A stretch of DNA of 64,000 bases from Balanoglossus misakiensis (taxonomy: Eukaryota > Animalia > Hemichordata): contig CM082583.2 in the NCBI GenBank assembly GCA_040954595.2, positions 11,880,636-11,944,635 of the forward strand, read 5' to 3'. Positions 1 to 64,000 of this stretch are shown here, one piece after another (the first letter of the stretch is position 1; each line of letters opens with the position of its first letter). Made by a program: the position numbers and the translations under genes. A model generated the notes under the pieces. It was not told the origin of the DNA and ran no database searches. It saw only the letters and a program-made list of their open reading frames with translations.

Positions 1-248
1 GATTGACTACCACATCCAACTTTTCTGATGTACAAGCCAATCAGAGCCTCTACAACTTTAGGTTTATACACCCTGTTAGTGTCTCCATGTCCAAGTTTAC
101 CTGAAATGATAAAAGCATTCAATTAGTGAGCTCCTCATTGCAATTAATGGAACAACAGATTATCACCAGCATGTACCATTTAATATATTAGAAAGTACAT
201 GAATACAACAAATGATTTTTGAGTGAAACATGGATCAAAGATACATAC

Positions 249-3200
249 CATTATCACCACCACCAAATGACCAGACAGTTCTTCCATCTTGCGAGACTGC
301 AACAGTGTGAGAACTTCCACATGAAACCTGGCCGACATTACTGATGTCTTTCACTAAAGTGGGTAGACTTTTACTGTTGCTGTCCCCATGTCCTACAATT
401 GAAGCAAAAACAGAAGTGATATCAACTTTCCATTAAATTATATGTGATTCCCATTGGAACAAATACTTGCAAAGGACATGTGAAATACTGATGTGATCGG
501 ACTTACCTAGTCGTCCATAATCACCCTCACCCCATGTGTACAACTCTCCATCTTCAGTAACACAGGCACTGTGCCGATATCCTGCTGAGATGCATCTGAC
601 AAGTTTACCAGTTAGTGGACCCTGTATGAGCTTGGGATATTTCTGTGTGGAGCTGTTACCATGGCCTAGTTTGCCATAGTCTCCATCTCCCCAACTGAAG
701 ACCTGACCCTCGGCTGACAGAGCCAAGGTGTGTCCATCTGAACCCTAAGATAGGAAACACAGTGAGACGTGAATGTCCTGCTATATATAAACTGCCTGTC
801 CACGAGAGACCTAACTATATGAAATGGGAGTATTCACATTGGGTTTATTTTAGTGCAAAGGCAGTTATACTTTCAACAAGAGATGAAGAACAAATGTTAC
901 CTTAGAAGAGGATATTTTCCTCATAACATGAGTTTCAAAGTTGAGTTTCTTCAGTTGAGGTTGATTGTTGGAGTCACCAAGTCCAAGTCGACCATAGCTT
1001 CCTTTTCCACAGGCTCTAACAGATCCATCCACCGATATGACAAATGTACAGTACTGGCCTGCCTCAATCTGTGTGTTTGTATCAGTGCAAAGGTGTTTGG
1101 TGTCATGTGTTGGGGAGTGTGGGTGCATATGAGTGTGTGTGTGTGTAGGGGTATGTGTTTGGATGTAAATGAATGTATAAGATGTTAGGAGCATGTGTGT
1201 AAATGCGTGGAGTGTGTGTATGCATGTTGATGGAAGGAGACAAATGCAGGAATTGTAATTAATACTGAGACAAAAGTATATGAATGCTTTCATTAAAGTC
1301 TTCACAGTTGTCATGACATTTCTGAGTGATACAAAAAGAATGCCATTGGCCACATCATCATCCAAATACTTCTTCAAAAGATACTCACCACAATACTGTT
1401 ACCAAAGGAAGATGCCAGTTTGGGTTGGAGAATTTTCTCCTGGCTCCCTTCTGCCAGTTGATGGCTACTGTTACTTCCCCACACATACACTTCACTGTTC
1501 TCCGAAACCACATTGCTGTTTTCTTTGGTGGAATTCTTATTTTCATCTGGTGAGATGCAGGTTCTAGCATATTCTGACGCAAGCTTGCAGACCTAGGAAA
1601 AATCACCAGAGAAGAGACAGATGATGCTTTCTTTGTGTTGTGTAAATTAGAGATAACAAGGTTTGATAATCAGGAAAATGAAATATATTTTAAATTCTGA
1701 GCAGTCCCCTTTTTAATTATCCATTTGGTAGCAATATCTCACAATGAATACTCACCTCTTCAACTAGACACATAGCAGCTTGGTAGAGTGGAGATAGGCC
1801 TTCACATGAGGTGAGTTCTGTCAGCGAAGATGTCCTGTCATTGCCTGAACCCTATAATAAGATATAAACACATGATATACGAGAAAGTTAGTGGAGTTCA
1901 TATGAGGTTATGATGTGAATCACATGACTGTGACAACGAGATAGATAAGAGGTCCCAGAGGTCAGCAAGGACAATGCCCAAATATCACATATTGTAAACC
2001 ATGACATTTATGAACCCCCTTTGGACGGATAGGCACTTCAAGAGCAGCCACAATAACTCTATGGTTACCAAACAATTTTCTACAATAAAAAAGACTGAAA
2101 GACAGAGTACTATAATGACACATTCTACAGTGTAGGTCAAAAACTGACACATACGTGCACTATAATACAATTTTTCAGCTTTGTAAATTTACCTGATTAT
2201 GAAAAAATTCCAGTTTGTAAAATCTTTGTGTGACATGCCTACAATATGAACCTTGCCATGTTTCACAAACCAAGAAATGAAACCCATATATTCTAGTCTA
2301 GGTCATATGAAATAAGAACGGCATACATGCACTGTACAAATTGTTGACCTTTCAGTTATTAATCCTGACAAACACAGACTGTGGCACAGATGGGAGAACA
2401 TAAATTATCATTGCACAAGTGATTTCAATGGAGGCATGAACTTTGAAAAATATGAAGCTATTTGACCTGAAAAAAAATCTGTGTCATACAACCCTCGAGA
2501 ATTGACATGATACTTCTGTAATACTAATAAGGAAACAAGAACTGACTTTCATAACATTCTACTGTGTTTAACCATGTAAATGAAATGTGAAAGTTCAATT
2601 GCCTGAATCACATAAATATAATCATTTTATGTGTAACAAATAAATCACAAAGCTGTCTGACATGCACATATTTATAAAATGAGTTGAATAATCAACTGTA
2701 CAATGGAGTAAAATACCTAGCTATAAATAGTACTGAAGTCTTGTATATGCCAATTTGAACAAAGTGTTCATTCAATACAATGTGTGATATAACACATATT
2801 TCTGTGTTAAATTTGAATTGATGTTAACACAGGTATATAGCTCAAGTAGAAGACCGCCTTATTCTCACCCCTAACATAAAATTATTAAATTGTATATGCC
2901 CAAATAATGGAATGTGATACTTACAGCCGCTTTCTTCATTTGTTGTAATGCAATGTTGAAGAAGTCAGTGGTGATCAGCCCCGGTTTGTCGTGAGTACTT
3001 TCTGTGACGGGAGCACTACATGCAGCGGCAGATGCCCCCAGGGCCATTTCAATCCAGTCTAGCAGATATTGCAGTGACCCCCTCTGCACAGCTATGCCCA
3101 GCACTAGTTCAGAAGCCAGGCGTTTGCCCACAATATCCGCGCCCGAATTCGGCATCGTTGCACTCTTCAGGAAACCGGTTACTTGCTTGAGACACTCCAG

Positions 3201-3851
3201 GCCCATTGGCGGAATTTTACTTTCATTCGCTAGAGACAACGGCGGCAAGGAGTTCAGAACGTCAGATGCTGTGTGCAGCACATCGTTGCAAAGACTGATT
3301 CCTCCTGCCGGATTGGGGGAAATCCAGCTCTGTCTCAACAGTGAGAATAGCAAGCTCAGGCCAGTCCGCACCCCCATTTCAATCAATGCCTCTGTCCCCG
3401 AGCGAGACTTCAAAGAACTTGCTTTGTCATCGACCACACTGGAGAGACCTTCCTGGGCTTGCTGCTGTTGCCTCACTTTCTCCTTGTCGTGGAACTTGCT
3501 CGAAATGGCATAGAATATTCTCTGCAAAACCACAAGTCGTTTTCTGAGGGTTGAAGCAAACGGCGACTCAGAACAAACCGACCTGGCCAGCATCAACTGA
3601 CTGTTCAGCAAGGAATCCAAGTAATGCTCCTGCTCATCTTGAGACAAAGTCTCTCTCTCAAAATCCGGCAGCTGAGGTCCCTTCAGGTGGAGAGCTTGTC
3701 TGGGTAGAGCAACAACTTCTTTATTAGAAAGCAGTCTGTCATAGAGCCCAATGACTCCTTCACGACTGGCGATAATCTCAGCATCCTCGGATATCCAGGA
3801 AGCATTAAGATGCTCCAGCCACTTCAGCTTTACAGGAGGGTTGGCAGCCAT
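249..3851 (-). CDS. HERC1: HERC1 giant E3 ubiquitin ligase, N-terminus and first RCC1-like domain (continues beyond window start)
   Basis: N-terminus MAANPPVKLKWLEHLNASWISED...LKGPQLPDFERE resembles vertebrate HERC1; RCC1 repeats (VYVWGSNSSHQL, ACGKGSYGRLGLG, FSWGDGDYGKLGHG). Exons by GT/AG: 3851-2925, 1851-1756, 1592-1389, 1068-901, 744-507, 392-249. Probable non-coding first exon ending at a donor near 5611. Confidence 0.95.
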
Positions 3852-4657
3852 GATTCAGATGATTTTAAATGTACCTAGAAGATATAGTAATCAGTATTAT
3901 CAGCTGGTAAAATCATTGCAGTAGGATGTCTGAATCAATGCTATTTGACATCTGATGAACAACAATAACATACAATCAATAACATTCTGAGTCTCAGGTG
4001 CAGTCATGTACTTTTAAAAAAACATACTTTTATATTACATGTGCTTGATCCAGATAGATCCAGATAGAGAAACATAACACACGCAATTGGATCTACACTT
4101 GACTCATTGAGTGACAGCAGCTGTATCTTGACTGAGCATTGTCTGTTAAGATCAACATTCACTGTATGCACTTTGATATCAGATTCACCAAGGCCAGGTG
4201 AATGTCAAAAGGATACAATTACAGGTACATTAAAATAAAAACTTCATGTGTACATCTATGACACAATCGCACAGCTTTTGGGATTGTACCTTTTGGAGTG
4301 AACCCTTGTCTCATCAAAATCAGAGGGAAGAAACAGGATGAGAGAGGAAAATAAGGATTGGGAAAATCTAAAATCCACAATCATACCAGCAACATATGCT
4401 GACATTTATTTGTCCTTGACTTTCAAGGGAATACAAGGGTACAGAAGTAACTCAACAAAATTGTGGGTATGTACACATGAGTCATGAATTTTGAAAACAT
4501 TTAGGCCTTGACAATTGACTGCCAAAGGTCAGTTATAGACACTACTAATAACCTGTTAGATGGATGTACCGGTACAATTGCTGTAGTTAATACTTTATCA
4601 GTGATTTCTAAATATCCCCTGCCTGTATAGATAATAAAACATTGGCATGATTTGGAA

Positions 4658-4829
4658 TACTGTAAAACGGGTTATTTTTGCGAGCAATCAATTTCACGAA
4701 TAAACAAGAGCCAGAAAAATTTGAAAATAAAAAGTCACGTCATATGTTTTCGAAGATAATGATGTACTAAATGAAACTCTTTTGATATCGCGAAAATTTC
4801 CTGTCGCAAAAATAACCCGTTTTACAGTA
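4658..4829. mobile_element. MITE with 24-bp perfect terminal inverted repeats and TA target-site duplication (Tc1/mariner-like), in HERC1 intron 1
   Basis: ta-CTGTAAAACGGGTTATTTTTGCGA (4660-4683) ... TCGCAAAAATAACCCGTTTTACAG-ta (4804-4827). Related ends (ttttacagta) near 11866 and 63172. Confidence 0.85.
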
Positions 4830-5100
4830 TAATCAAAATGCCACCATTCTCTTGATTGTTTGGTCACATCTGTGTTTACTAAAAAAAATCCATGCATACA
4901 TGATGATGTTATTGTATGAACTCCATGTAAACTCAGGGTTTATAAGTTAATAATACAATTACAATGTAGTACGTTTTACCCCTTGTAGCATTGGAATAGT
5001 AGCAAATTTAGGGGCATTTAAATTTAAATTCCAAATCAAGATGAACAATTTCTATTTAATTATTTAGCCTGTAATTGTAATACAATGTAGTCAGCAGTAA

Positions 5101-5220
5101 AAGTTACTGAGGCTTTACTAATAAACCATTATCCAGAAATTAACAATCTGTGGGTTCGTCAAGTTACTGGGGCTTTACTAATAAACCATTATCCAGAAAT
5201 TAACAATCTGTGGGTTCGTC
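5101..5220. repeat. 60-bp tandem duplication (2 copies, 1 mismatch)
   Basis: aagttactg(a/g)ggctttactaataaaccattatccagaaattaacaatctgtgggttcgtc at 5101-5160 and 5161-5220. Confidence 0.95.
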
Positions 5221-5254
5221 AGTGGCGCATCAAATGGGCTAAAGAGGGCACACT
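5218..5254 (+). repeat. Short dispersed repeat; second copy inverted at ~12593-12628 in a MARCH intron
   Basis: gtcagtggcgcatcaaatgggctaaagagggcacact versus reverse complement of 12593-12628 gtcagtggtgcttcaaatgggcttagagggcacact. Confidence 0.7.
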
Positions 5255-5935
5255 TATGACCCCGTCGACGTAGAGGTCAACCTCTTGGCGAACGACTGAA
5301 AGACACCCAACCAGTCACTCCACACGATAAAAAGCTGCAGCATAGAACTGTTGCGTAAGAAATTTCATCATTTAGTTTTCTTGCATTAGTGATTTCAAAG
5401 ACGCGGCATTTTTCTAGCTACTACATCAATAATCAGTACTATGCGATCATTAGTAACCCGAGTACCATGTCTCGAGGAGCCGTGTCTGGCTGGTTGGTTG
5501 GCCGAACGTCGTCGGTTACGACCTCGACCAGCCAGTTCGTGTCCATGAAATCAGGTTTTCAAGTTACCACTGACTATCAAGATCCGTGTCTTTAATTGAC
5601 ATTGGCTTACCTATTTAAGATATTGCACTGGTGATGTAAGATCTTGGGAAAATTAGGTGACACGTAAAAATTCTAGCAATGGCATCAAAACAACAGAGTC
5701 ATATTCCTTGTCCGCCATTACTAATCCCACTAGGCTGCTCTAAATGTTCCTTCTCAACAAGGGAACGTTCATTACTTACTGTAGGCGTGGGCAATGGAAT
5801 TTTCTAGAAAGTCGCCTCATATTGGACGTTGAGATATATTACATTAGCATTTTTCAACTCTCCAGAGACATTCACTTCTAGAGTACAGTTATGGCCGTAT
5901 TCTTGTTAAAAGGAAGCCTGGAAAAAGTGAAAATC

Positions 5936-6025
5936 TGTCAGAAGGTTCGCACATATATACAAGTGACTCTTTAATATTTGTTATGGACATGTCAGAAGCT
6001 TCGCACATACAAGTGACTCTTTTAA
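5936..6025. repeat. Degenerate tandem duplication of a ~38-bp unit between the HERC1 and SUV39H promoters
   Basis: tgtcagaaggttcgcacatatatacaagtgactctttaa and tgtcagaagcttcgcacatacaagtgactcttttaa. Confidence 0.75.
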
Positions 6026-6399
6026 ACATTAATGAAAACCCAAAGTCTGCATGGGCGGGTGTTGTTTCGTGTTTAATTTTAGAAAAGAAGACTGCATGCA
6101 TTGTCTGAAAGGTATTGTGTAATTTATAATGATGTACATGTAATGAAATGTGACGACGAATCATTTCCCAGTCCAGCCAACACCCTGTTGGATATACATG
6201 GCATCTTCCTACTGATATTCGTAAAAGTTAAAATGGTATCGCCAAAACGTTAAAAGTAACAATTACCCCAATGGACTCGAAATTTATGATTTAAAAAAAT
6301 ATATATGCTTTTTATACTGCATAATACGAATTCATATGACAAAAAACCTACAGTCAGGCAAATCGTGTTTTATTTCAGCAGCTTGAGGAGTATGCCAGC

Positions 6400-6521
6400 T
6401 GATTGTTGACCCTCTGCCCCTGACGCGTTAACGCGCGCAATTCCCAATTATTGAAACTTCTCGTAATGCACGAGGCCCGGGGATCGTGGGACAACAGGAG
6501 ATAAATATAGTAAACTTAAAG
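6400..6521 (+). promoter_or_regulatory. CpG-rich promoter and non-coding first exon for SUV39H (and probably C5orf63-like); start approximate
   Basis: CpG cluster (gacgcgttaacgcgcgc, cccggggatcg) ending at donor AAAG|GTAAAT at 6521/6522; next acceptor ttttgccatag ends at 6931. Confidence 0.65.
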
Positions 6522-7017
6522 GTAAATATGATTCTTTGACCTAATACAGACCAGATTTGTCAGTCAGACAGCTCCAGCAAAGTAGCACAGCAGGGAAAAT
6601 GTAAATTTCAGGAATGCAATCAACAATGTACATTGCTTTTGAACCAAGTTTTAACGGAAATTAGTGTAGGCATGGATTGTGGTATGACAATCTTTTCAGT
6701 TTTGAAGAGTGGACCCACATTGAGAGTGAAAAGTCATGTATTATTGTATGCAGTAGAGACTGCACGCAGCATACTTTAGGGTTTATGAAACACATGAAAC
6801 ATACAACTGTTGTACAAAGATACAATGGGAAAGAAAATCATATGATCAAATTGATCATAAACATACATCTCTTTAAAATTATAGAGAAATTGCTCTTATT
6901 AATATGCATCATTCTATTTGTTTTGCCATAGCTTTGCAAGTCATGCAGTTTTGATCCCAGGGCAGCGTGGGTCCACTTTCAAAACTGAACTGAAGTGTCT
7001 ACCACTGAACCCTGGAA

Positions 7018-8574
7018 ATGGCTGAGACCAGAGTGAACAACATAGAAGATGATGCAACCCAGGTGACCATGGCAACCACTGGCAAGAAAAGAGGAGGGAT
7101 GGCAGACGACAAAGTTCATGGGGCAACTGTAGGCGAATATGAGGTGGAGAACATTTATGACTATTCCAAAGAAGAGGATGGGACAGAGTGGTACTTTGTG
7201 CAGTGGAAGGGATACACTTTCGAAGAATCCACTTGGGAACCGAAGTCTTATCTGAGAAAGTGCAAGTTGAAGCTTAAGAGATTTCACAGAGAACAGTATC
7301 TTGAGCACAAAAAGTTGAAGAAGTTGCAGAAAAAACAGAAAGTGAAAGACAGTGATGTGAAGGAAGCAAAAGAAAGTAAAAAGAAAAGCAGTGGTAATGA
7401 GTATGAAGTTGAATTCATTGTCGACTTTAAGAGAAATGAAAACGGAAAGAAACTCTATCTTGTCAAGTGGAAAGGCTTCTCTGAGGATGAGAATACGTGG
7501 GAACCGAAACGCAATCTGGCCAACTGCATTCCAAAGCTTGAGCAGTTCCACAAGAAGAGGACGAGAGACGAGTTGCTGAGAAAGAAACTAGAGAAGAAAA
7601 GGCAGGTGGAGGAGGCTAAAAGGAAGGTTGAGGAAGCTAAAATGAATGAGCAACTGCAGCTGGAGATCGAGAATGATAAAGTGGATTTTGGTGATCAGAG
7701 ACCAGAACTGATTAAACAGTTGAAAGCCTGGCGAGACGAGATCAATGCAAAGTCTACAGACCCTGCTCCTGTCAAAGTACAAAATACAGTGGATTCAGAA
7801 GGTCCACCGATGAATTTTACGTACATCAATGAGTGCATTGCCAGCGCTGGTATTACCATCCCCAACGATCCTCTGATTGGCTGTGAGTGTTCCGACTGCT
7901 TTGAGTGTTCAGATGCGTGCTGTTCCAGTCTGTCTGGTGCCAAGTTCGCCTACAACTTTCACAGGCGAGTCAGGGTCAAGCCAGGGATGCCCATCTACGA
8001 GTGCAACAAGCGGTGCAAGTGTGGACCGAAATGCAAGAACCGAGTTGTACAACACGGCAGGAGGTACAAAGTCAGCATATTCAGGACAGCGAACGGCTGT
8101 GGATGGGGCGTCAAAACCCTCGAGGACATACGGAAAAATTCGTTTGTGATGGAGTACGTGGGCGAGGTCATCAGCTACGAAGAGGCAGAGAAGAGAGGTC
8201 GCGAATACGACAGCAACGGCCGAACGTACCTCTTTGATTTGGATTACGACAGCAGTCAAGACTACACGTTGGTTGTGGACGCTGCGTTCCATGGTAATGT
8301 CTCACACTTCGTCAATCATTCCTGTGACCCCAACATGGTGGTCTACAGTGTTTGGGTCAACCAGGTGGACATCAGAATGCCACGTATCGCGTTGTTCGCG
8401 TGCTGCGACATCAAGGCCGGCGAGGAACTCACATTTGATTACCAGATGACAGGAGCTTCGTCTCGAGAAGATGCCGAAGCAACCAGCCAAGAAGCTGAGA
8501 ATGGAGACTTTGCGACTCCAAACACCATTCCTTGTCGATGCGGTGCAGAAATATGTCGAAAATTTCTCTTTTAA
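7018..8574 (+). CDS. SUV39H: SUV39H/Su(var)3-9 family H3K9 methyltransferase, 518 aa, single coding exon, two chromodomains
   Basis: Chromo 1 YEVENIYDY...[17 protein letters not shown]; chromo 2 YEVEFIVDF...[17 protein letters not shown]; Cys-rich pre-SET; SET (GWGV, EYVGEVI, YLFDLD, NHSCDPN, ELTFDY); post-[22 protein letters not shown] at 9035 and 9310. Confidence 0.95.
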
Positions 8575-9534
8575 GATTGTTACCCCAGTGTGATCCATAT
8601 TCCTGTCACACTGTAAATGGATCTCTTGTCGGTTGCATGTAGCATGCAGCCTCATGGCTTGCGTTATATGAACGCAGGTTGGAGTTCTTGCACAGAACAG
8701 AACTATCATTTGGGCTGCATCTGTCTGTATGTCCAGACGTCTGTCCACTGGGCAAGAGGTTTAATATTTTGCTGCAGGAATACACTCTCATTTGCACTTG
8801 CTTTCTCTTCAATTGACTTCAGTGAAGTTATTAAAGCAATGCTACGGGAATGCCGAAACTAATTTCAGCAGTTGACACAAACATTCAGTGACTGCTTGAT
8901 TTTATTATGCGTCTTGTTCAATGTTGCATTCAAAAATAATTCTGAGACGATAAACTCACAGTTTAGACATCCAACCAAATCAAAATATTAATTGGAAAAA
9001 AATATTGTAGAACTTAAGGTTACCTTCATACTCCAATAAAAATTTTCAGGGATTTTTAGCATTTGTGTAACTGTAATGTATATTAACAGAAAATGTATAG
9101 CAACTATTTTTTAGAATGCTATTGACAATTTGAATTTTAATGACATCAGAAGCTGATATTTAGTGTGTTGTTTTTGATGTATTTTGCGTTTAGAGGAAGA
9201 AAAGTCCCTCTTTGACATTTGAAATTTTTTTATTTGCATATCTGCTCACTAAACTACTCACTATTCATTAGCAGAAGTTGTGTTTGTATTATGTTGCTTG
9301 TATTTAGCCAATAAAGTTGTTCAACCATTTGAATATATAAAATTCTTGTGCATGGACTTATTATTTGATGTTAGAGGGAACTTGGCTGGAGAGTGGATAA
9401 GCCCGTCTGCAAAATACTCGGTCATATTATTGGTCATGTTGTCATTTCTTTGAGAAACTTAAGCTTGTTTGAGGGCAGGTACAATGTTGACACGTTCCTT
9501 TGTCAACAGGTGATCAAGGAGGACGATCTGGAAG

Positions 9535-10123
9535 ATGTTTTGGAGAAATCCACTTGGACGATTCCCAACAGTTGTTAGGCTGTACCAGTTTTACTCCACT
9601 GGATCGACAAAAACTCTGCCTGTCTTAACTTTGTATACAAAAGTGAGTAATACATTTGGACTGATAAAGAACTGAATTCTTGTACAATGTAATGACCATC
9701 CTTTAAATACTGGCAGTATAAACTCGACACCTTTCAGTATTCCTTTTTCAGTATTTTCTTTAATTAATTGTTAGAAATATATCGCTTTTTATGTTGTTCC
9801 AGGAAGTCTGTCCACTGTGTGATGATGCAAAAGAGGTCTTAAAGAAATTCCCAGGCAGGGTAAGAAATATCCAAATGTGTGTCATAATTAACGTCGTTGA
9901 ATATAATGCCAACTGTAAGAATTGAGTTATCTTCATGTTCACACTTCTCTTTTCACCGCAGTTCACATTAGAGGAGGTTGATATCACAAAGAAAGAAAAC
10001 AAGGACTGGTTCAAGCGCTACAGATACGACATTCCTGTGTTTCACTTCAAGGGGGAATTTCTCATGAAACATCGAGTCGATGAAACACTTCTCGAAAAAG
10101 TATTAAATGAACATGAGAAGTGA
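9535..10123 (+). CDS. C5orf63: Glutaredoxin-like protein, C5orf63/YDR286C family, 108 aa
   Basis: Exons 9535-9642, 9803-9859, 9962-10123 splice in frame: MFWRNPLGRF...LPVLTLYTK|EVCPLCDDAKEVLKKFPGR|FTLEEVDIT...WFKRYRYDIPVFHFKGEFLMKHRVD; CPLC motif. First coding exon is preceded by acceptor ttcctttgtcaacag (ends 9509). Confidence 0.9.
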
Positions 10124-11938
10124 ATGTGATTAAGCCCTTTTATCAAGACCAATTGTTTGGTTTTATATGTTGCTTTAGTTCCTGCTGCTATAAAAGTTGG
10201 ACAGTTCTCCAAATGCTGATGTTCACAGATATTTCTGACTTTATCATGTATAATAGTTTCTGTAGATGAATAAACAACTAGAAGCTTCCAGAACTGAGTG
10301 TTTGCATTTTTTCTTGTGGAATTCAGTTGGATAATTTCTAACAACTATAGCTTTCTATCCACAAACAATTTTATCATGATTACCCTGAGCGAAGTGCGAT
10401 GAGATTGAAACAAACAACATGCACCTAAGCAATGTTTTTCCTGGCAAAAATTATCCAAAGGGAAGGGGAATTATATTTTATACTGAGATAGTAAAACTAT
10501 TCCTTGAAATTGCAAGTTGCGCACCGACATATTCATGTTTATAGTGACAAGCGAGTGCGTTTATGTGTACAAAGTACAAGGCATTGATTTACGCGACCCC
10601 ATGTCAGTATCGAACACGTGCAATTTCCGCGCGAGGTGAAGTTTTGAGACAGTGTTACATTCTGATTGGTCGAGTGTCAGACGGGGTCGGAACGACGTAA
10701 CATGATTGGGTAATCGTGTTGCTGAATTCTTCCACGTGCGGTTGTGCGCGTTTCACAGTATTTCAATCGGTTAACGGTCAAGATGTGGCGTATCATGTGA
10801 GCGAAGAGATGATCAGCCTTTTTGTCGTCAATTGACCATATTTACGCAGGTATGTTGTCTATGTAACGATGTCATTTCTCCCGGTGTCCTCGTTTGTTTA
10901 TGTCTGAGACCCCAGCCAGCCGTCTGCACTTTTTATGGCGCAAAGTATATGTGCCAGACACATCAAGACCTCCAACATGCATATATTTTCTGTCAGATTC
11001 GAAATTGCACAAATGAGGCGGATAATACCAAAGATCATGGACCGATGCGGTTTACGTTAGTCGAGATACACAGCCTCCAGTCAAAGCTGTAATCGATTGA
11101 GCTTTCCGTACGTGTCCTTGGACGTCTGCGATTGCCAGTCATCTTTGTGCTTAAAACGTGCGGTATACAGACATTTGACAAAGACTTCCCCTGAGTGTTA
11201 CGTCATAAAGCATTTTCCCCTTTCGTTGCCACACTCAAATACCGGCCTTAAATTTCACGAGTTCGACAAACATATCGTGATAATAACTACATATCATCAA
11301 GTAGTCAATACACATTGGCATTTCAAAAACAAAACAAAAACCGATGACTGAAAGTGTTGCCAACTTCGACCTTGTGCATGCTATCACTATCAGACAGTCA
11401 ACAAACGTCTGTCAGTAGTAGAATAACAGAACATTGTAATCGTCCTTGAGCCATTTGGTTTGAATTGTGTAGTGAAGCTACAGTGGTAGTCAGAAGAAAA
11501 TGAATATAGAAGTACTTTCTCGTCATGAAGAGTCGCGATCACGTTCACATTTGATTTCATGCGATTTGATTTCTATTAATTTTAAAAATTCACATAGCCA
11601 ATAATATTCGAATTGTATAAAAGAGTTGCTCAGAATATGATACCACCATGTACCTGTAATATGTCATATGTGAGTTGATAATTTTGGATTAAGGAAAATT
11701 TCTTGGGCGTTCCCAATATTAAGAAATGTCATTTCATATATGTGATTATATAATTTGTGTGTGTGTGTTTGTTTGTTTTGCTTGTTTGTTTGTTTATGTG
11801 TTTGCTTGATGGTTTGCGAAGTTTGCGAAAAATTTATCGTTCGTGAAAATTTCCAGTTTTACAGTATGTCCTTTGGAATAACTTAATTCCTTTTTTCTTT
11901 GGAAACTAGCTGGTCTACTCTGAAATATTCCTGTGAAG

Positions 11939-13386
11939 ATGGAGACGACATCATCTTCCATCGCGGTGTCAACAGAGACATCATCCAGCAGTACAGCTGT
12001 GATTCCCGTTGTGACCTTCTCCTCATCAGGAGTTGTAACGACGTGTACAGAACAGCCAGCATCACTGGGTCACCATGGATGTCTCAGTATTACCAGGTGA
12101 AATTGAGTACTTAAGAAAACTTCCAAATTTAGTCCCCTGATTAAAACCAGTATTGTAAGTTGCAGAATAAAATGTCCATCAATCATTAGTGTTTCAGTGT
12201 AAATTTAGCTGTCTGTATGAGACCAAAATAACTTGTCTTAAGGATGTTATCAAAATAATGTCTTCATTACATGCCAGTAGGTCTTCTGAGCTGTTTTGAT
12301 ATATTTTAAATTCTAAAACTGTCTGTCTGTTGTTTTTTCCCCCAGTTTTAGTACCGTCCTCAGTGATGGCCCAATGTGCCGCATTTGTCATGAGGGAGAA
12401 AAGTGTGGAGAAGAGTTGATATCGCCGTGCCGCTGCACCGGAACCCTGAGCTATCTGCATCGCGGATGTATTGAACAGTGGCTGGCTACTGCCAACTCTA
12501 CGCAATGTGAGCTGTGCAATTTTGAATTTAGAACGAAGAGACGACCAAGGTCGATTGGACAGGTCAGTGATGCTTAGGACAGATCATTGGTCAGTGTGCC
12601 CTCTAAGCCCATTTGAAGCACCACTGACTCAACAAACTCACTGGTTCTAAAGAACAGATGGTGGCGCTCTTTTTTTCGCGAGTGCCACCCACTGTTTTGT
12701 GAGCATCCAGTTCAAGCCAATTCTAATGTGGTACCAGAATTGTTCACATTTGCTATGATCATCATTGTCGCTTTGTTTATTCATTGCTTCATATTCTCTC
12801 TTTTTATGGCAGTGGTTCCAACAATCAAGTCAGAACAATGATAGGAGGAATTTGATAGGCGATGTCATCTGTTTCTTCATCCTGACGCCATTGGTCAGCG
12901 CAAGTGCCTGGCTGTGTCTGAATGGGGCACAACATTATCTCCACCATAAAGGACATACCTGGGAAGCAGCTGGCCTCGTGGGTCTCACAGTTATATTGAT
13001 CATGATTTACACTGTTTGGGCTGCGGTAGGTTTTACATTCCATGATATTAGGCTGATGCACACGAGAGAAGTTTGAATGAGCAATGACAATGCATCTATG
13101 TTCATGATTAGTGATTTTGTTTACAGGGGATTGTGGTGTTGTTACAGTTCAAATCCCCACGAATTTAACTTTGATATTCATGTACCAACACATACAGTCA
13201 CTCATTATATTCGTCTTCTCAATTTAGCTTTCATGTAGATACCACATCTATGTATGGCAGGCATGGCGAAGAGACAATCAGATTGTACATCTAGTTGTCA
13301 GGGAAACGCCAAGCAACGAAACGGAAGAAAACCAGAGCCGAGACACAGCGACAGAAGTGATCAGCTCCTGGGAGACACAAGTATAG
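11939..13386 (+). CDS. MARCHF3: MARCH2/3-type RING-CH membrane E3 ligase
   Basis: Exons 11939-12096, 12346-12562, 12813-13025, 13228-13386; RING-CH CRICHEG...SPCRCTGTLSYLHRGCIEQWL...CELC; two TM helices; C-terminal PDZ-binding-type ETQV*. Non-coding first exon ends at a donor near 10849; AATAAA at 14501. Likely co-ortholog of MARCHF2/3. Confidence 0.92.
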
Positions 13387-16371
13387 CCAGCCGTTGATGA
13401 GACCAATGGGTGTGTCCATGCACAAGTGCCATAGATTGATGAGATCTTTGACTCAATCATATCATATTTTGCATCCACACTGTGTGCCAGTCATTCAGTT
13501 GTATTTTTTACCAAAGAACTTGTATTTTTTCCCTTCAGTATTGTGGGAAGCGAGTATGTGTGCGAAAGCTCTTCCTGTATTTACAAAAAGCCGCTAGACA
13601 ATTGTACAGCATGGGTGATTTTTACTGAAATTTTATCTTTTGTTAAACGTATTGTGGCGCTCCCTGTTTGTGACATTTGTTTCATAAACAGTGTACGTTG
13701 CATTTTTACTTTAAACACTTTTCTTTCATGGCTGTATCCCATAACAATGTGTCTGGTATATTACCTGGTGTAGGACAGTTATTGTCTGTTGCAAGACTTC
13801 TGTTCTAGTGAAGTGTAAATTGCGCTGGTTGGAATAGAAAAGAATTCTGAGTTCATGAGTATTGTTTCATTGCTGAGTTGTGAAATATCCATAGAAAGAC
13901 GCAGTGGCCAGTTTCGGTTCCATATTTATTGACGTGCCAACCATACTAATCTAACAAAAACAATGCAGGTGTTTATGTCAGTGATTTATGTTATTTTATG
14001 TGATTCGGTCATTTTTTTTCCAACAGAGTACAATGGAAATCTAATTTCCAAACAAATCAAGCAATTTTTTCGGGTAACAAAATCCATGTATATATATTAC
14101 GTGTTTGTATATGTTATGTTTGTATTCATTCGAGGAAACAATCAAACAGTGGCCATTTGAACATGTTATTAATTAACTTTACAGAAAATGTACATTTAAG
14201 TGTGTGAGTACTAACGTTTTGAAAAATTCAGATTTTAGAAATTCTTTACAACTTGTCCTTTTCCTTAAAAGCAGTTCTGTCATTTGTTCACTATCCCAAA
14301 GCCAGATTTCTGAATGTCGGTCTGATAGCTGTAAAGTAACCTGGACTAATTTAAGTCAGTTTAAAATAATAACCAAAGAATACAGAGTACAGTACATCAT
14401 TAAAACATAACCTTTTCTTGCAAGTTTTAAGTGTTTCCTTCTGACATATCTGTTCAGCAGGTGTAATTAATTAAACAGTATCAACCAGATTTTACCTTGT
14501 AATAAAGTAAATTTATTGTTAAATGAGTGGTTTGTGTATTTTTGTGTGTGCAGGAATCATGGATGCAACTCATAACACAGAGATACAAGTCAACCATGAC
14601 ACAGAATAATATTGATTAAAAAGGTTTTTTTTAATTGTATTTGGCAAGTGTGTCAGTTAACATTAGGAGTTAAAGTAAAACAATAAGAACTGAAAGCGAT
14701 GATGCAATACTAGTTTATGTTCTCCCCTTCAACATTAATATGAGGGGTGAAAAAAGACTAGAGGTTCTGGTTAAAATAAATGTCTTGTGGATAATATACT
14801 GGATATAAAATATAGGTAATATCAGTAAGTATCAAATGCTTGGAACTAAAAAAAAAGACTACCTGTATTGTTAGCAACTATCCTGCAAGCCATTACTTCA
14901 AATAAATACACACTTCTGGGAATTTTAAAACATGATAATGGCAATGGGTTAATGGATGAAAATGGCCCATTAAAAAGCATACAATATTTCAGTAGACAGT
15001 ACAAAAATAGCGCCAAAGGCACTGTGCTCCCATGTCCATGTTGGGGAAGATGTCAGTGTAGATTGGTAGACTGGTAGTGTGTATAGTGATTGAGAGTGAT
15101 GGGGGGTGGAGGGAGTTATGCAATGGCTTTCCAACTCCCCAGAAGGAGGGAGGGGGAGGGTTTCAGTCTCTGGCCCATGGACTAATAACGTCCTGTAACA
15201 GTGGCTGTACAACAAAAAGTTGCTACTGTACCCAATCCCGCACCCCGTCAGAAATCAATTGCTTCACCCCTTACATATCGCATGGGAGCATAAAAAACAC
15301 CGCCATCAAGCATATGTTTCTTCTTTTGTTGCCATAAAATTAAAGCATCAAACAAATGAATATTCCAGTAACAGTAAAGTAATAAGCTAGACCATGATAT
15401 GTGCAAGACAATCATGAAAAGAGAGAACTGTTTGTTATGTCGAGATAAGAAAGCTAAGCTGGTCCATCATTAAGCATGTTTAGTTTTGACTAACTCTCAG
15501 TGGGTGGGATATAAAGATGGGAACATGTTTTTTTTATTTTCTTATCTGTCATCAGTACTTCTTTCACACTTTAACAATAATGAACACATTATGAACAGTT
15601 GAATCAGAACATGAAGCACCATGTAGACCAATTAAACAAACATTTCTAAGCCTATATCTAATATCTAAATTGCACCCTTTTAATTTGCATTCAACACATG
15701 AATAACGTGAATGAACCACAGAAAAATCAAGCGGAGGGTCATTTTCACTAGACTACTCACTAGCTCTGAACACTAAATTCCTGTCTAGATTGTCATGATT
15801 CATGAAAATTATCCAACAAATATGGCCGCAAAAAAGTCTGCAAAAATTGAAATACTCAAAATTATTTTTTTTTAGTTAAAAACCAACCAACCAACCAACA
15901 GGATAGGTTGTGTCATTTTTGTATCAACGCGTAAAACTGCTTCAACAACTGACAAGCTAGCTTATTTAACGGTAAAGGCATAGTTTCAAAAAGAATAAGG
16001 GAGGTTTGTGTGTTGTGTTACAAATATACTCCCTACAAATATACTCCTTACTTCCTTCTTGATTCCTTGTATTCCTTCACAAAACTGACACTACTGAAGT
16101 CTGCACTGTCATGGATCAACAAGAGCTACTAATTGTAAAGAGAAAGTTTTAAAGCAAGTGGACAAGTGGTTTGGGAGAAAATCAATGGTACATATATATA
16201 CCAAATGGAGCCTAAAACTTGACAAATTTCTAACAAAATCTTTTGCTTAAACATTCTGACCCTAATGATATCTGCATCTTTCTCAATACCTCTACAAAGT
16301 ACAATTATATAATTTTTTTTAAAAACTTCCCTTAAAGTGTTCTCCTAAAAAGGCAACATTCACAGTGGAGT

Positions 16372-19300
16372 TTACATGACAACACATCTGTCTCCCTTTT
16401 GGCCGGACTCACGCTGTTGGGAAAAAAAAAGAAATCATAAAATAGGTTAATTGTTTTGCGGTTCGAAAAAAGGGATGAAAGTCACCATACTTGTGGGTGG
16501 TAAGATCAAAGCGTGACCTTTCACCTTTGTTACAGATGAGGCTTCACCTAAGCCATGCGACACAACAACCATGCATAACACTGACAAGCTGAGATAGACA
16601 AGGCTTCTGTGACATCAGAACAGGCCCGGAAGAGCAAAATAAATTGGTTAGTCTTTGTCATCCTGGAGTCTCTGTGCCTAATTAGCTTGTTAAAAGAAGT
16701 AAGCTAACTGCTTTCAACAGTAATGTCTTCATATCTGATGACAAATGAGTTGAATCTTGTCCATAGAGACATTACTGCTGTATTGTCTTTGGCCAATACA
16801 TATAAGCATTCAAAAAGCATACACAGTTAAATTACTGATGCCGCCACATTCAAGTAAAGGCATAAACACTGATATTAAAGAAAATAAATCTCCAGCCTCC
16901 AGCAAGTGCACAAAACTTGACAGCATTACACCACGAACATTTTAAAATCAATGTTCAATCGAAATGTGTGGGATGGGGTCTCCTGAAGCTCACAATTTGA
17001 CAATTCAGTCAAAAAATAGCAACAATCTTGGCATTTTAGCCAGTGAATGTGTTTGCCTGTTATCTCAAGCAACAGAATTGATCTCAAGCAGACAAGGGCT
17101 ACAATGAAATGGAACACACACCATTGGTTTACTCACTATCCCGCTGACCGGAAGAACCAGAGTCAGACTGTACACAGGAGATACAAGAAACTTATTTCAG
17201 TCATCTCCGAAAGGGGTTGTCCCTTTTACATCATTTCTCAACTCATAAGCTTAAAGAAGCGCCTGCATACAGCATGCTTACATGATGTTGGGGGGGGGGG
17301 GGGATTTTGTAGTGATTTTTTATGAAACTTGGAAGCACACAAGTTGGCTGCCATATTGGAAACACATGTTTGTGTCAGTAAAGACAGCACATGGCTGTTA
17401 CAGGGGCTGCTGTCACAGATACTGATCAGACCATGTTACATGCATTTCCTGAAATCTGCCTGTTGTTTTCTGTGAGGTACATGTAGATCATGGATATGTA
17501 CGGTAGTACATATATGCCCATGGTCAAGTCTGATCAATAACCCAACAATTCCAATATCTCCAGCTGTAACTTGGGGAGTTCTCAAAGTCATTGTGCCCTC
17601 ACTGCATTGGGTTCGGCCAACAATCATCTGCATAAACTGTCATTATACTAAAAGAACATAATAAGATCCAGAAACTAAACGCAGATGATTTTGAAAGTTG
17701 TGTTGTGCAAATGCATAATAGAATGAAGCAGGCGAATTAATCAAACCATAACAGAAATTTCAAGCTGGCTAAATATAACAACCTGTTGGTGAACATAATT
17801 TGTGTTGGCCTTACCAGACTTAATCTGCCACCTGAAGTCTCAGTGTATTCTTCATAGGAACACTCTCGACTCATTGTACGTGATGCCATCGCCTGCAAAG
17901 AACACATCAGTTATAACACACATACATTGTAAATCAATCAAAACGGTACCAGTAGTCTTCAAATGATAATAACTAGTGAGTCAGTTGATATATTGTAGAG
18001 AAGTCATGTAATTCTTTCATCCAATCTCACCTCCCCATTGTTATCCACTAAGACAGTCTTGACTGTGTCGCCCATGCCAAATGACTTGACCTTCCAGACC
18101 AGATCTGTGGGTGGATTGTGCGACTTGCCAGCATCTTGTGCCCACACTGTTACATTGGCATTGGCTTTCAGAACATAACGACTGGCGAATTTGTAAGTGA
18201 TCTCATCGGCTTCATCGACTTGGCGTTTCAGCTGCCAACCTCCCAAAGCTTGGTCCTGCAAAAGGACGACCAAATAAGAACAATTTCCAGTCAGAAAGTT
18301 GATAACAATATTCGTCAACCGGTACCCAGTATCAGGGAAAACCTGCATAGTGTGAATTGACACAAAAATCCATCTCACCTTATCAGAGGTATTTTGGAGT
18401 TTGATAAATAAGCCGTCGACATCTGTTTCAAAGATTGATACACAACCAGAGGCAGTAGCTGTTTGTGATAGACTGGAAGTTTCATCAATGCGTCGACGTT
18501 TCTGACCTCTGATCTGTCTCATTGGTGTGCTTCTCTGCTGTGATGCGCCTTTCTTCTGTTTTTGACTTTTTGGTGATGGGCTGATGTTCAGTCTGTAACA
18601 AAATCATAGTAGGAGACGGGCGGAGTTCATGACTGCATACAATAATTATATTTATAAGTAAAAAGTGTTCATATTTGACACAAGTGCTGGTTGCACAAAA
18701 GTCTCCACAAAATCACAGCGTACCTGCTTTCCTCCCCTTCAAGTAACTTCCTGTAGGCAGCAATCTCCATGTCCAATGCAATTTTGATTCCCATCAGTTC
18801 TTCATACTCTTTGAGTTGTTCAGCCATGGAGTTCCTCAGAGCATCCAAGTCTAGGTCTCTTTCCCGTAGGGCAAGAGCAGAAGCTGTCTGTTCGTCCGAT
18901 AACTGTTTCTCCAGATCCGATATACGGGAACTAAAGGCTGCCACCTAATGTAGCACAAAGTACATATTTCTTCAATTAATCTCACAATAGAGATTCAATA
19001 AAAGTTTTGTGTCTTTCACCAGGCAAAGAAAATCTAAGATGCTCTTCACCACTCAGAAATGGATGAGAGTTGACGCAGGAATCTACATGGCTATTAACCT
19101 GTTTTTTTTTGGGTGCATTGAAATTGCCTTCTTACCTGTGCTTTGAGTGAATTGACCTGTGATGTCAGGCCGTCGACCTTGGTGCGGTTCCCTCGCAATT
19201 CATCTTTAGCCACCATTGCATCATGGCTGTATTTCTCTGCCATTAACTTCATTTCAGACAGCTGTGAATGCAACACAAACCAACACGTGTGAGGCAAGAT

Positions 19301-22120
19301 CTCTACATGGTGAGGCGAACACAAGGGATCTTTGCTGGGTGAAAATGAGCTGAATTAATGTTGAACCACTTATGCATACATCCACTGATACCTATGTCTA
19401 AACCAAACCTGTTCTAACTGAAACCTGGCAATGACATATACATTTGAACAACCTCTGATTGTACACTCTCAGACACAGACAAGGCACTGTACCTTTGAAT
19501 GGAAAAGAGATTCTGTTTCCTGTTTGAGGAGAGTGGCCTGTTCCTCATACTCCTCCCGGAGTTCTTGCAGACTTTCCTGCATTCTGCTGGCGTATTCTTC
19601 CCTGGCCCGGGAATCCACTTCCGTGATGATCTCTTCCTTCTGCCTCCTCGTCTCAACCATTTCCTGAAAGAGGAAGCATTTGTCAGAAATATCTGCCAGG
19701 ACACTGAATTACCTGATACAACACTGAACAGTCTCAAAATGGATGCACCACAGAAGTGATGACGATAACCTTCACAAGCAACCAAAAAATGATTTTTCCT
19801 GTTGTTTACTCGGGTAATCTTTATTTGCTATTTTCAAACAAAACCCAAAACCCTACCCCTTTATGGAGTTCCTCCTTGAATGCCAACTCTTCCCTCAAAC
19901 TCGTCACTGTGTTCTCGACTTCCACACGGAGAATAGTCTCCTCTTCCAGCTGCTTGCGGGCATGCTCAATGGCCTTCTCCTTGTTGCTATGCTCCCTCTT
20001 GAGACGATTGAACTCATCCTCAAAGTGCTGTCTCTCGTTGAGGGCGGTCTTCAGTTTAGCCTCTCTGTCGGACAATGTGGATTCCAGTGCCAGGATTTTC
20101 TTTTCAGCCTGTGCAAGGTCCTTTTCAGCTTTCAGTGACCTGTTCAAAAATAAATTTAATACAACAGAATTCTTTTAACTACATTTCATATTTATAAATA
20201 TGCATGTGGTATGCATATGACCCTCAACCCAACCCGTAGTACACCATACCACATATGGCATCATGAATTGACAAACAGGAACCCAGCTGCGAGGCACAAC
20301 CAAGCTGACCTCTACAAGCCTAGGGTCAATAACATCATCAATGGCAACCACAAACAACGAGAGTGACTGTGACCCAGTTATTCTGGGGGTGTTTCCATAC
20401 TGTGACTATCGTTCCTCCATCATGGCAGGATCATAGTTTGAGGTTGTAGATTGCTTATCAGTATCGCAGTAACAGTAGCTAATAATTATGTAACATCTCT
20501 GGTTAAATTAATTAAAGCACATCCTGACCATGAATGAGAAGGGCAAACACAACCTCAGATTATACAGCAAACACTGTTATTGGTGGCCAAGGTACCAGCT
20601 GCACTTTTTAGCACTGACCTTTGTAGGAAGCCATTGACATATGGTTTCTGCTTGCAAAGAGGTGTGTCACATTTCCTATGAAGCGCTCACTCAGTGACAC
20701 TGCCAAACAATGCAGCACCACCCTTGGCTGTTCAAGATTCACCACCGAGACGTAAAAACAGTCTATTCATATGCACAAATTGATGAGCACCATCATTCAG
20801 TCAACTTGAGAATTAACAATGGCAGGCACAAAACAAACCATTTACCCTTGGGTTAAAATGTACATGTTGTTTGGAACAACTCCAAAACCCCTCACAATAA
20901 CCTGAACTGCAGAAACCCTGAGGGATGAGGGTGTTCTGAATAAAAACAATAGGTGGGTTCATTGTGTCCATTCAGAACCATAATACTCACAAACACATTT
21001 CAACAAAAACTGTTCAGTTTTACAGGGAACTCAATTTTTGCATAGGTCAATAAATTTGCCATATCTTTATGAATTATGTAATAACATTGATACAATGTAC
21101 CACTTATTAGCCTATTGATAGTAGTAATGCTCAATCTAATCACCAGAAGCAGGTCACTTAAGATTTATTTTTCTGCTTCATCTTGTATAATTGCATTATT
21201 ATCTAAGGTTTGGTAGAATAAAATTGTCGTTTTTCACGCTTATGTACACCCCCCCCCCCAAACTGGCTCCCTCCTCCAAGTTATCTATTAATTTAAAGGT
21301 CTGCAATATACAAGAGTTAATGAGATGCGTGACATGCATTCCACTCTCACTTTGGCATCAACCATTTCAGAAATATGGGTAATGTACAGCACTTCCAAAG
21401 AAAGGGACAAGATCAAGGACACTGGGAAATGTCCTAATGCGACTTATTCTAACTTAAATATTTGTTTTTCTTTGATTTTGTCTGACGACGTAATAAAATA
21501 TTTAAACTGGACAAAGTTTCCTCTCCAACATCACCAGACTTGCTACCCACCCCTCATAAGTTCAAAAGCCCAACATGGCGACTAACAGCATAATGCATAA
21601 TGTGGCGTGGGTTTATCGCGTCGGCTTAGCCCAGAATGTACCACAAGGTTATAATCAATCGGAGATCAACAAATACTCAACGTCAACACGATAAAAACAA
21701 GTTATCATAACAAAGAGGTATCAGTGGGTAAATAATGGTATAAAAACAGAGTTAATATCACCGTTACCTCGCCCCGGAGTCTTCAGCACGCGTTTTCCAT
21801 TTGCTATGCTCGACCTCCATCCGTGCCTTCTCTTTGGAAGTACTATCCAACAGCTTTCGTACATCCGCCAATTCAGTTTCGTACATCGATCTCAGGTTCC
21901 TCACCTCGCTCGTCTGGGTCTCTTCGACCCGCGAAATTTGCACATGAAGACGAGAGTTCTCATGTTCCAGGTATTTGACTTTCTCGATGTAGTTGGCAAG
22001 CCTGTCATTGAGGTCCTGCAGATCATTCTTCTCCTGGATTCGGCTCCTTCTTGAAGGACTCAGCGGAGATGCCGGTGTTCTCGAGCTGCTTGTCGTCTGC
22101 TTGCGTGTCTGCGTTGCCAT
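16372..22120 (-). CDS. LMN: Nuclear lamin (B-type, CaaX)
   Basis: Exons 22120-21768, 20139-19857, 19663-19493, 19261-19136, 18944-18724, 18592-18379, 18255-18031, 17892-17815, 16413-16372, frame-consistent. Head CDK site [18 protein letters not shown], rod end [26 protein letters not shown], Ig-fold tail, C-terminus CVVM*. Confidence 0.95.
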
Positions 22121-22245
22121 AGTTTCGGGTGGTGAACGAAATATACGGTATTTTGGAATATAATAGTTGTGATAGTACTACCTACCCGAACAGCAACAAC
22201 GAGCAGAATATATCCGCGTCGCTTGTGTCATGTGATGATTGTTAG

Positions 22246-22299
22246 CCAATGAGGAGCTGCAACTAATATACATGGCTGAAATTTCCCGCGAAATTTCAG
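22246..22299. promoter_or_regulatory. Lamin proximal promoter: CCAAT box and palindromic E2F-type site
   Basis: CCAAT at 22246; CTGAAATTTC-CCGC-GAAATTTCAG (22276-22299) contains TTTCCCGC and, on the other strand, TTTCGCGG. Confidence 0.55.
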
Positions 22300-25200
22300 G
22301 GTGCAGATGAGGGCTGAATCATCATGATCATAAGCGTTTTCCTGTTCTCAAATGCGTCGTTGCAGTTCGCCACGCCGCTTTCTCTTAGTACCCATTTGTG
22401 AATGAAGCCAGTTTACAATGTAATTAGTTTATTTAGAACACAACGTGGTATTAAAAAGTCAGACATTCGCAACTGTTCTAGCTCCGAACGCGGGCGAAAT
22501 ATTACATCACGACCTTTCTGATTATGTTGATCACAACATCATAAATTAAAGTCTGAACGGTTCCAGTTATGAAAAATACATAACGTTCGACTGATAGTAA
22601 ACCAATTTCCCCCCGAAAACGATTAAATTAAGTCTGTTCCTGGCAATCCATGTCAAAGCAATAAGTAAGCCAGCTCATGTATTGAGCGCCCTCTATAGTT
22701 GTCTCAAACAAATGCTGGATCACACAAGTCTCCTCATAAATTTTGGGAAACAATTGCCTGGCGCTGGGGGCGTACCGTATGAGTATAAATGCTCCGCCAT
22801 TTTTTCATCTCTAACTGCAAATAATTGAACTGAAAATTATTTCTATTACATATGATTGATCAAATTTGACATGCCCGTCGGTTCCATGGCCAATATTTAA
22901 AGTCAGTACCTACCATCAACGCAAGGCTTGGACAAATTGTTTTAGGCCACCACAAGTGTCCGCGATTAAAACGATAAAGTTTGTGATATCGGTTTTCAAA
23001 GAAAGTGTGAGTTCAATTAGTAAGTAAATGAATAAAAGAAAACACCATTGGGTTATAGGAGGGTGTTCTACTGGATATGCTAAAGGTACAACTGCCCAAA
23101 CTTTGCAACCAAAATAGACCCACTTGCAGGTATGCATATATGAAAAGGGGGCCAATGTCGGTTAAATGTCACTGAAGGTAACCTCTTATCGGCCACCTTG
23201 ATGTAACGATAGGGGGTAACGACCGCTCGTTGTGTTGTATCTCTATCGAAGCCTGCTATCACTATGATATGATCTGGGTGCCTGATCTGAAGTCGCACGT
23301 GTGTGATGACGAAAGTTCAGCCATGTTAGGGTACTTCGATACAGATTGGAGCGTCGAGCTGATACAGCCAACGCGTGACCTAACACCTAGTGAGCGATAC
23401 CAATTTGAAACGAAAACGTCCGGAATTTACGATAAAAAAATAAGCGGCACCAAGGAATTCTAAAAATAATTGCTCACAGTAAACGGCCTCACCTGGACAC
23501 AGAGAAAGCTGGGGTTAAAGGTTATCAGAACTTGTAGAATGTTTAGCGTGCAAAATTGCCACCAGAGACAAATTGTACCCGCATGAGTTTACAGGCATGA
23601 TTTTTGTATTACTTCAAAGTTAATACGACAGTCAAAGCATCATTGAATACTTTGTGGTACCATAAAATACATGCGATAATACACCCGACCCTAAAGATTG
23701 CCTCGGTAACAAATCATACTTTTACAAGGTTAAAGGCCGAGATTCAACAGCAGATCTACGTATACGTATGTATGTATTCCTATGCATGTATGTATGTAAG
23801 TTTTGTGCCATTAAAGTAGGCCACAGAGTTCGTAGTACTCGACGTGGGTGGATGCATAAATGACAGCTTATAACCCTGTGTCGAGTGTCTGTGAACTCTG
23901 ACTATAGGCGTTCACATGGGCAATTCATACCTTGATCAGAATAGAAGCATCTAAAGCAAGGTCTGATTTGCATGAAAAGGCTTGCAGATAAAGCAGTGCT
24001 ACTCTGTCACGCCAGGGGAGGCCATGTTACAAAGAGTAAAAAACAGCCAATTGAAGTTTTCCACCAATCCGGGATCACTGCCAGCGTTGGGATACTATTG
24101 GACCGTCGTGACCGCGGGTATGGCTCAAATTAAGTTTGGTATAATAGGACAGTGTCCAGTCTGTGGTGGTCAGTCCTACCACTGCGGAAAACGGGCGAGT
24201 CATTGGTCAACGACGGCCAAAAGTAGTTTTATGTCCGCTGCGCACATTCCTGAACAGGGCAAGTCGGAATGACCCATGCATACAGTACAAGTGCCACTGC
24301 GGAAAAAAAAAGTTGCTGCGAAGTTACTGCAAGATTGAGGTAACACCAGACGCTGACTTGACAAGGCACTGCAGTTAGGGTACCTCTGTCGTTATCACTT
24401 TTTATCTTCAGTCATACTTTGTGTGATAACAGAATTCAACGAGATGTTCATGAACACTCGAGAACCACCACTAGTCAGACGAGGTGCGTTGCTCCTTTAA
24501 AGAAGGGATTCCAGAAAAGAAGGTATTTATGGACGGCAAAGAAAAGCGCAACAACGATTCCGCCAGTGAGCACTGCACCATTCTACAAGTGGCAAGATAA
24601 CCGCACCTGGAGTGAGGGACACTCCCATGCTGAAAAAGCAGAGGAACTCGACGCCCAGTTTAACTTTTGTAAGTACGTGTTTAATTTGTATCCCTCCTCT
24701 GTTTATGACAAAAGTTGAAAGTTATTTCAATATTTCAATCGTGAAAGAACCCTGAGAGACCACCGCTTTTGTAGGACGATCCGCAATTATACCGAAGACG
24801 GATCTCCAAGGTCACGGCCCTTTGTCATTAAGATAGGACGTTCCTTGTCACAAGAACAGGTATACAGAAGGTTGTGAATAACGATTGCTTAAAGTATTAA
24901 CTTTCCCATGGTGTGGGCGACAGCAAGAACAGACGCGTGTGGGGGACTTCAAGGACGCGGGGTATGTATAGAATTTGTCAGAGTGGGGTCGGACCAGTGG
25001 TCATTTTTGTACTTCGCGCCCGGTTTCCCAAATCCAGATCTAGTTGCGACGGCACGCAAAGTAAAGTGTACCTTGCCACAGCAGGGCTCTGTATTATCAA
25101 GAATGTCACTGGAGCCCTCCGACAAAGCAAACAGAGAATTAGATGAAAGCGGACGTACCAGGAGACATTTCTTCTCAGAGCTGGCCAGACTCTCTCTCTT

Positions 25201-28200
25201 TGTAGCACTGTCACGTTCCCCACTGTTAAACATAAACAGCAGCGGCAATGGGGGTATTCTGTGAAAGAATAGGCATTTGAAACGTTTCTACCTTGGAAGA
25301 AGGAGATTTCAAATGAATGTGCCAACAACAATGGCACTCTGAAAACACTAATGACTTGTGCACGGGGATGTTTATTCGGTCAAAACACAGTCGGCGTCAA
25401 TTAGTTTCATTTTTTAAACAGATAGTGAAAGACAATAAATGAAGGTAGACAAGAAGTTGCGACCCCACATGGTCACATTGATCCGAAGACGACACATTTG
25501 AAATCAGAATGACATTAGTTATTCTGACAGGGGATTGTCATAAATTGTCAGTTGCGGGTGAACAGGTGGAGATGTAAATAATGGCAATGGGTGTAGAAGA
25601 ATGGGAAGAAATGTGACTGGGTACGAGAAATAGTCTGGAAGAGGCACGGGGGTGGGGTGGGGTGGGCAACGAGAGATCCACCGTGGATATTCCCATTACC
25701 GTGACGGCAACTACCGGGCGGCGTGGGTCGTCGGAGACAGGTGGATACAACAGGTAGTGGATTATTGTTCCCGAAAGTCAAGAGGCTGGACCGAACTACT
25801 CGATCCCCATTTTTATTCTGTCGCATAACTCCGTTGCTCATAAAAGTTTTTATAACGCGTCCTTGTTGCGAACGCGTTTACCCTGACCATGAGCATTGTA
25901 AACGATATTTAACGATAAAACTGATCATGACTGTACCAAGCGTTGTCAATGAAAAAAAGATATGATAAAGCGATATCCAATCATTAGATTTGTTTCATTT
26001 TCATATCTTTTTATGACCCATCCATATATTGTACTTTTGAACACCTCCCTTAATTTAATGCCGCATTATATTTCTATAATTATCCTGCCTTCTTTGACTG
26101 TTACTATCAATCTGGAAGGCAACGTTCCCGGCTGTTTGCATTTCGTCGAGTCGCTCATCAGTCAAATTTGTAATTCTTTAGATTAGCAACATGGAGAGGC
26201 CACTCGATGAGGGCGTGTGACCTTCGTGTTTCGACCACGGGGAGAGTGATTTACTGACGGTGAAAAAAAGAAGAAAAAATGTGAATGAAGCAGCCAAGTG
26301 GCATTAGGGAAATATCCATTGAGAGCGGTTCTTTTGATATCAATAATTTATCAAACGGCAGTACAGAAAAAAAAATTAGGCGTGCCAGCACTGAACCGTG
26401 CCGCGTCAGTTCACCGCGCCGGGTACACCAAATTCCTATGTCCCTCAACAATTGCAGGGCTATATCAGGTGGTACATGGTATGCGTACGATGACACCTTC
26501 GGTCTGTCGAACACACTCGACACTTTTTGCATACTCGTTTTCACAGTGTCTTGGAAAATTTGTGTTTTATAGTTCTAGTTGTTTGTTTCATAGGAAAAGT
26601 TTTAACTTTCTATAATAAATCGCAACAGATGTGCAAGGACTCTTATGAGGGGGATGAATTCAAGGCTCGTTTGATCACGTGACAGCAGCAGTGAAAGAAA
26701 CGGCCCTACAACTGATGATAAAAAAAATCATCGAACACTTGGGTGTAATTAAACTGATTATCTGTGTCGTCCGCAAATCAGTCAAATTATCATTAACCTA
26801 TCGATCGCTGGTCCAGACTGCACTGACTCATAAACTGAGAATTGTTACAAGGTTAAATGACGCGTCCCCATTGCTATATCGAAGAACCACAGACCTGCTT
26901 CACATTAACCGCATATGCTAATTTTGCGGTTAAAAGTCACTTTGGCCAGTGTTGATGATGTCCGTTTAATTACCCTTCTTGCTAGCGTTCCTAAACCAGG
27001 ATTCCGCCGTTCCCACACAAAAGCCGGATTGCCATTGGGGACATCTTTCCCGCGAGACTTAGCCCCCGTGACCTCATCTCGGTAACTAAGAGATCGGATT
27101 TTGTTCTTTTCAGAGAGCGTCTATTCAGCCAGTTGGCGTCTCCTCGCTTTTATGGAAAATTTGAAAGTGGTCTTATTTCTTGCATCAATGACGTCAATCA
27201 TCCTATCCACCAGTGTGCAAATGCGTAGCCAGTGTTCAGAGCATTACACGGCAATGCGGGCATATGGTAGTAATAGTAGCACCCACAAAGGGTTAAGAAG
27301 GGGACTGATAATGGGTTGATGCAGAAAGCTTGTGGCTAAAAGGGGCAACCATTCAAGACCGGCCCTGTAAAACAGTATAATTCAAATTCATTTAAAAGTC
27401 ATTTTCTATGGATGGTATCTTCAAACCTGTTGAAAACAAACGTGTCCCTGGTTTGATATAGATATTGTGCGTGTATTCACAGGCACGGTGTATGTGGTTT
27501 CATAGCCAACGATCATGCCCGGGGCAAGTGGTTTGCAAAGTGGCTTTCTTCGGCCCATTTCGGCGCTGTTTTGCATTTGATGGGATTAGCAAATGGGGGT
27601 GTATACACGGGGCCCAACTCAAAGGTTATATTTATGACAAACACCACAATGTCTTCAGAACTTCTGTCGGTTGAAATGTCGTCGTAATACCAGGCCCGGA
27701 TTAATGGACCGCTCCGGTGAAAGGACTCACTGGAGTAAAGATAATTTGGAATCACGTGACCCGGGTAACGCTCACCGGCGACTGGGAGTTCCATTTTCCA
27801 CTTCGGTATCTCTACGTGCCAAGAATATCGGCCGACTCAGAACGTCTTGTGGGTCCGGCCGGCCGCGCATTAACTGAGCCGAATATGTGCTAAAGCTGAC
27901 AAAGACCTAGCTTTTTCCCCCTGTTTCTTGTAAGTTCGTAAGAATGCATGGAAAACAGATCGGTCATTAAATCATGCGAAAATTTACCCAAGTGTCCACT
28001 GAGTGAGCTGGTAATCGGGATAAGTACAATTTGCCGGCTTCGAGATTTATTCTTTCAGACTTCCAGCTCCTTCGAAAGCATGTTGAATTTTCAAGCATAT
28101 CATCGTCGGCAATGCTATTCACATCCGAGTTCAGAGTGGGGCGCTGACTTTTGTGTTCGGCGATAGCGTTTGAAACCAGACACTAAATCACTCCGCGTTC

Positions 28201-29705
28201 TTGAAGTTTCCATGCTCACCGCGCCACAGACGAATCTAAAACAGTAGCCACAAAGGTGCCATTGAGCGAAAGGTGAAGCACGCTTCTAAAGGAATGCATA
28301 AATTTATGCAGGCGTCTGAGGCCTAAGGCCATTCCCATACATTACGGAGTGTTGTCGCATATCCAATTAGTCCACCTCTACTGGAACTAATAGGTTCGAT
28401 GAATAGCGCGTAACCTGGCCAGCCTTTCAACTTATTACACAGGGGGTCACAAACGAGTACTCTAGCCGCTTAGTTAAGACGTATACATTTCTTTTGACTG
28501 TTGTAGAACCCCACTTGTTGGTGGTGAGTGAAGAACAAGGGAGAAGACAAAAACTAACATCAGGGATACTTTGAATCTCAAACACAGACTGTTTAGTCCT
28601 CCAATCTTCGCCACATCACGGCTTAAAATCTCCACCCAACAATTTAGAAGCCGTGTCTAAAACTACACGAGGAATTCTCCTGGCGAGACCGAGAGGTGAG
28701 ACATTTCTCAAACTTCGCCATCTTAAGTATATCACCTTGAAAACCGCTGATGCATGGACATTTTCTGATTAGTCTTTTTAAAGCACCGGTAGTCGTTTTT
28801 TTCTTGGTGCAAAATCGTCTAGTACCCTCAGAGACCTGGCAAGACATCGGTATGACATGTAATCACCACTGACAGTGATGATTACGTCAAATGTTTGTGA
28901 GATTCTTCTCCTATTGGCCGAAACTGCCGGGCCGAGATGACACCAAATTCGCTTGACTTCATTATGATTCTGTCACCGAGGCTCTCCACCCAACCTCGTG
29001 TTCCAATCAACATGATCAACTTCACCATCGGGGGTTATTGATCCCGTGGAAACCGAATACCTCATAATGCAATGTAAAATTACCACCAGACAAACAGTAT
29101 AGTCTGCTAACTTGGAGTTTGTTGAAGGAAAGTCTGGCTTCGCGGTTCAGGCTGAAAGGGGCTGGCTATCGACCGGAACACCTCTGGGTTTCATTCATCC
29201 ACTTTGTACTTCTGGTTATCACCCTCCCTGAGAAACCCCTTCTTTGTTGAAAGAATTACTAGTCACCGAAAAAAACGCCCATCACGAATGGTGATAATTT
29301 TACTTTTGCAATCTGGCATCATTGGTTAGAAATGTATCCTCAGTTGGCTGAACAAGTCGTGGATCAAAATTGAAGATGGCGAATAACGTGCACTGGGCAA
29401 AGCGTTTTAGAGAACTTAGAACTGTATTATCTGGATAATTGTAATCCGTGCACGTATGTGGTAGACCATAAAACCACTTGAGAAACCACCCATGGCATTC
29501 CAACAGCAAACACTCCACAGAGTTGTGTGGTCCCCCCCCCCATTCTGGCCGCTACTCTACCCGACACTTGTATGTATATGTATGCCCTGTGCTCACTCAA
29601 CTGTTCGAGGAAATAAAAAAGGAGCAAACACTTCACCGCGGGGAGTTCACACTCTTGTCGTTGTCGTCCGATGCATTATAGCCGCTCCTTACAAAAAACC
29701 GCGCG

Positions 29706-29713
29706 TATATAAA
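29706..29713 (+). promoter_or_regulatory. TATA box, candidate pri-miR-9 promoter
   Basis: TATATAAA in CpG-rich context ~370 bp upstream of the miR-9 hairpin, followed by a plausible donor (ACG|GTGAGC, 29831) and acceptor (gtttctcag, 29949). Confidence 0.45.
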
Positions 29714-30071
29714 GTGGTCTCTCTTTCATCCAATTGCTGGGTCTAAGGTTAACGGGGTCAGTATTTACATAATAACATCTTTTGATGAGTCAGTGGGCAG
29801 ACGGCTGGACCCGGCGTTCCCTCGCATCACGGTGAGCTCTGCTACTAATTGCCTGGCAAGAAGTCCCGTATGCTTGGGACGTTTTATGGCGATGTGACTG
29901 TGAGTATCAAAGCGGATAATTAAATATGTTTCATTTTTGTGTTTCTCAGGTAACAAAACAGCGATTTGATTCGTGGCTTTATCTGAATTTTCATCTGATA
30001 ATGGATGGACTCATCATCACAGACTGTTACTGCACAACGTCACACCAAATTTTCTATGCTCAATCTGGCGC

Positions 30072-30145
30072 TCGTTTTCTCTTTGGTTATCTAGCTGTAT
30101 GAGTGTTTTATACATTATAAAGCTAGGTTACCAAAGACAAAAACA
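30072..30145 (+). ncRNA. mir-9: microRNA miR-9 precursor (5p miR-9; 3p miR-9*/miR-79 type)
   Basis: TCTTTGGTTATCTAGCTGTATGA at 30080-30102 is the canonical miR-9-5p sequence; 3' arm ATAAAGCTAGGTTACCAAAGAC (30117-30138) pairs with it across a 14-nt loop. Confidence 0.97.
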
Positions 30146-33100
30146 GATGTCAAAATCAACTCAGCCATCGTCGAGAACAGACTGTTTCTGAACACAGGTA
30201 ACCGCCTCCACAAAAACAATAAAATGGGTGAGAAGACCGGTAAGAGGTTAAGTTGTAGAGATTCTTTGAATAGCACATTTCGCTGGACCCTTTTCATCGG
30301 CCGCAGCAATAACATTTTATTAATCTCCTCAGACTCTGCTTTGATGTAGAACACCTGGAAGCCACCAGGTCCTCGGTGGCGCTGTTATGGCCTGACAAAT
30401 CTTACACGACAAACTAGATTTATTAGCTCCTGTCATAGGCCACGTCCCTGAATGACACGAAAGGGGAGGGGGTGAGTTGATGGATAAATGACTTCACGTT
30501 TTATGCGGGGCTTGATACAGATCTAAGTAGACCGGGTATGTTGTAAACGGTTTGGTTGAACTCCGAACCGAAGGTCTCGGCCGAGCTTTTAATATCCTTC
30601 AATGCACAACCCTTTTATCTCGTCTTTTCGTTTACGATGTAGTCTTCTTTGAAAAATTAATAGCTCCAGAGTAATGATCGTTTATGTAAAGGACGCGCAT
30701 CGCAGCTAATACAGCTGCCGTGTACTTAGTGGTGACAACTTGGTCTGACTTCATCAGCATATCTTGAAATTCAATGATTAATTTACATAAAATTTTAACT
30801 TGTTTGCCAATAGGCGTCAAGACCTCTGTGGGCTTGATTATCCATCAGTTGTGTAATTATAACGCTGGATATGATATGATTGTGATATGATGTGATGTTC
30901 TGTGGTGTGGTACATACTAGTACATAATCGTTGCAATAAAGTTTTAAGGTTTCGTATTTTATTGATTTCAGGCGGCACCCTATTGTTTCCTGTCGTACAC
31001 CTGTGACCAGGTGTTTGGCGTCATCATCCAGGACTCAAGGTTAAAGAATAAGGCAGTTTCGTCCATAATAGTGTGAATGTGTGTGTGTGTGTGCAATACG
31101 CATATTGCAGATTTAAAAAAATGCAGTGACGCTGCTCAACAAGAGAATTATCAAATTGTCCCTCTTGTTGTACCCACACAGAAAAACCACATGGTCATAG
31201 ATGATGCTAAGATCTAGGGCTACCCACAGTACCTATAATGGCGACCATTGGAAAACAAGTGACAACCGAAATTATTCATGGTTCAATACCCCCACTTTGT
31301 GTCCATTCAAATTGTCCGGCTTCTTCCGTTTAGGCATCAATTGATTAGGCTTGGTCAGTTCGGCCCACCTTTCCCACGCTCTGTAGCCAGGCCAATATCA
31401 CAAGTCGGGTAGACCCCCAAAAAGCGCCATTTTAAAATCTCCTCAATTACATTGCCTGTCAGTTTTAATGTGTCTGTAATGGGGGTAGACGGTCTGGGTT
31501 TAGAAGCGTTTCTTTAATTTTGTGACCTGCATTAGTATTCTCCGCGGGTCCTGCAAAGACCTTGGGAGTTCTCAAACGTATAGAGACTGTCTGTTAATAC
31601 GCCTAACAGTTTGGTCTTTTAGCAGGCTTTGAACCCCCGGGTTTCTTTGAAGTATAGTTCACCCATTATCCAATCCGCAACATTTCGCGCCAAATCCCGG
31701 CTAACAGACATTAATTCAAGGTGTGTTTGATAAAAAATAACGGGCGTCGAGTCCTTCGTTTGCATATTAATCGTGCATTGATGAGTTGCATGGGGCACTC
31801 AAAAATAAAGCCATCTCGTGTTTATCGTTAGGCTTTTCTTGGCATCAGAGAGATTTCTTTAATCCAATTTGTCCTTGCTATAACAAGACGCAAGGTCATC
31901 TGACAGTTAGAGGAAAGACTGGAGTTTTTAATCTGTGGTAACCTTTGAATAAAATCACTATTTATATTTTTCTTTATAAGAGAGAACAATCTTTAGTTAA
32001 CTTGAGAGCAAGATATGAGAAAAGGTTTAAGACTTGTTTTCGCGAGGCGCATTCTATCTTAACGAGATATCGACCCCGAACAGCAGAAATTGTCACCAAA
32101 GCATATAATACGAATGTCGTTCTTGAAGTCAAGACGTTTTTCGCCAAGAAATAATTTATGGTACTCCTCTTGGCGAACCTCGTATAAAGTATCTTTTACA
32201 AGACGCGACGCAACAACTGAGCGCCAACCCACCAAGCACCGGTCCTATTTCCCTTTGTTTTTATTTTCTCTCCTGTCCTTCGTTCGGTTCAATTAATCCA
32301 TTCATCCATCCAGCCAACCATGAAAACAAGCCAACCAGCTAACCACAAATACGTGTCCAGAATACATTCTCGATCAATTTGACAGTTGACTTATTTACTT
32401 TCATATCGTGATATTTAAAGACGTTTTCGGATGTCGACTTTTCAACGATGTACAGCGTGCATCTGTATCTAGACCATTTGAATTCATTTTATTAACCAAT
32501 ATTTTAGTTTGCTTTCGACGACTTGGAACAAGCAGCTCAAATATGTTTGCCAATCGCACCCACGGCTAATCTTGACCCAAACGTCACCCTTACTGACAGA
32601 CATGAAGACATTAGCACGCTTCGACAGATTCGTGACAACGTTTCATCAGGACTCTACGAGATCATATGGTACACCCTATAGCTCAAGCGACAAAACAAGC
32701 CTTTTCTTTATTTTATAATAGAAGTTAGAATAACGTAAACGTACAATAAATAGCACATACAATAAAGAAAAGTTCTGTTTTGTGAAATTACACGCAATGT
32801 AATGTTCTTCGCTGCTTGTAGCTCTAACACACGTCAGATCTCTTAACCCTTAGCGATGTACATTCACTATTCATCATACGGATTCCAGTCGAAAATACCA
32901 GTAGGAATCTTTTATGTAAACTTTACGGAGACCAGCCGTGTACATTTTGACCGCGAGTTTCTGTGGTTCATATAAGTACCCCCGTTTGGGTGAGGTCATC
33001 CTGTAGGAGGGTTGATGATCAATGAACTTCACTACTGTACTTGCCACTTAGAGTGAATTAACATCATCCCAATTGGCGATTATGAACCGGATTAGGAAAA

Positions 33101-34111
33101 CGGTGCCTGACAATACTACAAAAGATGGGATGAACACGGCATGTGCGTACATGCTGACATGTAATGGGTGCGAACCATCAATACTTTTCATTTTAACAGT
33201 GGAAATATATGGTGCACCTATTTTTTCTTTATTCAGTCTAGCCCGAATCACGGATCGTTAATCGCAAATTAGTAAGCTTATAAAGCCGCCACACTTTCTG
33301 CGGGTAATGGAACCGAGAAGAAATCCACCCAATTTTCTCTAAAGAAATAATTGAGTTTACATGCAGTCATTCACCGTGGAAGAACTTCTCAAAGTACATA
33401 TTGGGGACCGAATTCTAACTGAGGGTAAATCCCAGAAGTATAAACAGCTTGAGGGATCTTGCCACTTGCGGTGATTCCTCAGGAAGACCGCTTCATTTTT
33501 TTTGTAGCACTGGTGGATGCGGCTGGCGAAAGGGACCGGGTCATGCCCGTCAACCATCCGACAACCCACCAGCAGAACGGTCCCGGAATTAAAAGCCTTC
33601 ATCATTTCAGTGATAACATGACACCTGTGGAATCACTGTTTGAATCGAATAGTCACATGCGATTTCCTCATAAAACAAAATAGTTCTACTTTCTGGAATG
33701 GGACCACATGACCAATCCAGCCATAAAACGTTATATCACGCATTAAAAAACCCAAAATCATTGAGGACCAGACAACAAAATAATTTTGTATTAGAACATG
33801 CTCGAACCATAAAGAGTGTGGAGAGACCATGGTTAGAATTCCTTTCTGTACTTGTGCCTGGGCATGTTGGCAGAATCCGTTGTAGATTCTTTTCCTCCTG
33901 TTCTATTTACACTGAAGTTTCAAGGTTACTGCCCCTTTGTCCCCAAGCGGTAAAGGACAATTGAAGTTTCCAGACATAAAACTTGATAGCCGGGGCATTG
34001 TCAATGACCGCATTTGCATTCCACTTCTCAGACGGACTTCGTAGTACAAACTGTAGAATCTTACACTTTTCCCAGCAATCGGGTCTGTCTTTTCTGATAA
34101 ACTTGAACGTT

Positions 34112-34188
34112 CTTAGGGACTGTTCAGAATTTACTTCCAGGGGGCGGAGGATCTTCAGGGGAGTCCACCCATTTTCTCCAAGAAAATA
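34112..34188 (+). repeat. Dispersed repeat, probable MITE end; second copy at ~51968-52047
   Basis: cttagggactgttcagaatttacttccaggggg...ggat.ttcaggg...ccacccattttctc.aagaaaat at both positions. Confidence 0.8.
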
Positions 34189-34969
34189 GGTGACGGCTTT
34201 GAAATGTGTCTACATACTGATATCATGAATTACGATGTATAAGTATTCGTTTTTTTTCGATAAAAGCACAAAAAATGATCCACCGGTCGATCCAAAGATT
34301 TCCAAAATGGCGGCACGAGCGCATTCATTGTGTTTGGAGACACTAACTTTTCAACCCTTTTTTCGTGCTTTCTTTGTCTTCACTCGGGGCTGTCATTTTT
34401 ATCATTCGGATATTAAGATGTCATGCGATTCGGCAATAATCTCTAATTCTTCGAAAAACAATTTTTTGCGATAAAAACACAAATTACACAGAGGGCGTTG
34501 GAGCTGAAGGGTTAATGGTTTAGTGGTAGTACTTCACTTTGAAGGCAGAACACACTGGTCTTTGTACGGCTTCTTATAAATCAAGTGGGGGGGGGGGGGT
34601 CACTTCAATCCATCACTGCCGACCACACACAAGTTAATGTGTTATGTTGTCACTGTGTTTCTGACAGTAATAGGCTCTCTACCTGCAGACACGTAATGGA
34701 GAAGTCTGCCTTTTTGTCACGTAAAATTGTTACACAGATTGATTATGGCTGGTCACTGGCAAGACAGATTGGTCGAGCAGAGTATGTAGATGGTCTACAA
34801 GGGTCTACAGATGTTTGAAAATGGTGAACACTGTACTGTTACACAGAAATCTCATTGGTTGATAGCAACCAATGGGATTGTATTATACGGTTCGACTATA
34901 CAAAATCTAAATATATGCAAATATCTTATTTACAAAGTGGTCTAATGGACAGCAGAGGTGTGAAGTCTT

Positions 34970-37900
34970 CTATGCTTCTTCAAGTTCAACCAACACACCG
35001 CCACAATCCTTTGGATGTAAGAAGATGACTGGTTTTCCATGGGCGCCGGTTTTGGGTTCTTTTCCCAGTGCTCGGATTTTATGTTGTGCCAGGTCTTTCA
35101 TTGCTTCCTTGATGTTGTCCACCTGGAATATATGAGCATGGATTATCCAATCAATGTGCCGGTGAATTGAACCCAAATGAGCAGAGAACCTCACTGAGGT
35201 GACCCGACTGAGAATGGAGTTCAAAGTTCAAATTAAAACGACTAATAATAATACACCTATCTACAAAATAGTGTCCTGTTTCAAATCCCCCGAGTGGAGG
35301 CAGCAAAGGGTTTAATACCCAGTGGCAATTGCACATTGAGTTGAATAAATTCATCAAATTACAAAGTACACAGGGCCCTGTCTTTTTGTTCCACACAGGT
35401 GACCTGATGTCACATTCCAACAGTCGGTGCTTCTTAGCATTGTCGGTGGCGACTATAGAAAAAAAGCGTCTGTCTACTCTCAGGGGGGTTGATTTCCAAT
35501 CTGTTCACAACTTGCGTGTCGACGAAATGCAGCTAATATGGAGCTGTGCCATCAAAGCTAGATCTGGAATTGTCCGACTCACAAAGACGGACATTATTGA
35601 CAAGTGGAGAGGTGCTCGGTCATCTCCCACAACTGCTGTTAAGTATCAGCTCTCTTTATTTTAATGCATTTCTTGCAAATATAAGCAGAATTCACTGGAG
35701 ACCATCATCCCTGAGGCTGTGCCAACCAAATGGAAAAGAGGAGCCCTGGTCGGTCCCTCATCTCCATGGCAACTACCCTGGTGGCCTTTTATGTTACTGT
35801 TTGTTAAACATGAGTTTTTGCTACATACAAAGACACACCCAGTCAAACCTTAGCTTTGTGAAACCCTGATTGGCACACTAGTTCTTCTTATCACCAATTC
35901 ATTGTCACCATTCAACTGCTTCGGAGTATAGATACCCTGTTCATCCAAGCAGCACCCTCCCTTTCTGTGCAACACAAGATTTACGAGTTTTTTTTTGTCA
36001 AAGTGCCGACAACATCAATCTACCCACATTACTCTACTGACCTTTGCTATCTTTTCGTGTCACCTCAGCTGAATGGTTCAACTAATAAATTAATCCACTA
36101 GTCAACAGTCAGTCCAACTGTTACTTTGAAATATATTACATGACACTTGACCTAAATCATGAATCTTGAAAATATTCTCTATAATTTCAAGTCCAAGGTT
36201 GCAAAATACCAAAGGAATCCATGTTGGCCATTTTTAGAACAACCAGTATTGTACTTGCTCCATCTACCCCACTTCCCCAGGTGTGTGTTTATGCAATTAA
36301 GCTATTATTAGAAGTAGTACATGTTATTTCTGTCACCGCATCATCATCACTTGCCAAAGTGAAAACAATGGAGACTTGATGTTGTGGAGTGTGTGTATGT
36401 ACCTCTATACAGACGTGGTGCATACCACCACCAGGTTTTTTGTCGAGATATCCCTGAATAGGACTCTTCTCTCCCAGGGGTTCCAGCAGCTCCAGTTTAG
36501 TGTTACCAAGATTGACAAACACTGTAGTCACTCCATGCTCTGGTAAAGCCTGAAATATCAACAAACCACAATATTCAAAAGAAATAAAGAATTATTCAGT
36601 CAGACACTTCAAATTTATTTGTGTATGTGAATTGAATACAGAGGTACTGAATCACAAGTATCTTTTCTCACATTACGTATTCATCCGACATATTTTCATG
36701 TACTCTGGGGCTTGTTCACTGACTGAAGAGTCTTTTTCACCACTTTACACTGGGTGGGTCTATTGACTTTGTCGAAGACCCAGAATATTCACATACTATT
36801 AAAACCTCTGACAACAGTAGCCTTTTGTGCCCACCACTGTTTTGGATGTTAATTGTTGGGGCAGTTACTTTGGCAACCAGGCCTGCAGGAATCTATATGA
36901 GGGGGGCAGTACAGTTGGCCAACCTATGACAAATTATGTATTCTTCATCTACTTAAATTAATGTAATTACTTCCGTTCAATCTCCGAGATGAAATGCATA
37001 CTCAGCATCTGGTGGGAACCCCCTCCCCCCAGGTTAAAGTATGACGTAAAGATATTGGTATGTAAGAACTCTGATTGGTAAGAAACAGTCTGCTCAAACT
37101 AGTGTGGCTTGCTGAAGACATGACTACAGACAATATTCAGGTTGACAGTCAGACAAAAGTTACAACTTTTAGTTTTGCTGATTGGTTGGGTGATTCCATT
37201 CAGCAAAACGGGGATCATCTTGATTTAACTTCAGAGGCAATACAGGAAAAAAAATCTGAATCAACCACTGTAATACTTTGAGCTCATTTCTCTTGCTTAG
37301 GAGTGTAGGATATTCCTTGAAATGGATAACATTAATTTGATGTCTGGGGAAAGTAAACTCTCTTATTCGCCTATAGTTGGAAAATGGTAGAGTCCATCGG
37401 GCGGAAGAAAATGTATATGGTGTGATTTATGGCAGTGAAGAAAAGACGTTACAAATCTCTTTTGATGAGCTAAAAGTGTCTGCAGGGGTGGCCCTAAGGC
37501 AGGTCACAAAACAATGCAAACTGGTGCGTTTGACTTGACAGTCGTATTCTTCCGAAGATGCAGTGGTATTACCATTACACTGGTCCCATTTCGCTGACGT
37601 GGTTCTTTTGTATTGGTCTGCACTAGGGTTGGTCTCTAAGTCTGATTACTAAAATGTTGTTGAATGTTTCACAGGGGGATTAAGTCCCGCATTGGATGAG
37701 AATGCCAGCATCTGTTTAGTGTATGTGAAATGTGAAAGTATGTTTGTTTGCCAAAAGCAATGGCCATGTTTGTGAAGGCATGGTAATGTGAGTTGTAAGT
37801 AAAGTTAGTGTAAGTAAAGAGTGCATAGAACAGCCCTGCAGACTCAGCGCTGTTTGAACAGTCAGAAATTATATCACTGTATTTTGGCCTGATTTAGGCC

Positions 37901-39157
37901 TGTCCACTCATACAAGAACAGATCTGAAATCCGTCACACTTTGCAGAGCCCATAACAACCCGTCCCTCTTGTATTTCTGTTCAGTGATGAAACGCCGTCA
38001 AAGTAAAAACAAAGTAAATGTGTTAATGTTTTTTGAGGGCGCTACATAGCACTTTCTGGCGCAAGACTTCAGCAGACTTTAATTTCATCTGCGTACTCAC
38101 AATACTGTTGTATATGTCTGTTAATGTAGTTTATTTTATCTGTTATACCTGTTATCTAATTTGGCTTTGTATTAAACCATGTACTCATCAAAATAAAGGT
38201 TGAATGAGTCATGTATTGTAGACTGTGTCATGTCATTTTCTACACCTACCATTTGTTCACTGCAATCACCTCCAAGCACATCTCTGTAGAGGGCAGTAGC
38301 TTTTTCTGTAAACACAGAAAACAGTTCAAAATCTTGAAACTGAAGTGGATTTGATAGGATATCAACTGGATATTAAATGCTCCACAGGATAGGTACACAA
38401 AAGGATTCTGACCAGTTTCCAACATATAAATGAGTGCTATTGAGTGTCTATCACACTGGGGTGTGTCCTTACTGACCCATCCATCCCTTCATCAGATTTT
38501 ATTCAAACTGGTCCAGGTCTTGAACTCACCATCCTCAGATAGTGAGTCTGGAACTCTGAGCCACTGGGTTTCACCATAGACACCATAGACTACTTACTGT
38601 CTATGGTTTCACTTACCAAGGTTAGGTACTGCTATCGCTACATGATTTAACTTGCCAAGGCTCCACACTTTATCAGCCCCACTGGAACAGTAGGCCTGTG
38701 TTCTGGATACAAGCCTCTGTAAATGAAAAACGACGCCAGCATTTGATTCAAGATTTCAGAAAGTTACCAAGGAGCTACAAGTATAATCCAATATGTCACC
38801 ATCATAATTATATAAGAACCAATCAGGCCGCATGTTACATTCCCATACCCAAAGCTCAGTGCACCTGAAACACACCTGGCAACTCTGATAAGAAGTAATA
38901 CACAATCTACTAGTATGTGGGAAACATGTAACGTCCTGTAACGCCGGGAACACCCAGTCTGTACGCAGGGCTAAACACCAAGCCTGATGAATGTGTCACA
39001 ACATACAGACGTACAATGTACAGTTGGAATGATTAGCATCGTACATTAAATTGGCCTGAATTTTGATTTTCCTCAGCTGCACACAAACTTAACAACTTTA
39101 ACAACTTACCACATTTCTTGTTAAAGAATTCGTGAACGAACGGAGAAGAAATGCCAT
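34970..39157 (-). CDS. MCEE: Methylmalonyl-CoA epimerase, mitochondrial
   Basis: Exons 39157-39110, 38716-38617, 38305-38250, 36549-36403, 35122-34970; motifs LGKLNHVAIAVPNL, LPEHGVTTVFVNLGNTKLELLEPLG, GGMHHVCIEVDNI, GAHGKPVIFLHPKDCGGVLVELEEA; basic N-terminal targeting-like peptide. Confidence 0.95.
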
Positions 39158-39207
39158 TTTGAAATGAAACTGACACGGTTGATACAGTCGATCAGTTTCC
39201 AGTGCAA

Positions 39208-39226
39208 TCAAGGTCACTCGAGGTCA
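39208..39226 (+). promoter_or_regulatory. Nuclear-receptor element: DR4 AGGTCA-N4-AGGTCA with extended TCAAGGTCA half-site
   Basis: TCAAGGTCA-C-TCGAGGTCA lies between the divergent ATGs at 39157 and 39295. Confidence 0.6.
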
Positions 39227-39294
39227 CACGGTGACAAGGACTCCCTAGATTAGTGTAAATATGACATTCGGGTCAATGAACTAAGAACTGGATC

Positions 39295-40422
39295 ATGCAA
39301 GAAGACTTATCGGAAAGGTAAGATCCCTGACTTTTTTCTCGTCCTGTCGTTTAGATTTGTCCATTTTTCGAAAGTGTATGAATAAAAGCAATTAAAGTTA
39401 TCTATATCGCATGTCATTTCCCATTTTTTGCTTTAAAACGGGGATACCAAGACACCGAGTACATGTACATTTCGTTCATTCAGCTGTCACATCAAGGCAA
39501 CGTTATAGTCGCCATTGAGGGTGCATGTTAGTCAGTGTTAAACACGTTGAAGGGCCTCATTGACACTGAACTGACATTGAAACTGGTAAAGCTATTATCA
39601 AGTATGCACGTTCTTCATTCGATGCAGTACAGACTGCTGTGACTCGAGGATTTTTCATCCAAAGACAACAACAGGCAACACCGCAAGCTGTAAAGTTTAT
39701 AACAGTGCCCCCCCCCCCCCATTTCTCTGTCCCATCCCTACATTATAAGTGAATTATAATACAGGGACATTAAAGTCCCTTTAGCCATAATTTCCCAGCT
39801 TTTTCACGATTATAAATGTTATTTTTCTTACAGAGTTGCAGATTGTAATCTTAACACAATGACCATTGTACCATCCAAAGCAACATGGGTTGGTGAGAAA
39901 GAGGCTTGCACCACCTTAAAGGCTGATGAATTGTTGGTTGGTGGAATTGACGACTTGAGAAGACTAGAAGGTTTCATTCCAAACTCGCCTAGGGGAGCCC
40001 ACCTCCACCGATCACTTTTGCAGTTTGATGTTTCCACGGTAGCAGATCCATCCAAGGTGAAATCTGCATATTTTGAGGCGGATATCGAGAAGCATGCGAG
40101 GCACGGATTCCAGGCTCAGCCCAGCAAAGTGACAATATGGCCAATAAAGTCGGAATGGGGTGGGAGCACGGGAATGACATGGGAATCGGCCGGGAAGGCA
40201 CTTGATGGAGTACCGGAAGGATGGCCAGTGAAGATCCCGGAAGAAGACGGAGCTGTGTGGGAAGTCAACTTGACGGAGGTGGTGTTGGGATGGATTGAAG
40301 CACCACAACACAACCATGGCATATGTCTGATGAATGGGGATGGCAAATACGACACTGAAGCCAGGCAGTTCAATCTGGTTATTCTGAAGAATCCAAGATT
40401 GAAGATCAACTTGTCCAAGTAA
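39295..40422 (+). CDS. Uncharacterised ~203-aa protein consisting of one DNRLRE/CBM96-like beta-sandwich domain
   Basis: Exon 39295-39317 (MQEDLSE, AG|GTAAGA) splices in frame to 39834-40422; motif series RSLLQFDVS..VKSA, W...MTW, WEVNLTEVVLGW...NHGICL, PRLKI resembles DNRLRE domains; AATAAA at 40572. Confidence 0.75.
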
Positions 40423-41432
40423 CACTGCAGCCATCACAGTATGAGCTACTAGATAAATTATAATACAGTGTCCCAGGAATTGGTGCTAGGTCAGAACGCC
40501 ACATGTATTAATGTGCTCATTGTGAGTTTATGAACTTGTCCACACATCAGCATAGAAAAGTGATAAACTTTAATAAAACTTAGATTGGTGGTACTATCTT
40601 ACTATGGTTATTCTGGCAGCAGTCATTGTGGCAACAATTTTACACGTTTTACATTAGAGGCAAGCATATGCAATGGAATATTTTTTCTCATTCTCAGGGT
40701 TTCTTTACACTATGTAATTTGCACTGCCATCCACACTGCAAATCATGCACAAATACAATGAAACTTGTCCTTGTGGACATCTTCATAATAATGACACCTC
40801 TATATGGATAGATTTTAAAGGCAAAAGTTATACTTTGAATAGAATATTACCAGTGATAATTTAAATACATCAAAAGAAGCTATATGAAAATCAGAGTACT
40901 GCATATTTTGGCAGTCTGTGTGTAGAAACAACTATATTTTGTATGTGTATAGGTTGTGTAACAAAGTAAAGTCAATGTACATTCCATATGATGAAATAAA
41001 CAGCATCTCTATGTTAAAAACTTCCATAGTTGTAGTTGGACTGATTTTATTTGGGATACCGAACAACAAATATAAACAAATACACACAAACAAAAACAAG
41101 ACAAATATTTTTATTACTCAATAAAATGATAAAAAAGCACTGTTTTCCTGAGGAGTGAAAAAGTGCAAACAGACATACACATTTGACAATAACTTGTTTC
41201 TTGTTACATAACCCGAGGACAACAAGCCCTCCTTAGACAATGAGAACATAGCAATTGTTTAGTTTGCTCCACACACCAAACAACACGGACAATCATTTTG
41301 ATAATTTGAAGTGTTCGTTCAATTACACGTTGGCGTTGAATTGTTAATTTTTCATGTAGTAACATCAAGTACATCTTTCTAAGAAAATCTAACTACGCGC
41401 AGCATATCCACTGACAATGTCTGTTGCATCGA

Positions 41433-43477
41433 CTAACTTGCTTCATCATCATCGTCAAATTCAAATGTCTCAGACTCTAATTCAGGTGGTGTAGAATCCT
41501 CTTCATTGTCTTCCTCTGATACAAATTCCACTTGTATGAGGCCACTGAGTACTGCATATGCCACCATGGCGACCACTGCAAAGCCAACAGACAGGATCTG
41601 GTTCCGCAGTTTGTGTGGATCTTCAAACGGGTCGGCTGGTTTCTCTGTCGGTTTGGGTTTAGGATTGTCTGGAAATAAAGGAGGACCACAATGAGCTGAG
41701 TTGGATGAACTCATTCAATCTTTAGACCTTGCACCCAGTGAATGCTGGATGGATTACATTGTTAGTTAGAATAATGTGACTATAAGAAAATGATAATATG
41801 GTATACTTTACCTTGTGGTTCTTTGGGGAAATACCTGTGTAAAATTCTGGTACAAAATGCGCATAAATTTGGACATCCTTTCAAATGGTTCTGCAATTTA
41901 TTACTTGGAAAGGGAACTTTAAATAATGGTGCTATATGACCAAACACAATGGCATCTGTTAAGGTTGGCCTGCAAGATAAAGAAATTCAGTATTTAATCA
42001 GTTATTGGCAATAATGATTCATTCTACTGGATCACTATTAGAAAACATAGTAGAATGAAAGAAGTCCACAGTCATCTCCATCTTTGCCTGCCAAATACTT
42101 ACATTGTTCCATAAAAAAATTCTTTATCTCCTAAACGGGCTGAGAGTAAATTGAAACATTCCCTGGCATCTTTGAAAAGCTGTAAAAGTAAAAATAGTAA
42201 TATTAACATGCTTTTGAGAGTATGAAAAGAAAGCTGCAGCTGTTGCAAAGTGTTCAACACATGAAGAACTTTGACATATTAAGTGTTCAGCTTTTCCCCC
42301 TTCAGTTTCCACTGCTTGTAAAATGTATCATTCTGTGCAACACTCACTATAGTTTCCATTTCATCGTCTGCCACATGCGCTCCACCTCTGGAAGACTCCA
42401 ACCTCCTTACAACTGATTTGTGTATGCTTCCTGGTATAAAGAAATTGAATGGAAAAGGCAGTGCCTTTGCATACCAGGTGCGAGTGAACTCCACATAATT
42501 CTTTGCGTCCATCCACCAGGTGTACAACTGGGAAAAGGAAGGAAAGGAAAGGATAAGTGAATCACCACCACATTGTTATTCGAAAACCATAACCCTTAAC
42601 AAGTCCAGACTTACCAAAGCTGGCAAAAGCTTTTGCTCCACAAGAGAAGCAAATGCAAGGGCTGTCATTTGGTCTTTATACGGTATCTCTCCATCAGCAT
42701 TAAAATTGTGTTCTTTCAGGAAGGTGATGACATCCATGGGATTGTGAAGTGTCTTGCCCTCACTCCGGAAAACTGGCAATTCACCTGGGAAAAATGCAAT
42801 AGCAATATATGAATATGGAATATTAGCAACAGAGCAAGTCTAGAATCCACAAACTCTGTCTGAGACTTTATGCCCCCACGGCATACCATCTTTATCACTA
42901 TGATCCATGTTTGTGACTTACCTGTGCTTGACCACCACGGGTTGTTTGTCCTCCTCAGTTTTAAAGGCGCACCAGCAAACTTGGCGTATGCCTGAAAGTA
43001 CAAAAGTGTCACAGTTGTATAGTAATAATTTTCCCCAATGAATTGCTGTCAGATGATGGTGTTATGTGTATACCCACATACATGTCTGCCCATATACATG
43101 ATAGACAAGATACATTTACCTCAATACTAGCGGCAGAACCATAGCTCAGGGTTTTGCCCGGTATTCAATACCAGTCAAAACCTCAAGCTTTGGTTCTGCT
43201 TGCTGCAGCAATACCACTTCCCCATCTGTAGGGTCTGGAAGTGTGGGACTCTAGCAGACGACTTTACCATAGTGTCAAGCCGAACACCAACACGTGTCTT
43301 GGTTACTGTCGATAGATGGTGGAGTTTTTACCATACAGTATAAACACTTTGACAATGTTCAAAACAGGGGTCTGATCGGGAAAAAGCTGACGGACTCACC
43401 ATTACTACAAGACATTTAGAGTCAACAGAGGGTAGATCCCAGTCACCTTTCCAACAGTCCAGGTCCATGGTCGCCAT
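41433..43477 (-). CDS. MTX1: Metaxin-1/3-like mitochondrial outer membrane protein
   Basis: Exons 43477-43400, 42991-42922, 42784-42615, 42527-42348, 42179-42103, 41969-41812, 41668-41433; CWKGDWDLPSVDSKCL, AYAKFAGAPL, GELPV, LLPALLYTWW, DAIVFGHIAPL; C-terminal TM anchor and acidic tail. Confidence 0.93.
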
Positions 43478-43770
43478 TTTGAATACTAATATCAGAACTC
43501 ACTCACCACTCATATCTTTGGAGTAATATCATTACGCTAAACTTGCTAATTTACGACGCACGTCAGAATGGGTCAGACAGACTATGTCACTGAAAAATCT
43601 TAAATTGCTAAATTATCGTTTGAAAATAATTCTGGTGAAATGTTTCAAAAACTCAAATCGATTCTCAGGATCTATTTTGTTTACATCATTTTCGCGGATG
43701 GTTCAAATGTTTATATTAGGTGTTGCAGGACACCTTGCTTCGGGTACTGGGTGCATGCATATGGGTCTGG

Positions 43771-46196
43771 ATGAAATCAATCATGTTCAACAATCTGTTT
43801 ACACTCGGCATTGTGGTTATAGCGCTTGCATATATCTATAGTCGAAATTCGTCGAAAGATTGGAGCGGCGTCAGTTCACCAGAAAAGGGTACAATTGTTG
43901 GATGGGAGACACACATTACCCCACCCTCAAACAGAGTCAGCAAAGTTGCCGTCGGGTAAGTCTGCTACCCCGACCGTATTCACCAATACTGTTATGTTAT
44001 GTGTACGGTTCAACGACAAAGTATGATCACCTTTTAATATAGCAATTTTGGCAACGAGAGACGGTGTTTTGGCTTAATAATTATGGTGACCTTCTTTGAC
44101 CTCAACCTCTTGTCACCTGACACTCATCATTCACAAGGTATATTGACATGGGCGTGGTCGTCCATGATAAGGCAATACAGTTATGATAACATTCACAAAC
44201 AGCAGTGGTTCAGTGCATTGTTATTCATTGAGCTACTGTATTTCACTGTGACTGTAGAGAAACACTTTACAAGGCCAACAATCAGTGATATTGCCCTTTG
44301 GAGGTCATATCCAATAATCAAATTATGAAGTGAATATATATCTTTTTTTACTTTGACCACCCATCCATCCAGACTGAATGGTAATGCTGATTTAATAGTA
44401 TCAGCCACAGAGTTACTTCAAGCACTGGGTGTCAGCCCTGCCCGGGGTAAAGACCATGAAGTCCTGAATTCACTGGAGGAACTAGGAGAGGCATTCTCAT
44501 TCTTTTTCGAAAAGGGGGCAGCAGCTGAACGATTCTTTGCCAATGATAAAGTTTATACCAAGGTGATTGAAGCAGCAGATAAACTACCTGATAAAGAGGT
44601 AAGACCAGTGTTGGTATCATACGTACCTGACAGTATTAGTTATCAGCTGGTGATGAAACTGATCAAATCTTCACAATATGCTTCAACTTCAACTTAGATT
44701 TGAATTTAGCAGAAAGAATGGTGTGTGGTATATTATATTTTTGCTTTAATCATGGAAGTTTTTTTTGTCTGTTTCATTGAACAGTATTATGTTGGTGGTA
44801 ATGCAGCTTTGGCAGGACAGAAGATAGCATCCATAATAAATGACTGTCAGGTAATTAGATATTGTCATTCGGGTAGAAATTGCGGTACCTTACTGTAGAA
44901 ATGTATTGGAGAAGACACTTTACGATTTTGCGTATACCAGTGGGGTAAAACAACAATGAAATGATGGCTGTGTTGTTTCCCCAAACAAGGTGCTGTTTGT
45001 TGGTCCAGTTGGTCCCAAACTGAAAAAGTTACTTCATGAAAGGATCACGGTACCAGGAGCAAGTGAAGCGGAGACAGACGAGGTCCATCTCATCATGGAG
45101 TTTGCCAAAGGAGAAGAGTGGGGTGCTGCCACTGCACCTATTGCTACAAGGTTTATTACGTCTAATGACCAAGCTAATGGCAGAATGGAAAAATTAGAAA
45201 TATTTGCTGAAAATATAAAAGGTAAGTACTGGTCTGTAGGATGTTTTCACGAATGAGACCTGATGTTCTTCAAGGGTTGATACTCAGTGTGCAAAACACA
45301 CTTGACTCCCTAAGTTTACCTGTATTCAATTGTGATTAATTTTTCTTCTTCAGAATTTGGTGCAGAGATGGTTGTCTTGTCAGGTCTCCACTTACTGCCA
45401 GGTCAAAGTTCATCCTTCTGGAAGGAGAGACTTCAAGATGTTGTCAAGGAGATTGAAAAAATACCAAGGCATATTCCTGTGCATCTTGAACTGGCTAGTT
45501 TGGCAGATTCTAAGTTTATGAAAGAGGTTATGGAACTGGTAGGTTGAGAGCATCATTTCTACATTTCACTGAACACACTTTTGCCATTTCTAATTAAATG
45601 TTATAACAGTTTTATTATTTGTTGTTTAGATTTTTCCGGTGGTGAACTCGCTTGGTTTGAATGAACAAGAATTGTCCTTCGTGACAGCTGCTGGAAATGG
45701 ACCACACCAAAATGTCATTGAATCTGAAGAAGGTTTCCCGGAAATCGGAGTTGTCGGCGACATCATGCACTGGATTCTGTCGAACTACGGAAAGGGAAAT
45801 CAGCACGAGAGAAAATCCAGGCTGACCCGGGTCCACTTCCATTCCTTATCCTTCCACGTCATTGCAAGCACGGAAGGCAGCTGGGCAAACAGCAAGTCGG
45901 CCGTCGGCGTGGGAACAAAGACTGCATCTCAGCAGGCATGCGAGGAAACAGATCTAACACCCGAGAAATACAGCTTGAAAATTCCAGACGCATTTGCTTT
46001 GTCTGTCAATGATGCGACGCTGAGAAAACAGATTGTCTTGTACGATCCTTTGAATCCGATTACAAACTGGCAACGGGATGGTATGGACTTTTACTTTGGC
46101 CCCGTCTTAGTCTGTAAAATACCTGGCAGAACCGTTGGGTTAGGAGATTCAATATCTGCAATGGGACTATCTTACTCAGAATTCAGAGACTCGTGA
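43771..46196 (+). CDS. ADPGK: ADP-dependent glucokinase
   Basis: Exons 43771-43955, 44373-44598, 44785-44850, 44990-45221, 45354-45538, 45630-46196; N-terminal hydrophobic anchor; GAAAERF, YVGGNAAL, EVHLIMEF, SGLHLL, VHLELAS, SLGLNEQEL, RVHFHSL, TVGLGDSIS. Confidence 0.95.
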
Positions 46197-47543
46197 TTGC
46201 AATAGAGTCAAGAATTTTTTTTAAATGGAAGCCTCATTCATTGGCAGAATGAAAACGTGTGTCAAAGATCATATTTTGCCAATAAATGATGGATTCTTTT
46301 CTACCATCTCAAAAGATATTTTTGTTGTATATTTTGATGAACTGACACCTTCTATTTTCAATTTAGCTAAACCTATTCACCTCATCTCCTCAGATATGGT
46401 TGCAACCATACCATTTCACCAAATTGTGGCAGTAAAACTGTTATTGATATAGACATGTGCTCACCATTGTGTGTTGTAATTGGTCGATCTGAAATATTTT
46501 TTCCAGCTATGTGTGCAATGACAACTGTGTTGGACCAAATGAATGGACACAAGGTAGTCACAGACACAGTGATTTTTATATCTTCTGCAAAGATAGGGAA
46601 AGCAGGTGTAGGACACTATTTTTTTTCAAATTCAGAGACGATGTTACTTGTAATTTTCTGCTTGATCGAGAGTTGGTACATTACTTAACTGTGACATGTA
46701 CACTTTTTTTATTTACCAGATTATATTATGGTCCCATACTGATCAATTTCCAGCACAAATCCTTACCAACAGGAAGCAATAAGCACAAGTGGTACATTAA
46801 AAAATTCAATTATAGTTCATCTAATTGTAGTTTTGTCATTATTTGAATATAACTATATCAGTGCATTAACTTAGATAAGAACTATATCTTTGCAAAATAA
46901 CCAAGACAGTAATCTATGGCAGACCAAACGTCACCAATACCATTATTGCACATTATTGTGTACAAAAGCTGGATTGCCATTATACAGTGATGTATTGGTT
47001 GGCATGGCAGCCAGTAAACACACAATGCAGCCACGCCCTTTCTCTGGGCTTCAATATTTTTCTAACTACCATGAACACTATTTTTTTTTTCTGCTGGCTT
47101 GAAGCCTTCATACCTGTCTTAAAGTCAGATCACAGTCAAACAGGTGGTATAGTTCAGGAAATCAGGGTAACATCTAAACAGTGATAACCTGGTACAGAAT
47201 CACTTCCTGGATAAAAATGCAGTTTTCTTTGAATTTGCTTTCCACCAAAAGAGAGAATAGGATCTTGATCCAATGCCTATGATTGGCTATAACTAATCCT
47301 ACATACCAAACAAAGCATGGAAGCCTACAGTCTGAGTATTGAACTGGAAAATTCAAGCCCTATAAACATAAAGGACTACTTGTACCTAAAATTACAGTGA
47401 TGGATGCTACCAACACTTGGGGGCAGTCAAAGGGTTAAATATGGCTTAAGTCTCCATTGTTTTTTCACGGAAATAAACTCCCTTAGAATAAAATTTTTCT
47501 GTTGTGATATAATCTCTGAAAATGTCCTTTTCCCTCAAGCACC

Positions 47544-47741
47544 TCACCATCTTCTGTTGGCATTGTGAGATCTGGAATCGGAGGTCCGCGGTTTCCTGGA
47601 AACTGGTCCCATTGGGGGCTGGGTCGTCAAGGATACCTCTTCGATGAAACTGAAAAAAGTACGGCAGCAATTTTACAAATATACGCTATCAATCATCCAC
47701 AAAAGATGGCAATCTAGTATCAACTTTACTGTTACTGTATG

Positions 47742-47783
<42 letters not shown>

Positions 47784-50700
47784 CATACATGCATGTATGG
47801 TAATTCCACCTGACACAACATGTACACTTGGTACTGTGTCATGATTTGTTAAAACAGTTACGAACTCCAGATGTTCCTGTCTCACCTTTTAGTGTTATGA
47901 ATGGTAGTTCCACCCAGGACAATACGTACACCTGGGACCGATTTATTCAGATTGTAAACAGCATAAGCCTCTTCATAGGTGGCACCACCAACGATAAACA
48001 CAACAATATCTTGAGGCCTAAAAATCAAATGCATAAATTAATGAATCCAATGAGTTATAACCTTACAGTTCCTTGATAAAAAGGGGGCATGGCTGCTGCA
48101 CTGGAAACCAAGGTCACATCTTGAATTCATCAGGTATTGTGTTCCCAGCAAAGCCTGCCAAACCTACCTATCTCTGAGTTGACTGGTCCCCACATAGGGA
48201 TAGCTGGATTCTTTCAATTTGCCTTTGATCAGCTGATCTAGAATTTCCTGGAGTAGAGGAGTGTGTTGGGTGTAGATGTTTTCAATTCCCTACAGATAAA
48301 CGCAAGGGAGTTAGTCATCAACAATACAGTACTTGTTCAGCTACATGTAATCATCACAGATAAAACATGCTCACCACATGGAAATCAGCCTTACCTTCAG
48401 ACCCTTGAAGAATTTCCTAGCTTGAGATATAGGATTCTTGTGTCCGAACAAATCGCTGCCTCGAGCCTTCGTACCGCCATATTCCAATAACTGTCTTACC
48501 ATCTGTAGAAATTTACAACCATAAAATCAGGATCAAAACATGTTCTCAGAAGAACCCCCACAGAAAAGTTTGCACTGGATTGAATTGAATTGGCACTGAA
48601 TGAAACTTACCCTCCTGTATTTCTCGCTGACACCACGCCTGAACAATGTATCATTGAGTGCTGATAAGTCATTGTTGCTGTGTCTCTCGTAGTGCAGAGC
48701 GTAGAGTGCCACTAAACGGAATGCATCCAGTTCTGTCACTCTCTCATTTGCCAACAAACTCTTCAGTTTCTGTCAAGAATATTGTAAGAGTTACAATGTG
48801 TTTATAAGGAAAATATGGCTAAAAACAAGCTGGAATGAAGTTGGTCCAAGCGTGCCTGCCGCACGGACAGACGGAGGGCAATCTATCGGAGGACAATCTA
48901 TAAACAATTCATGTTATCCATCCAACATTGCAGGTCATAGGTCTAGGATCAAAGGTCTTACCCTGAGAGCTTCTGAATGGTCACTTTGACATGCCAGTTC
49001 TTGCTCGCATTCAGACACCTCCAGTAAATTCTTTGCACTAATCAATCTGGACAGTTCACCAACGACCGTTACATGCTTGGCCACTGTACCTGACATCTTC
49101 TTGAACTGTGGGTAGTTTTCAACAAAAGCCTGAAACAAATTGAAATAAGATATGAACAAAATATTTACGCTTTCTCAACAGCAAGAACAAGTCATGTATT
49201 GATGACTAATGAGGTAATAAAGCACATACTCATTACCTTCATGTCAGAGATGGATTCTATTTTCTTAGAACTTTGAGTTTTCTTTTGAAAGTCATCCATG
49301 AGTTCCTTGATGTTGGACCCAATTTCGCCAAAGTTCATGTACATATTCTGAAAGGACATAAATCATAGAATAATCTTTAGTATTGATGACTGCCACCCAA
49401 TGCTTAAAATGAATACTACTTGAAAATTACTACTTGATCAAAGAATAAATACATTTTATGAAATAATCCCTGTCAACAGGCGTCTTGAACAACAGATGTA
49501 GTAGGCTTACATTAGCATAGAATTCGTCATGTTCCGATGACAGCACCACTTCTTGTAAGTCTCTGCTAATACCAGGAACTTCCGAAAGATTGATTCTGTT
49601 GTTTTTGATTCCAAGTAATTCATGTACCATTGCTTGATAAGTCCACTAAAATGATATGAGCAAATCACCAGTATTGTTATCGTGACATCACCATGGAACA
49701 TGAAAATATAGTTACCCAAATTTGACACGAAAATATAGATTGACAGTCAGTTGAATATTACCTGGTTGAGGAGTGGTGTAACACAGTCCTCACGTCTGTC
49801 TAAGATCAATAACAGTGGTGGCACATCTGTTCTTCTGAAATCAAACAATCCTGCATCTTTGGATATTACTTGCTGATAACACAAACAAAGCAGTGCAGGT
49901 TAGTAAAGCTGTACATTAAAGCATTTCATAAGCAGGCAGATATTTTCATCTCTTCAGTAATCTCCACTTTGCAACACATTTACATATTGGTAACAGATCT
50001 TAAGAAACTTGCAAATCAGCATTTCACTTACCCTGACATTTTCAGCTAACCTTTTGGCCATTTCTGAAGAATTCTGGAATCTGATCATGGGACACTTTTT
50101 CAGTGACAATAAAACAGCTGTTAAACCAGCACAGACCCGGTTCAGCATCGCAGGGTTCCAACCGATACCCTTTTTAAATAAGAAAAAGCAAATTGCTAAA
50201 GCCACAGTGGAAAAGTGCATTATAAGGATCTCATATTCAATTTGTTAATACATGTTCATGTACTTTGACAAGCTCAATAGTACACACAACAGTCACAGGA
50301 GGTCAAATTTTTGTGATGTAAGACTGATTCAACTGTGAAAACCAGTCCACTGGATTTGACTTAATGTCAAAATTTTAATGATGTGAAATTGTTCTGGTTC
50401 AGCCCTGAAATGCAATGTTATGTCGGTCTCACCTGACTGCATCCAACCAGATTGAATGAGAAAACATGTGGACTGGCAGCGATGTAATCTCCATAAAACT
50501 CCTGAAAGAAAAAAAATATACACAATCTGAATCTGAAACTACCGGTATGTCACTCTAATGTGCACTGATACTAAAGGACCATAAGGCTCGGTTATTCTTA
50601 CCTGGACCTCTCTGACCACTTCTTGATCGTCAGCCTCTGCTAATATCTTGACATCACTCTTACTGACCACATTGCTAAAATCTGTCAACAAATATAATTA

Positions 50701-51637
50701 TCTGCTGTCAAAACCATTTTTAACTGCATCAGTTGTGTCGACTGGATATGAATATGTAATCAGCAGTCTCAAAGATTATTTATTTTTCAACATCTCACAA
50801 CAAAATTTTACAGCAGAAATCTTACTGAGCATAGTTTTAAGAACTCATACTTACATATAAAATACAGTGAATATTTTGGATTTTTCAATTCTTGACAAAG
50901 TAACTCAATATTTTCCTGAAACAAGCACACACACAAAGGACAGCATAGATAAGTGTATGGCCACAATCAGTACAATTTAATGGGCTAAATACAACTATAT
51001 ATAAGTCACCATTACATACAAGTGTTTTACAGACACTGTGACACATATTTGGTGTTAAAATGAATAGTAGAAAAACACTAATACTTACTTTGGTTGGTCT
51101 GATAAAACAGATACATTTCAAGTGTTTCATATTTTCTCTGTTTGCAGAATCAATTCTTTCAAACAAGTAGACTTCTTTCTGGAGGATTTCAGACTGGGCA
51201 TACACCATGCTAACATAACTTGTCTGGCAGTAAAAAACACACACAAAGAATCAAGAGTAAGACCAGTGTCGTCACTATGGCCAAGTTTGCTGTATGCACA
51301 CACACACCCCTGCCACGAACAGTACATGGCACTCAAGTTCAGCTCTGCGACGGTAAAGGTCTGTGTGTTACACGGTGGAGGCCGTGTAAGGCCGGGAACA
51401 CACAGACCTGTCAGAGCTAACTCAAGTCTTGCTGCGAGTCCATATCCCTACGACTGTCCCAGCTACAGAGTGCAGACGGGGAAGTTGTATGGGCTATGGC
51501 TACGTACTCGCAGCACAGTAAATGAAGTCTACATCAACACTGACCGTGTCTCTGTCCATCAAGAGAACCTTCATCCCTTGCCCTGCATCTTCAATCATCT
51601 TAGCGATGTACTGTTTCACTGCCAGTATAACATTCAT
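47544..51637 (-). CDS. VPS45: Vacuolar protein sorting 45 (Sec1/Munc18 family), about 15 coding exons
   Basis: [31 protein letters not shown] (51637-51545); [20 protein letters not shown]; [20 protein letters not shown]; [20 protein letters not shown]; stop at 47544-47546. 5'UTR intron ~51697-51873. Confidence 0.95.
47745..47779. repeat. (GT)n microsatellite in last VPS45 intron
   Basis: About 17 uninterrupted GT units. Confidence 0.9.
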
Positions 51638-54600
51638 CTTTACAGCTCAATATCTACACCCCAAGATCTAAATTTCACGCTTCTTCCAACAAAACTCTAA
51701 AATATAGGACATTAGAAACGTCAAGCAGCCATATTGAATGTTTGTTTTCACTTCTCTTCTCCAGTACGGAAACCACTGGGCAGGTCGCCCTCTGTGTTGA
51801 CTCGATAAAATACATAACCTGGCAGTTCCCAGACGCGTAGTCATAACAACACGACAGCATCTTCGTCACTCACCTGTACAGACCGTGAAAAAGGATTTCT
51901 ACGAACAGAAACAAAGTATTTTTTTCGGAATTGTAAATAAAATTCTCATGTGAACCACACAAGCGACCTTAGGGACTGTCAGAATTTACTTCCAGGGGGG
52001 CGGGCAGAGGATTTTCAGGGGGGACCACCCATTTTCTCAAAGAAAATTTCGTGAAAATTACAATAGTAGAAGTGAGTTTTCTAACAATTATCAATGTAAG
52101 CCAATGGGAAGAGACATGTGCGCAAAATGTGTGCAGGTTACCTGTTTTTATTTTAAAATGTGCATATCTGCTTTATTTCTGTATCCAATATGGCCTTGAA
52201 GTAAAATGAATCATGGGAAGGTAAAAGTAAACTTAGTGTTTGTGGATGCATTCACATGTGATCCTACATGATAGACCAATAGACACATTTGAAAATGCGG
52301 TAATTTTTGAATTATTTATTTTATTCAGAGTGATCTTGAATTGTATTGAAATTGAGAATAATCAAAGAACAAACGTAGAAATGAAAAAAGTGAACTGATG
52401 GATGAGGGCTTGGCCCTACATTTGTGATAAGAACAAGATGAAATTGAAGTAAAATTGAACATTTTAAATTACTTCAGACACTCATAAAAGTGATATATAC
52501 AGAGAAGAATGTGTACACAACACGTTATTAACAGTACAGGTACTTATTTTGTTTTGAAATAAATAATGCTCAATTTTCTCTTAAAACCTCTTAATACATG
52601 CCGTAAAAATCTTGCCTCTTGTTGAGCGATTCCCTGTCAAAGCAATCACACACTATATCCCTCTTTCATAAATGCTCTACAAATTATTCAGTATATAAAA
52701 CTGATAACAAAATTGGATGAATATTTGCAGTAAACGGACATTATTCTTTGATAAAAGCAAGTAAGAAAGTCTTTAATAAATCTCCTAGAAATCATATGAT
52801 CCTGCGGAAAAGCATGTAAGATATGTTGTTCTCAGTACCTAGCACCTATTTCACTGGTCTCCACTCTTTTAACTCATGGCACTCACTTGACTTGTGGCCT
52901 AATTCAGGAATTCAGGTCACAGCCCTATTTACGAGCAATATATCCTCTTGTGTGTGGTTATTATAGTTTGCTCATTTATATTATATAAAGGGTAATTAAT
53001 TATCATCATTTATATATTGTAAGATTAAACATCAGGTGGAGACACAGATGTTTCAGTATCACATTAATTACTTGCCAAGTGGACAAGTGGGTGATTCATC
53101 TTGCCATGACAAATTTTCTGTCCAAAATTGACACAATCAGGTCACTGACAAGGATTTGCACATAGAAAGGAAAAAATGAAATACACTCTTTATATATAAT
53201 TAAACTGTCGAGTGTGTGTGGGTGTAAGAGTAAACTTTTACAGAAAAAAATGCAGTATAAATGAATGTCCTGAGAATATAACTCTATTTATGCAGGTGTA
53301 ATACCTGCAGTATTCAATGAAAACATTCATTTTTTTATAAAACAGCCAATAGTATTGTGCAAGTGTATAATGTATTTGAGAAACGTGATTAGACGATGAT
53401 TTAGTTTGGTTTCAGTTGTAAAATTGACTAGATGTCAGATAGATCATTAACCTTTGTAAGATGGAATTCATTATGACTTAATTGTCCTTATTGTTTGGAA
53501 ATCTGAATAATAGCATCGACTGTTCACTATTTTGGGTTTGTGTGCTTTTGCGAGTAAAGATGTCGTGATTGAAATGTGCGAGTTTAACTAGTATGAAGAT
53601 GCTGTCTCAAAATTGATAAATTGGCTTTCTGTTTTAGATGTCACTACGAACACGATCCGGGCAGGATGTGAAGGCAAGGCAATTTTCTCAAACTAACCTG
53701 ATCTAGACATTGTATTTCTTGCTAGAAATTGATGTAAACAGATAGAACTAATGAGAACTTATCAACCATGGTGATTGTGGTTGCTAGGAAGGAAGTGAAG
53801 TTGGACCAATCTGGCACAATCTACATTCCTGAGCATTTGTGGAAACCTTCGGTAATTTCCATTCTGAAGCACTTATAAGATCTCAAAAATCATCAAACTA
53901 TCTTAACAGACGCATACTACTATGTTAATATGTTAAAAATAACACTGACAAAATTCAAAATTGGTAACATCCTATCAATATGACTACATACATTCCCTTA
54001 CTTAATTTTATCTTAAAAAGATGTTAGATTAAAAAAAAGAGTTATCAAGGTAGCATTGTGATAAAGTCATCAAATATTAAGAAATTCAGATAACATGATA
54101 AAAATTGACACACTTAGACATTTGTAGTAAAATTTATTCACTTAGATAATCTTATTTCCTCTCTTGAATAAATAATTGCACTGATAGGACTTGTCACTGT
54201 AATTAGGCAACATTCAATTTCATAAAATCCGAATCTAAAATCCTGTAAGAACCATACAATGAATTATCATTGTAAATACGTTTGCTTGATTAATTTGCTT
54301 GTACAATTTGATATACAATTTACACAATTCAGTCACAGTAAAGTCACAATACGACAAACCAATGTAAATTTTTGAATGCTTCAAGCATTCAGTGTAAAAT
54401 ATGAAAAACAAGTCAGGTGATATTACTTATGCTAATTCGTACAATTCTTTATGATCAAGAGTGATTTAATCCATCAAAATAATATTCCAACCATTGAAAT
54501 ATTGGAAAATAAAAACAAAACAAAATGTGGAAATACCAGATCTGTAGAATATCTAACTTCTGCTAAAATGCAACATGTTTTTATCTGTGCCAATTATTAC

Positions 54601-54805
54601 AACAGTTGTATTGCCTTCCCCAATGGGTTTTAAAATGATCAAAGGCACAGCTGATAAAGGTGTTTTGACTTCTTGTGAAAAAAAGCATATCCCATAAACA
54701 AAGTTGCATTACCAGACAGTTATTGTTCCTCTAGGAACTGCAGTCTCTATTTTGAGTGTCACTTGCCTGTGATCAGCTGCGGTAACTTCCAACTCGTCTC
54801 AGCTG

Positions 54806-57800
54806 TTACATACTTGAGGATACCCTATTTGGACGTGGTTGTCTTGGTTCTAATTCTAGTGATAATGCGTAACACTCGTCATCATCCATGATGCGCTCTG
54901 TGTCCAGAAGATAATTAAGAATCTGGGCAGATGGAGAGATGACACAGTTATAATAAGAAGAATAATGATTTTAGAGATCCTTTGAGTTGTTTGTTCAGAG
55001 CATATATGAAAAACCTATTTAAGGTATTCCTTTCTTGTCAGATGGTGCACACATCAGGGGTACACACAAAGCAAAAACACTAATGGCTTGATAAACTACT
55101 AAGAAATCTCACCTTACGAACAGGTTCAATTCTGTAGTGAGTCTGTTGGAAATGGCGGATTTCTCTGATGACATGGGCTCTCTGCGAACAAGAATGAGCA
55201 GAATGACAATGGTCAAGGTCTATTAGACTATTAAAGTTCTTTACTTATTCTTACAAAACCTCAGCGCTATTTGCAAAGCAATTTCAGATTAGAAGATAGT
55301 TTCCAGATCCTGATGCTAATTAAACAAATGAAACATGACTATTACAATAATGCTTGATATGGCAATTACCATTCTCATTTTTGAGAAATTGACTAATCCT
55401 CCTTCTGTGATATTTGGTGTGGCGTCTTCTATGAAAGCCAGGTCTGTCAGATAGAAACCCAAATATGGAATACAAGGTGGATCAATTCTGAAACCGGAAA
55501 ACAAAAAAAAATGTGGATATTAATGAGACAAATACCCCAAACATACTTATTTACAGATCCATATCTATCATAGCAAAGTGACAGCTAGCTTTGATAAAAA
55601 GCATGCATAGATAAATAGAGGATTAAAGAGAGAAAAGCCTTTCCTGCTTATAAGGAAAACCTACCTATGTAATGCTTCCCTCATATTTTTGAATCTTCCT
55701 TCAGAAGACACAACAATTTGTAATTTTTCCAACATGGCCTTCGTCTGGAAAAAAAGTTGGAAAATGTTACAATCACAAAATTCTTATAGATGGTGTAACC
55801 ATTCTACAATTAAATTGTTCTCATTTATTCACCTGTTTTGAAACTTTGTCCCAGGCTTTCTTGAGTCTGTACACAGCGCTATTCATCAAAGCTGATGTAA
55901 TCTCCAGCACGCCATTATAGTTATGCATACATCTGCAGATGTCGGCCACTGCTGCCCACTTCTCTATGGCACTTGCTCGGGCCTGCAAATTTGGTTGACG
56001 GATGATCTCTGAAGCTACCAACTTGCTAACCTGAAAGAGTGTGAAGAGAGAAGTCTGGGTGAAGTTACACAGTTTGCACAGATACACGTTTCATGTGGAA
56101 ATTCTTTCATTGAAACACATCAGTCACACAGTTCTGTGGTGACCTACGCACCTTGGTTGAATAAACACCAACTTTCCAAGAAACCAATCAAGATTTTCTT
56201 GTTTCTTATGCCTAAAGAACTGTCATTGTGACCATTCGCTCATAAGAAGACAGATTTCAATGTCTGCACAGATAAGCTTTGTTCTTGTATGAAATGACTC
56301 ATTTGTGGCTTCCCTTGTCTGCTGTTGCCAGGATGTCCTCATAGATTTCAACAATACTCACCTCATTAAACCGTCTTGTAACAGCCATGATGTGTGGTGC
56401 TTTAGTATCCTTATCAGCCTTCATCCATGACTGACTCAAAAACTCTCTGCAGGAAATGGAGAGTACGATTTATTTGTTCAAGAATTCGTGCGTTAGCCAT
56501 TGGTACATTAAAACAGCACGGAATACTAGCAGAAGATTTTTAAAGAGTTATAAGATGCTGTAACTCAATATAGTTTATAGTCCTGCTATCGAATATGGAG
56601 ACTTACTCGTAGGGAATGGCTGTGAAGAGTTTGTGATCCAGATACGTGAGTTGCTCGGCCAAGTCCAAGGCAGCAATGTGATCAAACATGTCATCTACAG
56701 AAACATAGTCAGAATCTACGGACAACAGCTCGCCCCAGTTTAATTTCTTGCTGTCTGCTTCCGACAGCTCTTGGTGCAATGTCCTGATGTGGCAGAAAAA
56801 GGGGACAATTTGTTATCAATCAGCAGCAGACACAAATTGCATGTCTCTTTTTCAGATTTTGTATGTGTGGAATAAATCTACTGATAATTACCGAAGTACA
56901 GTTGCAGCAGCTTTGTGTTCACTGGCAAGAAGGTTACTATTTCCCACAATTTCTTCTAAAAATTCTAGGCCAGCATCTCGAAGTACTTCATCACTGATAA
57001 AATCCTGTAGCCATGAGAAAACATTGAACATTCAAAAATTGCCAGACAGATCATCAAAAATATGACGAGACTTGGAATATGATCATTGTTTGAAAGATCA
57101 AAGAAGATTCATGTATACCTGAGCATACTTTGAAGCCCAATGCCTCATTACGTTAATCACTCGCATTGTGGCAGCTGTACTAATGACCGACTCTTTCCGC
57201 TTCAAGCTGGGCTTCCTGTCTGCCGGACCTGTGACACAAAAGACCAGCACATCAACTCAGGGTTGAAAGAAAATCTACTTTTATGTAATTTTTTCTCCAC
57301 TTCCAGACTTCCATAATCATTACAGTTCAAATCTGACCGTAGATGGCGCTGCAGGGAAAGTTGCAATCCCTCCATTGCAGTAAAGGATTGGTCGATCTGA
57401 TGACAGAGACAAGGAGATAAATACAATAACCTGGCTTACCTGCACTGTAATGCCTGCGAACGCCTTTGCTGTATTTGACATCGCTAGGATTATAAGCTGC
57501 CGCCGTGGCAACCGCAAAGGCAGTAGCTGCGGCTGAGGTGCTTGATCTGCGTTTGGATTGCCGTGACGATGTTACCACCACGCCAGCTGTCACTGTGGAT
57601 GTAGTTACTGGGGTCTCACACTGATAAACACTGTTTCTTGGTGATGTTGAGGCATCTGACCCACTGGAGCTTCCTGATATTACAATCATTAAAACAAATT
57701 GATTTGCATTTGTAAGTTTTGTGCCCAATTGACAGCATGAAAAAACAATCTCAGTAGAGCCATCAAATATGAGATGGCAGCCATGTATCTGCATACGAGT

Positions 57801-60800
57801 ATACGAGAGGCAGTCATCTGGTGTTATGATATGGATTTTTCTCACACAACTTAAAATTACACACACCAGGTCTTGCTTTGACCAAAGCAGCAATGTTTGG
57901 CGCTGATCGACTTATTGGTAACTTCGATCTGTTTGGGGAAAGTGTACAGTAACCATCAGCTTGTAACAGCATGGTAGGCGTTGTAGGTGGCGTGTTTGTG
58001 GGTGTTGAATCTTCAGACACGTTGGCTTCTGGTGATATCGTTGTTGTAGGGCTAGTTGTTATGGTTGTCCCATTTCCCTGTTCGCCATCTGTTTTACTGG
58101 CCTCCTTTGACTTGTCATCTGCCAGGAGAAAAAATATGTACTTTTCATCTATGCACTTCTCAGAATAGAGGACAAAAATGTACCAAGACTACTTAGAATT
58201 AACTGTTCCTAAGAGTAACTGGGTCAGACTTGAACAAAAAATGGCCAGTAAAGAACCTTGCCTGATCCTTTTGTGCACACAAGTATATGTCACTATGCCT
58301 TCTCCTGTCAACTTTTAACGAGAGATCAGTTTATATGTACCGGTACAGAAATAATGATGGTTCAACATGGGTGGATCACTGCTGTAAGCCAATCCCTTAT
58401 TCCCTCTTATCGACTGTCAATCACTGCATCAAAAGGGTCGGATTAAAATCACTTAAAACTCACATTTTATGAAGTTTCTCCTCAAAGGATGGGTCCTGAT
58501 CTGCGAGGCTGTATCAAGCGCTCTCAGCTGCGACGACGACTGTGGCAGGTCTTGCTTGCGAGAAGTTTCACTGCCCCCAACAGACTGATCAGCTTTCAAA
58601 CTGTGAGTGTTAAAGACACATGACTGTCAGTTATGCTCCTGTTAAGGATTTATACAGACATGCTTTCAAGTTGAAATTTAGATGAGTAAAAAGACAACTG
58701 TTGTTGGTACGACACTGTGCTGAGAGAGATTTTGCGGTGTAAGAGTCATCTTTCAAATGAACGCCATCCAGATGACCATCAATGAACTCTTCAATGAATT
58801 TTGCTGAGAAAAAGACAAAGTTTCATCTGTAGCTCGTACACTACAAATGTTTACTGAAGGAACAATTGCCTACATATAACCTATACATGTATAATGACCT
58901 TATTATTTGACAAATGAATTAAAATCTAAATTTAAATTCTTCTATTCTGCAATAACAATGCTGACACGTGGGTGGTGTTGATACTAATGATTGGCTAATT
59001 CATGAAACTGGTGCAATTCATTGTGCTTTCTCTTTACAAAGCTCGAAAAACAGAATCACTAGTAGACAAGCAGAAAAAAAAATAGCTAAAAGTATACGCC
59101 TAATGGAGTTGAAAGAAATACACTCTTGTGTCTTCTCTACACATTATTTTGGCGGAAAACACGCAATTTTCACCAAAATAGACATTATTACCATAACCAG
59201 GAGTTTTATTTTGACTTCAATTTAAGGCCCGAGGTTTTTCATACATTCAAGGGCATTCAACCGTGTGCCGAGATTCAGTCATGAAGTTTATTTGCTCAGG
59301 GCGTTTTTACTTTATTCCCGTTGCTATGGTAACAATTCCGATAATCTGAACTGATACATTATGAAGTGCCTATATGAGATGAAAATTGTCATTGGGAAAT
59401 AACAAGCCGTCTGTGCAATGCCACGACACCTGATTTTCAAATTTGGCAAACACAGGCTGAAAGGTCAGCAGATCCTAGTGGGGACATATAACAATATTAC
59501 TGGGGCTACACAATAAGAGAATGCTCGGGAAAATCTAATATACTGTTAATTTGGTGAAAATCAGGTTGTCATGGTGATTAAGGACTATATCATTTCTAGC
59601 AGCACTGGTCAGTGTTTTACATGCTCAAAGGGATTCCAGGAAACAAACTGCAATGTGAATCTCCATGGTTTTTCATTTACATGTACGTCAACGTTGTGAC
59701 GGACACATCTGCTGTCTGAAATGAACTACTTAGAAATATTGCTCCACTATAATAGGGTATTTGAAAAAAATAAATTGACTCAAAATGCTACTGATATATT
59801 GTAACCCTTATCTGTAAACATGTCTGAACTCAGGATTCTGACAAAAAACAGACGGAAACAAACTAAACCATCATGGAGACAACCAAATGTAACAATTTTA
59901 AAGCAAGGAAGCTAACAATGGTAAGGAAATTGTTGTTTTCACTGCAGTGTACAAATGATCAAAATACATGAGGACAACGGATGAATAGATGTGAGACTTC
60001 TTACTTGTAGAGGCTTTCCATTGCCTCGGGATCTCGGTAAACTTTCTTGAGAGTGTCAATGATAACTTTACCCGTTGTGAAGACGTGGTAAGTTAGGAGG
60101 AATGTGTTGAGAAAGTCGATGCTCAGAAATCTCAGATCGGTCAGTCTCTCTAGCAGCCGCTCCACGCTAGCGTAACGAATCTGCGGCACTTTGCAGGAAT
60201 TCAACGTTCTGCTAAATCGTATGTCGATGTCGTCTTTAAATAATCTCGGGTCCGATCTGAAAAGGCACAAGATAATATAACGTCCACATCAAGTGTCAGC
60301 TATGGTTGCAGCAATGAGAAATATTCACAACCTCTACGTCAAAGTTTCAAAAATAATGTTGACAACAGATTTCAGATCAGAAAGATACATACTGTATACG
60401 TACTTTTGCAAAATAAATTATGGGAAAATGGAAATTATGATCTGTAGACAACAGTGCAGCAAACCTCAAACTATTTTCTTTTTAGAATATCCCTATGTTT
60501 GGCAAAGGTATTTACTCTGCTAGAGCATTCAGCAGTATACCTACAAAATCTGGCCTGTGGGAATCATTACACTAACTAGGCTGGATCAGGAAGCATGGAT
60601 ATTGAAGGCAGTTTGTCAAGTCATAAAAGCCATAAATAAAAAAATAATTGGATTTTTATCTATGTTGATCAAATTGTTCATTTCTTTGATGACTGCCTGG
60701 ATGAACAAAATAGAGCAGTCATGTGGACACAGACAGAAGAACTAGGTTTTATCAGACATGTATGACTATAGCGATGCATATAAATTAGCCAAAACTGCGG

Positions 60801-63800
60801 GGGAAAGCAACCTGAATTGCTCATATTTTTTTTAGATTAATCATGTCATGACTCACTCTGTTGCTAGTTGAAGGAAATCATTTGTCAATTATTTCAGATT
60901 AAGCATACACATTGAACTGAATAACCCCTGCTTTTGACAAGTTCAGCTGCATATTGGAATCTGATGATTGAGTTATGCACATCTCGTTTTGGCAGTGCAA
61001 TAAATAAGACAGCAGAAGTCATATGGTGTAATAATGTGGATAAATTGTAGCATTTGCAGTGTCATTCGAGGAGCTTGCCTTGATTGATATTTGCACGGGC
61101 CACCGCCGGCAATTACATGTACCAGCGCTCTGTTTATCTGTGTAATATATCAAGGCAATAAATAATCATCATCATGCACGCATTGAAGGAACATTATGTC
61201 TGAAGATTGTTACCTATGCTGCAATCCCAGCACTTCTCGACAACGACGTCTACATCCATCGCAGGGGATTGTGGGTAAAGTGCACAACACGGGATGGAAC
61301 GAGGGGGAAAACAAACAAAATGTACACAGAGTGTAAGTGACAACATCCATGACAGGGGTAAGATAGAGAGAGATGGCTCTTACATGCACTAGAATACTCT
61401 CGGGATCAACTACTCTGAAAAGACTCGTAGGTACACTGTAATTCATGAACACATGCACGCACAGCAATATTATCACATGAACCTTCATTTCACTGCTTGG
61501 TACTTCATGTACTTACCCTCTTCTCTATAATATTAAAGTCACACAAGTGTTTACTCAACAAAAAAAACCCTAAGTATCGAGAAGAATATTCAAGCCTAAC
61601 TACAAAAAATGTATGATATTCATTTTGCATAGCATCTACCATATATGTACCGTATATGCCATTTCGCCCCACACTTCGCATTTTCAACTTTTGTTTAGGA
61701 GGACGGGGTTTCGTTCTTAACAAAAATTTCATTTGTTGAACTACGCGACAATTTGTGCCAGCCCGATTAGCCCTAGCCTGGTACAATGTACTTTCTGACA
61801 ATTTGAATAACTGCGCTTTCACCGCTCATGATTCTCACTGCCTGAAACTGCTTGGCTGTTTTTTAGAAACATGGAAACTCCTTAGGAGATATGATGCACA
61901 CACACCTGAGATTTCATTTACACCAAGTTGACAGATTAACACCCAAACCCCTGTGGGGGTAAATTATAGGCTTTTGGAGGCTCCTGCCACTGTGGGTTAC
62001 CGTGTCGACATCAATTATTCAGGATGGCCCCACTGAAATATGCATGCCGTTTTTTTCTCAAAATGTCAGTAGGTTAAAACTGTTACAAATTCGGGTCAAA
62101 GGTTAAAGCGCTGGCTATGCTACATAAAATTGTCTTGAACCACAGACAGTACCCATCTAAAATGTACCACTACATTACTGTTTCAAGAAAGCAATGTGTT
62201 TCCTATACAAGTTAGTAGATTAAATTAAAAATAAAGCCAAAAGTTACGGCTAGTGTCCCTTTAATTGATAAGCGTGAGCAGTTCATCATCTTTACCACAG
62301 ATCAAATGTGTTAAAGGTAGTATTGACAGAGCTACAATACATGAAAGCATATGAATGTCTGAGTCAGTATGGTTCTTGTTAAAATGAAGAGAGAGAGAGA
62401 GATGTACCTGATAGATAAGGGCATGTGAAGGGAAGAGTGAGTTCCACCAAGACTTCCATTTAACAATCCATTGTAATGCAGGTTATCTATGCACTGAAGA
62501 AAAACAAAAAAATAATCAGAAAGTGTAAAAATTGTAATTTGTTTCAAATGGGTGAATGCAAGTTAATGGATATGAGAGTTAAACATTGTCAGTCTGTGCA
62601 TGTGATGGTTCAAAGTTTATAATTCCAGTTAATAAACTTTAACTTTATACACAGTAATCATAAACCAAGCAGAATGATACTTCACATTACATATTATATC
62701 AATGCAACATGGCCACAAATACATCGTTGTGATTGGATGAGAGCTTGTTTTAATTTATGGGAGCCATGATTAAATAGAGCATAATGCATGTTTATATTTG
62801 CCCCAGATTTACCTGGCTGATGTCACTCATCCAGGCATTCTTCTCTTGTTGCGTCGGAGCGATCAAGATGACGTGCAAGGGTGGCCCACTCTTTGAATCC
62901 ACCATCAGTTTAATTTCCAGGTTGTCCAGATCTGACTGGCTTGTGTGACTACACACGCTGTTCTCTGGGCAACAACAAATCAAAAGCAATTTTACACAGT
63001 TGTTCGTGAACACACAATTAATTTCTGAATGTCTTACACTGAGAACGATGTACCATGAAGTGAAATTTTCATTCCGTAAATGTTGCTATTATGATCAGAA
63101 AAGTGTGAAATACGCAGGATTTTGTGTTTATAATCACTGTTGATATCACGAAAAATTTCCCATTTTACAGTATATGCCGCATAATCTTATGCTGAAAGTT
63201 GCATGCAATAAAAGCACTATCATTAGCAGTCAGTATGCTCAAGCTTTTGGATTACTAACATTAAATTGTTTCATTTATTCTGCTAGAACGGAACTCTTGC
63301 TAGATTGGCGTGCCACATGCAAGGTTGCTACAATACAGAGTTCGCAGGGTTACAAACGCATTCAGGAAACTAACAAAGTACTTTTGAATTCTGCAGACAA
63401 ATTCTCTATTCTCGAGAGCTTACTTCAAATGACCATCTGTTCACACAACAACGCGGTATTACCACCGTAACGTGCAACAAAGCACACGATTTTCTGTGTC
63501 TTTATAGCTTAGCAGAAAAATTCTGTGACATCGAACATTTGCGAACGGCAGGCATTTTATTATTTTGCAAATTCCGCACGTCTTTCAATATTATAAGATT
63601 TCAGGAGTGTATTTGCTGTTCCCCAGGTAGCCGTAAACTGATTTCCAGCTGAAATCCAACACGATGAAGTTAATAGTCAAATATATAGAACTACACCGAA
63701 TTTTCAGATTTCCCTTGATAATTGTTATTTATACATCCAGCAACATTACAGGCAATCACACTAATGTAGAGATATGAGCATGTTCGCAATCCAATCTAGA

Positions 63801-63879
63801 TTCCATCCTTACCATCATCATCAAATGGATCAAAGTCATCCACCAACATTGTCTCAATCAGCGGTATCTTTCCTCCAAT
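54806..63879 (-). CDS. RASGRF: RasGRF, 3' part (second PH domain, REM, CDC25 domain); 5' part lies beyond window end
   Basis: [16 protein letters not shown]|CIDN; [46 protein letters not shown]; [17 protein letters not shown]; [27 protein letters not shown]; [20 protein letters not shown]; stop at 54806. ~2.5 kb AT-rich 3'UTR to ~52320. Exons between 58.1 and 60 kb are uncertain. Confidence 0.93.
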
Positions 63880-64000
63880 CTGCAAACCAAGAGAACGACA
63901 CCATTAGACTGTGGATTTAAAGTGCACATGCAGCACTGACTGAACTGTAATTTTCTTGGGGCGTAATATCTATACTTGTGTACTTAAAAAGGATCATCAC

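Follow-up and report, generated by a model that had tools for sequence, protein, structure and literature searches.

An intronless SUV39H gene with two chromodomains, probably a relocated retrocopy nested in a C5orf63-like gene of the acorn worm Balanoglossus misakiensis

The closest described system is the insect Su(var)3-9/eIF2gamma fusion, in which, as described by Krauss et al. (2006, PMC1435931), the methyltransferase is encoded by one large exon in an intron of an unrelated gene and shares 79–84 coding residues with its host, the splicing having been shown by cDNA. According to the same report, no free paralogue was found, retroposition was proposed as the origin, and a weak acceptor was named as a precondition for such a capture. 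The use of a host 5' UTR by a retrogene appears in reviews as the 'hitchhike' scenario (PMC4772013, PMC5408686, PMC7749173). The mouse Taf9 retrocopy in an intron of Ak6 is described in these sources as using upstream exons of the host, with two unrelated proteins as the outcome; this mammalian case involves two host exons, several start sites and documented transcripts. Rodent Utp14b is reported as an intact retrogene in the first intron of the unrelated gene Acsl3 (PMC5750009), and in orphan retrogenes such as RNF113 the retrocopy is described as replacing its parent, usually with a CpG-island promoter (PMC4772013).

The locus described here lies in a 64-kb stretch of the B. misakiensis genome (the window). 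The preliminary description of this DNA had pointed to the insect parallel, which is indeed in print (PMC1435931): the enzyme is the same, it occupies one large exon, predicted to lie in an intron of another, unrelated gene, no free paralogue turned up for Ptychodera flava among the best 120 of 1433 matches, retroposition is proposed and the acceptor is weak. The acorn worm locus differs in its host (C5orf63), its phylum, the lack of shared coding sequence, the presence of two chromodomains, and splicing that is predicted only. As the host is C5orf63 and there is no shared coding N-terminus, the locus is an analogue, not a member, of the Su(var)3-9/eIF2gamma fusion. Utp14b shares non-coding exons of Acsl3 and its parent gene persists, whereas the acorn worm parent is presumed lost. 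Unlike in the RNF113 type, loss of the parent is a prediction for B. misakiensis, the evidence for P. flava being indirect. Subject to RNA confirmation, the predicted architecture would group with Taf9/Ak6, Utp14b/Acsl3 and the orphan retrogenes. A retrogene using only host 5' exons is already known; the novelty would be that a host gene captured SUV39H a second time, independently of the insect case. No paper on a hemichordate SUV39H arrangement was found in the literature searched, most subscription journals being outside its scope.

The features of the locus, with the evidence for each, were as follows.

6200–6521, forward strand: CpG-rich putative promoter and predicted non-coding exon 1 (CpG observed/expected ratio; strong donor at the 3' end)
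6522–6931, forward strand: short predicted intron (410 nt) in the SUV39H isoform, with 13 ATGs and a weak acceptor (splice scoring)
7018–8574, forward strand: intronless SUV39H open reading frame, 518 aa (ORF, Pfam, homologues, tree)
7138–7290, forward strand: SUV39H chromodomain 1, an extra copy common to P. flava (Pfam PF00385, E 9.4e-13; tree)
7402–7557, forward strand: SUV39H chromodomain 2 (Pfam PF00385, E 2.2e-19)
7756–8556, forward strand: SUV39H pre-SET, SET and post-SET regions (Pfam, motifs)
9035–9040, forward strand: SUV39H candidate poly(A) signal 1, AATAAA (motif)
9310–9315, forward strand: SUV39H candidate poly(A) signal 2, AATAAA, 194 nt before the acceptor at 9509 (motif)
9510–9642, forward strand: first coding exon of the C5orf63-like gene, CDS 9535–9642 (ORF, splice scoring)
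9803–9859, forward strand: coding exon 2 of the C5orf63-like gene, with the CxxC motif (ORF, canonical splice sites)
9962–10123, forward strand: coding exon 3 of the C5orf63-like gene, ending at the stop codon (Pfam PF05768, E 1.6e-9)
10269–10274, forward strand: C5orf63 candidate poly(A) signal, AATAAA (motif)
12346–12562, forward strand: RINGv exon of a MARCH-like neighbour, synteny marker (Pfam PF12906, E 7.8e-16)
18004–22120, reverse strand: lamin gene, convergent with MARCH, synteny marker (Pfam Filament and LTD)

The positions given in the preliminary description for the donor (after 6521), the two acceptors (ending at 6931 and 9509) and the AATAAA signals at 9035 and 9310 were all reproduced. 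Its 518-codon intronless SUV39H frame was likewise confirmed, but the second chromodomain had been missed. The statement that all other protein genes of the window have coding introns is probably wrong, as the ORF at 39859–40422 is a single coding exon with a CBM96-like product. The other genes mapped in the window, named partly from sequence similarity, are HERC1-like, MARCH, lamin, MCEE-like, metaxin, ADP-glucokinase, VPS45/Sec1 and RasGRF-like genes. A search of positions 3800–12000 against Rfam gave 0 matches at E 0.5.

The 7018–8574 reading frame encodes, by Pfam, two chromodomains followed by pre-SET and SET domains, and a post-SET region comes last. The SET motifs are in place, the post-SET cysteines are at residues 506–513, and the FVNHSC motif, preceded by the His that Krauss et al. 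describe, is at residue 430. The closest relative among the best 120 of 1433 matches was the SUV39H2-like protein of P. flava (XP_070543557; 67% identity over 98% of the length), which also has two chromodomains and is encoded on the C5orf63-bearing chromosome; Glandiceps, echinoderms and Saccoglossus came next. A tree of the pre-SET/SET region, built from SUV39H proteins only with no non-SUV39H outgroup, joined the B. misakiensis and P. flava proteins with support of 100/99 and recovered a four-hemichordate clade with 100/100. On this combination of domains, matches and tree placement, the frame is identified as the SUV39H/Su(var)3-9 H3K9 methyltransferase orthologue.

Two chromodomains were found in only 2 of 274 SUV39H-like records, those of P. 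flava and one unnamed protein. The first chromodomain of B. misakiensis pairs in the tree with the first of P. flava (100/99), and the two copies within the B. misakiensis gene are identical at 109 of 184 aligned nucleotides. Chromodomain hits dominated a metagenome scan, in which 80 of 105 loci were kept, nearly all of them chromodomain-only, and none was used. In all ambulacrarian SUV39H proteins examined, the N-terminus is short and lacks the Cys motif that chordates and molluscs have; the pattern used for this motif missed many vertebrate variants, and no count was taken.

Ancestral intron positions were deduced from protein fragments and isoforms of relatives rather than from DNA. Six of the 274 SUV39H-like records end, or turn non-homologous, exactly after the YVGE motif, after four chance motif matches in full-length proteins had been dropped from an initial ten. 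Among them are a brittle-star-like fragment that clusters with Amphiura, a sea-urchin-like one that clusters with Lytechinus, a gene model from Priapulus and a fragment from a bird. Such breaks are expected when a gene caller runs into an intron, and they were read as an intron site. One of two Asterias isoforms carries 6 additional aa within the chromodomain, and the bird fragment starts at this same point. The B. misakiensis frame is continuous at YVGE (about 8166), where the ancestral phase-0 intron is absent, and within both chromodomains. As homologues are broken at two positions and the frame is continuous there, at least two ancestral introns are concluded, from these protein comparisons, to have been lost. 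Both positions presumably correspond to introns of human SUV39H1. Neither chromodomain copy has the intron that splits the domain elsewhere; the duplication therefore likely followed intron loss and preceded the split from P. flava. Retroposition in the ancestor of all ambulacrarians, a possibility prompted by the short N-terminus, was discarded, as echinoderm records retain coding introns.

The host encodes a product of 108 residues in three coding exons with canonical splice sites. It is assigned to the C5orf63/YDR286C glutaredoxin-like proteins on the basis of PF05768 with its CxxC motif and of best matches named C5orf63. Its N-terminus is basic, with 0 acidic residues in the first 25 aa. 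The acceptor at 9509 lies 25 nt upstream of the ATG at 9535, with an in-frame stop immediately 3' of it. The C5orf63 isoforms of Saccoglossus diverge at a junction two codons upstream of the short-form Met, the only case in which a junction before this Met is seen directly; in Asterias, Acanthaster and two amphioxus records, longer isoforms differ only upstream of it. The Saccoglossus junction fits an ancestral C5orf63 5' UTR intron, predicted to contain SUV39H in B. misakiensis.

Human LMNB1, MARCH3 and C5orf63 are described as neighbours (PMC6597974). The C5orf63–MARCH–lamin cluster is present in the B. misakiensis window, as in human; no paper on lamin–MARCH synteny was found in the literature search. 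The relative orientation of the three genes is presumably the same in both species. In the data of Lin et al. (2024, PMC11175523), C5orf63 orthologues are placed on Bf02, Sp13, Po08, Pf21 and Sc10, in ancestral group C1; this row was located through protein-to-transcript accession offsets, and these were confirmed when the amphioxus protein predicted from the row proved to be C5orf63. By the same offset, amphioxus SUV39H falls in a Bf05 block (group E), where its partner is a Schizocardium gene (SCA03968) with an id in the Sc03 range. The SUV39H genes of S. purpuratus and L. variegatus are on the Hox chromosomes, and group E forms part of these. P. flava SUV39H is on Scaffold_21 (37,263,076 bp). 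This scaffold is equated with PFL21, the C5orf63 chromosome, because scaffold and chromosome numbers match for the Hox scaffold. SCA3 has only 7 orthologue pairs with PFL21, vs 717 with PFL6. The P. flava C5orf63 protein was absent from the best 120 of 655 matches.

SUV39H and C5orf63 are on separate sequences, of different lengths, in Glandiceps, Saccoglossus, Asterias, Acanthaster and Branchiostoma lanceolatum; in Amphiura both are on one 71-Mb chromosome, 300 accession numbers apart. The SUV39H site, adjoining C5orf63 in B. misakiensis and on PFL21 in P. flava, is new relative to the outgroups. Amphioxus, Schizocardium and the two sea urchins have SUV39H in group E, and P. flava has it on the C5orf63 chromosome; these placements identify SUV39H as the immigrant and C5orf63 as the gene in its ancestral place. 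They also date the move after the split from Schizocardium and Glandiceps, in the lineage to P. flava and B. misakiensis.

These results bear on the earlier proposal of an SUV39H retrocopy. The gene is a newcomer at an ancient C5orf63 locus and is without its ancestral introns, and it is likely a retrocopy; the event is, however, old and common to P. flava. Its age follows from the shared chromodomain duplication and from the absence of insertion marks: no remnant of a poly(A) tract was found at SUV39H, and none of the 20 largest of 27 direct repeat families in 6300–9700 forms a target-site duplication flanking the gene. A young insertion was ruled out by the diverged chromodomain copies, the grouping with P. 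flava and the analysis of CpG and codon use. No intron-containing SUV39H parent was found in P. flava, which contributed a single match to the best 120 of 1433, which suggests that the B. misakiensis gene is probably an orphan copy that took the place of its parent.

To score splice sites, matrices were built from 27 donors and 32 acceptors annotated by hand within the window; these sites had been proposed with the help of seed frequencies, which biases the matrices towards the consensus. The donor at 6521 scored 6.5 bits (top 0.36% of 7849 GT) and was the best forward-strand donor in 5900–9470, the runner-up scoring 2.6. The acceptor at 9509 scored 5.1 bits (top 1.4% of 7306 AG), the median strength for true sites, with 15 of 32 held-out true sites equal or lower. 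The acceptor at 6931 was weak, at 2.0 bits (7 of 32 equal or lower). Held-out true donors (n = 27) ranged from -1.3 to 9.1, with 7 of the 27 below 2.0. No credible donor was found 3' of the SUV39H stop, the best of 55 GT in 8575–9460 scoring -0.8; between the last SUV39H poly(A) signal and 9460, the best of 10 GT scored -2.0, below all 27 held-out true donors. Weak possible donors are present within the SET region, at 8063 (1.3), 8070 (2.1) and a GC site at 8419 (4.1).

The CpG observed/expected ratio was 1.25 in 6200–6499 and 1.05 in the bin 6001–6500. The window's gene bodies have few CpG, and bins at or above 0.8 mark the 5' ends of lamin, MARCH, metaxin/ADP-glucokinase and VPS45, together with 4500–6500. 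Because an intergenic block at 22.5–34.5 kb and two RasGRF bins are CpG-rich as well, CpG richness is not specific to promoters. The preliminary description had stated that no CpG-rich promoter lies between the two genes. This holds 3' of the SUV39H frame, where bins across 9001–10500 have ratios of 0.33–0.48, but not for the SET coding region, as the densest 500-base bin of the whole window is 8001–8500. The SET region contains 37 CpG against 27.9 expected allowing for codon use (z 2.2), and the first 250 codons give z -3.5.

SUV39H would need the donor at 6521, since an unspliced leader would hold the 13 ATGs of the short intron and since 6600–7100 is CpG-poor. A shared first exon is favoured for C5orf63 as well, because 6521 is the only strong donor before 9509, no CpG-rich stretch lies just before 9509, and the SUV39H acceptor is weak; the splice models likewise favour an intron at 6522–9509 around SUV39H. 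On these grounds we consider the nesting of SUV39H with a shared first exon quite likely. The proposed sequence of events is that an intronless SUV39H retrocopy, now with two chromodomains, landed in the C5orf63 5' UTR intron and replaced its parent. A single promoter near 6400 would serve both genes, with SUV39H transcribed from the host promoter as an alternative last exon. Joining of the donor at 6521 to the weak acceptor at 6931, with cleavage at 9035 or 9310, would give mRNA for the H3K9 methyltransferase. When the polymerase passes 9035 and 9310, the same donor would join the stronger acceptor at 9509, and the SUV39H exon would be spliced out to give the glutaredoxin-like mRNA. The two predicted isoforms would have no coding sequence in common, as the preliminary description had held: the upstream ATGs at 6392 and 6466 yield 5 and 12 codons only, the latter frame stopping inside exon 1, and a fusion protein from these ATGs was ruled out. 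Taken as a whole (relocated retrocopy, nested position, host promoter, alternative last exon), we regard this as the probable explanation.

The main rival is a tandem arrangement, in which SUV39H took the promoter at 6400 and C5orf63 starts either from a CpG-poor promoter in the 3' end of SUV39H, with an unspliced leader, or from a CpG-island promoter in the SET region, with a weak donor joined to 9510. It is the CpG-rich SET coding region that keeps an internal promoter in contention, with its z of 2.2 and the weak sites at 8063, 8070 and 8419, and the nested model does require passage through two canonical poly(A) signals. However, an internal RasGRF exon has a comparable CpG excess (z 2.7), no credible donor lies 3' of 8575, and the 20 ATGs in 8575–9509 disfavour a long unspliced leader. 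The retention of a median-strength acceptor 25 nt upstream of the C5orf63 ATG also speaks against separate starts, and we consider the tandem arrangement unlikely. Alternatively, an operon-like read-through RNA might be cleaved at the poly(A) site of SUV39H, with a trans-spliced leader added at 9509; the spacing of about 190 nt between poly(A) signal and acceptor resembles that in nematode and tunicate operons. Against this, 6521 offers a cis donor, CpG-rich regions accompany other 5' ends of the window, and no report of trans-splicing in hemichordates was found in the literature covered; such an arrangement is very improbable.

A further alternative accepts the nesting but not retroposition at the time of the move: the introns would have been lost earlier in hemichordates, at the old site, and the gene later moved as DNA with its own acceptor. 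The introns may perhaps already have gone before the chromosome change; the short N-terminus without the Cys motif was in place in all ambulacrarian SUV39H examined, and the missing poly(A) tract and target-site duplication suit a DNA move. Such insertion marks are, however, not expected to last where the chromodomain copies have themselves diverged so far, and the combination seen here, with at least two introns lost, a changed chromosome and no apparent parent, is the usual retrogene signature as given in PMC4772013. A move as DNA is thus a distinctly unlikely reading, and the relocated, nested retrocopy remains our preferred one.

It is a tentative and rather doubtful extension that the only SUV39H of these acorn worms is a two-chromodomain orphan retrogene whose regulated last-exon choice sets its dose against that of a mitochondrial-type redox protein. 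Heterochromatin capacity and C5orf63 output, both drawn from a single promoter, would then trade off, possibly with feedback from H3K9 methylation on the exon, and the locus would be the second animal case of a single-exon passenger of this kind.

If the shared exon is real, the locus would be an independent repeat, in a deuterostome, of the insect Su(var)3-9 story. Ideas put forward by Krauss et al. (PMC1435931) would then be testable outside insects, namely that a weak acceptor can let a dosage-sensitive, weakly expressed methyltransferase depend on the promoter of its host, and that SUV39H stays intron-free because it is nested. The two-chromodomain protein allows one to ask whether low expression is offset by an additional reader domain, and the relocated SUV39H marks the P. 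flava lineage with a rare genomic character.

Genes of the window other than the SUV39H/C5orf63 unit include the following:

3874-6500, minus strand: HERC1-like gene, head-to-head with the SUV39H/C5orf63 unit
39859-40422, plus strand: CBM96/DNRLRE-like gene with one coding exon and a 187-aa product

For the HERC1-like gene, the minus strand has an acceptor at 5917 as well as donors at 5780 and 5611. These predicted splice sites suggest that the gene has non-coding exons, and the CpG-rich region at 4500-6500 may thus be a bidirectional promoter for three proteins. A head-to-tail duplication of ~60 nt was spotted by eye at 5100-5225, and a shorter near-duplicate is present at ~5938-6025.

The ATG of the CBM96-like gene is directly preceded by an acceptor, with a donor near 39585. 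Its product had no Pfam match at 1e-3, and the clusters to which it had an Atlas feature score of 0.97 were mostly bacterial. Horizontal acquisition of the gene is possible; the Atlas taxa do not demonstrate such an origin. No host gene was recognisable in the ~12 kb block at 22500-34500, which is CpG-undepleted. Fragments resembling decayed transposon frames were also noted there.

An N-terminal Cys-containing motif is absent from the ambulacrarian SUV39H proteins (P0001-P0012) and present in those of amphioxus, vertebrates, Lingula and molluscs. P0050, an 833-aa SUV39H-like protein, carries two chromodomains, as does the SUV39H of the window, probably through an independent duplication.

C5orf63, the MARCH-like gene and the lamin gene adjoin one another at 9510-22120, as they do in human 5q23. 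This grouping is a very old microsynteny.
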